Shown here piece after piece: positions 1 through 64,000 of a stretch of 64,000 nucleotides of DNA. This DNA is from an uncultured virus (IMG/VR IMGVR_UViG_3300025864_000013) (taxonomy: Duplodnaviria > Heunggongvirae > Uroviricota > Caudoviricetes). Within the stretch, counting starts at the first letter, position 1, and every line of letters begins with the position of its first letter. The notes under the pieces are model-generated. The model worked only from the letters and a program-made list of their open reading frames with translations. It ran no database searches and had not been told where the DNA came from. The stretch lies in the IMG/VR virus record IMGVR_UViG_3300025864_000013. The stretch is one strand, 5' to 3'. Both the position numbers and the translations under genes were made by a program.

Positions 1-30
1 CCTTGTTTTTTCTTCCGACTTCGCCCCAGA

Positions 31-53
31 TAATTTAGAATCATTCTATTGTC
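31..53. promoter_or_regulatory. partial copy of repeated near-palindromic operator
   Basis: taatttagaatcattctatt resembles the boxes at 13001, 44242 and 48338; lies upstream of the first operon. Confidence 0.4.
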
Positions 54-121
54 AATTCCTTTGGTGTTCTTTTTTTTTCTTTTTACATTGCAGAGATTTT
101 CTACCTCTTAACTGCTTACGC

Positions 122-952
122 ATGAAAATTATCCGGGTATTTCCCAGAAGAACGAATGCTACTCCCTGTGATGAAAATGTAATCATAAACCGGATGCCTG
201 TACTTTGGGATGAAGCTGACCAAATTCATATCTCAGTTGCTTTTACATGGGATATTCCTAGGGTAGAAAAATTGGCCTTTATGTGGCAATCAGTAGCACC
301 AGTTATGATCGGAGGGCCAGCACTTAATGAAGCTGGTCTAAACTTCGAACCAGGAATGTACTTAAAAGAAGGATATACAATTACATCAAGAGGGTGTAAT
401 AACCAATGTTGGTTTTGTTCTGTTTGGAAGAGAGAACCAGGCGTAAGAGAACTTAAGATAAAAGATGGTTGGAATATTATGGACGATAACATTCTTGCCT
501 GTTCTGATCAGCATATAAAAGACGTTTTTGAAATGCTTAAAAATCAAAAACATCCTATTTCTTTTACAGGGGGAATTGAAGCTAAACTATTAAAACCGTG
601 GCATGTTGATTTATTTAATTCTATACGGATGAAAGAATTGTTTTGTGCTTATGATACCCCTGACGATTATGAACCTCTAATTAATGCTGGAAAGCTGTTT
701 AAAGAGGCTAATATCACTATGAAAAATCGAAAGGCTCGTTGCTATGTACTTATAGGCTATCCTGGAGATTCCTTCACAGGCGCATTAAAAAGAATACAGC
801 AAACAATAGATGCTGGGTTCTTTCCTTTTGCTATGCTTTGGAGAAATAACAAAGGGGAATTTGAGAGAGAATGGAAAAAATTTCAACGACAATGGGCAAA
901 TCCAATTATCACAGCGGTTAATTGTAAAAAATATAAACACTTAATAATATGA
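122..952 (+). CDS. radical SAM protein
   Basis: SRGCNNQCWFC CxxxCxxC motif; DDN and GG motifs downstream. Confidence 0.85.
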   Translation: MKIIRVFPRRTNATPCDENVIINRMPVLWDEADQIHISVAFTWDIPRVEKLAFMWQSVAPVMIGGPALNEAGLNFEPGMYLKEGYTITSRGCNNQCWFCSVWKREPGVRELKIKDGWNIMDDNILACSDQHIKDVFEMLKNQKHPISFTGGIEAKLLKPWHVDLFNSIRMKELFCAYDTPDDYEPLINAGKLFKEANITMKNRKARCYVLIGYPGDSFTGALKRIQQTIDAGFFPFAMLWRNNKGEFEREWKKFQRQWANPIITAVNCKKYKHLII

Positions 953-1830
953 CTAAGCGTAAAACAAAATCTAAACCGGTTAAGGGCCATCCTGCAGGTT
1001 ATCGAGTGTTTATGTCTGGCTTTGCAGGCTATGCACGGGAAAATGGCATAAAAATACATGGAGGAAGAGGTTCTTTTGCTAAAAAGGCTGGTGAGGTATG
1101 GAAGGATCTAAAGGGGAAACCTAAATGGGAAGAGCATTTAGATGTTATTCTCCCTCCTTATCTTGAAAAAGAGGAAGGATCTACTCCAATATCCCCTACA
1201 AATAGACTCCTTGCTGTTATTGAGGAATTTGGAGCTGAACAATATGAATGGTGGAATATCAAAAATTTCTATGGTCTATGGTCTGAGAGTTTAAATATCA
1301 TCCCGGATAAGGATCGCTTATTAGTCTTAATGGATGATACAGAAGATGTGATTGAATTAAAAACAGACTTTGATGCTTTTGGCCTTTACAATGCCTATCG
1401 AGATATGCCAGAGAATAATGACAGTGATACTGCTTCGTTTTTAAGATTTGAAGATGCAGTTGTTAATGATGATGGAGGGATTGACCTCTCTTTTATCTCA
1501 CAGAATGCAGAAACTTTCATGAGACACCTGCATAGCAAAACGAGCTTTGATTGGAGCAAAAAAGTAAAAGAACAATACTCGTTACAGAAAGAATCCATCG
1601 GGAGCAAGGGGGCTGCTAAGATCGCACGTACCCGCGTTAATATTAGAGCCGCAGTTAGACAAGAAGCCAAAGCAATATCAAGACCAGGCGATATGAAAAG
1701 AGCACAAGAAAGCATTAAAAAGCTAACTGAGCTTAATAAGGCTATTAATCGGTTAGACGAACAATACGACACTGGTAAAATAACAAAAACCGAATACAAA
1801 AAATATCTTAAAAACCTTTATAAATTTTAA
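949..1830 (+). CDS. polymerase-partner protein, copy 1 (basic N-terminus, SHOCT-like C-terminus)
   Basis: paralog of 13169..13948; ends LNKAINRLDEQYDTGKITKTEYKKYLK. Confidence 0.7.
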   Translation: MTKRKTKSKPVKGHPAGYRVFMSGFAGYARENGIKIHGGRGSFAKKAGEVWKDLKGKPKWEEHLDVILPPYLEKEEGSTPISPTNRLLAVIEEFGAEQYEWWNIKNFYGLWSESLNIIPDKDRLLVLMDDTEDVIELKTDFDAFGLYNAYRDMPENNDSDTASFLRFEDAVVNDDGGIDLSFISQNAETFMRHLHSKTSFDWSKKVKEQYSLQKESIGSKGAAKIARTRVNIRAAVRQEAKAISRPGDMKRAQESIKKLTELNKAINRLDEQYDTGKITKTEYKKYLKNLYKF

Positions 1831-1832
1831 TT

Positions 1833-2687
1833 ATGGCTAATGTACTTGAAAAGTTCAATCAGCAAATGGGCCAGTTTTCTAAAATTAAAAATGTCTACTG
1901 TAAAAACAATATGACTTTTGACCTTTTCTATTCTGGAAATATCATAAAAGTTGAATTTGAAGATGGAAAAATAAAAAGATTTGGCCAGTTTAAAAGGAAG
2001 GAAGGTATGTTTTTAGCAAAAGTAACGAATAAAGTCGTTAAGCAGCGCATTGAGTCTGGTGAATATACCCCCAAAAATACAGATCCTATGCGGTACCGGA
2101 ATAATACAATTATGTATTCCTCTGAAATGATAAAAGAAAACCTATTTCAACCATGTGTTTCTGTTGATATTACAGGCTGTTATTGGCAGACGGCATACAA
2201 TCTTGGCATAATTGATGAAAAAACATATCTTATAGGCACTTCTAAAGATAGAGAATACAAAGATGCTCGCAATATTTCGATAGGTTCTATTGGTGCTTTA
2301 CTCACGCACGAAAAGTATGTTAATGGAGAGTTGATTTTGTCTGATAAATCCAGAAAGTTTGGTGCATGTGCCAGGTTAGACATAATTGATCACGTCTGGC
2401 TTATGGCAAACAGGATCGCCAGCAATCTTGGATCAGACTTTTTAATGTATCTTACGGATTGTTTTTTTGTCCCAGAACATCGCTTAAAAGATTTATGTGA
2501 CTATATCGAAGCTGAAGGCTATAAATGGAAGGCTGAAAGATGTCAATTTGGAGAAATAAGGCCAATGCACTCAGGCGTTGATAAAAATGGGAATAGAACT
2601 TTTACAGAAAAGGTTTTCTGGTTTAATGTTGAAAAAGATAAAGTAAAGTTTCATGATTTTTCACATGTTCACAACCATGCATTCTAG
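1833..2687 (+). CDS. minimal family-B-like DNA polymerase/nucleotidyltransferase, copy 1
   Basis: VDITGCYW (motif A-like), ARNISIG (motif B-like), YLTDCFF (motif C-like); no exonuclease domain. Confidence 0.6.
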   Translation: MANVLEKFNQQMGQFSKIKNVYCKNNMTFDLFYSGNIIKVEFEDGKIKRFGQFKRKEGMFLAKVTNKVVKQRIESGEYTPKNTDPMRYRNNTIMYSSEMIKENLFQPCVSVDITGCYWQTAYNLGIIDEKTYLIGTSKDREYKDARNISIGSIGALLTHEKYVNGELILSDKSRKFGACARLDIIDHVWLMANRIASNLGSDFLMYLTDCFFVPEHRLKDLCDYIEAEGYKWKAERCQFGEIRPMHSGVDKNGNRTFTEKVFWFNVEKDKVKFHDFSHVHNHAF

Positions 2688-2723
2688 TAGTATGTGAGCC
2701 AGCTAATAATTAAATCATAACCA

Positions 2724-3212
2724 ATGGAACCAAAGAAAGAATTATTATCAAAGTTTTTTGCAAAAGCAAGAATAGTAAATGACTCAGATCTTAATGAACT
2801 ATTAAAACTCGATGATATTTGGAAGGGTGTGTATGAAGAACATCGAATTAAAAAAGACTTTTATCAGGCAGAGCTATTAGCAAATCAGGCTGTAATTGAA
2901 TCGGTTCAACCCCTTCCAGAAGCAGGAGAGGAAGAAAATAATTTCAAAAATAGCCCTATTCATAATAAACTTGCTATAATCTCTTTAATGGACAAATTAT
3001 ATCCTGAACAAATGATCGAGGTAGTTGACTTATTACAGAAGATTAAGTCTACTCAAGATAAAGAACCCGATAACACAGAACAGTCAGATGCCTATTACGA
3101 ACGTGATAAGTTGTTTGAACGAAATGTAGAAACCTGTATTTGTGATATACCATACTTTCCTACAGGAGACATAAAGCATTGTAGTAAATGCGGTAAGAAA
3201 ACAATATATTAG
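2724..3212 (+). CDS. hypothetical protein with C-terminal Cys cluster
   Basis: ORF track; CIC...HCSKCG. Confidence 0.6.
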   Translation: MEPKKELLSKFFAKARIVNDSDLNELLKLDDIWKGVYEEHRIKKDFYQAELLANQAVIESVQPLPEAGEEENNFKNSPIHNKLAIISLMDKLYPEQMIEVVDLLQKIKSTQDKEPDNTEQSDAYYERDKLFERNVETCICDIPYFPTGDIKHCSKCGKKTIY

Positions 3213-3239
3213 TTTAGGAAACCTTTATAAAAAGATAAC

Positions 3240-3413
3240 ATGAGAACAATTGCTTATTTTAAAAAGAAACGTATAGGATACGGAGAAACAAAAATACTTA
3301 ATACAGATTATCAAATTATTTTTAAATTACAATCTACTCAAGACATAAGTCAAAAAGATAAAAATGAGATATTCTCAGCAATTGAGCAAATTGTAGAATC
3401 TAAAATTAAGTAA
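3240..3413 (+). CDS. small hypothetical protein (not in ORF track)
   Basis: ATG 3240 to TAA 3413, MRTIAYFKKK...; fills the gap between neighbouring genes. Confidence 0.5.
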   Translation: MRTIAYFKKKRIGYGETKILNTDYQIIFKLQSTQDISQKDKNEIFSAIEQIVESKIK

Positions 3414-3415
3414 TC

Positions 3416-3637
3416 ATGGAAGCAAATACACCAATATCTAATAGAGAATTAAGAGAGGCTTATGTATTATTCTCAAAAGAAGAGCTTATTACTGTTCTTA
3501 TTGGCAAACATGATTACCAGAAGGTAATTTATGCCGGAGGTTCGGGGGATGAAGAAAGGTGGCCACAGGAAGGAATTGAAGAAGTGAAAAATAATTTTAA
3601 ACAAGAGGAAATAAACAGGCTCGGACGGCCTTTATAA
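3416..3637 (+). CDS. hypothetical protein
   Basis: ORF track, tightly packed. Confidence 0.55.
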   Translation: MEANTPISNRELREAYVLFSKEELITVLIGKHDYQKVIYAGGSGDEERWPQEGIEEVKNNFKQEEINRLGRPL

Positions 3638-3755
3638 AATCCATTAAGAATATGAAACAGATATTTAGTATTTCAAAAGCAGGCAGTGGAACAAAAGGAG
3701 GATCAAGTTATCCCTCTGGGCCACATCCTCCAAGCGGTGGAAAGGGAGGTAAATA

Positions 3756-3998
3756 ATGAGTTGGTCTATTTACAAATCAGGGACACCCGAAGAGGTTGTC
3801 AAAGCTCTTGAAGAACATAGTAACACTATTTCTGATCAGAGTAAAGAAGAATATGATTCTACTCTTCCACATCTTGTTGCTCTTATAAAAGAGAATGTTG
3901 GTGGAAGTATTTATATTAATGCTACTGGCCATGGTGTGAAAAAAGTTGATGGTTCATTTGCTTATAAGAATTGCCAGGTAGACATAAAAAGAGTCTAA
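3756..3998 (+). CDS. hypothetical protein
   Basis: ORF track. Confidence 0.6.
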   Translation: MSWSIYKSGTPEEVVKALEEHSNTISDQSKEEYDSTLPHLVALIKENVGGSIYINATGHGVKKVDGSFAYKNCQVDIKRV

Positions 3999-4003
3999 AC
4001 ATC

Positions 4004-4042
4004 AAATCACTGACTTTGCTTTATGTGAGGTCAGTGGTTTTT
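4004..4042 (+). terminator. intrinsic terminator-like hairpin
   Basis: aaatcactgactt ... aggtcagtggttt followed by T residues. Confidence 0.55.
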
Positions 4043-4054
4043 AAAACTTGTAAA

Positions 4055-4261
4055 ATGGGAAATATATTTAATAGTAGAACTCCTGATAGCGGAATTTACA
4101 CAAAAGGATTTAAAGGTAAAGGAATGTGTTCTCACTGTAATTTCAGCCAAAACTATCCACAAGAAGAATATCAAAATCAACTTTATTGCAACTGGTATAA
4201 TTCAGCCTGTAAGTTAGTAAGTAGAAATTGTCTGGGGATTATGTCATTAAAACTAAAATAG
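4055..4261 (+). CDS. Cys-rich hypothetical protein
   Basis: ATG at 4055 after the hairpin; CSHC...C...C. Confidence 0.5.
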   Translation: MGNIFNSRTPDSGIYTKGFKGKGMCSHCNFSQNYPQEEYQNQLYCNWYNSACKLVSRNCLGIMSLKLK

Positions 4262-4283
4262 TATATCAGTTAATTATAAAAGA

Positions 4284-4529
4284 ATGAAGATACATTTTGA
4301 ATTTAATTTCTGGTTATGGCTTTGTAGACTTTCTTACAGAAGAATGAAAGTATGGGAAGTTAAACTACCTATGGGAATACCCGGAATGCGTGACCCTAAT
4401 AATAAATGTCCGGGATATGCACCAAGAAAACATATTGCAGGCGATGCTCTTGCTGATTGTGAATCAGACGGACACTATCTATGCAATGAATGTGCCTTTA
4501 AAAATAAAGGGGAATCTATAAATAGTTAA
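4284..4529 (+). CDS. Cys-rich hypothetical protein
   Basis: ORF track; CESDGHYLCNEC. Confidence 0.55.
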   Translation: MKIHFEFNFWLWLCRLSYRRMKVWEVKLPMGIPGMRDPNNKCPGYAPRKHIAGDALADCESDGHYLCNECAFKNKGESINS

Positions 4530-4541
4530 TCGTAAAAGAAA

Positions 4542-4967
4542 ATGGCAATATTAAACTATACAACATCAATTTCGAGCGAAAAGTCAATCGCTGAAATTCA
4601 GAAATGCTTAGTTAAGCATGGGGCCAATAAAATAGTTACAGATTATGAAAATAACTCTCCCTCTGCTGTTACTTTCTGTCTGACGCTAAATGGTAATATG
4701 GTAGGATTTGCGCTTCCTGCAAATTATATGGGTGTATTAAATGCTATGAAAAAAGATAGAAAAATACCGCGTTCAAAATGTACAGAAGAGCAGGCGCAGA
4801 GAGTTGCGTGGAGAATTATAAAAGATTGGGTGGAGGCACAAATGGCTATTGTGGAGGCTCAACTTGCTGATGTTACAGAGGTATTTCTACCATACGCAAT
4901 TACAAAAAGTGGAACAACTTTATACAAAGAAGTCCAAAACAATGGTATGTTAATGTTAAATAGTTAG
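4542..4967 (+). CDS. phage-type hypothetical protein
   Basis: NYTT...QAQRVAWRIIKDWVEAQMA...EVFLPY resembles a widespread phage family. Confidence 0.7.
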   Translation: MAILNYTTSISSEKSIAEIQKCLVKHGANKIVTDYENNSPSAVTFCLTLNGNMVGFALPANYMGVLNAMKKDRKIPRSKCTEEQAQRVAWRIIKDWVEAQMAIVEAQLADVTEVFLPYAITKSGTTLYKEVQNNGMLMLNS

Positions 4968-4992
4968 TTAAGTTAAAATAAAAGCAAAGAAG

Positions 4993-5208
4993 ATGGATCT
5001 TAAAAAAATTAAATCTGAAATGATTAAATATCGTGATTTCTATGGAGGTGATATTAGCGATACAAAAGCAATTAATGATGCAAAAACCGAAAAGGAACTA
5101 GCAGAAATACTTGATTTACATGGCAGGTTCCTTGATGATATGCTGTGTGATGCTCAGAGTCATCTGGATAATTTTAAAAAGAAGGTTGGGCTAAGCATAA
5201 TTCCGTAG
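4993..5208 (+). CDS. hypothetical protein
   Basis: ORF track. Confidence 0.55.
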   Translation: MDLKKIKSEMIKYRDFYGGDISDTKAINDAKTEKELAEILDLHGRFLDDMLCDAQSHLDNFKKKVGLSIIP

Positions 5209-5240
5209 TGTGTTTTTTGAAACAAGTAAATCATAAGAAG

Positions 5241-5651
5241 ATGAAGCCTGTAAAACAAAAATATTTGCATGTACCTGATAAAGTAAATGGGGATTGCTGG
5301 AGGGCTGCGATCGCTTCGGTAATTGAATGTGATATAGAAGATTTACCTATACCAATTATCGAAGAATCTTGGAGTGAATATTGCCTAAAGATGGATATTA
5401 AATTGGCAGAAATGGGATGGGAAAATATTCAATATCCTGTTAGATGTGTTACCGAAGGAATGTTATCTTCTCCTGATACAGATGGGTATGTTTTGGCACT
5501 TGGTAAAAGTCCTAGATTTAGTGGAACTGGAAGAATCAATCATTATATAGTTTGGAAAAACGGAATGGTTCATGATCCGCATCCAGAAAATAAAGGAATT
5601 TTAGATATTATTGATTTTGAGATATTAAGAAAAATTAACACCAATAAATAA
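5241..5651 (+). CDS. putative papain-like (C39-related) peptidase
   Basis: GDCWRAAIAS...NHYIVW...HDP gives Cys-His-Asp in order; ATG 5241 chosen as start. Confidence 0.5.
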   Translation: MKPVKQKYLHVPDKVNGDCWRAAIASVIECDIEDLPIPIIEESWSEYCLKMDIKLAEMGWENIQYPVRCVTEGMLSSPDTDGYVLALGKSPRFSGTGRINHYIVWKNGMVHDPHPENKGILDIIDFEILRKINTNK

Positions 5652-5658
5652 TAAGAAG

Positions 5659-6018
5659 ATGAAAAGTAAAGAAATAAACTCTCTTAAAAAGTTAATTGAG
5701 CTTCTTGAGTCTAATGGTTCTTTAGGTATTAATATTGGACATGTAATTGAAGATGTTAGGGTAAACGGATGGCAGCGTAAAGTGTCTATATTAGACGTTT
5801 ATAAGTCCACACAAGAACTTAAAAGGACTTTAAAATTAAAAAGAATGTCTATTATTCAAGATGAAAGAATAATCTTCAAAATTTTGGGGATGTTTAAGAA
5901 ATATAAAATTTGCCCTAATTGTAATGGAGAAAAAGGCACTTTATATGAAAAATATAATCCTCATCAACATTGGGAAGATTGTTTTTTTTGTAAAGGGATT
6001 GGATTAACCCTCAAATAA
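5659..6018 (+). CDS. hypothetical protein with DnaJ-like zinc finger
   Basis: CPNCNG...CFFCKG. Confidence 0.6.
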   Translation: MKSKEINSLKKLIELLESNGSLGINIGHVIEDVRVNGWQRKVSILDVYKSTQELKRTLKLKRMSIIQDERIIFKILGMFKKYKICPNCNGEKGTLYEKYNPHQHWEDCFFCKGIGLTLK

Positions 6019-6025
6019 CAGCAAT

Positions 6026-6262
6026 ATGAACAACTGGAAATATTTAAAAAAGGATCAGTCTGAAATTACATGTAAATCGGATACTCAGGATATAGGTAAC
6101 TCAGAATATTATGGATGTTGCAATAACTGTCCGTTTGTAAATGGGAAATATGGTGATCATTATACGACCGATAAAATTTGGTGTTCTTGTCCTGTTTCTA
6201 TCAAAAAAGGACAAACTATCGAAATATCTGAAATTAAAAAATACCGTTTTATTATCAAATAA
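6026..6262 (+). CDS. Cys-rich hypothetical protein
   Basis: ORF track. Confidence 0.5.
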   Translation: MNNWKYLKKDQSEITCKSDTQDIGNSEYYGCCNNCPFVNGKYGDHYTTDKIWCSCPVSIKKGQTIEISEIKKYRFIIK

Positions 6263-6282
6263 CAACAACTAAGAAGAAAGAG

Positions 6283-6657
6283 ATGAGAGAGATAAAATTC
6301 AGAGCAAAAATAAAAGGAGATGCAGGTATTTATACTGTATGGGGCATAGATTGGCTTCAGGGAAAAGCAATGATTGAACGTGCTTGCGGTAATGAATTAG
6401 TGCCATTTGAAAAGATTGAAGCATTTTTAGAATTCACCGGACTAAAGGATAAAAACTCAAAGGACATATACGAGGGTGATATAATTAAAACTCAAACCGA
6501 TAAAAATATGAAAATTGGTTGGTCTGATAAATTTGCATCATTTATTATTGAGCGTGAAGGATGGGCTTTTCAGCACTGGTTTGGCGAGGCTTGTAGTTCT
6601 AGTGATTGTGAAGTTATTGGAAACATCTATAAGAACCCCGAACTGATTAAATCATAA
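6283..6657 (+). CDS. yopX: YopX family protein
   Basis: MREIKFRA...FTGLKDKN..DIYEGDII...EVIGNIYKNPELI. Confidence 0.9.
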   Translation: MREIKFRAKIKGDAGIYTVWGIDWLQGKAMIERACGNELVPFEKIEAFLEFTGLKDKNSKDIYEGDIIKTQTDKNMKIGWSDKFASFIIEREGWAFQHWFGEACSSSDCEVIGNIYKNPELIKS

Positions 6658-6661
6658 CGAT

Positions 6662-6880
6662 ATGGAAGAGTTAACCATTGTCCGAAATAATTTAATGAAT
6701 GAACCAGGTTATTCTGGATATTGTGGTAATGAGATTCCAAGACGTAGCCCTAGTGGCTGTAGTTGGCCCAGGACTAAATGGGATGCAACTAAAAATCAAT
6801 TTGTTTGCCCAGAGTGCGGATGGGTATCTCAATATCCTGATGATTTTATTAAGAGATATAAAGATAAATGGGAAAAATAA
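6662..6880 (+). CDS. zinc-ribbon hypothetical protein
   Basis: YCG...C...CPECG. Confidence 0.6.
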   Translation: MEELTIVRNNLMNEPGYSGYCGNEIPRRSPSGCSWPRTKWDATKNQFVCPECGWVSQYPDDFIKRYKDKWEK

Positions 6881-6885
6881 TTATT

Positions 6886-7137
6886 ATGAAATACAAGCAT
6901 ATTGAAACAGAAAATAAAGTGATTGGCATTATCGGAGGCGGGGCCAGTATGGGTGTTGAAATTCTCAAAGCTGAATTAAATCATAGAGGGATTCCGATGT
7001 TGGTTATTGATTCGCCAGAAATAGCACCGCCAACATTATCAGCAAATGGCAATCCAATGATTTTTCATAGAACGCATGAATTGGTCAGGATTCCATTAAC
7101 TCGAAAAGAAAGAAGAAAACAAAAGCGTAAAAAATAA
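6886..7137 (+). CDS. hypothetical protein
   Basis: ORF track; ATG 6886 chosen as start. Confidence 0.5.
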   Translation: MKYKHIETENKVIGIIGGGASMGVEILKAELNHRGIPMLVIDSPEIAPPTLSANGNPMIFHRTHELVRIPLTRKERRKQKRKK

Positions 7138-7236
7138 TTTCTAGCTAATTATTAAGAATCAGTATAAATTATATCAAAGTATTGTTTATTCAAAATAACA
7201 ATTTTATCTTTCGGAAACAATTCAAACCTCAAAACT

Positions 7237-7587
7237 ATGAAATGCCCATATTCTGAAATACAATGTGTCTATCTGGAAACGGCAGGCATGAGCCAGGCAA
7301 AAGAATGTTCCACGTGTGAGCATAGAGATAAAGGTATTAGGTCTACCGGAGCAATGCCGGATCTTGGCCTTATCGAAAGACTAAAGAAACTATTCCGTAA
7401 AAAAGTTAAAATAAATGGCATTCTCGCTAATGGAAGGCATTGTAATGAATGTTATTTTGGCCATAGCGAAGGAGCCGGACAGTGGAGTTGTGATACGAAG
7501 CTACTAGAAAAATATAACCTTCCTGATTGTGTTTTTGATTTCCCAATTGATAGTAATGTAATTTATGTTAAAGACGATTTAAAATGA
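7237..7587 (+). CDS. Cys-rich hypothetical protein
   Basis: ORF track. Confidence 0.55.
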   Translation: MKCPYSEIQCVYLETAGMSQAKECSTCEHRDKGIRSTGAMPDLGLIERLKKLFRKKVKINGILANGRHCNECYFGHSEGAGQWSCDTKLLEKYNLPDCVFDFPIDSNVIYVKDDLK

Positions 7588-7931
7588 AGATACTCCGTCC
7601 TGTCCCGGCAAATAAGAGACTGCCTGCTATTTCTGAAGGGGTAGCTTGTATCGGGCCAATCCTGGTAAATTGTAAAATAAATAATAAGATAATAAAGTCT
7701 TATATTATTTTTACCCAAGCTGGATGGGATATGGTAGGTTATGACCGCAATGTTGAGAGAGAAGTTATTGAGTGGTATGAAGAGATTGAAATTGAATCGC
7801 TATTCCCTGATGAAGATAAAATTTATAATGCCGGAGAGGCTGCTACAAATAAACAATATCTGAAAACTATATTTTTTCAGGAAGGATCTAGTTATTTTAA
7901 GAACTACATATTAAAAAAGTTACAGAAATGA
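7584..7931 (+). CDS. hypothetical protein
   Basis: ORF track, ATGA overlap with previous gene. Confidence 0.6.
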   Translation: MKILRPVPANKRLPAISEGVACIGPILVNCKINNKIIKSYIIFTQAGWDMVGYDRNVEREVIEWYEEIEIESLFPDEDKIYNAGEAATNKQYLKTIFFQEGSSYFKNYILKKLQK

Positions 7932-8181
7932 AGCAGGATGGAATCATAAAAACAAAATGCCCTCACTGTGGCCATATAATTGTAATACCGGATTCGGTAA
8001 GAATCTATGTCTGTATCTGTGGAATTGAATATAAAATAATAAAAAAATAATAAAATGACACAAATCGCACCAACATTAATCCTTTTACTTATAGGTATCG
8101 CCTGTATGGTAATTGATAGGAAATGGATCGAACTGCCGAAAGGTAAATTTACCTTTGAAGAATTTTTTAAAGACTAATAAT

Positions 8182-8346
8182 ATGACACAAAAAGCTAATC
8201 TTCAAAGAACTTTTGCATATCTTAAAGATGCAAACCTATTCAATGGTGGATATGGGAAAATGGGACTTAAAGATTCTTTAACAAGAATGGAACAAAGAAG
8301 AAAATACAAAGATGTCGAAAGACACCCGCGTAAAAAAAATAAATAA
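8182..8346 (+). CDS. small basic hypothetical protein
   Basis: ATG 8182 within a track ORF. Confidence 0.4.
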   Translation: MTQKANLQRTFAYLKDANLFNGGYGKMGLKDSLTRMEQRRKYKDVERHPRKKNK

Positions 8347-8357
8347 AAGGAGCAATT

Positions 8358-8576
8358 ATGTGTGTGGGTATAATTTTAAAAGACGGAAGACATTTGCAAT
8401 CTATTGAAGAGATTGAGAAACACTTCTCCGTTAATTTGGAACCTTATTTAGAGTCATATTACCCGACAATTATGAGGAGCGCATGTTCCTGCCAGATTGA
8501 CCTTGACAGATTCATGAACGAGCCTGCCAGAAAAGACTTGTTTGAATACGACTATGTTGAATATTGGGAATTATGA
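8358..8576 (+). CDS. hypothetical protein
   Basis: ORF track. Confidence 0.55.
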   Translation: MCVGIILKDGRHLQSIEEIEKHFSVNLEPYLESYYPTIMRSACSCQIDLDRFMNEPARKDLFEYDYVEYWEL

Positions 8577-8818
8577 AAAAACGAGTTAAAACCGACGTTT
8601 GGAATATTGCTTCACTCGAAACAGAACTTAACGAGGCGATAATGAGTAGTACGCTACTTATTGCCCCTCCTTTCTGGCTCCAAGCGGGGACGACAATAAC
8701 AGATATTCATTTATTTGTCGAATCACACCTAACAACCATAAAACATAATAACGGCAATCCGGTTTTTGCGTCATACTTCGATAGATTAGTTAAATTTAAA
8801 AACATGATAACGAAATGA
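8573..8818 (+). CDS. hypothetical protein (Bacteroidota mobile-element type, DUF6965-like)
   Basis: TITDIHLFVESHL...FASYFDRL; ATGA overlap. Confidence 0.55.
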   Translation: MKKRVKTDVWNIASLETELNEAIMSSTLLIAPPFWLQAGTTITDIHLFVESHLTTIKHNNGNPVFASYFDRLVKFKNMITK

Positions 8819-8969
8819 AAACTCTCAATCTATATCTTAGGGATAATATTGGATCTCTACTGAAAATATCACTAAAGGATATTACAGAAATTCTCATTGT
8901 CGATGTTATTGAGAAAGATGAAGCGCATGAAAAGGAAACAATATTAAAAACAATTAAAATATCAGAACT

Positions 8970-9416
8970 ATGAAAAAACTAATCTTAATTTGTTTGTTAA
9001 TCGGAATGGCTTGTAGTATGCAGGCGCAAAATACTATTTCAATTGTTTATCATCCTACCGATATGGGAACAGGATTACGGTACGATAGGCAGATTCATTC
9101 TACAGGGCTTTATTTTGCTATAAGTAAAGGCAGGTATCACATAAGTGAGACAGAACAAATAAAGACTCACATTAAGACTGCGATAGGTTGTGTGAAGTAT
9201 CTAAAGGATGAATATAATGATTTTACACGTTCTTATATTTCAGCTGGGGTATCTTATCATTATTACAGCAGTCGACTCATTGACCTGCCTGATGAAGTTT
9301 ACTATCCTATCTCGTTCGACTTAGGATGCGGGGTAAAGTTTAAGAAAAAAATGATTGGATTTGTTTTTGACTTTTTAAAAAACGAAGGCGGACTTAATTT
9401 TGGAATTAATTTTTAA
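8970..9416 (+). CDS. outer-membrane beta-barrel protein with signal peptide
   Basis: MKKLILICLLIGMACSMQA signal, amphipathic strands, C-terminal GLNFGINF. Confidence 0.7.
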   Translation: MKKLILICLLIGMACSMQAQNTISIVYHPTDMGTGLRYDRQIHSTGLYFAISKGRYHISETEQIKTHIKTAIGCVKYLKDEYNDFTRSYISAGVSYHYYSSRLIDLPDEVYYPISFDLGCGVKFKKKMIGFVFDFLKNEGGLNFGINF

Positions 9417-9452
9417 CCATAACATCATTTTACTTTACGGAAAAAAATAGCT

Positions 9453-10649
9453 ATGAAAAATTTCACAGCCTACATTCAGGCAATAATAAACAATCCGGTA
9501 ATCAATAAGGAGTGCAAACAAACGACCACAATCCTTATGCCGGAACTTGACACAACGGAAGGTATATACAGATCAATACTTCCTTCTTATGTTCTTAACG
9601 GACTGCCTGACTACAGGATAATTGTAACCGGGATAACTCAGAAGTCTACTGAGAGTAATAATGCAAGAAATTTCCATATTACCCAGGATCTTATCAATAA
9701 GTCTGACCATATTGTATTTCCCTTTGTGAGCTTTCCGCTCCAGCCTATCATTGATGAAATAATGGCCGTTAAGCCGTACATGATGTTCAGTTATTATATT
9801 GACTTCAATTACTATCTTGTATCAGACAGCTACCCTCACGCAGATGAGTATAAGGGTAAAATGATTGATATTATTGAAGCGAACATCAAAGCCGTTGACC
9901 AGGTTATTGTCACCAATAAGGCGTTGAAAGATTCTATTGCTCTTAAACTTAAAGAAAAGCATCCCGACACAAAGTTTGGAACAGTCATCTTATGGCAGCC
10001 ACTGTTTGTACTTCCGATGCTGATAAAAACGGAATACGAAAACCATTCTGAACAGGGTAAGATTAAGGTTCTTATTATTGGAGACGAATATCAATTCACG
10101 GATATAAATTTCATAAAAGGAATATTGAAGGACTTTAAGTTAAAGTACAAAGAAAATGCACTTATTCACATTATCGGTTTTAATGGAGTGCGTGGAGATA
10201 AAAACTTCCTTTCCGGCCTTGACTTCAAATACCATGAACGAGTCCCATATTCCCGGTACTTTGAACTGATAAAACATATTGCACCGGACGTGATACTTAT
10301 TCCAGGAAGCAAAAACACCTTCAATAATACAACAAAGAACTATGTCAAGTACCTGGAGTTTGCCTTCATGAATATTCCGGTTCTGGCCCCGAACATCAAA
10401 CCGTACTCTGATCTTATTGAGACAAACCGAAACGGGTTCCTTTGTGATGCGAAAGAAGATTACCTGATGCAGCTCGAAGCCATGTTTGACTTCCGGCAAA
10501 AATTTGATGATGTTCTTGGTAGTGCTTATGCCATTGCCGTTGACTATGATATTACTATCAAAGCGAATACTGATATTCTTACAAAAATATATTTCCCTAC
10601 CCATGAGCCAAAACAGTCTGATTCCGAATTGTCGGCAGTGTCCAAGTAA
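9453..10649 (+). CDS. GT-B (GT4-like) glycosyltransferase
   Basis: KNYVKYLEFAFMNIPVLAPNIKPYSDLIETNRNGFL C-terminal GT-B signature. Confidence 0.75.
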   Translation: MKNFTAYIQAIINNPVINKECKQTTTILMPELDTTEGIYRSILPSYVLNGLPDYRIIVTGITQKSTESNNARNFHITQDLINKSDHIVFPFVSFPLQPIIDEIMAVKPYMMFSYYIDFNYYLVSDSYPHADEYKGKMIDIIEANIKAVDQVIVTNKALKDSIALKLKEKHPDTKFGTVILWQPLFVLPMLIKTEYENHSEQGKIKVLIIGDEYQFTDINFIKGILKDFKLKYKENALIHIIGFNGVRGDKNFLSGLDFKYHERVPYSRYFELIKHIAPDVILIPGSKNTFNNTTKNYVKYLEFAFMNIPVLAPNIKPYSDLIETNRNGFLCDAKEDYLMQLEAMFDFRQKFDDVLGSAYAIAVDYDITIKANTDILTKIYFPTHEPKQSDSELSAVSK

Positions 10650-10887
10650 TGAGTTCCGGCTTCCCTATATATGCAAGAGTCGTTATATGGGTATCTGTGA
10701 TGCAAAACATTTAGTGCTGCAGCCGATCTTTAATAATATCAAGCCAGCAGAGTCGCAATATATAAATAAAACGAATTGTGATAGCGTACAGTTTGAAACC
10801 CCTTATAATTGCCCTCATGTTGAGAAATTAAGAAAAGAGGGAAAATTGCCAACTGGAGTAATAGATTTTTTAGGGAAACGAAAATAA
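10603..10887 (+). CDS. Cys-rich hypothetical protein
   Basis: ATG 10603 within a track ORF. Confidence 0.45.
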   Translation: MSQNSLIPNCRQCPSNEFRLPYICKSRYMGICDAKHLVLQPIFNNIKPAESQYINKTNCDSVQFETPYNCPHVEKLRKEGKLPTGVIDFLGKRK

Positions 10888-10971
10888 ACATTTTCTGACG
10901 AGATGGAGGGGGAATGAATCGTTGTTAACCAGACAGCCAAACCCCCTCCTTATACTATTAAAATATTGACT

Positions 10972-11241
10972 ATGTTTCTTGATGATGAACTTTACCAGAT
11001 AGCTAAAAAGCAGGATTACTCACACTGGCAGGCCAGAAGTAAAGCACGGGAAGAGATGTCACAGTGTATTCAGAATCGAATAACAGAGCAACTAAAAAAG
11101 CTAGTTGCTGACAAGAAAACAACCGATCAGGATATTATCATTTTCTTAAAGCGGTGCAGGTCAAATTGGTATAATGCCACTAAGCGACTAGAAAAAGAAG
11201 GCATATTATTACTATCGAGCCTGTCATGGACTTTGACTTAA
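10972..11241 (+). CDS. hypothetical protein
   Basis: ORF track. Confidence 0.5.
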   Translation: MFLDDELYQIAKKQDYSHWQARSKAREEMSQCIQNRITEQLKKLVADKKTTDQDIIIFLKRCRSNWYNATKRLEKEGILLLSSLSWTLT

Positions 11242-11420
11242 TACAAATGGTTAATTTAATAATCATAACTAAGCCCGAAAAAGTTTATATAGGAGCTGAT
11301 TCAAAAAATCATCATTTACCAGAACCATCAAAGGATAAGGTATTGGCCCTGATTGAAGAGCTTGAAAAATTCACAATAGTTGAACAAAAAACAAACCTAA
11401 GTCGAATTTTAAACCAATAA
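11199..11420 (+). pseudogene. C-terminal remnant of a Gp37Gp68/DUF5131-like protein
   Basis: frame reads RHIITIEPVMDFDL...VYIGADS...LPEPS; an in-frame stop lies just upstream. Confidence 0.5.
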
Positions 11421-11547
11421 TCATGTATAAAGAAATCAGAACAACTTACAGCAAAAAAGACTGTGAATGTAGCAAGTGTAAAAAACCTATCAATAAAGGA
11501 TCTGAAATTATCATCAATCCGAAAACAAAAGAGGCCTGGCATACTAA

Positions 11548-12468
11548 ATGCGGAAAAACAAAAGCAGAATGATTTTCACTCATGGATCAGTGTTTTCTGG
11601 AATAGGAGGATGGTCGCTCGCATCAGACGAGATGGGATGGGAAACAAGGTTTAACTGTGAAATAAATCCTTTCGGGCAAAAAGTTTTAAAATATTATTGG
11701 CCTAATGCAGAGTTATATGAGGACATCACAAAAACAGATTTCAAAAAATGGGGGGGGCGAATCAATATCTTATCAAATTCCTTTCCCTGTCAAGGATTTA
11801 GTGTTGCAGGAAAACGTAAGGGTACAGAAGATAACCGCTTCCTCTGGCCGGAAAGTTTGCGAGCAATTAAAGAAATTCAACCAGATTGGGTTGTTTCAGA
11901 GAATGTTCCCGGAATTATTACTATTGAAAAGGGAATGGTATTCGAGCAAGTGCAAACTGACTTGGAAGCTGCGGGGTACGAAGTATTCACGTTTGTATTG
12001 CCAGCTTGCGGTGTTAACGCTCCCCATAAAAGAGAACGGACTTGGTTTGTTGCCCACAATAACATCAGAAACCGGAAGAACTACGGACTTCAAACAGGGA
12101 GGGAAATCAATGATAACAGCATTAAGGCAGAACCAATTAATACCAACCCCTCAAGCGACGGATTACAAGGGCGGAGCAACAGCGGAGAGTTACGAAGCCA
12201 GAGGGAGAAACGAGAACAACGATCTGAGGACATGGGCTGCTTTTCAGGAAAGGACTGGCAAGACTTCCCAACTCAATCCCCGCTTTGTGGCAGAAATGAT
12301 GGGTTTTCCAGAAAATTGGACGGAATTACCTTTTCAAATTGGAAAAGAGAAAGTATAAAGGCTTATGGCAACGCAATAGTCCCTGCCGTTGCTATCCAAA
12401 TCTTTAAAGCAATAGAAGAGTATGAATCTTTAAATAACCAAAACCTCATAAAATGGCACAAACAGTAA
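11548..12468 (+). CDS. dcm: DNA (cytosine-5) methyltransferase, large subunit
   Basis: FSGIGG, FPCQGFS, ENV, HKRER, YGNAIVP (motifs I, IV, VI, VIII, X). Confidence 0.9.
   Translation: MRKNKSRMIFTHGSVFSGIGGWSLASDEMGWETRFNCEINPFGQKVLKYYWPNAELYEDITKTDFKKWGGRINILSNSFPCQGFSVAGKRKGTEDNRFLWPESLRAIKEIQPDWVVSENVPGIITIEKGMVFEQVQTDLEAAGYEVFTFVLPACGVNAPHKRERTWFVAHNNIRNRKNYGLQTGREINDNSIKAEPINTNPSSDGLQGRSNSGELRSQREKREQRSEDMGCFSGKDWQDFPTQSPLCGRNDGFSRKLDGITFSNWKRESIKAYGNAIVPAVAIQIFKAIEEYESLNNQNLIKWHKQ
11705..12358 (+). CDS. nested alternative-frame C5-MTase small subunit (TRD plus motif IX)
   Basis: 217-aa open frame inside dcm; LLPT/IPTP repeats and LNPRFVAEMMGFPENW. Confidence 0.7.
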   Translation: MQSYMRTSQKQISKNGGGESISYQIPFPVKDLVLQENVRVQKITASSGRKVCEQLKKFNQIGLFQRMFPELLLLKREWYSSKCKLTWKLRGTKYSRLYCQLAVLTLPIKENGLGLLPTITSETGRTTDFKQGGKSMITALRQNQLIPTPQATDYKGGATAESYEARGRNENNDLRTWAAFQERTGKTSQLNPRFVAEMMGFPENWTELPFQIGKEKV

Positions 12469-12998
12469 AAATTATCAAAAGAAGAGAGTCCCTTTCAAAT
12501 ATTATCCCTCCGATGATACAGGAAATCATACAGGAACATATAATTAAGTATATCCAGGATAATAAAATAACCAAATATAATGTTGAGTTTGGCTACATTG
12601 AAGAAAGCGTACTGATTGACATTGATGATGATATTTTGGAACTTAGTGATAGGTCTATAATTATGACTTTCCCAGCAAAGGTAATTGAGGCTTATTTATT
12701 TGACTGCTTCACTACAAATAAGGAAATATACATCAAAGTAAGGAACCGTGAGATATTAAGACATAGACAGGTTATGCAGTTCTTTATGTGTCATTATGCC
12801 GATATGAGCCTTGCAGCTATTGGAGTAGTAACAGGAGGCTCAGATCATAGTACAGTATTGCACTCTAAAAAAGAAGTAAGGAAGCGACTTATTGGTAATA
12901 ACGGATTTAAAAAGCAAATGTTTATAATTGACCGTACAATAACGAATAAACTAGGGGTTAAGTCTAGTGTTTTTGATATTTCAACAAACGTTATATGA
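12453..12998 (+). CDS. protein with DnaA domain-IV-like HTH
   Basis: RQVMQFF...SLAAIG...DHSTVLHS. Confidence 0.8.
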   Translation: MAQTVKIIKRRESLSNIIPPMIQEIIQEHIIKYIQDNKITKYNVEFGYIEESVLIDIDDDILELSDRSIIMTFPAKVIEAYLFDCFTTNKEIYIKVRNREILRHRQVMQFFMCHYADMSLAAIGVVTGGSDHSTVLHSKKEVRKRLIGNNGFKKQMFIIDRTITNKLGVKSSVFDISTNVI

Positions 12999-13000
12999 CC

Positions 13001-13023
13001 TTATTTATAATCATTCTAAATAA
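13001..13023. promoter_or_regulatory. near-palindromic operator
   Basis: ttatttataatcattctaaataa, upstream of the second partner/polymerase pair. Confidence 0.55.
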
Positions 13024-13168
13024 GCCCAAAAACCTTACTTTGTTCCTTTGCAGAAAAGGAAAGTTGAATTTCAATACCTCTCATGCGCTCTGTTTAGTTT
13101 AATTTTACAATCCCTTTGCACTCATAATTTACAGCCCCGATGATTAAAAATAATAATCCATTGCTATA

Positions 13169-13948
13169 ATGTATCCCTTACAACGATATAACGAGATACA
13201 AAAGGCATTATCTTCATTTCGAAGAGAGTCGGGGATTAAGAGCTTTCCAGCATCATTTCAAAAGACAGCAAGTCAGATATACAAAAGCACAAAGGGCGAA
13301 CCTCTCAAACACGTCCTGCAGAACATTGACATTTCTTACAAAAACATTCTCCCCGAAATTCCTGCCGATGCCTTAACCCAAAGATGTTTTTTTGATTATG
13401 AAGATGCACAAGAATTATTGCCATCTGGTTTAGGGATAAGGTGTCCTCAGCTACGTGGCGATAATTGGATAGAGAGCGACACTGATTACAATATTGTTTT
13501 TAAAGACTTTTCAGACTATTGTAATGCAAATAGAGATATATTTTGGACAAGTTCTGGCGATGCGCCACGGTTCCAATTTGGAGACTTGGACTTTGATGAT
13601 ACGGAAGGCATATATTATTTAGACTTAATAATTGATCGGGAAGACACTTATGGCTACCAGCCCGGAATGGGAGGTAAAAAGAACTTTGGAATAGGTGCTT
13701 CTGAATTAAAAGCACCTATTAAGGAGCTAGAGGATGAAATACCAGAAGAACCAGAAGAAAAAACAAGGCCAGTAAAAGATGATATTGAGATCCGTAGAAT
13801 TGAAGCGGAAACGGAAAAGATAAAAGCCTCAAAAGAAAAACTCGAAGAACTTAATAAAGCGGTAGAAAGCCTTGATAAGAAGTTTGACCGTGGATTAATA
13901 AGCAAAATAGAATATAAAAAATACCTTAAAAAAATATATGAAATCTAA
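13169..13948 (+). CDS. polymerase-partner protein, copy 2
   Basis: paralog of 949..1830; ends LNKAVESLDKKFDRGLISKIEYKKYLK. Confidence 0.7.
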   Translation: MYPLQRYNEIQKALSSFRRESGIKSFPASFQKTASQIYKSTKGEPLKHVLQNIDISYKNILPEIPADALTQRCFFDYEDAQELLPSGLGIRCPQLRGDNWIESDTDYNIVFKDFSDYCNANRDIFWTSSGDAPRFQFGDLDFDDTEGIYYLDLIIDREDTYGYQPGMGGKKNFGIGASELKAPIKELEDEIPEEPEEKTRPVKDDIEIRRIEAETEKIKASKEKLEELNKAVESLDKKFDRGLISKIEYKKYLKKIYEI

Positions 13949-13986
13949 TTAATTGCATATATTGCCGTATCAAAAACCTCAATACA

Positions 13987-14757
13987 ATGATTATCACCCG
14001 TTCCAAACAATCATACAACATTGCCCTTAAAAATATATCGGCAAAGGGGAACTATACCATTGATTTTGATGGCAGTAGACAAACCATTGTCAGGGGTAAA
14101 AGAAAAATACTTAAACTTTCTGCCTCAAAAAATACAATCTTAACGGACGAATCAGTTAATATTAAGGTGCTCTTTAGTGTTGTCAAAGCCGCATTCTCCC
14201 GCTACATAGTTAAAAAAACAGACTTTAACCCAGAGATAATTGCCTCAACTCACTCATCTTGCTATTCAAACAGGGAATTATGGGAGAAAATACCAAAAGA
14301 TGCTGAAATAATTCATATTGATGCTAGGCATTGTTATTGGAGAATCGCTATGTTATTAGGTTATATCACACAAAAAACCTATAAAGAATACCTTGATAAT
14401 GATGAATTAAAAACGCTTAGAAATATTGCATTGTCCAGGATAACATCAAAACATAAGAGAGAATATTATCTAAACCATAAAAAGATAAATGTAATTGAAT
14501 GCGACCTTACCCTCCATACAAGGCTTTATGATAATATCAGGCATTATACCTATAATAACTCAGGGGACATAAAAGAAGCTATCCCTGATTATTGTATTGC
14601 TTACCGTGTTGATGGTATTTACATGCTCCCTGATGGCTTAAAAAAGGCAAAGGAAATTTTCAAAAAGAACGGGCTACTCTTTAAAATTCAGAAATTTGTA
14701 AAGGTTGATGAAAAATATTGTGTTGATGAGAATGGAGAATTAAAAAAGATTTTATAA
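13987..14757 (+). CDS. minimal family-B-like DNA polymerase/nucleotidyltransferase, copy 2
   Basis: IDARHCYW, LRNIALS, YRVDGIY; paralog of 1833..2687. Confidence 0.6.
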   Translation: MIITRSKQSYNIALKNISAKGNYTIDFDGSRQTIVRGKRKILKLSASKNTILTDESVNIKVLFSVVKAAFSRYIVKKTDFNPEIIASTHSSCYSNRELWEKIPKDAEIIHIDARHCYWRIAMLLGYITQKTYKEYLDNDELKTLRNIALSRITSKHKREYYLNHKKINVIECDLTLHTRLYDNIRHYTYNNSGDIKEAIPDYCIAYRVDGIYMLPDGLKKAKEIFKKNGLLFKIQKFVKVDEKYCVDENGELKKIL

Positions 14758-14778
14758 ATTTGGCAAAACCTTATTCAA

Positions 14779-15057
14779 ATGAAAATATTCAAGCATTCCG
14801 AAAACTCTGAATTATTCCAGATAAAAGAGATTACCGACGAGCAGCTGATCGCATTTAATGATATTTGTAAGAACTATAAACAGTCTCTATTGCAGATTAT
14901 CAAAATGCCAGACCATCAGATGAAGCAATTCGCGCCCGGCAATCCTGATCTGGCCCGTGAGGCAATAAGACTTCAAATTAAAACCTGCATGGCTTATGAA
15001 ATGGCTTTTGCTGACGTATTAGCTATTGGAGATCAACCAAAACCTAAAGATAATTGA
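14779..15057 (+). CDS. hypothetical protein
   Basis: ORF track. Confidence 0.6.
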   Translation: MKIFKHSENSELFQIKEITDEQLIAFNDICKNYKQSLLQIIKMPDHQMKQFAPGNPDLAREAIRLQIKTCMAYEMAFADVLAIGDQPKPKDN

Positions 15058-15830
15058 GCAATAATCCTAAAATATTACTCGCTGCACCTATTAATATAGT
15101 AAAGGCTTACTGTTTGTTTGGTGCGGATGGCTGGTTAAATGCCATCAAAGAACTGGATTACGACAACTATGACATTATGCTAGTTGATAATAGCCCAAGT
15201 CCTGTATTCGCTCAAAAAATACGTGATTTAGGTTTTTATTGCTCTCATCTTATTCCAGATTATGCTGAAACACGCTATTTACTACTTCATAGTCTAGACA
15301 TTATAAGAGACAGGGTATTGTTAGGGAGTTATGACTTCTTTTTTTCTTTGGAGTGTGATGTATTCCCTCAAAAGAATATTATTAATAGGTTACTGGCCCA
15401 TAATAAAGAAGTTGTCGGCACTACCTATTGGACTGGTCAAGGATATAATTCATATCTGAACCTGCAGATTCTTGACATTTTACATAAGGACTACGAAAAT
15501 CACAAGCTCGAATCAAAGGTGAGGGATATGAGTTTTGAAGAAGCTCAGTTGTTTATGGATGGAACCTGCAAGCCTGTTTATGCTAATGGGATTGGTTGCG
15601 CTTTAATAAGCAGGGAAATAGTCGAAAATATACCTTTCAGAATAGATCCGGCAGATAGTGGATTTCCTGATAGTTTCTTCCATCAGGATTTATGGAGAAA
15701 TAGAATTGATAATTATGTTGACACAAGCATTATTCCGCTTCACCGTAACTCTAATTGGAGTACAATACTTGGAGATACACAGCATAAGAAATTGGCAGCG
15801 AGTAAGGGGCAAATGATAATTAAAAAATAA
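15054..15830 (+). CDS. GT-A (GT2-like) glycosyltransferase
   Basis: MLVDNS, FFSLECDV (DxD-like), GIGCALISR, PDSFF. Confidence 0.75.
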   Translation: MSNNPKILLAAPINIVKAYCLFGADGWLNAIKELDYDNYDIMLVDNSPSPVFAQKIRDLGFYCSHLIPDYAETRYLLLHSLDIIRDRVLLGSYDFFFSLECDVFPQKNIINRLLAHNKEVVGTTYWTGQGYNSYLNLQILDILHKDYENHKLESKVRDMSFEEAQLFMDGTCKPVYANGIGCALISREIVENIPFRIDPADSGFPDSFFHQDLWRNRIDNYVDTSIIPLHRNSNWSTILGDTQHKKLAASKGQMIIKK

Positions 15831-15841
15831 AACAATAACCC

Positions 15842-16051
15842 ATGCGAAAACAAAATAAGCCTTTCAAAAAAGGCGATAGAGTTATTATAGTTGGCAATAT
15901 TCCTTTTGCATTAAAAAAACAGCCAAGGCCCTTACTTGGAAGGGTGACAAGTGTTGATGGTTCATACACATTAGTGCGCCCTAGATATAAAAGATGGGAA
16001 GCTGAATTTTATCCCAGTGAACTACGCCATATTAAAAATAAACAGCCATGA
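15842..16051 (+). CDS. small SH3/KOW-like protein
   Basis: FKKGDRV...GRVTSV. Confidence 0.55.
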   Translation: MRKQNKPFKKGDRVIIVGNIPFALKKQPRPLLGRVTSVDGSYTLVRPRYKRWEAEFYPSELRHIKNKQP

Positions 16052-16359
16052 AAAAGACTAAAAAGTTCTATGTTTTTGTTAATACTATTGAAGGAAATAA
16101 AAAATATCCGGTTAGGTATTGGATTGACAATACTGGAGTAAAGCATTACCAATGGAAACTATTGAAAGGTAGTGATTTAACCGAAAATCAAATATATGAT
16201 TTATATAAATTTTTAGTCCCATGTTGCAGCAGACAGATACAATATGCTGTATCAAATGCTTTGTATGACACTGGTAAACTTACAGTAGCTCTCCGTGATG
16301 AAATAACGGTTGGAATATTAAAATATTTAAAAGAGATTAATCTGGTTCTGCCGGAGTGA
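16048..16359 (+). CDS. hypothetical protein
   Basis: ORF track. Confidence 0.55.
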   Translation: MKKTKKFYVFVNTIEGNKKYPVRYWIDNTGVKHYQWKLLKGSDLTENQIYDLYKFLVPCCSRQIQYAVSNALYDTGKLTVALRDEITVGILKYLKEINLVLPE

Positions 16360-16380
16360 AACCAATAAAATAATATAGTC

Positions 16381-16629
16381 ATGGAAATGTTTAAAAACGA
16401 ACAGGAAATTAATGAATTTGTAGAGGAATTTAAAACACATTTTTCGGGAAGCTCTGATTATATGAGTGGTGTAAATGATGGTGCTTATTCGATGTTAAGA
16501 AAAATTAAAAGCACAACAGTAAATGCAAATGAACCATTACCGGAATGTTTACATAACCAATATTGTGATAAACAAACTACTGACTTGCATTGTATGAGTA
16601 AAACAGGATGTAATTTCAAGGTAAAATAA
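16381..16629 (+). CDS. hypothetical protein
   Basis: ORF track. Confidence 0.5.
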   Translation: MEMFKNEQEINEFVEEFKTHFSGSSDYMSGVNDGAYSMLRKIKSTTVNANEPLPECLHNQYCDKQTTDLHCMSKTGCNFKVK

Positions 16630-16635
16630 ACAGTC

Positions 16636-17055
16636 ATGGAAAATATTTATCATTATTTCATTGATCTGGAATTTAATAATCCAAAGGAAAGTATTAGCAC
16701 TTGCGGATTAAGTACAAAAAAAGTATATCCTATTTATGGGACAAATAACTTAAACCTTGTTACTTGCGAAAAATGCAATAAGATTATCTATGCGGCATTA
16801 GATTATAAATACCTTATTTTAAAGGGGCATGAGAATATAAGTTTAGGGCTGCAATTATCCACCAAAAGGGGAGATTTACAGCACATGGAAATTACAAGAG
16901 CATTACCTGATAAATGGCACGAGAAAGAGGGATGGATTAAGTGGGGCATTAAAGGTAGTTCTGTTGCTGAAATCAATCACCTTAAAGATAGTATTTTAAA
17001 CCGAATAAACTATCTGGGATTAATGGAGAAAACATTTGAATTTAGCTATGAGTAA
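16636..17055 (+). CDS. hypothetical protein
   Basis: ORF track. Confidence 0.55.
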   Translation: MENIYHYFIDLEFNNPKESISTCGLSTKKVYPIYGTNNLNLVTCEKCNKIIYAALDYKYLILKGHENISLGLQLSTKRGDLQHMEITRALPDKWHEKEGWIKWGIKGSSVAEINHLKDSILNRINYLGLMEKTFEFSYE

Positions 17056-17105
17056 AATACAATAAATACAGAAAATTATATACAAAATTACTTAAAAATT
17101 ATATA

Positions 17106-17642
17106 ATGGACGCAAAAGACGCAAAAAACCATATGGAGGATCTGAAAAATGAACTAGGGTTACTCCTATTTCACGAAGAAACACTAAAGGCTGAAATGAA
17201 ATCTTTGAAACCAAAGTTTGAATCGGGGATTGTCCGGCCAATGATAAGCACCATCAGGAATATTACAGCAAAAGATTTGGAGATAGATGTTATTCCGGCA
17301 GATATGGCAAGTAAGGAAACTATTGAAGCCCGAAAACAGTATTTCTATGCTGCAAATGAACTTGCCCAGATCACAGTTGCAATTCAGACAAAGAAAGACC
17401 TTTATAATGGGTATAAAGATCATATCAAACAGGAATTGGATATGCTCGCTAAACCATGTACCGACACAATGATATATGATGCTTATAAAAAGGCCTGTCT
17501 CTTAGACCTTGTTCTTAACTTACCAGAACGTGAGGCCCTTGATGGAATAACTAAAAATCTTCCTTCATTACTTGCATCCGACAAAGAAAAGAGACTTACT
17601 CTATATGAGACACTTCAAAATATAATTTTACAACACTCGTAA
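17106..17642 (+). CDS. coiled-coil hypothetical protein
   Basis: ORF track. Confidence 0.6.
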   Translation: MDAKDAKNHMEDLKNELGLLLFHEETLKAEMKSLKPKFESGIVRPMISTIRNITAKDLEIDVIPADMASKETIEARKQYFYAANELAQITVAIQTKKDLYNGYKDHIKQELDMLAKPCTDTMIYDAYKKACLLDLVLNLPEREALDGITKNLPSLLASDKEKRLTLYETLQNIILQHS

Positions 17643-17645
17643 GCC

Positions 17646-18395
17646 ATGTATAAAGGTAAAACAGTACTCATAACCGGTGAAAGTCGTGGAGTCGGACTTG
17701 GACTCGGATTATATTTTTTAGAGAACAATGCAACTGTTATTGGATTAAGCAGGGTTTGTCCAGAGAGTTTATGTAACCTCCCAGGCGTAAGTGATATTCC
17801 TATTGAAATGACTAACGTTCATTCTTTTATTTGGAATAATTGCGACCTTTCCGATATTGATAGCATAATGGGTGTATTCCAAATGCTCACGGAGCAGAAG
17901 ATTAAAATTGACATTTGTATAAATAACGCTGCAGTCCTTACCTCTCAGTATATATTAAAAATGCCATTACAAAAGATCACAGATATGGTTAATGTAAACC
18001 TTATAGCACCAATACTTGTGTCCAGGGAGGCCGCAAAACTTATGCGCAATGAATATGGCAGGATAATAAATATTTCATCTATGGCCGTCGCGCTGGAGCC
18101 ACAAGGGGACTCTGTTTATGCTGCTGCAAAAGCGGGGCTGAATATTTTTACCAATATTATAGCAAAAGAATTGAACTTCATGAACATAACTTGCAACACC
18201 CTAGCTATATCGGCTATTGAAACGGATATGTTAAAGCAGCTCAATAAAGAAAAGGTTGATACGGTTATAGCGAGGTTGCCAATACCTCGCTATGCTAAAA
18301 TGGAGGATATAACGAATGTTATTGACTTCTTTTGTTCTAAGAAAAGTAACTACGTCACGAGTCAAACAATATACCTTGGAGGGGTGCATAGATGA
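17646..18395 (+). CDS. fabG: SDR oxidoreductase (3-oxoacyl-ACP reductase-like)
   Basis: TGESRGVG, NNA, SS, YAAAK catalytic motif. Confidence 0.85.
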   Translation: MYKGKTVLITGESRGVGLGLGLYFLENNATVIGLSRVCPESLCNLPGVSDIPIEMTNVHSFIWNNCDLSDIDSIMGVFQMLTEQKIKIDICINNAAVLTSQYILKMPLQKITDMVNVNLIAPILVSREAAKLMRNEYGRIINISSMAVALEPQGDSVYAAAKAGLNIFTNIIAKELNFMNITCNTLAISAIETDMLKQLNKEKVDTVIARLPIPRYAKMEDITNVIDFFCSKKSNYVTSQTIYLGGVHR

Positions 18396-18607
18396 TAACA
18401 TCAGGAATAGTTTGTGATAATTACAAGGTTGAAAAGTTTAAGAAGGAACTTGTAAAGGCCGGATTCTCTGATTTTGTGGTAACTGAAAATAAAAAAGGAG
18501 CCTTGGTTCAGACTTCAATAATCCAAGTAAAAATGGAGACAACCGATATTAAAAGAATGAAGAAACTTTGTCAGAAGGTCGAAATGCACTTTAAACTATC
18601 AAACTAA
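18392..18607 (+). CDS. small hypothetical protein
   Basis: ORF track; overlaps both neighbours. Confidence 0.55.
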   Translation: MITSGIVCDNYKVEKFKKELVKAGFSDFVVTENKKGALVQTSIIQVKMETTDIKRMKKLCQKVEMHFKLSN

Positions 18608-19566
18608 TGGAAGGAATCGGAATTTTAAAAGCAGCACATTATCTGCCAAGTAAAATCAATACCAATGCTGATGTTTGTGAAAATATCTTCGGCCTAACTG
18701 AGGATTGGATAATTCTGAAAACCGGAATTAAAAAACGTCACCATGTACAATATTCTGATACTTGTGGGCTGATGGCTCGTGAAGTAGCACTACGATTAAT
18801 TGAAGAGACTGACCCTAGGTTAATAGGATTAATAATTGTCTGCTCCTTTAGCCAAGATTACATGCTACCTCCAATGTCGGCACTTATACATTATGATATT
18901 GCAGCATCAAAACACTGTCAGATAATGGATATTAATGTTAATTGCGTGGGACTTATTACCGGAACTACTATTGCAGTAGAACGGATGCTATGTAATGATG
19001 AGATTGATTATGCGCTCGTTATTGGAGCTGAGATACTTTCCCGTTTTGTTGACAAGACAGATAAATTCACAGCCCCATTTTTCTCAGACGGGGCAAGCGG
19101 AGTGCTCTTAGGCAGGGTAGATAACGGAGCATTGACATTGCCTAAAAAGGCAGGGTTTATTCACTCTAAATTTTGCACCGATTCATCCGTTTATGAATCG
19201 GTACGATTGAAACGTAGAGGATTTATTGAACATAACGGTAAAGCTACATGGAATCAAGCAATAACAAACCTGCCTTATGTAGTGAATGGAGTAATTTATG
19301 AAGCAGGATTCAAACCAGAGGAGATTGATTTTTTTATCTTTCACCAGGCAAATGAAGTACTGATACACTATATTATGGATAAGATGAAGATCCCGCGAGA
19401 AAAAACATATACTAATGTAGCTGAAATAGGTAATACCGGAGCTGCTAGTATAGGTATTGCGCTTAGTGAGGCTATGGAGAAAGGATTAATAAAAGAAGGA
19501 AGCCTTTTAGTTATGGCAGGAGTCGGGGCCGGATTTAACTTTGGTGCTAATCTATGGAGGATGTGA
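18607..19566 (+). CDS. fabH: 3-oxoacyl-ACP synthase III family protein
   Basis: intact Cys-His-Asn triad: NCVG, FHQAN, GNTGAAS. Confidence 0.9.
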   Translation: MEGIGILKAAHYLPSKINTNADVCENIFGLTEDWIILKTGIKKRHHVQYSDTCGLMAREVALRLIEETDPRLIGLIIVCSFSQDYMLPPMSALIHYDIAASKHCQIMDINVNCVGLITGTTIAVERMLCNDEIDYALVIGAEILSRFVDKTDKFTAPFFSDGASGVLLGRVDNGALTLPKKAGFIHSKFCTDSSVYESVRLKRRGFIEHNGKATWNQAITNLPYVVNGVIYEAGFKPEEIDFFIFHQANEVLIHYIMDKMKIPREKTYTNVAEIGNTGAASIGIALSEAMEKGLIKEGSLLVMAGVGAGFNFGANLWRM

Positions 19567-19567
19567 T

Positions 19568-20461
19568 ATGAAAAGAGATTTTAAGCCAATGACTTTTTTG
19601 ACAGATATACTAAAGGCTATTGACAATATAGATAGTGTTCATGGCTATAAAATAGTAGAATCAATATCTACAATGATTGATAAAGATTATCGTGAGATTG
19701 CTGACGTTGTCTTAAATTACTTCCACTCGCAAAACACAAGCCCGGAAACGGTAGCGGCGGATTATATGCATGTAGTTAGCGACATGAAGTGTGAAATGTT
19801 ATTCTTTGAACGTCACGGAAAGTACCGTTGCGTAAATCAAGAAGAAGCATTTAATACGGTTTATTCTCGGTTGGACGTGATGCGGTATTACATGAATGGT
19901 CTTATAATATCTCATATCCTTTGGAGTCATCACTTTAGCATGACGAAGTATTACCGTATATCATTACAGAACCTTTTTTCTCAATCAAATAAAGCCATAC
20001 ATGTTTTAGATGTAGGGGCCGGACATGGTTTATATTCACTGATTGCTAAAAATAATATTAAGAATAGTATTATTGATGTTGTTGATATTAGTAGCGAATC
20101 TTTAAAAATGACTAAGGCCATAATAGGGAGTGAGAATATTCTGTATAACCAGGCTAATATAATTCGGTTTAATCCTGGGAGAAAATATGATTTGATTATT
20201 CTTGGTGAGATACTCGAACATCTGGATAAGCCTGAAGAGATGCTATTAAAAGCAAAAGATTTACTTTCTGACCAAGGATATATTTTCTTAACAGTTCCCA
20301 CTAATGCTCCGGCAATAGATCATGTTTATTTATTTACGTCAGGCACGGAGATTTTGAACATGATAGCTGCTACTGGCCTAATAATAACTTCTGCAATATC
20401 TTGTGCTGCAGAATTAAACAATCAAACTAAACTAATTGGAGTCCTTTGTAAAAAACAATAA
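19568..20461 (+). CDS. class I SAM-dependent methyltransferase
   Basis: VLDVGAGHG, YDLIILGEILEHL. Confidence 0.85.
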   Translation: MKRDFKPMTFLTDILKAIDNIDSVHGYKIVESISTMIDKDYREIADVVLNYFHSQNTSPETVAADYMHVVSDMKCEMLFFERHGKYRCVNQEEAFNTVYSRLDVMRYYMNGLIISHILWSHHFSMTKYYRISLQNLFSQSNKAIHVLDVGAGHGLYSLIAKNNIKNSIIDVVDISSESLKMTKAIIGSENILYNQANIIRFNPGRKYDLIILGEILEHLDKPEEMLLKAKDLLSDQGYIFLTVPTNAPAIDHVYLFTSGTEILNMIAATGLIITSAISCAAELNNQTKLIGVLCKKQ

Positions 20462-20463
20462 CC

Positions 20464-20829
20464 ATGAAATCACAAGCTAAAAGAATTGAGCAATTTAAGG
20501 CAGTCCAGAAAAGAGGACTTGAACTATTTGAAAAAAAGAATACTGATTACGGTGATGCTTTCGCTGACTTTGGAGTAGTCGGAATCATAATCCGGGTACA
20601 AGATAAGATGAGAAGGTTTATTAGCGTCTCTGCAAATGGCGCAGCCCTAGTTAATGACGAAGGGCTTAGAGATACTTTGATTGACATGGCAAATTACGCC
20701 ACTATGGCTTTAATGCTTATGGATGAGCAGGAAAAAGGAACTCCGACGGTATTAACGACTCATGATCTGTTAGAGATTGACGAAGCAAAGGCTGATCAAT
20801 GTTTTGCAGAGAATGACTTAATAATATAA
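20464..20829 (+). CDS. DUF1599/nucleotide-modification-associated (MazG-like) protein
   Basis: KKNTDYGDAF...DK..R...DTLIDMANYA. Confidence 0.8.
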   Translation: MKSQAKRIEQFKAVQKRGLELFEKKNTDYGDAFADFGVVGIIIRVQDKMRRFISVSANGAALVNDEGLRDTLIDMANYATMALMLMDEQEKGTPTVLTTHDLLEIDEAKADQCFAENDLII

Positions 20830-20834
20830 GCATT

Positions 20835-21254
20835 ATGAATATTTCGGATATAAAAATCGGAGATTTCGCTAAAGCGAAACGTCTCGTCCTGCAAAAAGAT
20901 GTTAACGACTTTATTTCTCTTAGTGGCGACAATAATAAACTACACATAGATCCGGCCTATGCAGGAAACACTTATCTTCAGGGGCCTGTTGTTCATGGAA
21001 TGTTTGGAATGGCCCTTATCTCTGCCGTGATAGGAACCCAGCTACCCGGCGACGGTGCTCTATGGTTTAGTCAGGAGACATCTTTTACTAAACCCATAAA
21101 AGTAGGCGACTACCTTACAATAGAGGTTAGGGTTATTGATAAACATATATCTTTGCAATATATTAAGCTCAAAACGCTGGTTATAAACCAAAATAATGAT
21201 ATTTGCATAACAGGTACGGCACTTGTAAGATTAATACCACAAGATCATGAATAA
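20835..21254 (+). CDS. MaoC-like (R)-hydratase/dehydratase
   Basis: SGDNNKLH...VHGM...LPG...F.KP. Confidence 0.9.
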   Translation: MNISDIKIGDFAKAKRLVLQKDVNDFISLSGDNNKLHIDPAYAGNTYLQGPVVHGMFGMALISAVIGTQLPGDGALWFSQETSFTKPIKVGDYLTIEVRVIDKHISLQYIKLKTLVINQNNDICITGTALVRLIPQDHE

Positions 21255-22260
21255 ACAGGAACTACGCAAGGCTGGCAAATTAAAGAAAGCCATAATCTTT
21301 GACTGCGATAATACTCTATGGAAAGGAATACTCGGAGAGGAAGAAATTACCCCGGATAATGAGATCCAGAATGATATTGTATTCTTAGCGAACCATGGAG
21401 TAATAATTGGACTTTGTAGTAAAAATAATGAAGGCGATGTGATGAACGCTTTAAAAACCCAGATCCTTACGGAAGAGTATATTTCAGTTAAAAGAATTAA
21501 CTGGAAAGACAAAGCATCAAACCTTAAAGAGATTGCTGAAGAACTAAATATCGGAACTGATGCGATAATGTTTGTTGACGACTCTTGCTTTGAGATAGGC
21601 ATGTTAGAAAGTGCTGTTCCTGAAATACTTTGCATATATCCTTATGAATTGATCGAGAAAGCTCACGAATGGTTTGATCTTACCGGAACCTTTGGGAAGA
21701 CAAAGGAATATAAAGAGCAATACCAGAGAGTTAAGGCAAAAGAACAATTTACTGATATTAATGAGTATTTAAAATCACTTGGCATGGTGCTGACAATAAA
21801 GTGCAATGAACCGGCTTATATTGAAAGAATTGCAGAACTTAGCCAAAAAACAAACCAGTTTAACCTTGCTCTTAAAAGGTATTTAGTGGCAGACATAGCT
21901 TCCCTCATTGATAATGTTGACGTTTATACTTTGTCGGTAAAAGACAAGTTTGGAGATAGCGGAGTGACTGGTGTGGCAATAGTTTTTGGTTCACGGATTG
22001 ATACTTTTCTGCTTTCATGCCGGATTCTTGGCCGTGGTATTGAGTACGCTTTCATGGATAGGATAATTGACGACATGAGAAAATCAGGAGCCGATGTTGT
22101 TTATGGTGCTTACGTGAAGTCTGCTAAAAATGAACAGGTAGAATATTTTTATACAAAGATTGGCTTTGAATGGAACCACAAAAGCGGAGAACATCAAATC
22201 TATTCTATTGACATACATGATTATAAACCACAAGCAAAAAACCACTTCACTTATGAATGA
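21247..22260 (+). CDS. fkbH: FkbH-like HAD-IIIC glyceryl-ACP synthase
   Basis: FDCDNTLW, SKNN, FVDDS, KTNQFNL, LSCRILGR. Confidence 0.9.
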   Translation: MNKQELRKAGKLKKAIIFDCDNTLWKGILGEEEITPDNEIQNDIVFLANHGVIIGLCSKNNEGDVMNALKTQILTEEYISVKRINWKDKASNLKEIAEELNIGTDAIMFVDDSCFEIGMLESAVPEILCIYPYELIEKAHEWFDLTGTFGKTKEYKEQYQRVKAKEQFTDINEYLKSLGMVLTIKCNEPAYIERIAELSQKTNQFNLALKRYLVADIASLIDNVDVYTLSVKDKFGDSGVTGVAIVFGSRIDTFLLSCRILGRGIEYAFMDRIIDDMRKSGADVVYGAYVKSAKNEQVEYFYTKIGFEWNHKSGEHQIYSIDIHDYKPQAKNHFTYE

Positions 22261-22480
22261 AATAATCCGGCAAATAATGGCAGAGAGTTTTGATATTCCT
22301 GTCGAACAAATTACCCCAGACTCAAATGATCATAATATTGAGGGATGGGACTCGCTGCACCATATCAGAATGATTGTGGCACTCGAAAGGAAATTTGATA
22401 TTACTATTCCCGATGAAGAGGTCGGCAATATGGTAAGTTATAAATTCATTGAACAGGTAATAAATAAATTGATATTATGA
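22253..22480 (+). CDS. acyl carrier protein
   Basis: WDSLHH phosphopantetheine serine; ATG 22253. Confidence 0.9.
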   Translation: MNEIIRQIMAESFDIPVEQITPDSNDHNIEGWDSLHHIRMIVALERKFDITIPDEEVGNMVSYKFIEQVINKLIL

Positions 22481-23067
22481 CAAAAACAGAACATAAATTT
22501 CCGTGCCTGATTTGTGGCGAGTTTATCACACTTTCAAAAGTGATGGAGAAAGACGCTAATTTTATTTATGGATTGCGTAAAAATGAAGCTGCTCAATATC
22601 TTAATTGTCCGGTGAATTATTCTATTGAATCGCAATTAGCCTGGCAAAATTCCAGAACTAGTGATGAGGTAAATTATATAATCTATGATAATGAAGGTTA
22701 TAAGGTCGGCATGGTATCAATATATGATTGCGACTGGTTGAATGGCGTGTCTAATGTAGGTAGGCTATTGCTCAGTAATCAATTTGTCCACAAATCAACT
22801 CCTTACGGATTAGAGGCATTGCAGCTAACCTATGCTTATGTATTAGAGCAAATGAAATTCCGGAAGATTGCCGGCACAATAAATACCCGCAACGAAAAGG
22901 TTTACAGCCTTCAGAAATACTTAGGCATGAAGGATGAGGGATTGTTTGTTAAGCATGTTCTCTTAAACGGAGTACCACAGGACTTACACTTCCTTTCTTT
23001 ATTTGCTGAAGATTTTCCGGCATACGCTGAAAATATTCAAAAACTACTTGAAAAATTCAGGCAATGA
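22477..23067 (+). CDS. GNAT/RimJ-like N-acyltransferase
   Basis: PseH-like layout, N.KV.SL.K.LGMK.EG. Confidence 0.8.
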   Translation: MTKTEHKFPCLICGEFITLSKVMEKDANFIYGLRKNEAAQYLNCPVNYSIESQLAWQNSRTSDEVNYIIYDNEGYKVGMVSIYDCDWLNGVSNVGRLLLSNQFVHKSTPYGLEALQLTYAYVLEQMKFRKIAGTINTRNEKVYSLQKYLGMKDEGLFVKHVLLNGVPQDLHFLSLFAEDFPAYAENIQKLLEKFRQ

Positions 23068-23477
23068 AAAGTAGCGTAAGGGACTGTAAATTCATAAACC
23101 TGCAGACCGTGCTTAGGGATGAAGGCAGTATGTCTATTGCGGAACAGGATAAAGAGATCCCATTTGTAGTAAGGAGGGTATATTACATTTACAATGTTCC
23201 CGACACCGGCAATAGGGGCTTTCATGCTCACAAAGGACTCTATCAAATGATTATTCCGGTACATGGTTGGTTTCACATAAAGCTCGACGACGGTACTGAA
23301 AAGAGAATTATACAACTTTTTGATCCGACAAAAGGACTTTTGATCGTACCAGGAATATGGCGGGAGCTTTCGGACTTTACAAACGATGCTGTATGCCTGG
23401 CTTTAGCCTCAGAGAAATATAACGAATCGGATTATATAAGAAATTATACGGACTTTTTAAAATTCAAATCAATATGA
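23064..23477 (+). CDS. fdtA: dTDP-6-deoxy-3,4-keto-hexulose isomerase (FdtA/QdtA cupin)
   Basis: RVYYIY..P....RGFHAHK...Y.ESDYIR.Y..F. Confidence 0.9.
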   Translation: MKSSVRDCKFINLQTVLRDEGSMSIAEQDKEIPFVVRRVYYIYNVPDTGNRGFHAHKGLYQMIIPVHGWFHIKLDDGTEKRIIQLFDPTKGLLIVPGIWRELSDFTNDAVCLALASEKYNESDYIRNYTDFLKFKSI

Positions 23478-25492
23478 TAACTGCCCTTTGCGTAAACTAC
23501 AATACGCCCGGACTACTGGAAAGATTATTAACCAGTTTCAGGAGATACTACCCTGATATTTCTTTCCTTGTCATTGATGGATCTGATCAGGCTTATTACA
23601 ACCAGATAAGAGATTTCCCGAAAAGGTTCAATGTAGAGTTGAAACACTTTGATTTCAATATTCATCACGGCCCAGGCATGGCGTATGGAATAAGACAGAT
23701 TAAAACAGATCAGATATTGCTACTCGATACTGATATTATAGTACTCCGCGGCGGGTGGATAGAATTATTACAACAAAGACTACTGCCAGATAATTACGGG
23801 ATAGGGGATATTCAGAAAGAATCATTCATGAGAGGCGGGAGAAAAGAAGTAATAGACTATCTTCATCCGGCATGCGCCCTGGTTAACAGAAAAGTAATTC
23901 TGCAATATCCATTGCCTACCAAGGCCGGATGTCCTTTAATGGATGCAATGGTTAATATCTATCAGAACAGAAAAGATATATTGCAAAAATCAGACCTTAT
24001 AACAAATGACTTTTGGAATCATACGGATATTTATATTCAGCACGGCCACGATCATAAAGGAATGGGCACGGTCGTAAAAACAGGAGGTTATCATTATGAA
24101 CCGGAGAAAGGTAAAAAAGAAGGAGCAATAATCGACACAATAGGAATAGTCATTGCTACCTTTCAGAGGCCGGACGGCAAAACACCTTATTACCTTAACC
24201 GTACCCTCGAATCAATAGAGGCGCAAACATTCAAGGATTACAGGGTCTATGTTATGGGTGATGCCTACACTGATGATGATGAGTTAAGGGAAATAACTTC
24301 AAAGTTCAGTAATGTAATAACACACAACCTCGATAAGTCAGTAGAAAGAGAACGCTACCCCAAAGGAGGTCAATACCTTTGGTGTTGTGGAGGTGTCACA
24401 GCTGCAAATAAAGGAATTGATTATGCACTAGCTGATGGTATTGAATATATCTGCCATCAGGGCCATGATGACACCTGGGAGCCTAACCACTTAGAATTGA
24501 TAAATAAAGTTATTCGGGAGAAACACCCTTTCTTTATATGCACATCTGCTTCTTACGGCTTAGGCCATTTACCTCCACATCCGCTGACAAACGATGTTGT
24601 GCCTTACCTTCCGGTTCCTGCCGGGGTAATTGCATCCAGCGTGTGTATAAAATATACTGAAACAAAGCTGAGGGTAATGGATCGCTTTCATGAAGAAGGA
24701 ATAATGTCACCCTCTGATGCCTACCTATGGGAGTGTATGGATAAGGAAATGATAAAAGAGGATAAAAAAGGATTCTTGATAACTACATTAACCTGCCGTC
24801 ACGATGAAGAAGGATATGTACTTAATGGAGGTGATTTTAAGTCAAGTGCAGTCATTAAAAAGAAAGATGAAAAACCGCAGTCGGTTATTTCTGAGGTAAC
24901 TGCTATTATTACAACTCGTAATAATCTAAAGGACTTTAAGAAGTGCTATAAGTCGATTAAAAAGTTTCATGCCGAAATACCGGTAATAATCATTGACCAG
25001 TCTGAGATTACTGATAAATGTTGCGACTATGTTTGCTCATTAAATTTAAACCCCGGCAATGTTACATCAGTTCTATTTGGCGAATATATAGGCACGGGAA
25101 AGGCACTAAGAGCAGGTATTAGCATGGTGGGGACAAAGTACGCAATGATTGTTGATAGCTGTATGGAGATGAAGAAAAGTCCAATTCCTGAGATGCTGAA
25201 ATTAATGGAACTGAATACTTTCGCAATAGGAGAACTGGAGTTGCATGATTCATGCGGAGTGACTTACGGGAATAGCGAGCTTTCATCAGACGAAACGCCT
25301 ACCTTATCATTTAAAAATTATCCATTCTTTCAATTGATAAATATTGGAAACTATAAGAAGTTCCCGGCTTATGTAAATCATGAATCTCCTTGGTTCAAGG
25401 CTATGAATGAAATAAAGAAACAGGGATTGTCCTCAAAGATATTAAAGACGTTCCCTGTTACCCGAAGTAAAATGAATGATTATGTAGAATAA
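23474..25492 (+). CDS. three-domain GT2 glycosyltransferase
   Basis: three GT-A repeats (LLDTD, GHDD, IVDS). Confidence 0.8.
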   Translation: MITALCVNYNTPGLLERLLTSFRRYYPDISFLVIDGSDQAYYNQIRDFPKRFNVELKHFDFNIHHGPGMAYGIRQIKTDQILLLDTDIIVLRGGWIELLQQRLLPDNYGIGDIQKESFMRGGRKEVIDYLHPACALVNRKVILQYPLPTKAGCPLMDAMVNIYQNRKDILQKSDLITNDFWNHTDIYIQHGHDHKGMGTVVKTGGYHYEPEKGKKEGAIIDTIGIVIATFQRPDGKTPYYLNRTLESIEAQTFKDYRVYVMGDAYTDDDELREITSKFSNVITHNLDKSVERERYPKGGQYLWCCGGVTAANKGIDYALADGIEYICHQGHDDTWEPNHLELINKVIREKHPFFICTSASYGLGHLPPHPLTNDVVPYLPVPAGVIASSVCIKYTETKLRVMDRFHEEGIMSPSDAYLWECMDKEMIKEDKKGFLITTLTCRHDEEGYVLNGGDFKSSAVIKKKDEKPQSVISEVTAIITTRNNLKDFKKCYKSIKKFHAEIPVIIIDQSEITDKCCDYVCSLNLNPGNVTSVLFGEYIGTGKALRAGISMVGTKYAMIVDSCMEMKKSPIPEMLKLMELNTFAIGELELHDSCGVTYGNSELSSDETPTLSFKNYPFFQLINIGNYKKFPAYVNHESPWFKAMNEIKKQGLSSKILKTFPVTRSKMNDYVE

Positions 25493-25653
25493 AAAAAGCC
25501 TTCCTATACTGCTTTATCAGCAAGTGCCTTATTTACCTTAATCGAATAGTAAAGATTCACTAACGATAGGCCTATAAAGGCTATAATTCCGACCTTGACA
25601 ATAGTAAGCATTACTGGTTTTCCTTCAAATAGTGTTTGCATACCAGGTATTTA

Positions 25654-26031
25654 TTAAATATAAGTGATAAAATGACCTTCTACGGGGAGCCTGTTACCAT
25701 GAATGTCTTCAAAGGTAAGTAGGGTGTTTACTCCGTTCATTCCGTGCTTCTTGATTTCACCCTCTGGCATGACTTCTTTTCCTGTCCTGACGATGGAGTT
25801 AATGTCTACGCCAATTTCCCTAATGCGGATCTCTGCGCTGAGTAATGTCTGTTTATCAATAGTTCCTGTATTCGGCTCTTCCGGATCTGTATTGTTTGCG
25901 TTTCCGTCGATACCTGCCTGAGCTTTCTTTAAATTCTGAAACAACTCACTTGCCTTCTTCATTGCATCTTTGTGAGGCATTAAAGGATTTTCTTCTTTTA
26001 CCTTTGCTAATAATTCTTTGTAATTTGTCAT
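25654..26031 (-). CDS. hypothetical protein with HMG-box-like N-terminus
   Basis: YKELLAKVKEENPLMPHKDAMKKASELF. Confidence 0.6.
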   Translation of the reverse strand: MTNYKELLAKVKEENPLMPHKDAMKKASELFQNLKKAQAGIDGNANNTDPEEPNTGTIDKQTLLSAEIRIREIGVDINSIVRTGKEVMPEGEIKKHGMNGVNTLLTFEDIHGNRLPVEGHFITYI

Positions 26032-26044
26032 GATATTTAAGATT

Positions 26045-26269
26045 TTAGTTTAAAAACAAATTGTCTTTTAGTTTCTTGAAATATTCCTTTTTGCTCTGTG
26101 TTCTAACAAATAGCACTCCGAATAAAACAAGGAAAATAGAAAATAACCATAAAAATACCTGAGCGTATGACTCTTCTTCTCTTTCACGTTTAAGGCAAAT
26201 AAACAATCCGGCCACAAACATAATGGAACAATAGAGAAAAATTAATATCTGAATAAAGATATTTGTCAT
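26045..26269 (-). CDS. small 2-TM membrane protein
   Basis: two hydrophobic segments. Confidence 0.55.
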   Translation of the reverse strand: MTNIFIQILIFLYCSIMFVAGLFICLKREREEESYAQVFLWLFSIFLVLFGVLFVRTQSKKEYFKKLKDNLFLN

Positions 26270-27045
26270 TTCGTTAATAATATTCTTACTGTTTCAATAA
26301 ACGCTGCTCCGATTCCTGCATGAATGTACCACTTACTCAAAAGTCCTTTTGGCTCTTCAATTATGGTGACACTCATATCATTAACTTTCAAATATGGTAT
26401 TTCAGTCGTAAAGATTCCCTTGGGGACTTTCTTTAAGTTCAAAAAGCCCGTTCCTACATACCCAACCGACACCGTGCCACTGAAAGGGATTGATAAATTA
26501 TACCATGCTTTTCTGTCAATACTCATTCCGGCATTTAAGGAAAGATATTTATCATTGACATCGAGTAAGGTAAAGGGAAGCCTTGCGTAATCATGCGTCA
26601 CACCTGATGTATCTTTAACAGTGATAAATATAGTGTTTGGAGGAAGTTTTAATAATGAGTCCTGCCTGTGAATTATTCCAGACAATTCAGTATTTGTAAT
26701 CAGATCCTTAATGTGTAATTTCTTCAAAACATCTTCACGTATTAGCCCGGCAGCAATGGCATTTGATTGACTTAGGATAACAGCATCTTTCTGTGTGCCG
26801 GAATAAGTAACCCCTTCTAGTTCGAACTGAAGAGAATGAACACTATCCCTAACTGCAATAAGATTATTGATCTGAGCTTCACGTTCCGGCTTTGTACTAC
26901 ACTTACCAATAACGAATGAAATAACAATTACCAAAATTATGGCTACATATTTCAAGTTCTTTTTTACGAAAGGCCAGATTGTATTCTTTATGAAGGGCCA
27001 GACTGTGCTCTTGATAAAATTCAAAATGAGGTTAATTATTTTCAT
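26266..27045 (-). CDS. putative spanin-like lysis protein
   Basis: N-terminal TM, coiled coil, C-terminal KWYIHAGIG; located in the lysis block. Confidence 0.55.
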   Translation of the reverse strand: MKIINLILNFIKSTVWPFIKNTIWPFVKKNLKYVAIILVIVISFVIGKCSTKPEREAQINNLIAVRDSVHSLQFELEGVTYSGTQKDAVILSQSNAIAAGLIREDVLKKLHIKDLITNTELSGIIHRQDSLLKLPPNTIFITVKDTSGVTHDYARLPFTLLDVNDKYLSLNAGMSIDRKAWYNLSIPFSGTVSVGYVGTGFLNLKKVPKGIFTTEIPYLKVNDMSVTIIEEPKGLLSKWYIHAGIGAAFIETVRILLTK

Positions 27046-27152
27046 GATCTTTCTTTTTAAAAACACCTATTAAGAATAAAACAATTACCGTTGCTACTAC
27101 TCCGCTTATCATTTCGCTAAGTTATTAACTTTTAAATTACTAACCAAATTTA

Positions 27153-27530
27153 TTAATTAGTAGTCTTGATTGTCTGATCACTTGTTGATGTTTTTGTAGT
27201 CGTTTCGGTCGTGTCTTTTACACCGGTTTTCATTTCAGCAAATTTCTGAATAGCTTTCGGAACTACTGCTGCGATTACAAGGATAACAAAAATATCCCAG
27301 TCGATACGTTTCAGCATTGAAATAAGCATATTATAACTTTGTTCTGTAATACATTTATCTCTTAATAATTGAGTGTATGATTTAAAATGAGCCTCATACG
27401 ATTGATTTGAAAAGAAAGTATAAGCACAAAGTAATACAAAAAAGAGTGCCTCTAAGAGCCTCATGAATGAGTTTGCCAGAGTGCCGTTCTGTTGTAATTC
27501 CTGAAAAAAACCCGTAGTAGCTTTTGCCAT
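27153..27530 (-). CDS. putative holin
   Basis: S.MRL, two TM helices, K..QKF.E; adjacent to the endolysin candidate. Confidence 0.6.
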   Translation of the reverse strand: MAKATTGFFQELQQNGTLANSFMRLLEALFFVLLCAYTFFSNQSYEAHFKSYTQLLRDKCITEQSYNMLISMLKRIDWDIFVILVIAAVVPKAIQKFAEMKTGVKDTTETTTKTSTSDQTIKTTN

Positions 27531-27531
27531 T

Positions 27532-28068
27532 TTATGAATTATTAAAATTTTTATTTACAAATTGAGCCTTTATATCATATCCTTCGTTGATCTTTTTCTC
27601 GATGAAGGTTCTTAGCTGATCCTTCATTCCATTGTAAATCATTGGTTCTGTAATGATAAGATTAGTTTTAGTGTCATATTTTGGGAGACTGAGATCTGAT
27701 CCTACAAGAACGCAAGCCTCGGTATGATTAAAATTAAGGCCATTGTGAAACAAACAGTCTGCCCAGGATAAGTTACCGAATTTTATAGTCCTTCCATCTT
27801 TTTCAGTATGAAGTATCAGAGTCTTTCCGTAATGAGCATTTTCAAACAAAGAAACATCACAGATCAATCCGTCCGGCAGGGCTGTTTCACCAAAAACCTT
27901 AACGTTCCCAGGTCTGCAGGTATCTTCAAGAGAATAACAGAAATAATCCTTTGACAATACTAACGGAGACTGTACATAATCTTTTATGTATTGCATGAAA
28001 ATTTTCCCTACACTTGTTCTTGCAGAATAAATAAATCTTTCGGTCAATATGGTAAGCGTTTTTCCCAT
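27532..28068 (-). CDS. DUF5675-like putative endolysin
   Basis: SLED...GETALP.G...FHNG...HTEACVLVG. Confidence 0.75.
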   Translation of the reverse strand: MGKTLTILTERFIYSARTSVGKIFMQYIKDYVQSPLVLSKDYFCYSLEDTCRPGNVKVFGETALPDGLICDVSLFENAHYGKTLILHTEKDGRTIKFGNLSWADCLFHNGLNFNHTEACVLVGSDLSLPKYDTKTNLIITEPMIYNGMKDQLRTFIEKKINEGYDIKAQFVNKNFNNS

Positions 28069-28643
28069 TATTTAAAAGTGCTAGTCGTATCGTTATCAAT
28101 TACAATAGTTTTTAGACCTCTTTCCGTTCCGAGCGGAATTAACACTTCATTTGTTGTTTTCGTGTCTGCCTTAATAGATTTTTGAGCGTCTATAACCTTG
28201 TCAAATTTACTGTTAATCAAAAACAAAACTGTAATAAGTGCGATTATAACCCCTGCCACCTTAACAACCGTTCCAATCACCGCCCGCCTTTCGTTTCTCT
28301 CATCCTTCTTTTTTTCTTCCTCAATAGATTGTAACTTTAAAATAGCTTGTTTGCCTTTCTCAAACTGTTCCTCATCAGAGCGAAAATCTTCAATCATTCT
28401 TTCTGTTTTGGCACTGGTATCTATTGCTCTTTGTACTGTTAATTTTATTTCAGAAATATCCTTTACGACTACATCGTGATCTTTTATAAATAAATCAACC
28501 TTAAATAAAAGCCCGTCCTGTGGAGTGCCGTTGCCATAAAGTATATAGTCCGTTCTTTCAAGAATTTCACTATGCCGTTTTAATATACTGGCTTTAGTAC
28601 ATCTATGCTTTAATACCCGAATGTCGGGTTTGCGCTTATCCAT
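28068..28643 (-). CDS. coiled-coil protein with C-terminal TM (lysis-associated)
   Basis: ORF track; hydrophobic segment near the C-terminus. Confidence 0.55.
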   Translation of the reverse strand: MDKRKPDIRVLKHRCTKASILKRHSEILERTDYILYGNGTPQDGLLFKVDLFIKDHDVVVKDISEIKLTVQRAIDTSAKTERMIEDFRSDEEQFEKGKQAILKLQSIEEEKKKDERNERRAVIGTVVKVAGVIIALITVLFLINSKFDKVIDAQKSIKADTKTTNEVLIPLGTERGLKTIVIDNDTTSTFK

Positions 28644-28657
28644 TTCAGAGTAAGTTT

Positions 28658-29575
28658 TTAAATCGGACTTGGGAAATTCTCCCTTATCCTAGTATTAATA
28701 ACTCCAATATGTTTCTTCACATAATGCTGCGTTGCCTCTAATTTGGTGTGTCTCAACTGATCCATAAGTTCACGCATAGAAATACCAGACATATGAAGCC
28801 TGGAAGCTCCGGTGTGTTTAAATGAGTATAACTTATACCCTTTCGATAAATTCAAATGATCCCTTATGATGTCAAACCGATAACGAAGCATATTGATAGA
28901 GCATGGTTTTGTACCAAACCGCTTTTTGTTTCCAAAAATAAATAAACTATTATCTGCTTTGTCAATCCCATACTCAAAACAAATATCAATAAGTTGCTGT
29001 GGCATCGTAACGCTCTGTTGGAGTTTATTCTTTGCATTCTCCTGTCGAACCATGATTAGTCCGTTATGAAGATCAATATCTCCAACCTTCAGCAACCTTA
29101 ATTCCTTGCCGGGTCGAATGAAACAATAGTACTGAATGATACAAGCCAAATACAACTGAGGATCGAGTCTTTTAATTTCCGGGAGTAATATTTTTAAGTC
29201 CTCTAGCTGGATTACTTCTGCGCCCTGGTCTTTTTTCTTTCTATGAAAAACAACTAAATCAAAAGGCATAATATCTACTTCTCCTCTTTTTTGAGCATAA
29301 GTGAAAAGCTGTCGAATATTTAAGAAGTACTTTTGACATGTAGGTTTATCAAGACCTTTGTCTCTTGCAAGAAAGTAAAAGAAATCAGAAACAGTCTGTG
29401 GTGTAATTTTCCTAATTGATAAATTACCACACCCATGTTCTTTTAACCAATCAGTAAAGACAGGAAGTTGACCTGCATATGTCATATAAGATTTATGCTG
29501 AATACCAACCTCCTTTTCAAGAAGAAATCCCGGTAAAAGTTCTGCTGGTGTCTTATATTTTCTAAAAATCTCCAT
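28658..29575 (-). CDS. tyrosine recombinase (no arm-binding domain)
   Basis: FIRPGKELR, AK, YSFKHTG, QLRH...TQHY. Confidence 0.9.
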   Translation of the reverse strand: MEIFRKYKTPAELLPGFLLEKEVGIQHKSYMTYAGQLPVFTDWLKEHGCGNLSIRKITPQTVSDFFYFLARDKGLDKPTCQKYFLNIRQLFTYAQKRGEVDIMPFDLVVFHRKKKDQGAEVIQLEDLKILLPEIKRLDPQLYLACIIQYYCFIRPGKELRLLKVGDIDLHNGLIMVRQENAKNKLQQSVTMPQQLIDICFEYGIDKADNSLFIFGNKKRFGTKPCSINMLRYRFDIIRDHLNLSKGYKLYSFKHTGASRLHMSGISMRELMDQLRHTKLEATQHYVKKHIGVINTRIRENFPSPI

Positions 29576-29638
29576 ATTTTTACTTCATTGATAATTAATC
29601 TTTTAACATTCTATTTAGTTATATTGAGATCATAGCAC

Positions 29639-31081
29639 CTATGCAGTGCCACCATCTGTTATTGTCCATCCATGACCACCACTGCCAGTTGCCAATACTA
29701 AATGTGCCCTTGCTGCCGCTGCTGCCCCTCCTGCGGTATATTTTGCAGTCACTACACTAAGTGTTACTGTATTCCCAACTGCTTGTGCTCCCCATGAAAT
29801 CAATAAAGCATCATAATTAGCGGTTGAAAAAGCAGTCGCCCCAGTAAACATAGTTGTCATATTTGTTACCTTAGCAACATTAAAACCAGATACATCCTGA
29901 TTAAAGGCAGCACACCCCTTAAACATAGTGTTCATATCTGTTACCTTAACTGTATTAAAACTTGCCACACTTTGATTAAAAGCAGTACAACCCTCGAACA
30001 TGCTAATCATGGTTGTTACATTAGCAGTATTAAAATTAACAGGAGAATTAAAAGCAGGACAAGTATGAAACATTAAATTCATAGCAGCTGTAGCCGATGT
30101 ATTCGGTGCATCTGTATATGTTCCAGTTAGATTTGCACAACCTGCAAAGGCAAGGTACATGCTGCCCCATGCAATATCTCCCCAATGTGCAATTGTTAAT
30201 AATTTGAGTTTATCCCCTCCCCAAGCAAAATATATTCTCGGGAAAGTACCTCTGATCATAACTGTCTTTATTCCAGTCGTTGCATAAGTATGTGTTGTCG
30301 CTGGTGCTGTTCCTGTTATATGTTCTTCTGCACCTCCATCTCCCCAATCTGCATAAAAGTCATACCCAGCCCCTGTTGTCGGTATTACAATTGTTTTAGT
30401 TGCCGATCCTGCATTTTCAGTTTGCCATGTTGTTACAAAATAATTAAGAGAATTATTGGTAACTGCCTGATCTGCAAATGTAGCTACCTCTCCTCCTGAT
30501 ACTAATTCTTTTAACGGATTGGCTCCCGGCTTTGTATAATTAACAGTCACCACATCAGTTGAAACATAACCCGGAGTTACTGTTAACGTAACGACTGCCC
30601 CTGTAATAGCAACACTGGAGACGGTTTTCCCTGCAAGTGTAAAAGCAGCAGTGGCAGGCACAGAATTTTCATCCAGTGCTGTGTTAAAAGTTATTGCCAC
30701 TAATGTATGAGTAGCTGCTTCAATCACCGCACTTGACACGACAGGAATTACTGCAAGTGCTGCCCCTCCTATGTTCTCCCATCCAGTATTTTCTGCACCC
30801 GCAAATCCATTAACTAATAATTCAACATCCACAACATAAGCAGCACTCCTTGCACCTTCACGAAATCTACATCCTTCGCCTGCAACATCAGGATAACTTG
30901 CTAAGTCAATCCATACATCATCAATAAGTGCCTGCTCTACAAATAAATGATTGAGTTGTCCTGTGCGACACTGTGTACCTGTAATAGGATTCTTTACTAC
31001 CTTAAACTGACCCTCTGAATAATAATAATATTGCATATCTTTTATATTAAAACCATGTGTTAATTCCCATATTCTCTCCAA
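29639..31081 (-). CDS. adhesin-like protein: SwmB-like Ig domain plus DUF285/BspA repeats
   Basis: FN..V.F.T..VT.M..MF..C.AFNQ repeats; DWGDG. Confidence 0.8.
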   Translation of the reverse strand: MERIWELTHGFNIKDMQYYYYSEGQFKVVKNPITGTQCRTGQLNHLFVEQALIDDVWIDLASYPDVAGEGCRFREGARSAAYVVDVELLVNGFAGAENTGWENIGGAALAVIPVVSSAVIEAATHTLVAITFNTALDENSVPATAAFTLAGKTVSSVAITGAVVTLTVTPGYVSTDVVTVNYTKPGANPLKELVSGGEVATFADQAVTNNSLNYFVTTWQTENAGSATKTIVIPTTGAGYDFYADWGDGGAEEHITGTAPATTHTYATTGIKTVMIRGTFPRIYFAWGGDKLKLLTIAHWGDIAWGSMYLAFAGCANLTGTYTDAPNTSATAAMNLMFHTCPAFNSPVNFNTANVTTMISMFEGCTAFNQSVASFNTVKVTDMNTMFKGCAAFNQDVSGFNVAKVTNMTTMFTGATAFSTANYDALLISWGAQAVGNTVTLSVVTAKYTAGGAAAAARAHLVLATGSGGHGWTITDGGTA

Positions 31082-33011
31082 CTCGAGTGAAAGGTGTTAT
31101 AGGACTATACCTTACTAAATTAATCCTATCACTATAAAATTTCAATATTTGATAGCCTCCCCAAAGAGAAATGCACGCCATACCCGAATAATAGGCAACA
31201 TCATTGACCACACGGTATTCTCCCTGTAAATGATTATGTCCAGAGTACACAACTTTAATCCCATATTTTTCACACAAAGCCATAGCCTCTTCCTGTCCAT
31301 ATCCGGGAGATATGTACGTACGAGCAATACCATCAGCTCCGACCGGCACATTATATATAGGTATATGACAGAACAATATAACTCTTCCCGATGCTGCTAT
31401 TATTTGAGCTTCTAACCAAGTTAACTCATCGGTCTCAATTGCTCCAAGAGGTGCTACTCCTACTGGGAAAGTAGTATGGAAACCAATCAATGTAAAGTCA
31501 CCAATATTTTGAACAAAACGATGCGGAAATAAATCCAATCCTGCATTTTCATCATGATTGCCTTCAAATTCAATAGTTGTATTTGCCAGATTAACAAATG
31601 AAGCATCAAAAGTGTCTTTTTCTGTCTGAAGTCCATTTTCCGTTAAGTCTCCTAAAAGTATATTCACATCAGCATCTATTGTATTGAACTGTGCAACCAA
31701 AGCATCTAATTCTCCTGCTTGCCAGATTGCATTACCTACATGGATATCTGAAGCTACAATGATAGTATGAAGCAAAGTATTACTCGGTACTTGTTTTTGA
31801 ACCCCGGCATGAACAGCCTCAAAACTCTTAAACTGAATATCATCATGTGTTGAAAATAGACCAATATAGGTATTGTCTATAATTGATACATCCGCAATTG
31901 TCGCATCAGTACTAACTTGAATATTATCATAGTAAACAGCAAATGTCGTTTTATCCTTCCTGACTATTTCTAAATTACGGAAGTCTAATATTATTACTGC
32001 TCCTGTTTTCAATAATGAATGAACGCCAGCTACGCATTTATATAAAGAAATATCCCCGCTCTTAAATTCAGTATTGTTTCTTGCTATTGCATATACATAA
32101 TTCAGTGGATTTGCAGCACTATCCAGACACATAAATATACCACCCTCTGCTCTGCCAAATAAATTTATTTCTGTACTAACCCTCAATTTATCAACATAAG
32201 AACAATCACGGGATAAGAATAATTCTGTTGTAGTTAAGGGCTTAATACTTATATTGTCATAAGCGCATACTGATCCTGCGGGTGCATATAAACGTAAATT
32301 TGCATAATTATCAAGAATACTTCTGAATGTATATATATATTCAGCAAAATTTGCGTTTATAACCTTTAACACATCCGTTGAAGTACCTATTAATCCTGAG
32401 AGTAATCTAAAATAAGCTGTTGTTCCACTAACAAGTTTAGCCCAACCATCCAATTTATACCACGTATTAGAAACAAATAATACAGACCTCTCAACCAGAT
32501 TATTTGCATTATCTCCTCCGGTAATTCCTTGAGCCTTACTGCCTGCTATTCCCACTTCCTCCGTAACCGTAGGCGTTCCTGTCTTTGTCCAACTCGGAGC
32601 CAACCCTGCGGTATATGCACCCTCAAATGTTCCGTTTGTTAATTTTTCATTCCCTAAAACTGGAGTATTAATTACCTTACCATCAACTATTGACCATGTT
32701 GAACCAACCCAGTCATTACCAACTGCACCATTTGCACGATCAAATAAATCCTGTGTCCAAATTTCATTGCTGTAAATACTTACAAAATCAATATTCTCAA
32801 CCCCATTAAAACCCGGTGATTCAGTAAGTCGAACATCAACGCTGTAAATTTCATTAACCCCCTGCATCCTTACTACCTTGCGCATGTAGGTAGAACCGTC
32901 ATCAAAGAGTTGCTTCCAGCTCTGTATACCTAAATTAGACCCTATGGTAAGGCCCCCGTTAGAAGCCGGAATTTTAGCAAAGGGCAATATGGAGCAATTA
33001 CCGATACCCAT
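31047..33011 (-). CDS. CBM-like domains plus calcineurin-like metallophosphoesterase
   Basis: SDIH, GDL, GNHD, CHIP, SGHNH. Confidence 0.8.
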   Translation of the reverse strand: MGIGNCSILPFAKIPASNGGLTIGSNLGIQSWKQLFDDGSTYMRKVVRMQGVNEIYSVDVRLTESPGFNGVENIDFVSIYSNEIWTQDLFDRANGAVGNDWVGSTWSIVDGKVINTPVLGNEKLTNGTFEGAYTAGLAPSWTKTGTPTVTEEVGIAGSKAQGITGGDNANNLVERSVLFVSNTWYKLDGWAKLVSGTTAYFRLLSGLIGTSTDVLKVINANFAEYIYTFRSILDNYANLRLYAPAGSVCAYDNISIKPLTTTELFLSRDCSYVDKLRVSTEINLFGRAEGGIFMCLDSAANPLNYVYAIARNNTEFKSGDISLYKCVAGVHSLLKTGAVIILDFRNLEIVRKDKTTFAVYYDNIQVSTDATIADVSIIDNTYIGLFSTHDDIQFKSFEAVHAGVQKQVPSNTLLHTIIVASDIHVGNAIWQAGELDALVAQFNTIDADVNILLGDLTENGLQTEKDTFDASFVNLANTTIEFEGNHDENAGLDLFPHRFVQNIGDFTLIGFHTTFPVGVAPLGAIETDELTWLEAQIIAASGRVILFCHIPIYNVPVGADGIARTYISPGYGQEEAMALCEKYGIKVVYSGHNHLQGEYRVVNDVAYYSGMACISLWGGYQILKFYSDRINLVRYSPITPFTRVGENMGINTWF

Positions 33012-33017
33012 TAGTTC

Positions 33018-33281
33018 TTATTGATAAAGAATGTAGGAAACATTAAGTGCCGCTGCCCCTGTAGCGATTACTTTAAGATAAGCGCAAGAAGATCCCATCC
33101 CTCCAATTGAAATAGGAACTCCGGTTGGTATTGGAGCTGAATTACCGGCATCGTCAACAAGCGTGAATCCGTCAGCTGCTCCTGCATCAATTAAAAGCAG
33201 CGAGCTAAAGTTGGTAAATTCAGTTAAAGCCGTTATATTCCCTACTTTGGGTGACTTGCTACTGCGTGGATCTACTGCCAT
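33018..33281 (-). CDS. small beta-rich virion-type protein
   Basis: ORF track, composition. Confidence 0.55.
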   Translation of the reverse strand: MAVDPRSSKSPKVGNITALTEFTNFSSLLLIDAGAADGFTLVDDAGNSAPIPTGVPISIGGMGSSCAYLKVIATGAAALNVSYILYQ

Positions 33282-33292
33282 TGTCGTAAGTA

Positions 33293-33529
33293 TTAATTCA
33301 TTAATATTCTTTGTGCTTCACTGTCAGGTATTGTTCTTACTACTGTATTCTCAATCATGGAATATGTTTTTATCTGCATTATACCATCTCTTGACTTGGT
33401 AATCATAATGATAATATCGCCTGATCCACAATTAAACTTCTTCTCTTCGTGCGTAAATACCTTGCCAATGAACTCTTTTACTATATTGATATAGCTTGTT
33501 TTACCGGAAAGTACGTCAAATATATTCAT
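33293..33529 (-). CDS. hypothetical protein
   Basis: ORF track. Confidence 0.55.
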   Translation of the reverse strand: MNIFDVLSGKTSYINIVKEFIGKVFTHEEKKFNCGSGDIIIMITKSRDGIMQIKTYSMIENTVVRTIPDSEAQRILMN

Positions 33530-33552
33530 ATCATAAGGTTTTTGTTACAACA

Positions 33553-33560
33553 CAAATATA
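33553..33560 (-). promoter_or_regulatory. Bacteroidota -7 promoter element
   Basis: TATATTTG on the minus strand, intergenic. Confidence 0.5.
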
Positions 33561-33574
33561 AATAAAATTACTTT

Positions 33575-33730
33575 CTATTTAATCCATGGAACATATTTCC
33601 GAAGATAAATATCCGGGGTCAATAGTAATGCTGCAAGTAATACTACGCTTGCGATCATTATTACTTTCTTGTTCTTTTCAAAAAAGCCTACCGGCGTGGT
33701 AGTTACTGGTGTTGTTGAATCTGCTGCCAT
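33575..33730 (-). CDS. small membrane protein (not in track)
   Basis: MAADSTTP...KVIMIASVVLLAALLL... Confidence 0.65.
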   Translation of the reverse strand: MAADSTTPVTTTPVGFFEKNKKVIMIASVVLLAALLLTPDIYLRKYVPWIK

Positions 33731-33750
33731 GATATTGAGTTTTAAATGGT

Positions 33751-34008
33751 TTAAACTAGACTTTCATTCGCTACCGGGACGATAAGCGTTCCTGTTGTGT
33801 CAACGGTGCTAGATAATGAAGCTCCGTTTGTCGTTGGAGTGTCTGCAATATTAGCATCTGTAATTGTTGTTACTCCCGTTGCAGTTTCTTTTACTTTCGC
33901 TACAATGCTATCAATAGCAGTTTTTACCGTACCTCCTTTTAAATAATACTTGTAAGCAAATATCCCTGCCACTGCACCGAGTATTAACATTATTGTACCT
34001 TTTTTCAT
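33751..34008 (-). CDS. small membrane protein
   Basis: MKKGTIMLILGAVAGIFAYKY N-terminal TM. Confidence 0.65.
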   Translation of the reverse strand: MKKGTIMLILGAVAGIFAYKYYLKGGTVKTAIDSIVAKVKETATGVTTITDANIADTPTTNGASLSSTVDTTGTLIVPVANESLV

Positions 34009-34027
34009 CTTATTATGTATTAAATGA

Positions 34028-34618
34028 TTATGCAAATCTTATAAATCCTAAAAGTCTCAATCCGTTTGTTGTTGTGTAGTCTATCGGCCTCGTTTTCTCT
34101 GCAACGATATAACCTTCCGTGCCGCCTAGTGTATTAGTATTTCCCTCAATCGTTGTAAAGTTTCCAAAACCTAGTTTCTTAACAATTCCTGCGTGACCGT
34201 TCCATGTCGGAGTGCCATTTTGATAATCTCTCCATATTGCCATGTCTCCTGCTCTTGGTATTGAAGAGACAACAAAGCTCGGATCATTCTGCAGGTTCTC
34301 CCATGTTGTCCAAGTGCTGCCGGTTACTTTTTCCAGGATCTTAGCTTTGAGAAAATCAGGAGCCATATTATACCATGATACTTTCACGAAGAAAACACAC
34401 CAGGCATCGCCCGGCTGCCATCCTACCTGTTCCATTAGTTTTTGAAACTCAGCATTAGTAAAGCCCATATTGCCGGCAATTTCTGTTTGTCCTACAAGAC
34501 TCTCAGAGAAGGTAACAATCCTTTTACGGTTACGAATGGCAAATAACAAACCAAGGCCGACAAGGGCACTCGCAATGCCGACGTATAGATAAACCTTATT
34601 TTTGCCCGTAACTACCAT
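34028..34618 (-). CDS. membrane-anchored CHAP amidase
   Basis: AWCVFFV, GHAGIV, TIEGNT; N-terminal TM. Confidence 0.85.
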   Translation of the reverse strand: MVVTGKNKVYLYVGIASALVGLGLLFAIRNRKRIVTFSESLVGQTEIAGNMGFTNAEFQKLMEQVGWQPGDAWCVFFVKVSWYNMAPDFLKAKILEKVTGSTWTTWENLQNDPSFVVSSIPRAGDMAIWRDYQNGTPTWNGHAGIVKKLGFGNFTTIEGNTNTLGGTEGYIVAEKTRPIDYTTTNGLRLLGFIRFA

Positions 34619-34622
34619 AATG

Positions 34623-34838
34623 CTATACTGATTTTTTAATCGTTCTTGCAACAAGTACGCTAAGTCCTACTGCTGCGACAATGCCAACAACGGCAATTAT
34701 CACTGTCTGCATAGGAATATCAACAGAAACATTTGTGTTCAGTCCTTTGTCGCCGATCAGTCCCCCGAATATATCTCCTCCGGTTGAATTGTGTTGTTTC
34801 TCCCCTGATTTATTTGTTTTTTTTGGAAAATATATCAT
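34623..34838 (-). CDS. small membrane protein
   Basis: C-terminal TM. Confidence 0.6.
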   Translation of the reverse strand: MIYFPKKTNKSGEKQHNSTGGDIFGGLIGDKGLNTNVSVDIPMQTVIIAVVGIVAAVGLSVLVARTIKKSV

Positions 34839-34853
34839 TTCACGTCCCTCCTT

Positions 34854-36419
34854 TTATTTCTTTTTTCTTAATATCCATGTTAAAAATCCTGCGACCGCTA
34901 AAGCCCCTACTATATATACAGGGGTCATTCCTGCCTGTGTAGTAACTTTTGACAAAGGTTGTGTTAGTTGTTCTTTTGTAATAGGAATATTAGTGTTTGT
35001 GCCCTTGGCTAATAATACATTAGCTTTAGTTACGGCTATATCTGCCTGCCTCTGTGCTTCATCAATTAATACGGCCCTATTTGCTGCCGCTTGTGCTGCC
35101 TGATTAGCTACTGCGAGTTCTGCTGCCGTTGTTGCTACCTGCTGTAATCTGGCTGCCTCGATTACGGCTGCATCATTAGCTGCCTGTAATTGTTCTGCTC
35201 GTAGCTTTGCTTCTGCTGCCTCTTGTGCCTGTATCGCTATCCATGCAGCTTCATCTCTCTGCATCATTTCGATATTGGCCTGTGCTGCATCCGCATCTGC
35301 TTTTGTTTGTGCTGCAGCTGCTGCGTCGGCTGCTGCCTGAGCTGCTGTAAGTTCTGCAGCTGTTCTTGCATCATCTATTGCTTTTTGTGCTGCCGCTAGA
35401 TCAACTGCTGCCTGCGCTGCTCTCTGCTCTGCATATATCTGCTGTTGAGCTGCATCCTCTGCGTTCTGTGCCGTCTGTGCCGCTACCGCTGCTGCATATC
35501 CCGCTAACTGCTCTGGCGTAGGGCCGGACGAAGTAGCCGTAGTCGTAACAGCATTTGGAGGATTCATAATCGGTGGGTTTGTGCTATTTACAGCAGAAGT
35601 AGCATTGTTTACTCTCATCCCTACACCCAGAGTGTACTCAAGAGCTTCAATGACAGAGCTTGGTACTGTTTTTATATCAGCCCATTTAAACCCAAACTTT
35701 TCAAAATCAGTTGCTGTCTTAAACCACCGTAACCCACCTGAATAGTCAATAAGGAATACCGTACCTCCGGCATATCCATTTTCTCCTAACAATAAAGAAC
35801 CAACAGGATAACTTACTGGCGCAAGGGCTGCCTGAGTCGCTGCATATGTTGCCGCTGCATCTGCTGCGATTGCATTTTGTTGTTGAATAATATTCATTTG
35901 TCGGGCAAAGATAACATCGTAAGGATCTGTAACTCCCTGCCTTTTCATCTCCTGGTCTGTTAAATATCCAGCCCATTCAATATCTGTAATGCCATCAGGC
36001 CTTTCTCCATTTGCCTTTAGAGTAAATGTATTACCCCAGATTGAAACAAAAGAAGAAGAAGCAGAAAGAAGAGGGTCAATATATGTAATCGGTGCAGGTA
36101 ATGCCTGTTGCTGTATTAATAATGTTGCCGCTGCATCCGCTGCGATTGCATTTTGTTGTTGAATAATATTCATTTGTCTGGCAAAGATAACATCCTGTGC
36201 ATCCGTCACCCCCGGTCTTAACATTTCCTGTTCTGTCAAGTATCCTGCCCATTCAATATCTGTAATGCCATCAGGCCTTTCGCCATTAGCCTTTAATGTA
36301 AAAGTATTGCCCCAAATTGAAACAAAAGAAGAAGAAGAAGAACTCAATAAAGGATCAATATAGGAAATCGCATTGCGCCACAATGGGCTGTATTCTGCAT
36401 TATATTTTTTTGTTCTCAT
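34854..36419 (-). CDS. Ala/Gln-rich coiled-coil virion protein with tandem N-terminal repeats and C-terminal TM
   Basis: two copies of the YIDPLL...QNAIA domain, long AQ-rich helix, TM followed by RKKK. Confidence 0.7.
   Translation of the reverse strand: MRTKKYNAEYSPLWRNAISYIDPLLSSSSSSFVSIWGNTFTLKANGERPDGITDIEWAGYLTEQEMLRPGVTDAQDVIFARQMNIIQQQNAIAADAAATLLIQQQALPAPITYIDPLLSASSSFVSIWGNTFTLKANGERPDGITDIEWAGYLTDQEMKRQGVTDPYDVIFARQMNIIQQQNAIAADAAATYAATQAALAPVSYPVGSLLLGENGYAGGTVFLIDYSGGLRWFKTATDFEKFGFKWADIKTVPSSVIEALEYTLGVGMRVNNATSAVNSTNPPIMNPPNAVTTTATSSGPTPEQLAGYAAAVAAQTAQNAEDAAQQQIYAEQRAAQAAVDLAAAQKAIDDARTAAELTAAQAAADAAAAAQTKADADAAQANIEMMQRDEAAWIAIQAQEAAEAKLRAEQLQAANDAAVIEAARLQQVATTAAELAVANQAAQAAANRAVLIDEAQRQADIAVTKANVLLAKGTNTNIPITKEQLTQPLSKVTTQAGMTPVYIVGALAVAGFLTWILRKKK
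35850..36365. repeat. tandem ~250-bp coding repeat (third copy near 41380-41625)
   Basis: near-identical FVSIWGNTFTLKANGERP.GITDIEWAGYLT units. Confidence 0.85.
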
Positions 36420-36424
36420 TGCTC

Positions 36425-36871
36425 TTATGGCTTTATAGAAAATAAGCTATCAATAAATCCACCTTTTGATGAATCATTAACATAGCCCTGCATTGTATTA
36501 TATAGTGTATAAGATACCTGCCTTGCTCCGGCTATCTTATATAATGTGTTTTCCGTTCCTGTTCCAAAATGGCCATCCACAACAAGAATCGGCAATGCGT
36601 AAACATTATTCTCATCTATCTTCTTATTGAGATACATCTGCACTAGCCTGACACAAGACCTTTCCTGGTCGCTAAGATAACCGGAACCATATTTCAATGG
36701 CCATAAAATAAGCGGAGAGACGGTCTTGTCTCCTGTAATGTCGACGCTTGCAAGTATCGCCTTTTCGAGGTCGGTAGCTTTTTTGCGCCTGACAATAAAG
36801 AATCCCGCTACAAGTGCTATAACTCCGGTAATTGAACCTATGATAAGTATCTTCTGTGTCTTTGGACTCAT
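36425..36871 (-). CDS. TM-anchored peptidoglycan-binding protein
   Basis: LKYGS...VRLVQMYLN...VDGHFG..TE. Confidence 0.75.
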   Translation of the reverse strand: MSPKTQKILIIGSITGVIALVAGFFIVRRKKATDLEKAILASVDITGDKTVSPLILWPLKYGSGYLSDQERSCVRLVQMYLNKKIDENNVYALPILVVDGHFGTGTENTLYKIAGARQVSYTLYNTMQGYVNDSSKGGFIDSLFSIKP

Positions 36872-36884
36872 GGTAAGTTATATT

Positions 36885-37346
36885 TTAATATCCCCAAAAT
36901 GTTTTTGAATCAGAAACGCCAACCAACACTAATCTTCTATCAAGCCAGAAAAACAGATCGCCTTTCGTGTAGAAAGGGAATCCGTTTGTGTGTATTCCAA
37001 AAGCATTATATATCATTGTTTTATCAGCCGATGTCAATGTTTCTGCATTTGGAATATCTGTTAATAACCCGCCCCATGTTGGAAACATATTACCATCAAG
37101 GTTATTCCATATACGATCAGCAATGCTTTGTGCATCGTCTTTTGTTAAAGTTGCATGTCCGACAACAAGATGCTTGTCAACCGGAGCATTGCCTAAGCCT
37201 AAAAATTTTTTAACCTGTCGAACAATAATTACTACTCCGATAACGGCAACGACTGTAATAGCTCCGTAAACGACCAACTTTGCTGTACTAGGCTTCATTC
37301 CTGTCTTTGCTAACAATGCTTCCGGTATCGCTGTGATAACTCCCAT
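36885..37346 (-). CDS. membrane-anchored hypothetical protein
   Basis: N-terminal TM. Confidence 0.65.
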   Translation of the reverse strand: MGVITAIPEALLAKTGMKPSTAKLVVYGAITVVAVIGVVIIVRQVKKFLGLGNAPVDKHLVVGHATLTKDDAQSIADRIWNNLDGNMFPTWGGLLTDIPNAETLTSADKTMIYNAFGIHTNGFPFYTKGDLFFWLDRRLVLVGVSDSKTFWGY

Positions 37347-37349
37347 AAC

Positions 37350-37592
37350 TTATTGGTTTAAAGGTGTTGATTTTCCGAATGTTATAGGATCGTAAGTCCC
37401 TCCGCTTAATAACGCAATTAATAATGGAGCCTTTAATGCACCATTGATGTCTCTTGCTTCTGGATGTTTTTTTGCCCATTTATCAATCATGGAACCGCTT
37501 TCGGTACTTGAAATAGTTACACGAATAGAGTAAAGGATAATTACTGCTAATCCGATACCTCCAATGGTGTAAAATATAGTTTTCTTATCCAT
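37350..37592 (-). CDS. small membrane protein
   Basis: N-terminal TM. Confidence 0.6.
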   Translation of the reverse strand: MDKKTIFYTIGGIGLAVIILYSIRVTISSTESGSMIDKWAKKHPEARDINGALKAPLLIALLSGGTYDPITFGKSTPLNQ

Positions 37593-37600
37593 GGCTGTGA

Positions 37601-37819
37601 TTATTTAACAGTTGATAAAACATCAGTTCCGACCTGCGCATCGCTAGCGTTAGGCGCATATTTCTTTATCAGATCATGTACGTCACTACGTAGGCTATCG
37701 AGCTTTGCTTCCGCATTACCAACAAGAGCTGCCTCTTTTGCTTTATAGTCAGGAGTGTTAAGCACTACATAACGAGCGACTAAAAATCCTACTCCGAACC
37801 AGAATATCTTTTCGAACAT
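37601..37819 (-). CDS. small membrane protein
   Basis: N-terminal TM. Confidence 0.6.
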   Translation of the reverse strand: MFEKIFWFGVGFLVARYVVLNTPDYKAKEAALVGNAEAKLDSLRSDVHDLIKKYAPNASDAQVGTDVLSTVK

Positions 37820-37833
37820 AACTGTAAGTATTA

Positions 37834-38103
37834 CTAAAATCCAACCCCTAAATATGAATAATCCGTAGTATCTAATAGCGGATTTGCGGTCACTGGTGCT
37901 GCTGGAGTCTTTGTAAATATATTCTTTATGAGCGAACCAAGTCCAGCACCAATACTCTGAGCATTTGCTGCACTGATTTTTGGTTTACCAGCTGCTGCTT
38001 CATCCTGTTTTTTCTTATAGGCAGCATATCCTATGTAACTACCTATGGCAATTACTCCGATAACGGCTGTCCAGATGATAATTTTCTTTCCTTTTGATGT
38101 CAT
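37834..38103 (-). CDS. small membrane protein
   Basis: N-terminal TM followed by KKK. Confidence 0.65.
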   Translation of the reverse strand: MTSKGKKIIIWTAVIGVIAIGSYIGYAAYKKKQDEAAAGKPKISAANAQSIGAGLGSLIKNIFTKTPAAPVTANPLLDTTDYSYLGVGF

Positions 38104-38119
38104 GATATTGTGGTATTAA

Positions 38120-38431
38120 CTATTTTACTTTACTCTGTATCAAATATAAATCTGCTGCAAAATTCTTATCTACCGAACCCTTTTCATAATCAATCAGGGC
38201 GTTACTGCCTTCCATGTAGTACTGTACCGCATTTCGAGTGTCAGTATCATAGGCTCCTACGTTACTGAACTTAACTCCGGTCAATGCTGATAAAGCATTT
38301 TGAAGTCCACCGACTTCATTAGACTTATCGCCCAGACTGATTATGTCAGGATTAAATATCTTGTTTGCCTTGTAAAACGCAAGAGCGACAAGTATTCCAG
38401 CTGTAATTAATATCAGATATTGCTTTTTCAA
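38120..38431 (-). CDS. TM-anchored peptidoglycan-binding protein
   Basis: TTG start at 38431; ISLGDKSNEVGGLQNAL...G.YD..T..AV. Confidence 0.65.
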   Translation of the reverse strand: MKKQYLILITAGILVALAFYKANKIFNPDIISLGDKSNEVGGLQNALSALTGVKFSNVGAYDTDTRNAVQYYMEGSNALIDYEKGSVDKNFAADLYLIQSKVK

Positions 38432-38444
38432 GTTATCCCTGATA

Positions 38445-38558
38445 TTATACGGTTCCTGCTGCTTTCTTTGCCTGATAGAGTTTATAACCCTGATAAACTG
38501 CATAAGAGACGGCTCCGGCAACGACTGCCAAAATTGCGTATTTTACGATTGGTTTCAT
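38445..38558 (-). CDS. small membrane protein (not in track)
   Basis: MKPIVKYAILAVVAGAVSYAVYQGYKLYQAKKAAGTV. Confidence 0.6.
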   Translation of the reverse strand: MKPIVKYAILAVVAGAVSYAVYQGYKLYQAKKAAGTV

Positions 38559-38590
38559 GTTTTTAGTTTTATTAATTGTTTTATAATAAA

Positions 38591-39292
38591 TTATATTTTT
38601 AATAAGTTCAACATTCGCTGGTAGTTATCATCAGTATCATTCATGATATTTCCGAAAGCATTAACGGCCTCAATCTTAGGATAACCAAGCTGCTTGTAAA
38701 TATCAATAGCGTGTTGGTCGGCTTCCTGTTCGTCATCCTGATTGTAGCTTATGAAATTATGTGATACCTCATGAAGTAATATAATGATCCTCTCAGGAAT
38801 CGACATTTCATTAAACTTTGACTGGCTGACCTGAATAACTGGTTTCTCTACATGAATACGTGCAGGAGTCGGATGACTAGAGCCATCGTCACGGTAAATA
38901 TCACGAAGTAACTGAATTGTAAATGGCACTCCATCAGCCTTAAAATTTCCCGGACGTAAGATACCGCAATACCTTGAAAACTTCTCAATGAAGTTCGTCA
39001 TTTCATTTTCTACTGCCGGATCTCTGTCAAACGGAAGAAGCGTAATTGAAGATATTTCATACGGGGCGTCATCCTGTGACCAGATTGATATACGTAAATT
39101 ATGAGGAGACTGAGGACAATTCATTGTTACCTCTTCATCTCCGGTAATAAGGAAGCGTGATTTGAAATAGAAAGTATTAGGGGTTAACGGGTCATAACCT
39201 ATAATATAGATTGGTACATGATCCCCGCTTGTGGTAATCTTAAAATTGACTGCACACGGCAATCTTTTTGTATTAACCCGAAATTCCTTCAT
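38591..39292 (-). CDS. zincin metalloprotease
   Basis: LLHEVSH plus downstream EQEAD. Confidence 0.8.
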   Translation of the reverse strand: MKEFRVNTKRLPCAVNFKITTSGDHVPIYIIGYDPLTPNTFYFKSRFLITGDEEVTMNCPQSPHNLRISIWSQDDAPYEISSITLLPFDRDPAVENEMTNFIEKFSRYCGILRPGNFKADGVPFTIQLLRDIYRDDGSSHPTPARIHVEKPVIQVSQSKFNEMSIPERIIILLHEVSHNFISYNQDDEQEADQHAIDIYKQLGYPKIEAVNAFGNIMNDTDDNYQRMLNLLKI

Positions 39293-39482
39293 TAGGTTGA
39301 CTTCCTTTTTTATATATCAGGAAGTACCAAGCTGCGAGCAGTAATACACCCGCACCGATAAACCACGGCCACGGACTTTTTTGAATTTCCTTTACTGATC
39401 CCGACAATACGGCCTGATTTACCTTAGCCTGCTCGGTACTCTCTACTGCGTTTTTTTGAATAATTTTTTCAACTGTAATCAT
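39273..39482 (-). CDS. small membrane protein
   Basis: C-terminal TM. Confidence 0.6.
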   Translation of the reverse strand: MITVEKIIQKNAVESTEQAKVNQAVLSGSVKEIQKSPWPWFIGAGVLLLAAWYFLIYKKGSQPNEGISG

Positions 39483-39509
39483 AACTGTAAGGTTTTAATA
39501 GTGTAAAAG

Positions 39510-39517
39510 CAAATTTA
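39510..39517 (-). promoter_or_regulatory. Bacteroidota -7 promoter element
   Basis: TAAATTTG on the minus strand, intergenic. Confidence 0.5.
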
Positions 39518-39549
39518 ACTTTTTTGCCGAAACAACTACTAACCTGGTA

Positions 39550-39756
39550 TTACTTTTTGAACTTCTTATACAGGAAATATCCTGCGATAGCTATCCCTGC
39601 CCAGAGAAGTATCTTCTTTGTGTTGGCAGAAAGAAGTGGGGCCGGAACTGGAGGAGGGGGCGGTGCTGGTGAATTGGCAGCGGTATCGTCTCCGGCTGCT
39701 TTTCTGAAGTTCTTTTTCCGTGGATCGTAAGGTGTTTTGTCTAAAATGATTGGCAT
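39550..39756 (-). CDS. small membrane protein with NFRKAAG motif
   Basis: Pro-rich linker, C-terminal TM followed by KKFKK. Confidence 0.7.
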   Translation of the reverse strand: MPIILDKTPYDPRKKNFRKAAGDDTAANSPAPPPPPVPAPLLSANTKKILLWAGIAIAGYFLYKKFKK

Positions 39757-39783
39757 GATTTCTATTTGTTAAGTGGTTAATAA

Positions 39784-40128
39784 TTATTTTGTTACTACTT
39801 TGTAAACAATAAAGCCTACCAGCCCTATACCTCCGACAAGAAGGATAATCCCTAATGGACTTGGTAATCCAAAAAGCATTGTGCTCTGAGTTCTCTTCCA
39901 TTGAAGGTATTCAGCGTAGTTCGCATCTCCAGGAGATGGCACGATCGGGTATCTTAGTTCGTTATATAGATTCCCTGCCTTATCCATGTACCCGAATATC
40001 TTATCAGTTACGGCCCATCCACCGCCTGTTGGAGCACTGTCGGCTGCTGCGTTTCGGAAGTTCTTTTCTCTTACTAACGGCTGTTTATACAGCGGGTCAA
40101 ATCTGGTTCCCTGTGTTATTGCTATCAT
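39784..40128 (-). CDS. membrane protein with NFRNAAA motif
   Basis: ATG 40128; C-terminal TM. Confidence 0.65.
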   Translation of the reverse strand: MIAITQGTRFDPLYKQPLVREKNFRNAAADSAPTGGGWAVTDKIFGYMDKAGNLYNELRYPIVPSPGDANYAEYLQWKRTQSTMLFGLPSPLGIILLVGGIGLVGFIVYKVVTK

Positions 40129-40141
40129 GATTTCTGTATTT

Positions 40142-40576
40142 TTATTTTTTCTTATACTTTTTATAAAGGACGATCCCTCCGATAAGAGCGATAACGCCGA
40201 CACCTATTCCTATGTATAAACCCAATTTTGTAGCAGGGGCATTTGCCGGAGGAGTTCCCAGAGGAGTTACTGGAGGAGTAGAACCTAATTTAGGATCAAC
40301 TACTTTTGGCAATATTAATTTATCTGCATCCGTAAGTGATGTTTGTGCAAAACCAGCTTTATCAGCATACGGAGCGGGATCACCAAAAGTTGCATTATCA
40401 AAGGTGATTGTACCCGTTACGTTATTTTTATAAAAAAACTTGCCATTTGCACCATATGCAAGATTGGTAGGAACAGCAAAGTTCATTGTCAGCCCATTAG
40501 CACACAAATAAACATACCCTGCAGGCGCAGTAAGATCGCTGTTAACAGCATTTTTAAACAGACCTTGTTTTGTCAT
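40142..40576 (-). CDS. membrane protein with small lectin-like domain
   Basis: ATG 40576; AYGANG...FDNATFGDP; C-terminal TM. Confidence 0.7.
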   Translation of the reverse strand: MTKQGLFKNAVNSDLTAPAGYVYLCANGLTMNFAVPTNLAYGANGKFFYKNNVTGTITFDNATFGDPAPYADKAGFAQTSLTDADKLILPKVVDPKLGSTPPVTPLGTPPANAPATKLGLYIGIGVGVIALIGGIVLYKKYKKK

Positions 40577-40587
40577 AATTTTACGTT

Positions 40588-41001
40588 TTATTTTTTCTTT
40601 CTTGCCATCCGTATAATTAATGCTGTAATAATTAGTGCTACAGCACCTATCCCGCCATAAAGCAGCCATTTTGTTGTAGCTGACATTCCGCTTGTAGCGG
40701 CCAGCGCATCTGCGGCTATCTTATCAATCTCTACCTGATTAGCTGCTGTAACTTCCGCAAAACCGCCCTTCCTAGCAAATCTTACCGGGTCGCCGAACGT
40801 TGCGTTATCGAAGGTAATTGTGCCTGTTACGTTCTTTTTAAAATAGAACGTACCATTCACTCCGTATGCAAGATTTGTAGGAACGGTGAAGGTTCTTACT
40901 GCGGTATCGTAGCCTACAAATACATAGCCTATGGGTGGAGTAAAGTCTCCTGAAATGCTAGCACTCGGCTGGGCGACTGGATTATATGAAGTTAGTGGCA
41001 T
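40588..41001 (-). CDS. paralog of 40142..40576
   Basis: AYGVNG...FDNATFGDP; C-terminal TM. Confidence 0.7.
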   Translation of the reverse strand: MPLTSYNPVAQPSASISGDFTPPIGYVFVGYDTAVRTFTVPTNLAYGVNGTFYFKKNVTGTITFDNATFGDPVRFARKGGFAEVTAANQVEIDKIAADALAATSGMSATTKWLLYGGIGAVALIITALIIRMARKKK

Positions 41002-41013
41002 AATTTCTATTTT

Positions 41014-41748
41014 TTAAAGAAAGATTAATGATAATATTCCTGCTCCGGCAACTGCTCCGGCGATATAAATAGGCTGCATGCCAGCCTGTGTAGTAGTTAA
41101 TGGCGTAGCTGTAGTCTTTGTTAATCCTCCTGGCGTTAATGTCACAATATTCTGTGATACTGCACCACTAGGTGTGATTAAAGTAGCCTTTAAAGGTATT
41201 GTAATTCCAAGGTTGGCTGCTTGTGTTTGCATTTTCATTAACTCATCTGTTGTGCCGGTTAAAAAAGGCACATCAGGATATAGTTGCTGCTGCACCGCAG
41301 CTGTTTTTAAAGCCTCTCCAAAATCAACTGCTTTTTGTGCATCTAAAATCTTTTGATTATTCAAATTGTCACTGACAGCAATTGCATTTTGTTGTGCAAT
41401 AATATTCATTTGTCGTGCGAAGATGACATCCTGTGCATCAGTAACGCCTGGTCTTAACATTTCCTGTTCTGTCAGATATCCTGCCCATTCAATATCTGTA
41501 ATGCCATATGGCCTTTCGCCGTTTGCTTTTAATGTAAAAGTATTGCCCCAAATTGAAACAAATGATGCAGAAGACGAAGAAAGAAGAGGGTCTATATAAG
41601 TAATTTGTGCAGGTAATGCCTGTGCAATAGTTATTGGCGCGGGTAAAGTATATCCATAAGAACCGCCACCAGAACCTCCTGCTTGCGAATCATCCATTGC
41701 CAACATCAAGTTTCTCCAGCGTGGTTTGTAATTTAATGCTGTTTTCAT
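41014..41748 (-). CDS. membrane protein, paralog of 34854..36419
   Basis: one copy of the repeat domain; shared TTQAGM.P.YI.GA C-terminus. Confidence 0.7.
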   Translation of the reverse strand: MKTALNYKPRWRNLMLAMDDSQAGGSGGGSYGYTLPAPITIAQALPAQITYIDPLLSSSSASFVSIWGNTFTLKANGERPYGITDIEWAGYLTEQEMLRPGVTDAQDVIFARQMNIIAQQNAIAVSDNLNNQKILDAQKAVDFGEALKTAAVQQQLYPDVPFLTGTTDELMKMQTQAANLGITIPLKATLITPSGAVSQNIVTLTPGGLTKTTATPLTTTQAGMQPIYIAGAVAGAGILSLIFL

Positions 41749-41753
41749 AATGA

Positions 41754-41957
41754 TTATTTTTTATTCTTCAACACAACAAAATAGATTCCTGCGAATACTG
41801 CAACTGCAAGTATCGGAATTATATATATCAATGGACTTATAGGATCAGCAGGTTGGTTCAGGAGATTGTTCATGGCGTCAAGCTCCTTTTGCCGTGCACT
41901 CTTCCCGAATGTTTCTCCAAGCCATGTGCCAAACACATTTTTATAACTGCCTTCCAT
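41754..41957 (-). CDS. small membrane protein
   Basis: YKNV motif, C-terminal TM. Confidence 0.65.
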   Translation of the reverse strand: MEGSYKNVFGTWLGETFGKSARQKELDAMNNLLNQPADPISPLIYIIPILAVAVFAGIYFVVLKNKK

Positions 41958-41963
41958 TGTCCT

Positions 41964-42395
41964 TTATTTTTTCTTTTTAACAGCCATATAAATTCCAAGT
42001 CCAACTATGCCGAGCGAAATAACTACAATCGTAACGGTTATAATTGTAGTCTGCTTATTTTGCGCAGACTGCTCCTCGAGTACTACACTTGCAAAGGCTG
42101 TATCTCTGGCAGCATTTGAAGATGCAACACTACCGATTCCTTTAAAGATACCCCCGATCATATCCTCTAACCTGGTTATTGGGTCGATTGCATTTTTATA
42201 ATTCTGTTGCAAAATATAAATATCAACCTCGCTTTTGAAAGCAGGAACGGAACTAAGAAGATCAAGATACGCCTGAATTGCGTCTCCATGTGTCATTCCT
42301 GATAGCGACTTACCCAAATACTTCTCTATCAAAGGGAACAATATATCTTTCCTTTTAACGTAGAACTGAGGGTAATATCCGAACCGGTCGTTCAT
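41964..42395 (-). CDS. membrane protein
   Basis: YKNA motif, C-terminal TM followed by KKKK. Confidence 0.65.
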   Translation of the reverse strand: MNDRFGYYPQFYVKRKDILFPLIEKYLGKSLSGMTHGDAIQAYLDLLSSVPAFKSEVDIYILQQNYKNAIDPITRLEDMIGGIFKGIGSVASSNAARDTAFASVVLEEQSAQNKQTTIITVTIVVISLGIVGLGIYMAVKKKK

Positions 42396-42700
42396 TATTT
42401 CGCAAATTTATCGTACAGGAACTTTATCGCCACGTAAGCACCAATTAACGCTAGTGCCGTCTTAGCGTACTGCCATGTCTGCATATTCTGAACCGAAGAG
42501 TTAACTGTTGTAACCCCTGCGATTGGCTGTGGAATCCCGTCTCCGATTCCGTCTCCGACTCCGGTAGCCATGCAGCAATTACTATAATCCTCACCGCAAG
42601 CGTTCAAAGGAAAATGTCTTTTCTTCTTTGGAGCATTGCCTTTAATGACATTTTGGAAATCATTTTCCAAAATTCTGTCTCTTCCAAATATTTCTGCCAT
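42395..42700 (-). CDS. membrane protein
   Basis: C-terminal TM. Confidence 0.6.
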   Translation of the reverse strand: MAEIFGRDRILENDFQNVIKGNAPKKKRHFPLNACGEDYSNCCMATGVGDGIGDGIPQPIAGVTTVNSSVQNMQTWQYAKTALALIGAYVAIKFLYDKFAK

Positions 42701-42717
42701 GATGCTATATGTTAATG

Positions 42718-42849
42718 TTAATTATTTCCTTTTTTAATATGGGACACAAAGAATATCACTCCAAGAATCATGAGTCCGATAGCAAGCCTTATCCCGTTCC
42801 TTTCGAGCCGTGCCTGCTTTTCATCTTCTATGAGATTCTTGTAGTACAT
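42718..42849 (-). CDS. small membrane protein (not in track)
   Basis: MYYKNLIEDEKQARLERNGIRLAIGLMILGVIFF... Confidence 0.6.
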   Translation of the reverse strand: MYYKNLIEDEKQARLERNGIRLAIGLMILGVIFFVSHIKKGNN

Positions 42850-43293
42850 CTATTCCTTAGTTAATAGTCCCCAGAGTTTATTAGCCAGGTAAAACCCGCC
42901 AATAATAACAAGTAGTGTCTCGATAACTTTTTTATAGTCTATCGTTTTGATTGTTGTGATAACCGATGAAACACTTCCATCGGCATTTTTGAAGTTGATA
43001 GGTACTGTTTGTGATTGCCTTGAAATGTCAGCTATAACATCATATAAGGGATGTACCTTTAATAATGCCACAACAGCTGTCTCTCCTTTTTTCTCAATAA
43101 AATCCTGTGATGCTTCAATAAGTTCCTGATTGTCCTGTGGAGCCAGATAGCCAACATAACCATTTTTGGCCAATGCCTGCATAACGCCATGAGGATTGCT
43201 TATAACAAGAGAATCAAGCCACGTATTGTTCTGCGACTCGATAGACCGTTCTTCTGGAACTTCTGTAAAGTTTGTGTATTCTGGAGGAAACAT
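42850..43293 (-). CDS. membrane protein
   Basis: NFKNADG motif, C-terminal TM. Confidence 0.65.
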   Translation of the reverse strand: MFPPEYTNFTEVPEERSIESQNNTWLDSLVISNPHGVMQALAKNGYVGYLAPQDNQELIEASQDFIEKKGETAVVALLKVHPLYDVIADISRQSQTVPINFKNADGSVSSVITTIKTIDYKKVIETLLVIIGGFYLANKLWGLLTKE

Positions 43294-43324
43294 AGCAATA
43301 GCATTAATTATTTTGAATAATTAT

Positions 43325-43351
43325 AAAAAAGGGTGAGCGAAAACCCACCCT
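43325..43351 (-). terminator. intrinsic terminator after candidate capsid gene
   Basis: agggtgggt-tttc-gctcaccct-TTTTT on the minus strand. Confidence 0.85.
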
Positions 43352-43368
43352 CTTTAATATGCTTTTGA

Positions 43369-44043
43369 CTAAATGCTTCTCTGCATGTCAACCTGGACAA
43401 GTCCAGTAGGAGCCGGGGTATTGCTCTGTGCAACAACCGGAGCGTTACGCAATACGTTTGAAAGCATTGCCTTCTCGACGATTGTAAACGTAAAGGTTAC
43501 AGTCTCATTACCATTTAAGGTAAATGTTATGTAAACAGTAGGTGTTACCAAAAGTTCGAATGACATTGCATCAATCTGAGTTGCGATATACTGCTGATTG
43601 CTACGATAATTGAGGGGCTGGAATAACCTGGTATCTTTCGATCCGGTTGTTCTCTCATCAATTAAAGAAAGCGCGTTACTAAACTGTGCTGAGTTTGTAA
43701 CGGTATACCTCATTCCGAGGATTCTTACCGGCCCTGAAAGAAGACCTGATTTTACCTGAAGGTGTGAAGATTCAGAAACCGATACTGTAATGCTGTTGGC
43801 AGTATTCTGAACGTCTGTAAGGTCTTTGATAGCACCGAACAACATTGCTGTCTTAGCTATGGAAGAAGCATTGACAACGGTGAATGTCCAGGTGCGGTCG
43901 TTAGGGTCGAGTACTTCTGTTGAAGCAGGAACAATTGCTCCGGCTGCGTGACGGAAGTTACGGGGAGCCTGCTGGCCGTCCCAGTTACGGAAATTTGATT
44001 CGGCTTCTCTCTGGAGGCCCTGAATGCGATTGCGATAGTTCAT
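43369..44043 (-). CDS. candidate major capsid protein (single-jelly-roll-like)
   Basis: beta-strand-rich 224-aa protein just downstream of the packaging ATPase, with its own promoter and strong terminator; fold is inferred. Confidence 0.55.
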   Translation of the reverse strand: MNYRNRIQGLQREAESNFRNWDGQQAPRNFRHAAGAIVPASTEVLDPNDRTWTFTVVNASSIAKTAMLFGAIKDLTDVQNTANSITVSVSESSHLQVKSGLLSGPVRILGMRYTVTNSAQFSNALSLIDERTTGSKDTRLFQPLNYRSNQQYIATQIDAMSFELLVTPTVYITFTLNGNETVTFTFTIVEKAMLSNVLRNAPVVAQSNTPAPTGLVQVDMQRSI

Positions 44044-44066
44044 TTTTTTGTTTTGTTAAAATGGGT

Positions 44067-44180
44067 TTAGCTCACTTTTTTTGCGATCATAGGCCCAATC
44101 CATCTCTCATATACTGCAAGAGCTATGATTACAGTTGCGCCTGTGATGATGATCTGTTTGAAATCAATGTTTTTTAACAT
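44067..44180 (-). CDS. small membrane protein (not in track)
   Basis: MLKNIDFKQIIITGATVIIALAVYERWIGPMIAKKVS. Confidence 0.65.
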   Translation of the reverse strand: MLKNIDFKQIIITGATVIIALAVYERWIGPMIAKKVS

Positions 44181-44228
44181 CTCTTTAAGCGTTGTGACAA
44201 ATGCAGTTTACACCCTGACTTGCGAAAT

Positions 44229-44264
44229 CAAAGATAATACCTTATTTATAACGATTCCAAATTA
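44229..44264 (-). promoter_or_regulatory. TAnnTTTG promoter with adjacent operator box
   Basis: TATCTTTG (44236-44229) and ttatttataacgattccaaatta (44242-44264). Confidence 0.6.
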
Positions 44265-44364
44265 GAGATTTGCAGGAAGTGATGAAACAATGTTTGCAGA
44301 AACATTGCAACACACTGATAATGTACTAGAATACGTGAGTTGCAGAAAAGATTATTTACGAAAA

Positions 44365-45219
44365 CTATTCTCTTAGATATTGTTTTGCTTTTCGTTCAGC
44401 AAACCCATTTATTGAGTCTGCGGTTGATTTGTATTTCTTTTGCCCGTTCTCATCAAAGGATTGAGACTCCTTGCTGAGTGCGCTACCATATATGTTAAGA
44501 TAAGACAAGCAACCTTTTTTGAAATCTTCTGGGGTGACATTAATGAGTTTGTTTTTAAGAACATCAACCCATAAGAAGTAATGTTCATCACTAGAATACT
44601 TATACTCAATAACCTGCTCCGCTATTGCAAACAGTTCAAAGTTATCAATGCGATCCTTGTATTTGAAGATAGCATCGCTCTGTTTGTGCCACCGGAGAAA
44701 GTTCATGTTCTGCCAGACACGGGGAGGTATTGCCCGTAAGCTCTGGAAGTGAGCCATCAGGTCAACCCCCAAGTGTCGGAGTCCGATAAACATTCCTACA
44801 AAGTCCTGGTTATAGCTTGACATGGAATATTTATTAATATCCTCAAGTACCAACATGCCATTGCGATAATGCCGAATTATTGAGGTAGCTGTTATCATCA
44901 TTTCTTTTTGGCTCATCGGTTGACGGTCTTTCCGAAATGGTAATATCCGGTATTTCCCTGGTGCGACTATTTTCTTTATTTCCTTACAGCGTAAATTCTC
45001 ATTCGGCTCTGTAACATCAAAGTCGATAGCTTTAAAGCCGTAATATCCATTTGAGTCACAGTATTCATTATTGGTATCAAAGACAAGTACTGGCCGTCCT
45101 TTGCGTCCTGATGGGTCGTTCTTGACATACTGGTTAATAATGTCGTTGGCAGTATAGGTCTTTCCTACTCCCTTAAATCCTATTGCTACCTCTAATGATG
45201 GTTCTCTGAGTCCGGCCAT
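44365..45219 (-). CDS. FtsK/HerA-superfamily genome-packaging ATPase (A32/P9-like)
   Basis: GFKGVGKT, VLVFD, MLVLED, LRH...FQ arginine finger and sensor. Confidence 0.8.
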   Translation of the reverse strand: MAGLREPSLEVAIGFKGVGKTYTANDIINQYVKNDPSGRKGRPVLVFDTNNEYCDSNGYYGFKAIDFDVTEPNENLRCKEIKKIVAPGKYRILPFRKDRQPMSQKEMMITATSIIRHYRNGMLVLEDINKYSMSSYNQDFVGMFIGLRHLGVDLMAHFQSLRAIPPRVWQNMNFLRWHKQSDAIFKYKDRIDNFELFAIAEQVIEYKYSSDEHYFLWVDVLKNKLINVTPEDFKKGCLSYLNIYGSALSKESQSFDENGQKKYKSTADSINGFAERKAKQYLRE

Positions 45220-45221
45220 TA

Positions 45222-46016
45222 TTATTCAATTGTTAATGTCTCTGCCAGTATCGGCAGCTGATCTTTCGGAATAGGAAGCATCCCCGACTCGTTCATCTTA
45301 ATAAGAAAGGCCAGGAGTGTTTCCTTTGAGATATTCAGGATCTTATTATTTTCAACATCAAAATAGACAAAATAGGATAATTGTTTATTCAGCTGGTAGT
45401 AATCCACAAAGTCGGACATCCCTTGTTTGCTATACCGGTCATTTTCCTTCTCCGAATAACTACTGACCTCTTCGTATTGGTCGTTGGCAAATAGCTGTGA
45501 GATCATAAGCCCTATTATCTTTTCTTTATAGAAATCCGCAATACCGGTCTGGAATACCATCATGTTAATGTCCGGGTCGGCATGTATGCGAAGGAAATTA
45601 GCTTTAAGCATTTCATCAGCGGTCATTGAAGCGAATCCCTCCCTGCAAATGAGAATATCAATATCGCTGACCTCTAGCTTATCGCTTTTACATATCAGGT
45701 CAGATATTGAGTCGCTAAGCGTATCGGACTCGACAATCATTAGCCCACTTTTATACTTTTCGAGTAGTGATGTATATACGGTTAAATATCCTTTGTTCTT
45801 AGTGCTTATTGCCATTATCTTAGGCTTGACATAATTCCCGACAAGCTGGTAGTTCATCTTATCCAGTTCCCCGTAAGTCTTTTTCTCCGTTCCTACAATG
45901 GCCATGCGCTTACGAATATCACAATACTGCTGCATCTCTTCAATATTCACTATCGTAGTGTCTATATTCGCTCCGGCAAGCGATACTATAAAATGGTTAT
46001 GCTGCTGCTTTTGCAT
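45222..46016 (-). CDS. degenerate paralog of the packaging ATPase
   Basis: YKSGLMIVES, NFLRIH and YFVYFDVENNKILNIS align to the ATPase; Walker A absent. Confidence 0.6.
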   Translation of the reverse strand: MQKQQHNHFIVSLAGANIDTTIVNIEEMQQYCDIRKRMAIVGTEKKTYGELDKMNYQLVGNYVKPKIMAISTKNKGYLTVYTSLLEKYKSGLMIVESDTLSDSISDLICKSDKLEVSDIDILICREGFASMTADEMLKANFLRIHADPDINMMVFQTGIADFYKEKIIGLMISQLFANDQYEEVSSYSEKENDRYSKQGMSDFVDYYQLNKQLSYFVYFDVENNKILNISKETLLAFLIKMNESGMLPIPKDQLPILAETLTIE

Positions 46017-46752
46017 CTGGTTGAGATTTTAATGGTTCTGCCTGCTGTGTTTGCTGTGGTGCTCTCTGGAATACGGTAGGATTACTCTTTTCAAGTGCCT
46101 GCTTCATATACTCTTCATTTGATTTACGGATCTGATAAGCTCTTACGCCCTGATCTGCTAACAATACCACCGTGGCCATTATAAGCGCTGTCTTCGGATT
46201 GGCAAAAGCAATGTTCTCTGATTCAAGATAATCCTTAAATGCTTTCTTCCACATCTTAATAGCATCATCGGAAATTTTTAACGCCTCTTCGGTATTTTCG
46301 TTTATGTGAGTGAAAGCATCGAGCCAGTTGCTTGTAAGCATCCCGCTTTCAATATTCACAATGACATTCTCAATATCAATCTTAGAATAGCCATATGTGA
46401 GCTTTGGCAGGTACATCTGTATTGCATCACCTACGAAGTTAGCGAACGTCTTTGCACTCGCGGAGGATATATTAAGGCCGTCACTAGCGTCATCAGCGTT
46501 AATATCACCACCACCTTCCGGGATCTCATCAAAAGAAAACTCTTTTGTGTCGTCTGCAGGTATGTTGAATTTCTGCGAAGGCCCCGGCTGTGGATTAGGT
46601 TTTGCCTCTGGCTGTGGAGGAGGGGGATTGCTTTGATACTGACCTGCAGTTTTTTGTTGCGGTTCCGGATCTGTTAGGTTTATTCCCTTTGTATAGTCCC
46701 TCTCGACAACCTGTTGTAAAAGGGGCGACTTGGAAGTGTTTGTCTTTTCCAT
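45997..46752 (-). CDS. Pro/Gln-rich hypothetical protein with hydrophobic segment
   Basis: ORF track; in the packaging operon. Confidence 0.65.
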   Translation of the reverse strand: MEKTNTSKSPLLQQVVERDYTKGINLTDPEPQQKTAGQYQSNPPPPQPEAKPNPQPGPSQKFNIPADDTKEFSFDEIPEGGGDINADDASDGLNISSASAKTFANFVGDAIQMYLPKLTYGYSKIDIENVIVNIESGMLTSNWLDAFTHINENTEEALKISDDAIKMWKKAFKDYLESENIAFANPKTALIMATVVLLADQGVRAYQIRKSNEEYMKQALEKSNPTVFQRAPQQTQQAEPLKSQPDAKAAA

Positions 46753-46754
46753 GA

Positions 46755-47051
46755 TTATTCTGGCATTTTAAGATAAGAATTTTCAACTGGAGGTAAATTC
46801 ATTATGTCTTGTCTAATTTTATCCAAAATAAAATAACGAGCATAATACCTATGTGTCATACAGGTGTAATGAAAATCCATCGCACTCATTGAACCTATTT
46901 CATCTTTCGAAAGTTCCTTGTCACACACAGCGCAAGTATGTTGCCTGCCATAAACAAAATTATCTTGGATTATCTTTACTGTTTCTTTTATCAGATCAAT
47001 ATTTTCTCTATGCTGATCTGCAAACTCCTGTAATGTAATTGGTTTTTCCAT
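46755..47051 (-). CDS. zinc-finger hypothetical protein
   Basis: CAVC...CMTH. Confidence 0.55.
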   Translation of the reverse strand: MEKPITLQEFADQHRENIDLIKETVKIIQDNFVYGRQHTCAVCDKELSKDEIGSMSAMDFHYTCMTHRYYARYFILDKIRQDIMNLPPVENSYLKMPE

Positions 47052-47053
47052 GG

Positions 47054-47476
47054 TTATTCAGCGTTAAATTTTTGAAATACTTTGTTGTACGATTCTGCAA
47101 AGCCACGATTTTTCTTTGGGTCGTTAATCCAGTCCTCCGCGTCTTTAATATAATAAGCTACTGAGCGAAGCGATACATTCCCTAGTAGTTTTGCAATAAC
47201 GGGCTGTGGAAGGTTTATCTTACCGAAAGCAATAAAGGATATTACCCTCTTAGCATCTGTACATTCGGTTATTGACTGTCGGTGCATGTCGGCCAACGTA
47301 ATGTTAAAAGCCTGACAAGATAGTTTTTCGAGCTTCTTAAACTGCCGGAACTTATAAGGGCCTCCCAGGCAATCAAATTCATCAATCCATTCAATAAGCT
47401 GTTCGGCTCCATATTGGATGATGAATTGCTGTATTTTTAATTCGAGTGTTGACTTATTATTACTATTCTCTTCCAT
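47054..47476 (-). CDS. DnaA domain-IV-like HTH protein
   Basis: FNITLADM...DAKRVISFI...IAKLLG.VS.RSVAY. Confidence 0.6.
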   Translation of the reverse strand: MEENSNNKSTLELKIQQFIIQYGAEQLIEWIDEFDCLGGPYKFRQFKKLEKLSCQAFNITLADMHRQSITECTDAKRVISFIAFGKINLPQPVIAKLLGNVSLRSVAYYIKDAEDWINDPKKNRGFAESYNKVFQKFNAE

Positions 47477-47496
47477 ATAGAATGAGGTTAAGAGGA

Positions 47497-47593
47497 AAGG
47501 ACTCGTGCCGTAAAACCTGACCGACAGTCAGGGGTGTAGGCTGACCTGTCTTTAAAAACTAGGCATCGGCATTTTCGAACGGCACTCGTCCTT
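47497..47593 (-). ncRNA. unidentified structured RNA element
   Basis: AAGGAC-GA-GUGCCGU / ACGGCAC-GA-GUCCUU closing stem with internal hairpins. Confidence 0.55.
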
Positions 47594-48296
47594 AGATTTT
47601 ATTACCATCAACACTGATGATTTTATATATTCTGTATAGGTAAATTTTTTGCAGGTAAACGCCTTCAATCTCCATGTCGCTTCCGGTAGGGTTAATGCCA
47701 AAGGCTTTCAGATCCTCATAAGTAAATTCCCTTTTCTTTGCCCCTGATAGTTTGTCGCGCAGCGTTTCTGCTTTCGGTGCGGGTTTTTCGGCTTCAATGC
47801 GAGCTTCAATAAGGCTTATGAGTTCAGGATAATCTTTGTATTTTTCGAGCAGGTCAGAGAGAGAGGCGTATTCCCATGCTTTTATCTCTGCCTGTGCTTC
47901 AGCTGTGAATTGTTCTTGCTGGTTGTCCGTGGTTGCTTTCTGTACTTTGTCGATGCGCTTCTGGATAAAATCAGTAAGTTCCGGCAGGTGTGCAAATTTA
48001 GTTTGTAGGGATATAAGCGTTTCGAGTGTTTCCGCATCAGCTATTTCGTTCTTTGCTTCTGCTACTTCCTTACCGTGCTTAGCTTCTTTAACCTCAATGT
48101 TCTCTTCTTCGGTGAAGGTATGTAATTCATTAAAGGACTTAACAAGCTCATCGTCCCATGTTTTTATTTCTTCGTCCGAAAGCTCATTGTTCTTTACTTT
48201 CGTTTCAAACTCGGTTGCTTTCTGCACAAAGGCAGGATCGAGAACAGGATTATTTAATTTAATTTCCCATTTCTCCATTAATTTTCTGTATTCCAT
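47592..48296 (-). CDS. acidic helical protein (scaffold-like)
   Basis: E/K-rich helical repeats. Confidence 0.6.
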   Translation of the reverse strand: MEYRKLMEKWEIKLNNPVLDPAFVQKATEFETKVKNNELSDEEIKTWDDELVKSFNELHTFTEEENIEVKEAKHGKEVAEAKNEIADAETLETLISLQTKFAHLPELTDFIQKRIDKVQKATTDNQQEQFTAEAQAEIKAWEYASLSDLLEKYKDYPELISLIEARIEAEKPAPKAETLRDKLSGAKKREFTYEDLKAFGINPTGSDMEIEGVYLQKIYLYRIYKIISVDGNKI

Positions 48297-48327
48297 AATA
48301 TTTGGTGTTAAAGGTTTTGAGTAAAAG

Positions 48328-48360
48328 CAAATATATATTATTTATAACGATTCCAAATAA
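48328..48360 (-). promoter_or_regulatory. TAnnTTTG promoter with adjacent operator box
   Basis: TATATTTG (48335-48328) and ttatttataacgattccaaataa (48338-48360). Confidence 0.6.
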
Positions 48361-48386
48361 TAATTGAGAATATATTTTTATCAAAG

Positions 48387-48417
48387 AAAAAAGCAACCTA
48401 CTATCTTCGGTTGCTTT
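48387..48417 (-). terminator. terminator closing the tmRNA-like RNA
   Basis: aaagcaacc-gaagatagta-ggttgcttt-ttt. Confidence 0.75.
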
Positions 48418-48533
48418 AGTCGCTCTAAGCTGCTGCCTGAAGCTGTGTTCTTTCGAACATGTTTATTGTTTTGCCATTTAGGACTTTAGTTCTCCATTAC
48501 TGCCATACATCTTGTCAAAACCAAGTCATCCCC
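48387..48533 (-). ncRNA. ssrA: tmRNA-like coding (5') half with tag GKTINMFERTQLQAAA
   Basis: 5' GGGGATGACTTGGTTTTGAC; resume context TAAAT-GGC; tag ends QAAA-stop; no T-arm or CCA half. Confidence 0.75.
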
Positions 48534-48647
48534 GAATAAGCACTCAATAAAGAACCTGTTATATTACCGCTATGCAAATAAAAAAACCACTATGTAGCGA
48601 TAGAGGTTTTAATGTCAGTTAAGTTTGAAAACAGAACTGTATATCTG

Positions 48648-48729
48648 CGGGGCAATCTATCCATTCCGGAAAGCCTTAATAAATACTGTTTGGCCTAACA
48701 TCATTTATAAAAACCTTGTCAATTGCCCC
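48648..48729 (-). ncRNA. long irregular hairpin, possible small RNA
   Basis: GGGGCAAT...ATTGCCCC closing stem around a long inner stem; upstream TAAATTTG promoter at 48834-48827. Confidence 0.4.
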
Positions 48730-48840
48730 TTCTCTGGGTGGTTTCTTTGCTGCTGCCGCTTACATGGCGTTTAAGTTTTAATGACTTTTAGTCAGATACA
48801 AAATTTTGCAATCTGAAATTGATATGCAAATTTATTTAAT

Positions 48841-48872
48841 AAAAAAGCCCTGTAAATTAATACAGGGCTTTT
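48841..48872. terminator. bidirectional intrinsic terminator
   Basis: aaaaaagccctgta-aattaa-tacagggctttt. Confidence 0.85.
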
Positions 48873-48897
48873 CCTATGAATGAAGAATCTTTTGTAT

Positions 48898-49308
48898 TTA
48901 AGAATGTCTGGACGTGGCCCCGCCCTGGGAGATTATTTCTCCAATGTCAAGCCGGAAGCCCCCATTTATATTCAGATTTACTCCTTTATCGGATAGCTCA
49001 TTATTTGTGTTAATTGATCTTTGCCAAGTATGACTATAATTATCAATACGACACATCAGAATGTTTTGACTTTTAAAATTAGTTAAGAGTACATCATTAG
49101 TCAGACCCTTATAAGGTACACTGACCCCTCTGACAATCTGATAATCGGTAACAGCCGGAGAAACGGCAATCATTTGGTTTGTGTTCTGATCTATGGTTAA
49201 CGAGTAACCTACATCTTTTACAACATCTTTTTTGTCGGGTGACTTAAAAGAGGTTGCCATAAATGAGACCAGTAGGAAAGCGAGCAATGTCGCAAAAAAC
49301 TTTTTCAT
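48898..49308 (-). CDS. exported protein (moron-like)
   Basis: MKKFFATLLAFLLVSFMATSF signal peptide; followed by its own terminator. Confidence 0.65.
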   Translation of the reverse strand: MKKFFATLLAFLLVSFMATSFKSPDKKDVVKDVGYSLTIDQNTNQMIAVSPAVTDYQIVRGVSVPYKGLTNDVLLTNFKSQNILMCRIDNYSHTWQRSINTNNELSDKGVNLNINGGFRLDIGEIISQGGATSRHS

Positions 49309-49398
49309 ACTTTTCTTTTTTTTGGTTAATACTAATTGCAATTAGTCGATAATTAGACTGTAAATATAAAACAGATAATTTACTCCACCAAATTTATT

Positions 49399-49764
49399 TT
49401 AACTCAATACCAATCCCGGCTCTTCCTGTTCGAAATAAAATAACAGATCCATCTCACTTAATGGCTCCAAGTCTGTTTCAAAGTATGTCTGACCGTCGAG
49501 TAGTATGGGCGGGTTTAGTGGCACGTCGAGTATCAGTGCTGTAAAGTCTTTAGCATTGGCAAAGTTACGGAGTGAAATATCCCTGTTCGACTGTGAACCA
49601 AATGAGGTTACGTTTCTGATCTTAATAGAATTGTTTATCTGGCTCGCATCAGTCATTATAACCTTCATCGAGTAAGCGAGTATCGGGTTGCTTAAAAATT
49701 CCCTTGCACTCTGCTTATAAGCATCGTCGCCTACGTTGTCTAATATGATTACTGTGCCGTCCAT
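49399..49764 (-). CDS. capsid-protein paralog (C-terminal part of fold)
   Basis: YKQSAREFLSNPI...QINNSIKI....FGS...LRNF.N aligns to 43369..44043. Confidence 0.6.
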   Translation of the reverse strand: MDGTVIILDNVGDDAYKQSAREFLSNPILAYSMKVIMTDASQINNSIKIRNVTSFGSQSNRDISLRNFANAKDFTALILDVPLNPPILLDGQTYFETDLEPLSEMDLLFYFEQEEPGLVLS

Positions 49765-49773
49765 AGTATTTTC

Positions 49774-50898
49774 TTAAATGTCTCTCATACAACGAACTGT
49801 AAATCCATAGTTTTTAGTGGAATGATAACCCCAACCTATATTAATACCTAAATGAATAACATCCATGATTATTGCCTCCGTAGAACTGTTTTCATTTGAA
49901 CATACTAACTCACCATATTCATTTATTTGTACAAAAGTTCCCTCACCTAAACGACTACCTGCTCCTATCAAATTAAATCCAACTTCATTGGTCGCTCCTG
50001 TATTTGGATCATTCCAATGACTTAATCCAACTTCTTTTAATTTACCTCCCGCAATAGCATTTCCTCCGAGTGCCAAAATTAATGTATTAAAGTCTGTCTC
50101 ACTTGGTACTCTCCATCCTGTAGGTGCAAGACCATGTGCATTATCTACTGCATACCAGTTATATAATGCACCATAGGGTGTTTTATTTGCTATGTCGTTA
50201 TTATACCAACAGGATGCACCATCATGTCCACCACTACCATTTTCTGCATTCCAATCAGCATCAAGTGTAAGATTAGGTATTGGCGTTCCATCAGCATACT
50301 TAGTAGTCTTTAGATTCTCTACAAGCCATTGCTGTGTGCCTATTGTAACCCAATGATAAATATTGCCATCCGTATCTGTCACAAAATCTATTACAGGAGT
50401 TGGTGCTGGAACAGGATCAAAAGGAACCGAATCTTGTGTAGTATCAAGTATCTGAACGGTTTCTTTTACCGCCGTGCTATTGATAAGCCGGAATGTGATA
50501 GTCTTTTTATTAATATTTTGAATAGCCTCTGCTTGTTTCGTGTCGGAATACTCTTGTGCCTGCTGCTCTGCATAGTCACTGCCGTAACCATTTGGACTAT
50601 CTGCATACACACTGCCATCGCCACGGAAACAGGTTCCTTTTGGAATATTAAGCGTTCCGCCTCTCTGAATATCAAATGGGGCTAATGGCTTATAAATAAA
50701 CTCCTCACATGGCACGGGGTTACATTTAAAAGGATCAACATTGCAATTATCAACTTCTGGATCTATTGTAGGTTTTGTAACTGGCGGTGATATCGTAGAC
50801 AGTTTGCGCTTGTTATAGCCCGTCCACAGCCAATAGATAAGCACAATAACCGCAATTACTTCTAACGTATAATTCTTCTTTTTACCCTCTGCCGCCAT
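49774..50898 (-). CDS. TM-anchored protein with FISUMP (Fib_succ_major) domain
   Basis: DGNIY..VTIG.Q.W..ENL, YGALYNWYA, P.GWRVPS, GFTVRC. Confidence 0.85.
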   Translation of the reverse strand: MAAEGKKKNYTLEVIAVIVLIYWLWTGYNKRKLSTISPPVTKPTIDPEVDNCNVDPFKCNPVPCEEFIYKPLAPFDIQRGGTLNIPKGTCFRGDGSVYADSPNGYGSDYAEQQAQEYSDTKQAEAIQNINKKTITFRLINSTAVKETVQILDTTQDSVPFDPVPAPTPVIDFVTDTDGNIYHWVTIGTQQWLVENLKTTKYADGTPIPNLTLDADWNAENGSGGHDGASCWYNNDIANKTPYGALYNWYAVDNAHGLAPTGWRVPSETDFNTLILALGGNAIAGGKLKEVGLSHWNDPNTGATNEVGFNLIGAGSRLGEGTFVQINEYGELVCSNENSSTEAIIMDVIHLGINIGWGYHSTKNYGFTVRCMRDI

Positions 50899-50907
50899 AC
50901 TTTCCGA

Positions 50908-52242
50908 CTAATCAACAATTTCTTTTAATAGCTTTTCAATCTTCTTTAATTGTTCGATCTTACCGTCATCAGCAAGATTGGAGATTCTGTTCATGAATTT
51001 TGAGAATAATCCCTGAATACTTTCCAGTATCTCAATAGTTGCCTTATTCTCTTTTTCCTTTTCCTCGCTACCTTTGAGATCCTTCATAATAGGGGTGAAC
51101 GTATCTTCAACTCGCTCTTTTATGATAGCTTTCTCTGGCCGTGGAGCAGAGCGTTTTATCTTCTTCCCATTGGCTGCATGTTCCCTAACTGAATAACCAG
51201 CTTCTTTGAGCGTTTCACGGCACTCGTCAACCATATTCCCTTTCTCACGCTTTGTGACAGGATTGGTTGTGTACATTCCTTCTATGCAAGTGGACTGCTT
51301 TTTCCCATCTGCGTTTTCCAGCATACAGGAATCAAGTTTTGCATTATACTCTAAACACTTCCACGCCTCGCCTTTATCGTCGTAAAAGGTCTTCCCTGCA
51401 TTTTTTGGGCTTTTGCGGTCAACTTCTACCCCGTCCCGTGTTACTTTAATATCTTTACGGGCTGCTTTTTTAATGGCAGTCCTTTTTGAATAATCATAGC
51501 CCGTACCAATAATAGTGCCAATAACCTCACGTTTCGCAACCCATTTTTCAGCCTGACCTTTTGATAGTCCAAAGTCTTTCATTAATGATTCGGTCAATGC
51601 AGTATCGCTTTCCTTGTGTAGTTTATTTGCGTAGTTAGCCTCCCATATTGCAGCCTCAATTTGCTCAATAGTTTTTGCAGAGAGTTTTTTACGAAGTGAT
51701 GCGGGAACTTCGGGCTTATTTTTAAAATTATTTTCCTGATAATCTTTTATGTAGTTATGGAAATCAGTATAATAATGATAACCTTCTTCGCTTGTAGTGT
51801 CGGCACTTTTGTAATAATCCATAAGATATTCATACAAATCTTTCTTTTGCTCATTTGTAAGATATTCGTCTCTTTCGATTAGTCCTTTAAGACTTTCAAA
51901 TCTATCGTGTTTTTTAAGAGACGATTTGCTGAGATCGTCAAAAACCTCTGCAATTATTTCAGGCGTACTTCCAATCGGCTTGGACTTCGGCCCTTTCGCC
52001 TTTACCACCTTCACCCTTGCAGACTTCTCTTTTGTCACAGTACCGCCTTTCCTGATCGCCTCTGGGTGCTTTGCTTCGACAATACCATATAGCGCATTGA
52101 AAGGCTTTTCCCAGATGTCAAGTACATCTTCATCGGAAAAATTATCTGTCTTAGCTTTGATTGAGTTAAACCTTTCATTAAAAACTTCAGGCAGCTTACT
52201 TGTGTCAAGCCTTGCATACCTTTCTTTCATTGTGAGTGCCAT
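50908..52242 (-). CDS. large Lys-rich hypothetical protein
   Basis: ORF track. Confidence 0.65.
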   Translation of the reverse strand: MALTMKERYARLDTSKLPEVFNERFNSIKAKTDNFSDEDVLDIWEKPFNALYGIVEAKHPEAIRKGGTVTKEKSARVKVVKAKGPKSKPIGSTPEIIAEVFDDLSKSSLKKHDRFESLKGLIERDEYLTNEQKKDLYEYLMDYYKSADTTSEEGYHYYTDFHNYIKDYQENNFKNKPEVPASLRKKLSAKTIEQIEAAIWEANYANKLHKESDTALTESLMKDFGLSKGQAEKWVAKREVIGTIIGTGYDYSKRTAIKKAARKDIKVTRDGVEVDRKSPKNAGKTFYDDKGEAWKCLEYNAKLDSCMLENADGKKQSTCIEGMYTTNPVTKREKGNMVDECRETLKEAGYSVREHAANGKKIKRSAPRPEKAIIKERVEDTFTPIMKDLKGSEEKEKENKATIEILESIQGLFSKFMNRISNLADDGKIEQLKKIEKLLKEIVD

Positions 52243-52243
52243 A

Positions 52244-55200
52244 TTATGATAAATTTAAGATTTCAATTAATTCAATTTCTGCCTGTGCTTCCGCTTCTGC
52301 TCTTTTACGCTTGGTATCTTTTTGAGTCGGTTCGTGGTCAAAATAACCACGTCCTGTTAATAGGTCAACCCCTCCATGTTCAATAACAGTCTGTGTCATT
52401 CCGTCAACCATCATAAACCCGTCGGCCTTATATCTTAATTCGTCAAACGCCTTCGAGCCTCTCTCGTTAGCTTCGTCAACAACTGACATCGGTACATACC
52501 TGCCAAACTTTCCGTCCTTGCTTCCATTTACATATCTTTCGAGTGTGCGTTTGCGGGAAACATCCCAAGGGACTTTCACATAGATCATAAATATCTCATA
52601 GCCCAAATGTTTCAATGATGCAATTAACGGGAGATAGTTATCTGCTTTATTCATTGTCCCATCCCAAAGAATATCAAACCGGCATGGCTTACCTTCAGAA
52701 ATATCATTAAGAAGGCCCATATAAATATCGCGGGTTTCTTTGTGAGTAGCTTTCGAGTTCCATCCATGGTATTCCGGCAACATGGATCTTATCTCATCCG
52801 CATCAATCTTAAAGATTTTCTCTTTCAATAAGTTCGGTGCATATTTTTTTAGGAATGTTGTTTTACCGGAGCCTGGCACGCCTCCCATTAATATTGCCAG
52901 TGGCTTATCATTTGGAACAACACAAGCCATGCCTGCACGTAGTTTACCTTTGATGACCTTATGAAGTTTTTCTCTGGCCTCGGTATATTCGCCTTCCGGT
53001 GTCAGATTCATATCCTTTGTCTGTGGAACCCTTTCAAGGCAACTTTCAAGACTCTTAATTCCTTCCGGTGAAACATCAGGTTTGCCTTCACTTGTTATCG
53101 GAGGACAACCCGCAATCTTAACCTGTCTGAAATCTTCTGAATGAGAAATGTTACTCTTAATGCCTAATAAGTAGTTGAGTTTCTGGAACTCATCAACACG
53201 CTCTTCTACGGATGCAATCTTAATTTTCTTACTTTTGCGCTCCCTGTCAATCTCTGCTGCCCTTTCGTCAAGATAGTCCGCGCTCTTCAACCGATTCATA
53301 TCTTCCTGCATCCTGCGCTTTTGCTCGGTCTGCTCATCAATGAATACCTGCACGGCCTCTTTGTAGTCTGCAATATGATACCTGTCAAGAAATGATTTGC
53401 GAGCCTTTTTAAGCATTATGACTGCGCTCTTCATATTGCCGTATGAATACGACCTATTTAGCGAGAAGTCGTAATTGATAAACTCATACTCGTAGCGGTT
53501 TTGAGCCTTTGATCTTAATATAGATTGAAACTCTCTTTCTTTTTCCTTACTCCCTTCTTGCTCTTTAAGCAGTCCCTCAAACTCTTTTGCCATTACATCA
53601 ATACTGGAATACTCTTTGCCCGGCTGAAGGATTGAAAGAATCTTCATTAACTCTTTTTCAAACTTGGTTCGCTTATCAAAGAAACTAATCACGTTCAATG
53701 CGGTATTGACAAGATTTTCGACATTAGCAATCTCTTCACCGATCTTTGTCTCTTCTCCTTCTACTTCCAGTTCAGCGATAACCCGTGGATTAGTGACGAG
53801 CCTTAATTTTTGTTCGCGCGGATCAAGCTCTTCAACTTTCAGTACGTTACTTACCCCGTCATGGTTCCAGATGCTATTTATACGCTCTGTCTTCTGTTCG
53901 AGCTTCTCAAACATGAATATATCCATTGAGTCACTCATCATTGGAAGTACAATACGGACATTGCTAAAAGTATTCCCCTGTCGCCATATACGGCCTTCTA
54001 ACTGAATCTCATCAGTCGGGTTCCAATCAACAAAGGCATTATATAAAACTGTTGAATATCTGTTCAGGTTCAGTCCTTCACGTATTGAAGATGTTCCGAT
54101 AATGACTTTTATCCTTTGCTCCTCAGACAGGTCGTCGAATAGCTTTGTAGCCTCATTAAAGGCCATGCCGTTAAAACCATTTTTTACAAAGTCCTTATGT
54201 TTTGCCGTTCCTTCTTTGCCTGACCGGATAATGCCTATCTCGTGCGCCTTGTAACCAACTACATTGACCAGATAATCTTTGAGTAACTCAAAATACTTTT
54301 TACCACGATCCATATAGATAACCTGCCCGGAAACAATGGTTTTATTATCTTCATGCCATTTTTTCACCGAAGCCACACAACCCATGATGTATTTCAGCTT
54401 TGGAGACTTCTCAACATAATTTTTATAGTCCGGTGCGCCTAATCCTGAAAACTCGTAAAGATATGGTGACAATGCGAGCGACCGGGCAAAGTTAACACCC
54501 CTGAGAGTCTTAACCCCTGCTTTTTCATTGTCGTCCAAAGAACCCTCGTCAAGTAATGTTTCTTCGCTCTCTTCTCCTTCTTCGTCATCATTATCATCAA
54601 GACGGCTCATTCCTCTTTTTGCAAGGTCGCTGTAAGAAATAGTACCCTCCACATAAGAAATAATCTCTTCCATCATTGATTTCTGTTCACTGGTCAAAGG
54701 AAGCACGGTATCAATCAGTTCATCTTCTGTTGCCGGAAGAAACTCATTCTTTGTATTAAACCTACCTTTATATGGAAGCACCCATTTGTCAGGACGTACA
54801 AGCGCAATGATATTGCCGTTTGCATCTGCTTTACCTGCCTCTTTATGAAGCATGTACTTATAGACAAGTTTCTGAAGCGACTGCAGGTTGTCAAATGCTT
54901 TAAATATCTGTTTTCTGATTGGCTGCAACTTGCTATTGATAACAAGTTCATAGCTCATCTGACAGTAGTTATCAAAAAAATCGTTTATGTTCGATAATCC
55001 TATTGAATCCAGATAAGGATAAGCCACAAGTGAAAGCATTGAATAAACCTCCAAAGGACTGTTTGTAAACGGTGTTGCTGTAAGAAGCATCACGTTACGG
55101 CCCTGATTCAATCCCTGAATATAAGAACAGAGCATGTATGCCTTAATACCACGTGTTGAAGTGCTGCCTGAAATTTCATACATCTTCTTACCACGCTTTT

Positions 55201-57130
55201 CTTCTTCATCGCCTCCCTTACCTGGTTTTGCTTTTACCTGAGAAAATATATTCTTTAATGCGTGCGCTTCATCAAATCCTGCAAAGTCAAATCCTAAGTC
55301 TTCAATATTAGTACTTGTTCTCTGTAATGCCTTTCCGATAAGCCCTTCGAGTTTTTCACCCTGTCTTACGCCTGCCTTTTGTCCTTTCTTGGTCGATAAG
55401 TCCTGAATCTGCGATAATGCCTTGTCGAGCCTGCTGAGTAATATGCTTGCAGTATCTTCTTTAAACCCGATCCTCTCAAATCCTTCGTATGTCAATATTG
55501 AAATACTGCCTTCTTCTACCATCTGAATTTCTCCGTTCTCATCCAGTAGCTTATCGTAGTAATCCTTTGAAAGGTTATAAAGGTCATTCAGTTTTTTATG
55601 TGGCAACAGTCCGTGCATCTCTGCATAAAACTGTTTATATACCTGATTAGGCACAACAAGAAATGGCCTCTTGCATAATCCGGCATCAAGAAATTGAGCA
55701 ACGGTAAAACAAAAACTTGGCGTCTTACCAACGCCAACCTGGTAAGCATTAAGGCTCGACCCTCTTATACTTGCGAAAGCAATCGCCTCACGTTTTTCCG
55801 GCTCAATAACCATAGTCTCATTACCCCAATAACTCAAAGCAACTTCAAATGCTACCGGGATCTTTTCAGTGCGGAGTCCACGGTTTGAGTTAAACCTTTC
55901 GTTCCACGCTGTTTCGATTAACACCCTGTCGTTTTCGAGTATTATCTCAGCAAGGAATTTTGAGAATAGCTTATCACCTGTTTCTTTTGCCAAAGCCCTG
56001 TTACGTGCTATAACGGTCGGGTCAAGATTTTTGACGGCCTTTTTATCTAGGTAATATTTAAAAATATCCTCCCAGAGAAAGTTATATGGAAGATCAGGAC
56101 GGTTAGGGTCATGCTTCAGCCAGTGACGGAAAGCATCAGCAATACTTAGTTTCTCTCTTTTAGTATCTCTCCATTCTGATAACGAAGTCTTTTTGCTATA
56201 CCAGTTTATATTACCGTCACCACCGATAACAACTATGAATGGGGCAGGCTCGCCAGTGTCGTTCTTTAAATTCCAGTTCTTTATCTCAATACTCTTTGAA
56301 AAATCCCCGTAAGGTTTCAGATGCAACCGTTTTTCCGGATCTGGATCATCCAGTTTTAATCTTTTCTGGTAAATCTCATTGAAAGCTTCTTTTAGCTTTA
56401 TTTCGTGAGCATCACAAGCTGGCTGACCATAGATACTAATAATATCCGATTTATCATTTTCAAACTGTGATTTACGGTCATATAGATTCTCTGACAGGTA
56501 GACGAATGCAGGAAGAAGCTCGCCTTTGTAGTAAAAGAGAATACCGGACTTAACCCAGCTCTGTATGTACGCGGACTCCTGTTCTGATGAAAGGAGTGTA
56601 GGATTGAGAATATTGAGCCATTTGCCCCGGTAGGTATTTCCCTGAGAGTGCATATACCACAGGAAAGCCTTTACTTCTTCATCAGTCAATCCCTTGTTAT
56701 AATTACGGTAAATATCCTCAAATGGTATTGTCGGAGCCGCTGATGGCTCGTCAAATTCTGTTATCTCGCGTTTCTTTGATCTTTGTGTCTTGACAATATC
56801 CTGCTCTGACTTTATGAGATTCTCTTCGGTTGTGTCGTCCGGCTGTATAGTCGGTTTTGTTACTTCAGGAGAAAGTATGACAGACTGCCCGGCTGATAAA
56901 TCAGTAATGCCATGTGCAATGAATACAGGAGTCTCAATCTCTTTTAAAGCATCGGAAGGAGTTAATGCGCCTTTCTTTGGACGGTATTTTGTCACCATAC
57001 CCCACTGACCAGATGCCTCGTAAGACTCGGCCAGTATTTTGTCGGGGTTGGCTTTAAAGAATGAACCACCGGATAAAGAAAATTCCTTTTCAATGATCTG
57101 AGGTTCCTGGGTTATTGTTAAGTCTGCCAT
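52244..57130 (-). CDS. DarB-like SNF2 helicase fused to zeta-toxin-like kinase
   Basis: VGVGKT, FDEAH, LTATP, EGLNL, QLEGRIWRQG; C-terminal GGVPGSGKTT, IDADEIR, GRYVP. Confidence 0.85.
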   Translation of the reverse strand: MADLTITQEPQIIEKEFSLSGGSFFKANPDKILAESYEASGQWGMVTKYRPKKGALTPSDALKEIETPVFIAHGITDLSAGQSVILSPEVTKPTIQPDDTTEENLIKSEQDIVKTQRSKKREITEFDEPSAAPTIPFEDIYRNYNKGLTDEEVKAFLWYMHSQGNTYRGKWLNILNPTLLSSEQESAYIQSWVKSGILFYYKGELLPAFVYLSENLYDRKSQFENDKSDIISIYGQPACDAHEIKLKEAFNEIYQKRLKLDDPDPEKRLHLKPYGDFSKSIEIKNWNLKNDTGEPAPFIVVIGGDGNINWYSKKTSLSEWRDTKREKLSIADAFRHWLKHDPNRPDLPYNFLWEDIFKYYLDKKAVKNLDPTVIARNRALAKETGDKLFSKFLAEIILENDRVLIETAWNERFNSNRGLRTEKIPVAFEVALSYWGNETMVIEPEKREAIAFASIRGSSLNAYQVGVGKTPSFCFTVAQFLDAGLCKRPFLVVPNQVYKQFYAEMHGLLPHKKLNDLYNLSKDYYDKLLDENGEIQMVEEGSISILTYEGFERIGFKEDTASILLSRLDKALSQIQDLSTKKGQKAGVRQGEKLEGLIGKALQRTSTNIEDLGFDFAGFDEAHALKNIFSQVKAKPGKGGDEEEKRGKKMYEISGSTSTRGIKAYMLCSYIQGLNQGRNVMLLTATPFTNSPLEVYSMLSLVAYPYLDSIGLSNINDFFDNYCQMSYELVINSKLQPIRKQIFKAFDNLQSLQKLVYKYMLHKEAGKADANGNIIALVRPDKWVLPYKGRFNTKNEFLPATEDELIDTVLPLTSEQKSMMEEIISYVEGTISYSDLAKRGMSRLDDNDDEEGEESEETLLDEGSLDDNEKAGVKTLRGVNFARSLALSPYLYEFSGLGAPDYKNYVEKSPKLKYIMGCVASVKKWHEDNKTIVSGQVIYMDRGKKYFELLKDYLVNVVGYKAHEIGIIRSGKEGTAKHKDFVKNGFNGMAFNEATKLFDDLSEEQRIKVIIGTSSIREGLNLNRYSTVLYNAFVDWNPTDEIQLEGRIWRQGNTFSNVRIVLPMMSDSMDIFMFEKLEQKTERINSIWNHDGVSNVLKVEELDPREQKLRLVTNPRVIAELEVEGEETKIGEEIANVENLVNTALNVISFFDKRTKFEKELMKILSILQPGKEYSSIDVMAKEFEGLLKEQEGSKEKEREFQSILRSKAQNRYEYEFINYDFSLNRSYSYGNMKSAVIMLKKARKSFLDRYHIADYKEAVQVFIDEQTEQKRRMQEDMNRLKSADYLDERAAEIDRERKSKKIKIASVEERVDEFQKLNYLLGIKSNISHSEDFRQVKIAGCPPITSEGKPDVSPEGIKSLESCLERVPQTKDMNLTPEGEYTEAREKLHKVIKGKLRAGMACVVPNDKPLAILMGGVPGSGKTTFLKKYAPNLLKEKIFKIDADEIRSMLPEYHGWNSKATHKETRDIYMGLLNDISEGKPCRFDILWDGTMNKADNYLPLIASLKHLGYEIFMIYVKVPWDVSRKRTLERYVNGSKDGKFGRYVPMSVVDEANERGSKAFDELRYKADGFMMVDGMTQTVIEHGGVDLLTGRGYFDHEPTQKDTKRKRAEAEAQAEIELIEILNLS

Positions 57131-57141
57131 TATAGTGTGTT

Positions 57142-57471
57142 TTATTCAATGTCTGGTATTTCTACTGTCTGACCTGCAAGCGCATGAGTGCTGTCTCCAC
57201 AGAACATAATTTTACCGTCGGTAATTACAGAATGACAAATGCCTTCCTTTCCCGCATAAGAAGAAGTTATTTTCAATGAAGGCTTGAATGTTGGTTTGTC
57301 CATATCTCCGTTAAATTCCCATAATGGGCCGGAAATAGGATTGCCATTACTATCATGATCTTTAATCCATGGAATTGTCCATGCTCCGTGATCACAATTA
57401 CACCCCGGACAAGTAAAATAAAGATTCGCTAATCCTGGCTTCCAATCTGTTATTTTATACAGTTTTGCCAT
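57142..57471 (-). CDS. DUF6527-like zinc-binding protein
   Basis: CPGC..DH...WEFNGD..KPTF.PS...CHS.ITDG.I.FC.D.TH. Confidence 0.75.
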   Translation of the reverse strand: MAKLYKITDWKPGLANLYFTCPGCNCDHGAWTIPWIKDHDSNGNPISGPLWEFNGDMDKPTFKPSLKITSSYAGKEGICHSVITDGKIMFCGDSTHALAGQTVEIPDIE

Positions 57472-57698
57472 TAATCTTCCATTCTGTTCGGGTTAAACAT
57501 TCTCTCGATCTTTCCGAGTGCCTGACTAACGGTTGATACGGAGGTAGTACAAATATGTATTACCTTATCCTCAACGTCTTTTTTGCCTCCCGGTGTTGAA
57601 CTCATATTGCATACATACGGCCAGTCCTCACGGGAACACTGATCAAGCTGGATTGCAATAAGTTCCTTTAGTCTGATAATCTGAGATTCGCTTGCCAT
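57471..57698 (-). CDS. hypothetical protein
   Basis: ORF track. Confidence 0.55.
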   Translation of the reverse strand: MASESQIIRLKELIAIQLDQCSREDWPYVCNMSSTPGGKKDVEDKVIHICTTSVSTVSQALGKIERMFNPNRMED

Positions 57699-57709
57699 TG
57701 TTTCAATTA

Positions 57710-57826
57710 TTAATTGTCGTAAGCCTTTTTAGTGCCTTTTGCGATTCCGATTGCTACTAAAATAGCAAATGTAGCGAATAATACAAAGGGAATCCACCCT
57801 GTTTGATCTTTAATTGTTGCGCTCAT
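57710..57826 (-). CDS. small membrane protein (not in track)
   Basis: MSATIKDQTGWIPFVLFATFAILVAIGIAKG... Confidence 0.55.
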   Translation of the reverse strand: MSATIKDQTGWIPFVLFATFAILVAIGIAKGTKKAYDN

Positions 57827-57830
57827 AACT

Positions 57831-57995
57831 TTAAATTTTTGCTGCTGGTTTAATATAAATTACATCTTCTTTCATTTGAACTACTCCGGGGTGTGTGCCT
57901 TTCCAGATACTATGCGCCACGAAAGCTCCTATTATGGCGAATAATCCTATCATCAGCCATAATGTTTTGTCTTTGGGAATTTTTGTCTGTTCCAT
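57831..57995 (-). CDS. small membrane protein (not in track)
   Basis: MEQTKIPKDKTLWLMIGLFAIIGAFVAHSIW... Confidence 0.55.
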   Translation of the reverse strand: MEQTKIPKDKTLWLMIGLFAIIGAFVAHSIWKGTHPGVVQMKEDVIYIKPAAKI

Positions 57996-58002
57996 GTTAT
58001 AA

Positions 58003-59043
58003 TTATTTTATTAATTTCCACTCATCATCGTAAAATAAGTTAATGGGCTTTTCTTCCCATTGATCGGTATATACACGCAATGATCCGCGTTTCCATTGCC
58101 CACTTGAATATCTTTTAATTATTCCAAAATATTGGGCTATAATAATTAAGGTTATATTCTCAATAGACTGCAATTGAATAACATTTTGTACTTCAATATT
58201 GTGCTCTTGTGTGATGTTAATATTATCAATAGTTTGCCCCTGAGATAAATTATCAATACCTAATTTATGAATTTGTGTTATTATAATTGATTCTATGGAT
58301 TGGGTTTGCAGGATATTATCAATACTTATATTATGGTTTTGAGTGATTGAAATATTTTCAATACTTTGGGATTGCATCATATCCTGAATAATCAGGTTGA
58401 TGGCTGCAATGACTTCAATAACTAAGTTCTCAATGCTTTGTGATTGTGACAGGTTTTGAATAACCAAATTATGTACCTGTGTGATAGATATTCCTTCAAT
58501 AGATTGATTTTGTAATAAATCTTGAACCAAAATACTATGTACCTGTGTGATGATGACATTATCCATACTTTGATTCTGTGTGATATTGTCAATCAGTAAG
58601 GAGTGAATTTGAGTAATGACAATATTTTCGAGCGACTGATTTTGTAGTAAGCTATTAATTACCAAGTTGTGTAATTGAGTAATGACAATAGACTCCAGTG
58701 ATTGCGCCTGGGCAATATCTTGAATTGACAGAACATGAACTTGTGTAATAGAAACATTAGCAATTGACTGAGTCTGCGCCATGTCCTGAATGACAATATT
58801 ATGGACTTGTGTTATTGCAGGACTTTCAATGGATTGAGCCTGAGAAACGTTATTAATAGCAATGTTATGAACCTGAGAAATAGCTACATTCTCAATTGAC
58901 TGAGATTGAACAACGTCTTGAATAACTAATGTCACAGCACCGCTAGCGGTAGCCTCCCAATAGTTTTTTGCTATTACTGAGGATAATAGGTTTTCAGAAG
59001 TAAATCTTCCGCTTGGGCTTCGTCTCCAAATATTGCTTGCCAT
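58003..59043 (-). CDS. fibre-like protein with ~12 22-aa repeats
   Basis: repeat consensus I(Q/D)(D/N)xxQxQSIENIxITQxHNLx. Confidence 0.75.
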   Translation of the reverse strand: MASNIWRRSPSGRFTSENLLSSVIAKNYWEATASGAVTLVIQDVVQSQSIENVAISQVHNIAINNVSQAQSIESPAITQVHNIVIQDMAQTQSIANVSITQVHVLSIQDIAQAQSLESIVITQLHNLVINSLLQNQSLENIVITQIHSLLIDNITQNQSMDNVIITQVHSILVQDLLQNQSIEGISITQVHNLVIQNLSQSQSIENLVIEVIAAINLIIQDMMQSQSIENISITQNHNISIDNILQTQSIESIIITQIHKLGIDNLSQGQTIDNINITQEHNIEVQNVIQLQSIENITLIIIAQYFGIIKRYSSGQWKRGSLRVYTDQWEEKPINLFYDDEWKLIK

Positions 59044-59046
59044 AAT

Positions 59047-59829
59047 CTATCCCATTGCGATTTGTACTGAACAATCAGGCAATCCTACAGCCGTTGCATC
59101 AGCATATAGTAACATAAATAATGCGGATGTTTCAAATATCTGAGGGAATCCCGTTTTAAGTAAATCATGCGTATCGCCATCATTAGTACTTCTGATTCTT
59201 CCAAACCATAAAGGACGGAGAACCATAACATTAAACGTCCCAACGGTTGCAATTGAGGCTATAACTGAGTTGATTTGTTGTACTCCATTATCCCCTGCTG
59301 CCAATGGCATTTGAAAACACCTGCCTATTGGTAATGCCCCTACAACTACAACTCCGGTATCTCCTGCAACCCCTCCCTGATCAAGATATGTTACCCTCAA
59401 ACTTAATGAACCAGTAAAGGCAGTAACAGCCTCTACCCATAATTGAAGTCCATTATAATTTGAATTTATTATCCTGCCTGCATAACTTGGTTGTGTTGCT
59501 AAAGTAACATTAGCATTAAAAGCATAAGCCCCCGCTGCAAATACTTTATCATAAAGATCCAAGCAACACGCCACACTACTTCCAAACTCTACCTTTGATA
59601 AATATCCTAATTGGCCACTAAAAGAAGTCATTACAGGGTAACCTGCCGTAGTTGCAACAGGGACTAATCCATTTGCGGTATTTCCTATTGCAAGTGCGCC
59701 CGCCCCAGGATTACCCGCAAGATCAAATGTTGTATAGGGTAATGCAGCCACAACTGTACGAGTACCCGTTTTCATCCATGTAATGCGTTGCTTCGCACTA
59801 CCGATATATTTATCTAATGTATCTATCAT
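59047..59829 (-). CDS. beta-rich virion/fibre-associated protein
   Basis: composition; MPLAAGDNGVQ.I..V motif. Confidence 0.6.
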   Translation of the reverse strand: MIDTLDKYIGSAKQRITWMKTGTRTVVAALPYTTFDLAGNPGAGALAIGNTANGLVPVATTAGYPVMTSFSGQLGYLSKVEFGSSVACCLDLYDKVFAAGAYAFNANVTLATQPSYAGRIINSNYNGLQLWVEAVTAFTGSLSLRVTYLDQGGVAGDTGVVVVGALPIGRCFQMPLAAGDNGVQQINSVIASIATVGTFNVMVLRPLWFGRIRSTNDGDTHDLLKTGFPQIFETSALFMLLYADATAVGLPDCSVQIAMG

Positions 59830-59838
59830 AGCTTCCTA

Positions 59839-60213
59839 TTAGGTTGGATCTGCAAGTTCCCATTTGAACGCTGGCGTATTTGCTGAATTTCCCGCTGTCA
59901 CTACCTGTGACGTAACAGTATCAACAAAAAGTAAAACGGATGCTGAACAGAAAGCAATAAATAAAGTCGTTCCGCTATTCGTCACTGTTACTCCTGCCTC
60001 TGCTGTCTTTGTGATCTTCCTGCCACTTACATCACCATTTACAGGGCCGGTGAACGAACCTGCTGTTAATCCTGTTTTAAGAATTAACATAAAGGTTGTT
60101 ATTGCTTCTGCGTATGTCGTCGGCTGTGCGCTACATAAGCTCATTTGTGTCGCTCCGTTTTTTAGTGCGTTTAAATTAGGATCAATCAAACTGTCATCTA
60201 AAGTTTTTGCCAT
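59839..60213 (-). CDS. small virion structural protein
   Basis: CSAQPTTYAEA...GDVSGRK...DPT. Confidence 0.6.
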   Translation of the reverse strand: MAKTLDDSLIDPNLNALKNGATQMSLCSAQPTTYAEAITTFMLILKTGLTAGSFTGPVNGDVSGRKITKTAEAGVTVTNSGTTLFIAFCSASVLLFVDTVTSQVVTAGNSANTPAFKWELADPT

Positions 60214-60230
60214 TTTATTTTATTTAAAAT

Positions 60231-60410
60231 TTAACTTATATCAATCCATAAAAGCCCCTCGGTTGGATCTGGCGGCTCTGTTGCGCTAATAACCAACCCC
60301 CGCTCGCCATTTGCGCCCTTCAATGATAATAACCATGCGGCCTCATTGCCTATAAACCCATTATCAACTGCTATCTGATAAGCAGATTTGCCCGTTTTAG
60401 ATAGTGGCAT
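60231..60410 (-). CDS. small fibre-associated protein (not in track)
   Basis: GKSAYQIAVDNGFIGNEAAWLLSLKG motif typical of collagen-like phage fibres. Confidence 0.7.
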   Translation of the reverse strand: MPLSKTGKSAYQIAVDNGFIGNEAAWLLSLKGANGERGLVISATEPPDPTEGLLWIDIS

Positions 60411-60414
60411 AATA

Positions 60415-60951
60415 CTAAGTTATTTCTGTTACCATTGCGTTTCCATCAACTTCGCTCCAAAAACCTTCTATTCTGCCTAAATAACACGGATAGGGCAGTT
60501 CTAGGTAGTCAGCAGCACTTATTTTAACCGTAAAACTATCAATACTTGCGTCCTCTCCATATTTGACATAAAGATATTTTAATGAGTTATTAAAAATTGT
60601 TGCCATCTTTCTTTTTCCATTCATATCTAATAATAGAACCGAAGAAGCTGACGAACTTATCTTTGAGACGACACTCGTCGTGGGCTGTTGTACATTCCAT
60701 GAAAGCAGCAAGTCTCTTAGCTCTTCTGCACTAGTTAGCCCAAGCGGTTCTGAAATATCCCGCCAGTCTAGTACGATATAGTTTGCTGTTATAGCTGCAC
60801 TACGAAGGACAATATAAACCAACGAGACGGCATCGGCAGCTCCGGTATAAGATATTATACAGTCAAAGTCACCCTTGTTGACTGTATATTTAAGGTTGGA
60901 TGATCTGTCAACCTCAATACTTGTGACATTATTTCGTAGAATTGTTGGCAA
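60415..60951 (-). CDS. beta-rich virion-type protein
   Basis: RKMATIFNNS...LYVKYG motif. Confidence 0.6.
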   Translation of the reverse strand: MPTILRNNVTSIEVDRSSNLKYTVNKGDFDCIISYTGAADAVSLVYIVLRSAAITANYIVLDWRDISEPLGLTSAEELRDLLLSWNVQQPTTSVVSKISSSASSVLLLDMNGKRKMATIFNNSLKYLYVKYGEDASIDSFTVKISAADYLELPYPCYLGRIEGFWSEVDGNAMVTEIT

Positions 60952-60953
60952 GG

Positions 60954-61424
60954 TTAAATCATTACTTTATTTATAAATAATCCTATTATCACTGTCACGA
61001 AAGCGGCCACCTCAATCCACCATGCCGTATTCTTATTTTTCCAAAGTATAAATCCGGTAGCGAGTAACATTGGCACAACCAAATACCACTGATGAAAATT
61101 AAGCCACAACATCAACATTCCGACTGCTATTCCAGCATCAGCACCAAAATTATGGATGAATTGAGTTAACTTATCTCCGCTACCAGTTCTTGCTGCACCG
61201 TCAAAGCAAAGTAAACTACCTGCAATCATTCCTAAAGCATTGTCAGTGATAAGAATAATAGGAATTGATATTCCCCACATGAATAGTGTGTAATAAGCCT
61301 CCTGTGATTGTTTAAATAGTAGATAGCTACTAGAAATAGAAGGCTGAACACCCCATCTCTTTACTACCATTAAAACGTACCAAAGAAATACCGCTATTGT
61401 GAAAATCAATCCTGCTATTATCAT
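60954..61424 (-). CDS. multi-pass membrane protein
   Basis: PSISSSY...H...WWIE; five to six TM segments. Confidence 0.7.
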   Translation of the reverse strand: MIIAGLIFTIAVFLWYVLMVVKRWGVQPSISSSYLLFKQSQEAYYTLFMWGISIPIILITDNALGMIAGSLLCFDGAARTGSGDKLTQFIHNFGADAGIAVGMLMLWLNFHQWYLVVPMLLATGFILWKNKNTAWWIEVAAFVTVIIGLFINKVMI

Positions 61425-63958
61425 AATTTTATTTTTTTACGAAATATTAGTATATCCGAAACAACATTTGTTCTTCCAAAGATTCCTTCCGGTAGCCTGT
61501 AAGCATCAATCAGTTTCCCTTTCTCTGCAATAGCCTGCTTACATTTACTATCACCTTGGTCAAGCCATAGCTTCCCTCCGGCTGCTACTTCCGCACCGAC
61601 AATGTAAATAAGTAAACCGTCTTTTTTTAGTAAGTCAAGGCCCCGGAATATGAAGTAATCAATGTAATTCTTTGCATGAGAATAACGACCTTCACCCATA
61701 CCCATCTCTCTTCCGCTAACTTCCATGTAAGGAGGGTTGCCTATAACCAGGTCGTGAGTAGGCTTCGGTATTTTTGCGCCTATGGTGTAGTTGTTCTTTG
61801 TGAATACCATTTCAAACTTCATTGAGTCGGCTCCGTCATTGACAATAACATCAGGGTAGAGAATCTTCGTTATCCTTGCGGAATATTTATTTAGTTCATA
61901 CGCTGTTTTGCGCTGTACGGACGACAATACATAACGAGGGTCAAAAAAGATACCTACTCCAACAGATGGCTCACAAACCGATTCAATAGCAAATTTACGG
62001 TGCTTATCAGCGAGTCCCCACATCTTTGCTACAATAGCATCAGGAGTGTAAAACTCATACATGCTTTTCAGTAATTCTTCATTGCCTGTAACTTCTTTTA
62101 AACCACCATAACCGGAATAAGCCCTGATAAAATCGTGTTTATCATCAAAGAATGAAGTATCGTACCAATGTTCATCCAGAGCTTTCTCAATATCTTTGTT
62201 TAGCTCATATTCTGACGTGTAGTCGGAGAGGGTGTAAGAAATTGATTTACCTTCTTCTTTTATGAGAGTTTGAACATAATCTTCTAGCCCGGTGTCGGCT
62301 AGTTGTTTTTCCGTAAGATCAGGGAATATGTCTTTTACTTCGGGTTTGCTAATTCTTGCCGGATGAATTATTTTACGTAATGCTTTCTTTATACTCTCGT
62401 CACGTCCAGAAAGAAATTCGCCGCCTTCCTTTAAATCATTATATGCCTCTGTAATCACATTCTTAATTTCATCTTTTATGGTTTGTTTATCCGGCATTTC
62501 TTTGAAGAAATTACCCGCATCGTAATTGCCATTTTCCCCAAGACTTTCAGGATAACCTATTGTCATTTCATAACGCCATCCATCAACATACATCGGATCT
62601 GTTTTTGTTATGACCTCGATTTTATAAGAAGCATCAAGTTCTGACACTTGCTGCCATTCGTTAAAAGTTATTTTTGGCTCACTCCACGCATCTTCCGGTA
62701 TAGCTGCAACTTCTTCTTCCGTCTGTGTCGGGTATGTCATTTCTTCGGAGACAATGGCGACTTCCGGATCTGTAATATTATTACCCTCTCTTTTTTCCCA
62801 TAATGGAGTGCCTGTTTCTTTAATATATGCGCCTTGATTCTCTATTAACTTCTCTACCCTTAATTGTCGCTCTTGTTCTAAGTTCGGTTCATCATTCCGT
62901 ACTTCTTTTTCTGCATCAAATAAAATACCTTTTAATTCTTTTGCTTTTTCTGCTAAATACAACCATCCTTCGCTTCGTTTCATTTCCACGGCGTATGCGG
63001 GAAGTGTCTTTATGTATTCACCTCCTGTGTTAATCCATTGTGCTATTTCTGCGGTTATAGCTAAAGATTTATCTTCCCATTCAGCAATTTGCCTATCTAT
63101 GGCTTTTTTGAGTTTTTCAGCAGTATTATAATTTGGGTTTTCTTCTACAATAGCCAAGTCCCTGTCAAAATATTCATTATGAACATCAAAGTTATGATTT
63201 ATAAAGCTTACTATCGCTCTATCAATACCGTATGGTGAATGGTTTTTTAATACATGAACAACCGTTGGGTTATTTTTTTCTTCCTGCTCATTCCGTACTT
63301 CTTTTTCCATAGCGTTTGCCAATTCGTGTGCATCATCGTAAGATAATCCTTCGTCCCGCATCTTACCTATTTCAAATAGTTCATGTTTGATTGTGGCCTC
63401 CATATCAGCGGGTTTATCCTTTTGGTTGTCGTCAATCCAGACTTCATCCTTATTCGGAATCCAGTCGTAAACAAAGCCGTGGCCGCCTGAAACAAATTCA
63501 ATATGATCCTTTCGGACTTGCTCTCCGTCAACCAAATAAAGTCTCATCCCTTCCTGTTCACGTAAAAAGACTTTATGGTAATCGGGTTCCGGCTTAAATT
63601 CATACTTCGGAATACCACCTATAATAATATGATCTTTGATAAAATCTTTTTTAGGCTGTAATTCCGGATATTCGCTTCTTATATTCTCTGGAACTGGATT
63701 GCCTTGTGCGATTGCTTCTTTAATAATATCCAGATGATTGCCATATTGTTTTTCAAGTTGTTCGCGAGTAACTGGATGTTGATTCTTCATATGATACTCC
63801 ATTTGCTCATCAATGAATTGATCCAATGGCTTACCTACTGTCTTTTCAGTAGCGTCACGGTATTCTTTTGCTGTCATTTGCCACGGCTCTTTCATTTTAC
63901 CGTAATCCGGCTGAATAACATCGAGTGGCACTTTTGTATCACTTTCTTTGCTTACCAT
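61421..63958 (-). CDS. polyvalent protein with C-terminal N6-adenine methyltransferase and zincin-like HExxE module
   Basis: EFYTP, EPSVGVG, VIGNPPY, DILIFRK; KHELFE...AH. Confidence 0.85.
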   Translation of the reverse strand: MVSKESDTKVPLDVIQPDYGKMKEPWQMTAKEYRDATEKTVGKPLDQFIDEQMEYHMKNQHPVTREQLEKQYGNHLDIIKEAIAQGNPVPENIRSEYPELQPKKDFIKDHIIIGGIPKYEFKPEPDYHKVFLREQEGMRLYLVDGEQVRKDHIEFVSGGHGFVYDWIPNKDEVWIDDNQKDKPADMEATIKHELFEIGKMRDEGLSYDDAHELANAMEKEVRNEQEEKNNPTVVHVLKNHSPYGIDRAIVSFINHNFDVHNEYFDRDLAIVEENPNYNTAEKLKKAIDRQIAEWEDKSLAITAEIAQWINTGGEYIKTLPAYAVEMKRSEGWLYLAEKAKELKGILFDAEKEVRNDEPNLEQERQLRVEKLIENQGAYIKETGTPLWEKREGNNITDPEVAIVSEEMTYPTQTEEEVAAIPEDAWSEPKITFNEWQQVSELDASYKIEVITKTDPMYVDGWRYEMTIGYPESLGENGNYDAGNFFKEMPDKQTIKDEIKNVITEAYNDLKEGGEFLSGRDESIKKALRKIIHPARISKPEVKDIFPDLTEKQLADTGLEDYVQTLIKEEGKSISYTLSDYTSEYELNKDIEKALDEHWYDTSFFDDKHDFIRAYSGYGGLKEVTGNEELLKSMYEFYTPDAIVAKMWGLADKHRKFAIESVCEPSVGVGIFFDPRYVLSSVQRKTAYELNKYSARITKILYPDVIVNDGADSMKFEMVFTKNNYTIGAKIPKPTHDLVIGNPPYMEVSGREMGMGEGRYSHAKNYIDYFIFRGLDLLKKDGLLIYIVGAEVAAGGKLWLDQGDSKCKQAIAEKGKLIDAYRLPEGIFGRTNVVSDILIFRKKIKL

Positions 63959-64000
63959 ATCACTTCCCTCAATCAGTTTTTTATCCGTTTCACTTACTCC

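Follow-up and report, generated by a model that had tools for sequence, protein, structure and literature searches.

A viral operon that may encode a pared-down Bacteroidota glycan module for an N-acylated amino sugar

What might a virus build with a dedicated acyl carrier protein, acyl-loading and condensing enzymes and a set of sugar genes, and on what would it place the product? The question is raised by an operon in a stretch of 64,000 nucleotides (hereafter the window) from an uncultured virus, IMG/VR record IMGVR_UViG_3300025864_000013. Positions 17646–25492 on the + strand hold 11 ORFs whose neighbours overlap by 1–8 nt or are separated by at most 5 nt, which fits a single operon; all 11 are open with their catalytic motifs intact, and 10 of them reach a gathering score in Pfam. 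An earlier sequence-only reading had listed an SDR, FabH, a methyltransferase, DUF1599, MaoC, FkbH, an ACP, GNAT, FdtA and a triple GT2, and each was recovered on the + strand where that reading had placed it. It had also described small phage-type ORFs interleaved among them, which holds for two, orf71 and the DUF1599 gene, and for no others.

The acyl side opens with a FabG-like SDR, a putative ketoreductase of 249 aa (17646..18395; adh_short_C2, E = 2.2e-35), which scores 148 bits against TIGR01830, under the cut-off of 297.75, and has the NNAA and YxxxK motifs, as do 10 of 10 relatives. The KAS III (FabH-type) condensing enzyme of 319 aa (18607..19566; ACP_syn_III_C, 5.2e-29) has 2ebd as its best solved match (E = 1.9e-45) and scores 234.3 bits against NF006829, under the cut-off of 249; NCBIfam equivalog cut-offs are missed by this enzyme, the SDR and the ACP. 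Its Cys (NCVG), His (HQAN) and Asn (GNTG) are likewise present in all 10 relatives. The SAM-dependent class-I methyltransferase (19568..20461, 297 aa; Methyltransf_23, 3.1e-13, residues 141–258) lies in an ORF, 19541–20461, that opens at TTG 19541, the likely start being ATG 19568, and its LDVGAGHG motif is found in seven of the eight relatives identified. The MaoC-type (R)-hydratase/dehydratase (20835..21254, 139 aa; MaoC_dehydratas, 2.3e-15) shares GDxNxxH with all nine of its relatives. The short-form FkbH, a HAD-IIIC phosphatase/acyl loader of 337 aa (21247..22260), covers positions 3–321 of the 323 in TIGR01686 at 217.9 bits (cut-off 146.65), and its DCDNT, SKNN, VDDS and SCR motifs recur in 10 of 10 relatives. 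The ACP (22253..22480, 75 aa; PP-binding, 30.3 bits against a cut-off of 20.8) belongs to an ORF opening at TTG 22160, and its start is most likely ATG 22253, giving an 8-nt overlap with the FkbH stop; the window and all 10 relatives share the serine motif DS[LIV].

On the sugar side, the GNAT acyltransferase (22477..23067, 196 aa; Acetyltransf_3, 34.2 bits against a cut-off of 25.4) matches solved acetyltransferases weakly (best E 1.1e-4), none of them a sugar N-acyltransferase, and matches PseH weakly as well (4.4e-4). The FdtA/QdtA-type dTDP-4-keto-6-deoxyhexose 3,4-ketoisomerase (23064..23477, 137 aa; PF05523, 2.6e-44) matches solved FdtA 2pa7 at E = 2.8e-31 and QdtA 4o9e at 4.2e-28, with its HAH motif also in all six relatives found. 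The last gene encodes a GT2 protein of 672 aa (23474..25492; PF00535, 93.8 bits, three stretches) with GT-A N-terminal regions at about residues 9–62, 222–358 and 461–613; no strong hydrophobic segment was found in it (maximum Kyte–Doolittle value over 19 residues, 1.49), and it appears to be soluble. Its family numbers only 17 proteins.

The two interleaved genes stand apart. Pfam, NCBIfam and PHROGs gave no match for orf71 (18392..18607), to which no function is assigned; it is not present in any relative, and its position is held by an MBL-fold gene in cellular loci and by a YopX gene in the viral contig L007. The DUF1599 protein (20464..20829, 121 aa; PF07659, 5.3e-10; phrog_1485, 2.7e-21) has no match in the viral contigs L003–L007, nor in the 8 kb around FkbH in any of 80 genome loci, and is, judged by these searches, a phage-type insert outside the conserved cassette.

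That the DNA is viral, as the sequence-only reading took it to be, is borne out in part: the backbone carries a Zot/A32-like ATPase whose family is virus-dominated, two jelly-roll models, small membrane proteins and phage-type small genes, but capsid, portal and terminase families gave no match in the window. The element is likely a virus, and the ATPase, the two jelly-roll proteins and the small membrane proteins suggest that it is probably a tailless one; its host is probably a Bacteroidota-type bacterium. The conserved backbone module of 33–57 kb does not include the cassette, whose neighbours in its block are DNA methylases and small early-type genes instead of structural ones, and an integrase with a Phage_int_SAM_5 domain is encoded 3 kb away at 28658–29575. 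With an early-type block and an integrase so near, conversion of the host surface fits as well as decoration of the particle.

Cellular counterparts were sought in 80 genome loci that contain a relative of FkbH, searching 8 kb around FkbH for 10 parts of the cassette. Relatives of the ACP occur in 59 loci, of the SDR in 38, MaoC in 35, KAS III in 30, the methyltransferase in 25, GNAT in 8 and FdtA in 7. Four loci (L100, L062, L042 and L040) have the same cassette order with eight of the 10 parts and a fifth (L030) has seven, at 39–54% identity, and a sixth (L038) has six parts at 43–59% without GNAT or FdtA. The common order is SDR, KAS III, methyltransferase, MaoC, FkbH, ACP and then GNAT; FdtA is shared too, although it lies upstream of the cassette in the Bacteroidota loci and downstream in the window. 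In L042 (Chitinophagales) and L100 (Cyclobacteriaceae), one flank consists of an RmlB-like dehydratase and FdtA and the other of AMP-ligase, GNAT, DegT, Wzx (in L042) and GT2 genes, and the recurrence of the cassette order in these amino-sugar loci supports the earlier acyl-sugar interpretation. The Bacteroidota loci thus have an RmlB-like dehydratase, an MBL-fold gene, AMP-ligase, DegT, Wzx and other GT2 genes that the window lacks, whereas the window's GT2 family, orf71 and DUF1599 have no match within 8 kb of FkbH in the cellular loci. They also differ in carrying a KR domain fused to MaoC and an N-terminal extension of about 240 aa on FkbH. The window MaoC is 43–47% identical to the N-terminal part of these MaoC::SDR fusions, and the viral SDR is 51–56% identical to the stand-alone FabG-like SDR of the same loci, as against 24–35% to the fused KR; the GNAT is 42–47% identical to the GNAT adjoining DegT. 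A literature search found no paper on this cassette in Bacteroidota glycan loci.

Further relatives were found in five IMG/VR tailed-phage contigs, L003–L007, which retain SDR, KAS III, MaoC, FkbH and ACP at 34–65% identity to the window (SDR 52–62%), with the methyltransferase gene in L003, L005 and L006, as in cellular loci, and absent from L004 and L007. All viral copies have lost the KR domain and the FkbH N-domain, and the short FkbH form extends at 47–81% identity across 65 protein clusters among the matches listed. Sugar-side genes vary among the contigs, with hexapeptide transferases, short DegT-like genes and an MT24::GT2 fusion: L003 has GNAT (65% identical), FdtA (48%), a Polysacc_synt_2 dehydratase and a DegT-like gene, and a hexapeptide acyltransferase is added in L005 and L007, with a DegT-like gene in L005. 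The middle GT2 domain is 55–59% identical to GT2 domains adjoining the cassette in L004–L007. The backbones, in contrast, are not related to that of the window: only one of 105 window ORFs outside the cassette matches these contigs (YopX-like, 6283–6657). In L004, L005 and L007 a large terminase gene (phrog_6681) lies immediately downstream of the cassette, followed in L005 and L007 by a portal gene (phrog_6547).

In a tree of FkbH, the one cassette protein for which trees were built, the window and these five contigs form one clade (SH-aLRT 100) nested in a set of 16 rows (96) in which Bacteroidota make up all the others, with Bacteroidota loci as its nearest branch. MaoC and the methyltransferase give a different picture, as phage copies are no closer than cellular ones (34–39% versus 43–47% for MaoC, 39–42% versus 39–43% for the methyltransferase). 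We suggest that the cassette may have been acquired once from Bacteroidota and later moved between unrelated virus backbones. The cassette is not a recent host capture, because its best cellular relatives are only 40–59% identical and its composition (GC = 0.376) is in line with the rest of the window. Nor does the assembly chimera that had been named as a refutation, along with a near-identical recent capture, agree with this composition or with the codon usage, which correlates with that of the two other window blocks at r = 0.93 and 0.92.

What, then, might the operon make? FkbH places a glyceryl unit on an ACP, from which a dehydratase and a ketoreductase can give lactyl-ACP. In the best reading, which we infer from family chemistry and synteny, a short glycerate-derived hydroxy-acyl-ACP would become N-linked to a 3-amino-3,6-dideoxyhexose, and virus-restricted GT2 domains would install the product; we infer the acyl structure and the acceptor likewise. 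1,3-bisphosphoglycerate would be the source of the C3 glyceryl unit that FkbH loads onto the operon's ACP, first made holo by a host PPTase, and the glycerate origin proposed earlier remains plausible. KAS III, the FabG-like reductase and the MaoC dehydratase, acting once each, could then carry out one fatty-acid-type round of extension and tailoring with host malonyl-ACP, and the methyltransferase would cap the product, giving a short (C3–C5) hydroxy- or enoyl-acyl-ACP, possibly methylated, or alternatively a lactyl-type intermediate. The lactyl route raised by the sequence-only reading is weakened because the KR domain fused to MaoC in cellular loci has been lost from the viral cassette, and with that domain missing the genes reveal neither this route nor the order in which the steps occur. 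FdtA would convert host dTDP-4-keto-6-deoxyglucose to the 3-keto sugar, an aminotransferase from outside the window would aminate it, and the GNAT is proposed to acylate the sugar amine with the ACP-borne group. The soluble three-domain GT2 could finally assemble a short glycan with the acyl sugar on an intracellular acceptor. The Pfam scan of window ORFs agreed with the earlier remark that aminotransferase and PPTase are missing and found no 4,6-dehydratase, Wzx or Wzy, so at least three steps would depend on host enzymes, or the GNAT would have another substrate.

The earlier acyl-sugar interpretation is thus partly supported, and we lean, by a modest degree, towards an operon that is a viral, pared-down Bacteroidota surface-glycan module, taken once from Bacteroidota and making an N-acylated 3-amino-3,6-dideoxyhexose. 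This virus-borne carrier-protein pathway most likely builds a small hydroxy-acyl group on its own ACP, joins it to an amino sugar and feeds a virus-specific triple GT2. As for the acceptor, a virus-made protein, that is, the particle, is our tentative candidate, and a host lipid-linked glycan, somewhat less probable, comes second; DNA is the least supported target among virion, host surface and DNA. A temperate element might use the same pathway to place its sugar on a host lipid-linked O-antigen or capsule unit, so that lysogenic conversion alters the cell surface and blocks superinfection, a possibility that we doubt but take seriously. The integrase and the position of the cassette outside the backbone module speak for it, as do the Wzx and polysaccharide GT2 genes of the source loci, and a host already making a related sugar would supply the aminotransferase and dehydratase. 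However, the window has no flippase, polymerase, ligase, initiating transferase or Gtr-type gene, the small GT2 family has no match within 8 kb of FkbH in the 80 cellular loci, and in three tailed-phage contigs the cassette adjoins the terminase gene.

FkbH, a dedicated ACP and a FabH-like enzyme are together the signature of tetronate pathways, and with the full Cys-His-Asn triad retained in KAS III they could make a free small molecule, tetronate- or butenolide-like or another acyl metabolite, the sugar genes being separate. This is quite improbable, as translational coupling ties the acyl genes to GNAT, FdtA and GT2, amino-sugar genes surround the cassette in the nearest cellular loci, and the window yielded no polyketide synthase, thioesterase or export gene. 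Still more improbable is hypermodification of viral DNA bases by the GT2 and the DUF1599 protein with the acyl sugar as donor: the Pfam name of DUF1599 is 'nucleotide modification associated domain 1' and several DNA methylases are in the window, but a base hydroxymethylase, a kinase and other hypermodification families were not found there and no other cassette copy has DUF1599. A look-up by term in a study of viral DNA that carries glycosylated 5-hydroxycytosine (PMC13326640) likewise gave none of DUF1599, GT2, acyl, amino sugar or Nmad. We give equally little credence to a decaying cargo that no longer makes a product. The viral copies do lack the KR domain, the FkbH N-terminal region, the MBL gene, AMP-ligase and DegT of the cellular loci, and the aminotransferase is missing; yet every ORF is open with intact motifs, and the retention of short FkbH in so many clusters, with the cassette on two unrelated backbones, argues for selection rather than decay.

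Among known systems, OzmB-type glyceryl-ACP formation and the DH-KR-FkbH-ACP loading modules of trans-AT polyketide synthases are mirrored by the cellular MaoC::SDR, FkbH and ACP arrangement; in the window, by contrast, the proteins are free-standing, there is no polyketide synthase and the viral copies have no KR. The FdtA/FdtB/FdtC route leads to dTDP-3-acetamido-3,6-dideoxygalactose, and the window FdtA, matching 2pa7 and retaining HAH, would belong to such a route, but no FdtB aminotransferase accompanies it and a GNAT with a proposed acyl-ACP donor replaces the hexapeptide acetyltransferase. The flagellin glycosylation locus of Campylobacter jejuni presumably has fabH2, acpP2/3 and a methyltransferase as neighbours. 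In strain NCTC 11168 its cj1295–cj1304 region holds the FkbH-domain gene cj1302, linked, in the portion of the source available, to the dimethylglyceric-acid decoration of pseudaminic acid (PMC7099621). By description, a sugar there bears an acyl group derived from glycerate, as proposed for the window, although that sugar is a flagellin-borne nonulosonic acid, the locus is cellular and the enzymology is putative (PMC7099621). In Flavobacterium psychrophilum, wfpC–wfpG of the O-polysaccharide locus encode KAS, ACP, KAS, KR and a PglD-like transferase, with a proposed route that puts 3,5-dihydroxyhexanoyl onto Qui2NAc4N (PMC6519341). As described in the available part of that source, these genes differ from the window in lacking FkbH, MaoC and a methyltransferase, in belonging to a cellular locus, and in using a PglD-like transferase and UDP-Qui2NAc4N rather than a GNAT and a dTDP-3-amino sugar (PMC6519341). 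By gene description they nonetheless resemble it in placing a dedicated ACP, ketoacyl-ACP synthases and a ketoreductase within a glycan locus, where a short hydroxy-acyl group would be passed by an acyltransferase to an amino sugar, as we propose for the virus (PMC6519341).

The cassette (17646–25492, + strand) consists of 11 co-directional ORFs on the window ORF map, in the order SDR, orf71, KAS III, methyltransferase, DUF1599 protein, MaoC, FkbH, ACP, GNAT, FdtA and GT2. In Pfam and NCBIfam searches, ten of the 11 scored above curated Pfam cut-offs, in agreement with the gene families named in the sequence-only reading; the eleventh, orf71, has no family in either collection. Because every junction is an overlap of 1–8 nt or a gap of at most 5 nt, we regard the genes as a single translationally coupled operon, which ends 160 nt before the switch to − strand genes. 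The listed ACP ORF opens with TTG at 22160, and its likeliest start is the ATG at 22253, which gives 75 aa and an 8-nt overlap with the FkbH stop; the methyltransferase most likely starts at the ATG at 19568. Neither a promoter scan (68 vs 60.3) nor a terminator scan (8 vs 10.6) rose above shuffles. In a crude hydropathy scan the 11 cassette proteins showed no strong membrane segment (maximum 1.83; GT2, 1.49), against scores of 2.27–2.62 for three of the four membrane proteins of the window used as controls. The + strand block that holds the cassette also includes a radical-SAM-like ORF at the window start (2–952; phrog_9298, 2.7e-22), a 398-aa ORF (9453–10649) with a weak phage glycosyltransferase match (phrog_7162, 1.6e-7) and, directly upstream of the cassette, ten ORFs of 69–259 aa (13169–17642) that have no Pfam or PHROGs family and no relative in any locus compared.

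On the acyl side, FkbH matches TIGR01686 over its full length (profile positions 3–321 of 323; 217.9 bits vs a cut-off of 146.65), and the window copy and all 10 relatives retain its DCDNT, SKNN, VDDS and SCR[IV][LI]G motifs, including the C-terminal cysteine of the SCR motif, which is presumably the acyl-enzyme site. The condensing enzyme scores below cut-off with both NF006829 (234.3 bits vs 249) and TIGR00747 (204.7 vs 292.1), and by these profiles it is a member of the KAS III family, not a FabH equivalog; its best solved matches are FabH enzymes (2ebd, 1.9e-45; 1hn9, 6.9e-38). Its xCxG, HQAN and GNTG motifs, placed on the catalytic triad positions known from E. coli FabH, are likewise kept in the window and 10 of 10 relatives. 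KAS III-like acyltransferases of the CerJ type are known; given the intact Cys-His-Asn triad, condensation was judged the likelier role. The SDR is closest to FabG models, again below cut-off (TIGR01830, 148.2 bits vs 297.75), and the classical NNAA and YxxxK motifs are present in the window and in all relatives found in 10 loci; the same holds for the GDxNxxH motif of MaoC. The ACP passes the PP-binding model PF00550 (30.3 bits vs 20.8), falls below the cut-offs of the NCBIfam ACP models (e.g., 40.1 vs 71) and keeps its DS[LIV] serine motif in the window and 10 of 10 relatives. The class-I SAM-dependent methyltransferase, the DUF1599 protein and the GNAT (Acetyltransf_3) are all above their Pfam cut-offs.

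On the sugar side, FdtA is assigned by PF05523 (150.6 bits vs 23, E = 2.6e-44) and by the solved FdtA 2pa7 (E = 2.8e-31), and its HAH motif, whose paired histidines are presumably catalytic, is kept in the window and in all six relatives found. The 672-aa GT2 matches PF00535 in three stretches (93.8 bits vs 23.3), with partial NCBIfam matches at residues 9–62, 222–358 and 461–581. Pfam scans of the window ORFs found neither an aminotransferase nor a PPTase, as the sequence-only reading had stated, and no 4,6-dehydratase, flippase or polymerase family. The dTDP-3-amino-3,6-dideoxyhexose pathway is thus represented in the window by the isomerase, without the 4,6-dehydratase and PLP aminotransferase, both of which are encoded in the Bacteroidota loci L042 and L100. 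These absences refer to the window, which is 64 kb of a 78,945-base contig, with 15 kb lying outside it.

A species-genome scan identified 80 loci with an FkbH relative. The dedicated ACP that adjoins FkbH in the window has a relative within 8 kb of FkbH in 59 of them, and within the same distance relatives of the SDR (38 loci), MaoC (35), KAS III (30), methyltransferase (25), GNAT (8) and FdtA (7) were found; the window GT2 and DUF1599 protein had none in any of the 80. Four Bacteroidota loci (L100, L062, L042 and L040) hold eight of the 10 parts searched, and a fifth, L030, holds seven. By Pfam, L042 begins with an RmlB-like dehydratase, FdtA, a 100-aa ORF, an SDR, an MBL-fold protein, KAS III and the methyltransferase, continues with a MaoC::SDR fusion (395 aa), a 582-aa FkbH, (ACP), an AMP-ligase, GNAT and DegT, and ends with a Wzx-type flippase, a GT2, a 445-aa ORF, a second GT2 and an asparagine synthase; the layout of L100 is similar as far as GNAT. 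From this gene company we conclude that in these cells the cassette has been inserted into a surface-polysaccharide locus, within its dTDP-3-amino-3,6-dideoxyhexose pathway; the synteny comparison proposed with the sequence-only reading places the same cassette inside such loci. To our knowledge, no enzymatic study exists of this bacterial cassette, which is far more widespread than its viral derivative.

Relatives are also present in phage contigs. Of 8000 scored candidates, 7192 are related to FkbH at E ≤ 0.001; among the 120 matches listed, 65 clusters (P0002–P0066) are short (322–345 aa) and 47–81% identical, and those from P0067 onward are mostly 536–588 aa long and 43–47% identical, the named ones being Bacteroidia. 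FkbH peptide patterns taken from the window itself recovered no IMG/VR relative, and an alignment-based IMG/VR scan gave 27 loci. Five of these (L003–L007) are 55–61% identical and carry the cassette in the same order, SDR, KAS III, (methyltransferase), MaoC, FkbH and ACP, with L005 and L006 identical over the cassette; the methyltransferase is dispensable, being missing from L004 and L007. Beyond the ACP, L003 continues with GNAT (65%), FdtA (48%), a Polysacc_synt_2 dehydratase, a short DegT-like ORF, several GT2 genes and a methyltransferase, and in L005 and L007 the genes that follow are a hexapeptide acyltransferase, a 233-aa ORF without known function and a Methyltransf_24::GT2 fusion whose GT2 part is 55–59% identical to the middle domain of the window GT2. 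In L005 a short DegT-like ORF precedes the hexapeptide acyltransferase. The two DegT-like ORFs that adjoin the cassette (L003:11530–12159 and L005:11197–11850; 209–217 aa) match only the first ~100 of 360 aminotransferase model positions. In L004, L005 and L007 the cassette runs directly into a large terminase gene (phrog_6681, E = 1e-72 to 1e-80), behind which L005 and L007 also have a portal gene (phrog_6547), and by this gene content these three contigs are tailed phages.

The history of the cassette was examined with a quick IQ-TREE phylogeny of FkbH, the only protein placed on a tree, built from 106 rows (all loci with a match of more than 250 query residues), of which several long-branch IMG/VR rows were flagged. 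The window and L003–L007 group together at an SH-aLRT of 100, inside a 16-row set (96) whose other rows are all Bacteroidota, including L062, L100, L030, L038, L040 and L042. All six viral copies have a MaoC of 129–139 aa and an FkbH of 324–340 aa, compared with a MaoC::SDR fusion of ~395 aa and an FkbH of ~582–588 aa in the cellular loci; the viral copies thus lack both the ketoreductase (KR) domain fused to MaoC and the ~240-aa N-terminal region of FkbH (20835–22260 in the window). A single deletion could account for both losses, since MaoC and FkbH are neighbouring genes. The viral SDR resembles the stand-alone FabG-like gene (51–56%) and not the fused KR (24–35%). Two proteins do not suit so simple a history: the window MaoC is 43–47% identical to the cellular copies versus 34–39% to the phage copies, and the window methyltransferase is equidistant from both.

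Outside the cassette, a single one of the 105 window ORFs, a YopX-like protein (6283–6657), matches L003–L007, which marks the window backbone as unrelated to these phages. That two unrelated backbones carry the cassette shows that viruses pass it on as a unit. The cassette has a GC content of 0.376 and a GC3 of 0.345, both of which fall within the interval set by the window's other two blocks. Its codon usage correlates with that of each block (r = 0.93 and 0.92), and the two blocks correlate with each other at 0.90. The window FkbH and GT2 are each recorded on four contigs in the protein collection, and blastn found no DNA match to the cluster in GenBank phages. An identity of 40–59% to the nearest cellular copies and a composition that matches the window argue against a near-identical host capture or a chimera; judged by its sequence, the cassette is not a recent capture, and no chimera is evident.

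From the observed enzyme families, intact motifs, operon structure and genomic company, we infer a pathway in which FkbH would load a glyceryl unit, derived from 1,3-bisphosphoglycerate, on the operon's ACP. Such loading is the family chemistry of OzmB-type enzymes. In the most economical reading of the viral set, each enzyme would be used once and in the usual order: KAS III would condense the glyceryl starter with malonyl-ACP, the FabG-like SDR would reduce the 3-keto group, MaoC would then dehydrate, and the methyltransferase would methylate the acyl chain, with a C5 dihydroxy-pentenoyl-type chain as the predicted acyl product. The sequence-only reading proposed instead that glyceryl-ACP is dehydrated and reduced to lactyl-ACP, a route suggested by the cellular MaoC::KR beside FkbH; in the viruses, however, this route requires the sole remaining SDR to act at a 2-keto group. 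On the sugar side, FdtA would divert host dTDP-4-keto-6-deoxyglucose, a putative aminotransferase, not encoded in the window, would act after it, and GNAT would then transfer the acyl group. In viruses the cassette is consistently accompanied by the GT2 middle domain, which is the best candidate to transfer the acylated sugar; the other two GT2 domains may add further sugars.

The phage-type genes and families of the window include phrog_98/YopX, phrog_5845, phrog_3362, phrog_17260 and phrog_1485, and it also carries a C5 and two N6 DNA methylases, a DnaA-C-like HTH protein, an integrase and a CHAP hydrolase. No capsid, portal or tail family of PHROG or Pfam was matched in the window, no tRNA gene was found there, and its sole terminase row (phrog_2666) falls on a DUF87 ATPase. 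This 284-aa protein (44365–45219, − strand) has a Walker A motif near its N-terminus, and its nearest Atlas clusters (score 0.99, TM 0.90) have members that are 85–98% viral, with Zot, DUF87 and Pox_A32 in minorities; tblastn found no match to it in GenBank phages. Next to it lies a 224-aa protein (43369–44043, − strand) modelled with a pLDDT of 89 as an N-terminal helix before a jelly roll. The best structural matches of the model include capsid and vertex proteins, namely GFLV (Z 6.7), PR772 chain O (6.3), STIV and phiCjT23 (6.0) and PM2 chain L (5.2); unrelated β-sandwiches are matched as well, and none of 48,161 chains reaches Z 8. Downstream of it are small ORFs (39784–43293, − strand), six of which end in a hydrophobic tail. 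A second protein modelled as a jelly roll, of 260 aa (59047–59829, − strand; pLDDT 81, best Z 6.1), belongs to a very large, tightly conserved family with 2266 relatives; the 120 listed are 62–90% identical and 242–272 aa long, with no named relative among them. We regard this protein as a candidate for the major capsid protein. A 76%-identical relative, P0294, comes from a contig of 84,572 bases, and the metagenome locus L119 is on a contig of equal size. A double jelly-roll capsid protein was not shown by the fold searches, which gave no match at Z 8, and we therefore claim no named virus family for the window.

A backbone module on the − strand (33000–57200) comprises a DarB-like giant protein, a 444-aa basic protein, a Fib_succ_major-domain protein, a Zot/A32-like ATPase, the jelly-roll protein at 43369–44043, the small ORFs, an HExxH protein (38591–39292) and the CHAP hydrolase (34028–34654). 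In a metagenome-locus search with a four-row alignment, this order was kept in six loci (L110, L112, L119, L121, L132 and L138; contigs of 17–85 kb), with looser synteny in other metagenome contigs of up to 135 kb; searches of IMG/VR and of species genomes did not recover the module. It has the look of a set of morphogenesis genes from a tailless virus group not yet sampled, and the element itself is probably a tailless, membrane-containing virus of an unsampled group. The 1628-aa DarB-like helicase of the window (52244–57130, − strand), which carries a zeta-toxin/AAA_33 kinase-type domain at its C-terminus, and an Eco57I-type N6 methylase of at least 845 aa (61421–64000, − strand) match different parts of one phage family, phrog_1685 (DarB-like antirestriction). 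A 346-aa protein (58003–59043, − strand) consists almost entirely of repeats of ~22 residues (type ITQVHN-x-VIQD-x-QSQSIEN) and is possibly a fibre or beta-helix; TRF found no DNA-level tandem repeat in 57900–59100. The 521-aa ORF at 34854–36419 gave no usable Atlas match. A tyrosine integrase with a Phage_int_SAM_5 domain (28658–29575, − strand) lies 3 kb from the cassette end and has no close relative in species genomes. Because species genomes yielded no close relative of it and none of the backbone, the host is deduced only from the Bacteroidota kin of the cassette.

The sequence-only reading left the virion, the host surface and DNA as possible destinations of the acylated sugar, of which DNA is the least supported. 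The location of the cassette bears on the other two: in tailed phages it adjoins packaging genes, as might be expected if the target is a viral protein or the particle, and in the window it is among non-structural genes, which favours the host surface. A particle target is further favoured by the GT2 family, which is tiny and not found in the 80 cellular loci, by the apparent solubility of all cassette enzymes and by the lack of export genes; in favour of a host-surface target are the integrase in the window and the fact that the missing sugar genes could come from a suitable host. Taken to its furthest, the particle reading would place the window in an unrecognised group of large tailless, membrane-containing jelly-roll viruses (contigs of ~60–135 kb) with an A32/Zot-type packaging ATPase, one member of which took the cassette from tailed phages across realms and coats its own particle with a hydroxy-acylated deoxy-aminosugar glycan by means of the virus-only triple glycosyltransferase. 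We offer this whole scenario as speculation that is unlikely to hold in full; if true, a virus of prokaryotes would have its own equivalent of the capsid glycans that chloroviruses and mimiviruses encode for themselves.

Bacterial viruses are known to carry single sugar-modifying genes. A complete carrier-protein line on a viral ACP that would make a custom acyl group for a sugar is, in contrast, absent from the literature searched. A product displayed on particles would matter for host recognition, for stability and for how the particles escape other binding agents, and one that alters the host surface would amount to serotype conversion of a new kind. With its short FkbH, the small viral operon also offers a compact, testable system. 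Literature searches on FkbH in phage, O-antigen, or polysaccharide plus ACP contexts returned nothing on such a cassette, and a 2026 paper that mentions ACP modules in Flavobacterium jumbophages (PMC13573597) is without the cassette described here. Although neither viral nor equipped with the gene set of the cassette, the system with the nearest described logic is the wfpC-G module of F. psychrophilum (PMC6519341), and the next nearest is the FkbH-containing flagellin-glycan locus of C. jejuni, which has been linked to dimethylglyceric acid (PMC7099621).

Follow-up and report, generated by a model that had tools for sequence, protein, structure and literature searches.

A tmRNA coding piece in an intergenic gap of a phage-like element

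The window, by which we mean the whole 64-kb stretch of DNA analyzed here, is a Bacteroidota-type phage-like element from a peat metagenome. It encodes YopX, a tyrosine integrase, a CHAP lysin, DUF285 and Fib_succ_major proteins and large methylase-helicase proteins, along with a weak terminase-like match, and its G+C content is 33-44%. Open reading frames run off both of its ends, and the genome is thus longer than 64 kb. The element of interest sits in a 601-nt gap between two minus-strand open reading frames, 48898-49341 and 47592-48296, neither of which has an assigned function. Neither this 601-nt locus nor the surrounding 20 kb had a match in a phage collection, and the 20 kb had none in plasmids; of three neighboring proteins compared with viral contigs, one gave a weak match and two gave no match.

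Within this gap, a tmRNA 5' end, a tag reading frame closed by a stop codon and a terminator lie together on the minus strand, from 48533 to 48387. Their parts are as follows.

48527..48533, minus strand: 5' strand of the acceptor stem, GGGGAUG, with G1 at 48533 and G3 present; the expected partner is CAUCUCC
48514..48526, minus strand: D-loop analogue ACUUGGUUUUGAC, conserved in the family and aligning to the RF04321 consensus
48476..48513, minus strand: P2 strand in several segments, its 3' end forming the resume context UAAAU; its pairing partner in relatives is the acceptor piece's 5' part
48425..48475, minus strand: tag frame GKTINMFERTQLQAAA and stop codon TAG; 16 codons from GGC to GCT, with TAG at 48427-48425
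48387..48414, minus strand: terminator hairpin; GCAACC at 48414-48409, loop GAAGATAGTA, GGTTGC at 48398-48393 and T6 at 48392-48387

The element begins at 48533 with GGGGATGACTTGGTTTTGAC, and 38 bases separate this start from the resume context TAAAT, followed directly by the resume codon GGC (48475-48473). The original prediction had placed the tmRNA 5' end, resume context, tag frame and terminator on this strand, and all were correct to the base. Ten nucleotides lie between the stop codon and the terminator, which as RNA consists of a GCAACC/GGUUGC stem with the 10-nt loop GAAGAUAGUA, followed by U6; no pseudoknots or 3' tRNA-like half follow the tag. Every part of the piece, from the 5' strand and D-loop analogue through the resume codon, frame and stop codon to the terminator, is intact, and the fold of the coding piece alone is somewhat more stable than that of shuffled sequence (z -2.27).

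Assignment of the individual segments draws on related loci, which are described below. The D-loop analogue corresponds to columns T11, G12, G13, T16, G18, A19, C20 and A21 of our family alignment (A2), all of them invariant or nearly so. Three relatives that carry the same GGGGAUG strand (L011, L038 and L049) have CATCTCC in their own acceptor pieces. The P2 assignment comes from a consensus fold of acceptor and coding pieces together with pairings identified by eye in relatives, and the window's P2 stretch is nearly identical to the same stretch of L052 and L055.

Standard tools gave no significant call on this locus. ARAGORN reported no tRNA or tmRNA gene in the 64-kb window, nor any gene in 47001-50500 when its thresholds were lowered to 80%, and no Rfam family matched across the 64 kb at its gathering score. 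At E <=10, a search of 47500-49500 brought up 17 matches, all weak and all to families other than tmRNA. Matches to the tmRNA models appeared with the cut-out element, which allows truncated alignments: the permuted tmRNA model RF04321 aligned over model positions 84-171 with 12.3 bits (E 0.8) and RF00023 scored 5.7 bits (E 1.2), neither being significant. Against the RF04321 gathering score of 47 bits the window falls short, and the relatives tested pass (7/7, at 56-74 bits). Among the features of that model, the 5' acceptor strand with G3 and the D-loop analogue (..UGGUUUYGAC) are present in the window. The pseudoknots and the 3' tRNA-like half that characterize a one-piece tmRNA (RF00023) downstream of the tag are not found.

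The element belongs to a lineage of two-piece phage tmRNA genes

Sequence searches placed the element among permuted tmRNA genes. Its exact 20-mer occurs once in IMG/VR, where it heads a full one-piece phage tmRNA (L001) with a tag ending in ELALAA and a normal 3' end. A slightly degenerate version of the 5' motif recovered five loci. Two of these, L003 and L006, are one-piece tmRNAs; in the remaining three, L004, L005 and L007, a tag and a hairpin follow a short 5' part, as in the window, and ARAGORN reads L007 as a permuted tmRNA with the tag GKTIQMFNQPLRMVA. When we searched with the start of the tag, 24 viral loci matched, 7 of which carry the tmRNA 5' motif and 17 of which are unrelated coding sequence. 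A combined pattern returned 21 loci from metagenomes (18 family members and 3 unrelated) and 3 from bacterial assemblies, namely a Sunxiuqinia indica isolate and two Bacteroidales metagenome-assembled genomes (MAGs). Once duplicates were removed from the viral and metagenome loci, 18 distinct members remained, their spacers measuring 53-267 nt. Lineage members are carried by complete phage genomes of 44-75 kb and by bacterial assemblies of Bacteroidales and Sunxiuqinia.

The nearest relatives of the window are L052, L038 and L055. L052 is a complete two-piece gene whose coding piece is 84% identical to the element over 157 nt (blastn E 1.6e-39). L055, also a complete two-piece gene, is 90% identical to the window over the first 79 nt (E 2.4e-23) and comes from a Bacteroidales MAG (JALHSP010000072.1). 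L052 and L038 are metagenome contigs, and L007 and L012, two other members to which we return below, are IMG/VR contigs. Since the 20-mer heads L001 and the coding piece is homologous to those of L052 and L055, the element stands far above chance.

The tag frame bears the marks of a conserved coding sequence. Tags in the lineage follow the pattern GKTI[QENK]MF plus 8-9 residues, with LRAVA, LRMVA and LKAAA as common ends, and the frames of the relatives (L052, GKTINMFERTQLKAVA; L038, GKTINMFERTQLRLVA; L055, GKTIKMFTQPLRMVA; L012, GKTIQMFPQQLRAVA) differ from one another in part by synonymous changes. The window frame can be aligned to the tag of each of the 18 other A2 members and shows synonymous differences from L052 and L038. 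The terminator is conserved in another manner: its loop, GAAGAUAGUA, is the same in the window, L052 and L038, and every stem position differs with full compensation (GGGGCT/AGCCCC in L052, GGAGAGT/ACTCTCC in L038). Conservation of the tag frame and terminator among homologs had been proposed as a check on the prediction, and both the synonymous changes and the compensated stem bear it out.

Judged by its sequence, the element is a true member of a circularly permuted, or two-piece, tmRNA lineage found in uncultured Bacteroidota-associated phages and prophages. This agrees with the original prediction, which had read the piece as the coding part of a permuted two-piece tmRNA with its own tag and terminator, a reading borne out by the homology to L052 and L055. 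Membership in a phage two-piece lineage also means that the element is not a scrap of a host ssrA gene.

Conservation is not perfect in the window. Forty columns are conserved in 17 or more of the 18 other members; the window departs from them at 6, and other GKTI-type members do so at 0-3. This may be a mild hint of relaxed constraint on the window piece, although two of the six deviating columns (GACAGC changed to GACAAG) are also altered in L055 (GACAAA), which has its acceptor piece.

Architecture of the intact gene

All relatives share one gene order: about 35 nt, the motif GGAC (GCAC in L052), a T-arm, CAnCTCC, AC, a spacer and the coding piece. The T-arm has a 5-bp T-stem and a loop such as TTCGACT, and the CAnCTCC 3' acceptor strand complements the GGGGnTG of the same member, including a G3:U pair. 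In a consensus fold, both the acceptor stem and the T-arm were recovered, as were the first P2 pairs joining one piece to the other. By eye, the region from GAC to the resume codon pairs, in two to three further segments, with the 35 nt before GGAC. We identified no pseudoknots in the lineage. A hairpin directly after the stop codon ends the coding piece in relatives.

We propose that an intact gene of this type would be transcribed as a single precursor that opens with the acceptor piece, continues through a spacer of 43-267 nt and closes with the coding piece. The acceptor piece would contribute a P2 strand, GGAC, the T-arm, the 3' acceptor strand CAnCUCC and AC(CA). The two resulting RNAs would pair through the acceptor stem and P2, receive alanine and add a tag of the form GKTI.MF.... 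to nascent proteins.

The acceptor piece is present in all relatives examined and absent from the window

An acceptor piece (T-arm, CAnCUCC and AC) lies 43-267 nt upstream of the coding piece in each of the 31 related loci that we examined, comprising 10/10 viral loci, 18/18 metagenome family loci and 3/3 loci from bacterial assemblies. Seventeen of the metagenome pieces were found by pattern and that of L052 by inspection. L052 was for a time a candidate second case without an acceptor piece; this was rejected, as its GCAC, in place of the GGAC of others, had hidden a piece about 130 nt upstream. In five viral records searched along their whole length (three of them rated 100% complete, at 44-75 kb), we found one acceptor piece each, adjoining the coding piece. 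The window is the single exception found in the lineage.

Several searches converge on this absence. The 22-base pattern GGTTCRANTCCNNNCATCTCCA, with up to 3 mismatches allowed, has no match in the 64-kb window. We also built a covariance model, R1, from 17 family acceptor pieces and ran it over the 64 kb with filters off. Its best match scored 14.4 bits (E 0.6), and in the four window alignments shown, coverage was confined to the model's AT-rich 5' part and the T-arm was aligned in none (0/4). On loci outside its alignment, R1 scored 64.5 bits for L053, 67.4 for L055 and 87.7 for L054, whose coding piece is close to that of member L030; L032 and L034, both of which match or nearly match member L012, scored 85.3 bits. 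Even one-piece phage tmRNAs scored 42.8-47.7 bits at their 3' ends. Because R1 is sensitive to both forms, we conclude that the acceptor piece of a two-piece gene and the 3' half of a one-piece gene are both absent from the window. The original prediction, too, had found no T-arm or CAUCUCC partner, and ARAGORN, the 22-base pattern and R1 extend that result to the full 64 kb. With no acceptor piece where one is expected, the coding piece is predicted to be unchargeable on its own, as had been suggested.

The 364 nt between G1 and the next gene, where the acceptor piece would be expected, contain the following features.

48534..48897, minus strand: intergenic stretch of 364 nt, the expected acceptor-piece site, with no T-arm or 3' acceptor strand
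48537..48559, minus strand: leader ACAGGTTCTTTATTGAGTGCTTA, resembling the spacer end of L038 at the same position; possible spacer remnant
48580..48606, minus strand: terminator-like hairpin CCTCTAT/ATAGTGG followed by T7, between a promoter-like box and the coding piece; weak, being paired in a predicted fold but not called by the consensus scan
48729-48649, minus strand: long hairpin closed by GGGGCAAT/ATTGCCCC, in a region with a folding z of -2.24
48827..48834, minus strand: box TAAATTTG, matching TAnnTTTG; a positional hint only

Apart from the roughly 23 nt before G1, this stretch has no significant likeness to the acceptor piece or spacer of the family. The local alignment of the leader with L038 was equaled by 1 of 200 shuffles and is one of 30 segment comparisons, which makes the resemblance weak. 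An nhmmer profile of acceptor piece and spacer from five members found no match in the 364 nt, and R1 left the region unscored. Other candidate remnants did not survive inspection. MAFFT forced TTTTGTATCTGAC onto the family's TTTGTTTGGAC, yet no T-arm accompanies it, and a 7-bp complement to P2 near 48795 yields a cofold gain of only -6.4 kcal/mol. The hairpin closed by GGGGCAAT and ATTGCCCC was considered as a repeat or mobile element and has no further copies in the window and none in viral contigs. Two plus-strand open reading frames, 48612-48698 (28 aa) and 48625-48774 (49 aa), were rejected as genes because a 4-nt insertion at 48662 in a related phage (X5, below) breaks both.

Signals for transcription of the piece are sparse. 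TAnnTTTG is the -7 promoter motif of Bacteroidota; it occurs 78 times in the window against 79.9 expected and is not enriched. A scan for sigma-70-type promoters returned three sites against 2.8 expected, which is the chance level. Neither the consensus scans nor the TAnnTTTG search revealed a clear promoter directly upstream of the coding piece. The terminator of the element itself escaped the terminator scan, its 10-nt loop being longer than that scan allows.

Independent DNA over the locus

The stretch was found in two peat sequencing runs, from which the window may derive, and parts of it in six more; no RNA run is among these eight. We compared contigs of four runs over 47300-49700. In run X1, a 1141-nt contig (record 5) matches the window with 0 differences and continues unbroken from 48444 in the tag, through G1, the 92 nt that differ from X5 (below) and the upstream region, to 49584. 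Since this single contig crosses the acceptor-less junction, an assembly joint does not account for it. Logan contigs of X1 do break within the tag region, records 1 and 5 overlapping only at 48444-48473, and further family members in the X1 sample match 48415-48467. Runs X3 and X4 have no contig over 48384-48849.

Run X5, from soil and from another study and year, supplied a 7937-nt contig of a related phage that is syntenic with the window, 88-93% identical to it and equipped with the same flanking genes on both sides. Its differences from the window are distributed as follows.

47307-48005: 50/699
48118-48318: 22/201
48416-48535 (coding piece): 12/120
48628-48846: 18/219
49101-49225: 10/125
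49301-49700: 48/400

The coding piece thus diverges from X5 by 10%, the flanking genes and spacer by 7-12%, and there is no sign of faster decay in the piece. The likeness ends 2 nt upstream of G1, at the very place expected to hold the spacer and acceptor piece: between 48535 and 48628 the X5 contig has 743 other letters, known by length only, in place of the window's 92 (48536-48627). These 743 letters could equally be an insertion in the X5 phage.

Origin of the acceptor-less coding piece

We think that the element is, on balance, probably a recently truncated two-piece tmRNA gene that is non-functional and not chargeable, and not a new kind of RNA. An ancestral phage would have had a normal gene of the two-piece kind, from which the acceptor piece, along with most of the spacer, then disappeared through deletion or through exchange at the conserved 5' end. 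The remnant could still be transcribed up to its own terminator. Lacking the T-arm and 3' acceptor strand, however, the transcript would form no tRNA-like domain, and hence would undergo no RNase P cleavage at G1, no charging by alanyl-tRNA synthetase (AlaRS) and no normal SmpB binding, expectations that draw on established knowledge of trans-translation. We infer that the absence arose recently, by deletion or replacement, and that tmRNA function was lost; the loss looks recent because the remaining piece is without breaks. Truncation fits better than an RNA designed to act alone, given that all 31 relatives have an acceptor piece and that the difference from X5 falls at the exact site. For the same two reasons, the part of the original prediction that cast the piece as a purpose-built stand-alone RNA, swapping tags or acting as a decoy for SmpB or the ribosome, is not supported. 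Some observations sit less easily with truncation: no decay is visible in the remaining piece, its divergence from X5 is no higher than that of its neighbors, two of its six deviating columns recur in L055, the 743 letters of X5 are open to the opposite reading, and in a genome that exceeds the window a partner elsewhere is conceivable.

That last point underlies an alternative that we regard as unlikely, in which the gene is split and the acceptor piece lies beyond the window, or is provided by a co-resident prophage or related phage, so that pairing in trans yields a working tmRNA or a swapped tag. The genome does extend past both window ends, all pairing and tagging features are intact, and mature two-piece tmRNAs are described as two RNAs held together by base pairing only (PMC11915505, PMC9004378), which in principle makes linkage of the two genes needless. 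Against it, separated pieces occur in no relative: the two lie 43-267 nt apart in 31/31 loci, and 5/5 whole viral records have a single acceptor piece beside the coding piece. The window piece also shows a cofold gain of at best -8.6 kcal/mol with family acceptor pieces, compared with a cognate mean of -15.8 (sd 3.2), a crude measure and a rough guide, because cofold energies discriminate poorly between cognate (-15.8 kcal/mol) and non-cognate (-10.4 kcal/mol) pairs. It is doubtful that the coding piece has been kept as an acceptor-less "tag cassette" pairing in trans with a distant acceptor piece of the same genome or of a prophage or phage of the same lineage. Pairing with the 3' half of a one-piece host tmRNA, which had also been put forward, found no support. 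We consider it similarly improbable that the piece is a stand-alone RNA with a new role, whether as a regulator or decoy directed against host trans-translation or through its conserved terminator loop. Its intactness, a divergence from X5 that does not exceed that of neighboring genes and its folding z of -2.27 are consistent with such a role, and a mirror case has been published in the tmRNA-like RNA of mycobacteriophage DS6A, which is described as having little beyond a tRNA-like domain; a similar molecule is reported to inhibit tmRNA (PMC4131195, PMC11915505). Yet the lineage offers one acceptor-less example, none of the eight runs with the sequence is an RNA run, and no clear promoter lies directly upstream, the sole promoter-like box being separated from the piece by the terminator-like hairpin. 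SmpB and AlaRS, moreover, recognize the tRNA-like domain, half of which is missing here.

Two further explanations were weighed. An assembly artefact, in which two phages were joined inside conserved tmRNA sequence and the acceptor piece was lost, might be suspected from the break of the X1 Logan contigs inside the tag region and from the family members in the same sample that match 48415-48467, but it is highly improbable with the junction inside a single 1141-nt contig without differences and with the same flanking genes on both sides in a contig from another study. The element is almost certainly not an attP site or a host ssrA fragment picked up when a phage integrated or excised imprecisely. 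The copy that integration normally generates covers the 3' part of a tmRNA gene, and the window piece is the 5' part. In tag, resume context and terminator this piece matches the phage two-piece lineage. A tyrosine integrase gene is present (28658-29575), but it is the only one in the window and lies about 19 kb away. The notion that the piece is an attachment-site remnant, named at the outset as what could overturn the prediction, thus fails on the lineage-type tag and terminator and on the distance to the integrase. The case for such a remnant comes from tmRNA genes being common integration sites and from the ssrA fragments reported in prophages (PMC4383910, PMC9004378).

Relation to known tmRNAs and implications

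Two-piece tmRNAs are described from Alphaproteobacteria, a betaproteobacterial lineage, cyanobacteria and marine phages such as the OM43 phage Melnitz (RF04321; PMC9004378, PMC11915505), and 53 of 133 unique phage tmRNAs are reported as being classed as two-piece by ARAGORN (PMC9004378). The lineage described here shares with these the permuted order and a coding piece that starts at G1 and holds the tag frame. It differs from them in being Bacteroidota-associated, in its much shorter coding piece (about 145 nt), in the lack of identified pseudoknots and in its intrinsic terminator; the window differs from them further in the absence of the acceptor piece. Among titles and the opening lines of abstracts, we found no description of a Bacteroidota-phage two-piece tmRNA lineage, and the portions of PMC9004378, PMC4131195 and PMC11915505 that treat two-piece forms mention no groups beyond the alphaproteobacterial, betaproteobacterial and cyanobacterial ones and the marine phages of these.

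Within the lineage, the window shares with L052, L038, L055, L007 and L012 the 5' strand, the D-loop analogue, the P2 strands, the resume context, the GKTI.MF... tag and the hairpin after the stop codon. Unlike the window, these relatives have an acceptor piece 43-267 nt upstream and pass RF04321 where tested. The DS6A RNA is comparable in that a phage carries only one functional half of a tmRNA; that phage keeps a tRNA-like domain, while the window keeps the message half, without a known binding surface for SmpB or AlaRS. Bacterial tmRNA genes that lack one end are likewise unable to form a tRNA-like domain, but they are mostly one-piece genes, with integration fragments from the 3' end. What the window retains, in contrast, is an otherwise intact 5' (coding) piece, and the gene it comes from is a two-piece gene of a phage.

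The analysis brings to light a lineage of at least 18 distinct members. If truncation is the correct reading, the element would mark a turnover by gain, shuffling and loss among the short two-piece tmRNA genes of Bacteroidota phages, in which breaks fall at the conserved 5' end. Were the piece instead a tag cassette, one tRNA-like piece could serve exchangeable tag pieces, and the element would represent either a tmRNA whose coding loci are unlinked or a parasite that swaps tags on the rescue system of another element. More broadly, a distant partner or a solo function, if true, would mean that the halves of a tmRNA can be inherited and used separately, and would give phages a new means of manipulating ribosome rescue and protein tagging.

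A lineage of two-piece tmRNA genes

Short two-piece tmRNA genes encoding tags of the form GKTI[QENK]MF... make up a lineage among the loci L004-L055, with 18 distinct members on viral and metagenome contigs. Three further loci of this lineage lie in bacterial assemblies, one on a Sunxiuqinia indica isolate contig (NZ_WVEM01000017.1) and the others in two Bacteroidales metagenome-assembled genomes. No pseudoknots were identifiable in these genes, and a full-text literature search, judged by title and the start of the abstract, returned no published description of the lineage.

A single tmRNA gene recurs at three positions (L037, L041 and L051) on one 165-kb metagenome contig, JGI24728J21555_1000008, with copies spaced 69,649 nt apart. 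This contig looks like a concatemer assembled from a ~69.4-kb phage (viral record G001) that has direct terminal repeats and carries L007, a family locus called as a permuted tmRNA by ARAGORN.

Structures within and beside the genes

The spacer between the acceptor and coding pieces holds a small conserved hairpin, located soon after the acceptor 3' end, in five loci (L052, L038, L011, L026 and L055). It takes the form GTTAAYCCGTCACGWTAGTACGG in the first four and CTGTCGCGTAAGTACAG in L055, and may be a processing signal.

Several genes of the lineage (those of L004, L005, L052 and L053) also contain or adjoin tRNA-like oddities. In L004 a tRNA (423-495) with an undetermined two-base anticodon immediately precedes the acceptor piece, the T-arm-like sequences GGTTCAATTCC and GGTTCGACTCC occur inside the spacers of L005 and L052, and a tRNA-like 3' end lies immediately upstream of L053.

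Other features of the window

Features in the window:
17646-25492, plus strand: metabolic gene block
48649-48729, minus strand: 81-nt hairpin closed by GGGGCAAT/ATTGCCCC
52244-57130, minus strand: 1628-aa protein with a DarB-like methylase/helicase region and a C-terminal zeta-toxin/AAA_33 kinase domain
61421-64000, minus strand: second large protein, an Eco57I/N6-methylase that continues past the window end

The hairpin begins GGGGCAATTGACAAGG, a start that bears a vague likeness to the tmRNA 5' end. It has neither a G3:U pair nor a CCA, and no tRNA or tmRNA caller reported a match to it. It is retained in a syntenic phage, 88-93% identical, on a 7937-nt soil-run contig, in which the small side arm has become, through a 4-nt insertion, a 4-bp stem capped by a 7-nt loop.

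The metabolic block, unusual in a phage, encodes a short-chain dehydrogenase, a FabH-like KAS III, a methyltransferase, a DUF1599 protein, a MaoC dehydratase, a HAD hydrolase, a GNAT acetyltransferase, an FdtA-like sugar isomerase and a 672-aa double glycosyltransferase. The block may be a sugar- or lipid-modification cluster.

Relationship to one-piece phage tmRNAs

The one-piece phage tmRNAs L001/L006 and L003 have the same 5' 20- or 21-mer as the window and also share GACAGC, but their tags are long (...ELALAA, ...ELAFAAS) and their 3' end is normal. An origin in Bacteroidota-type tmRNA may be common to these one-piece genes and the two-piece lineage.
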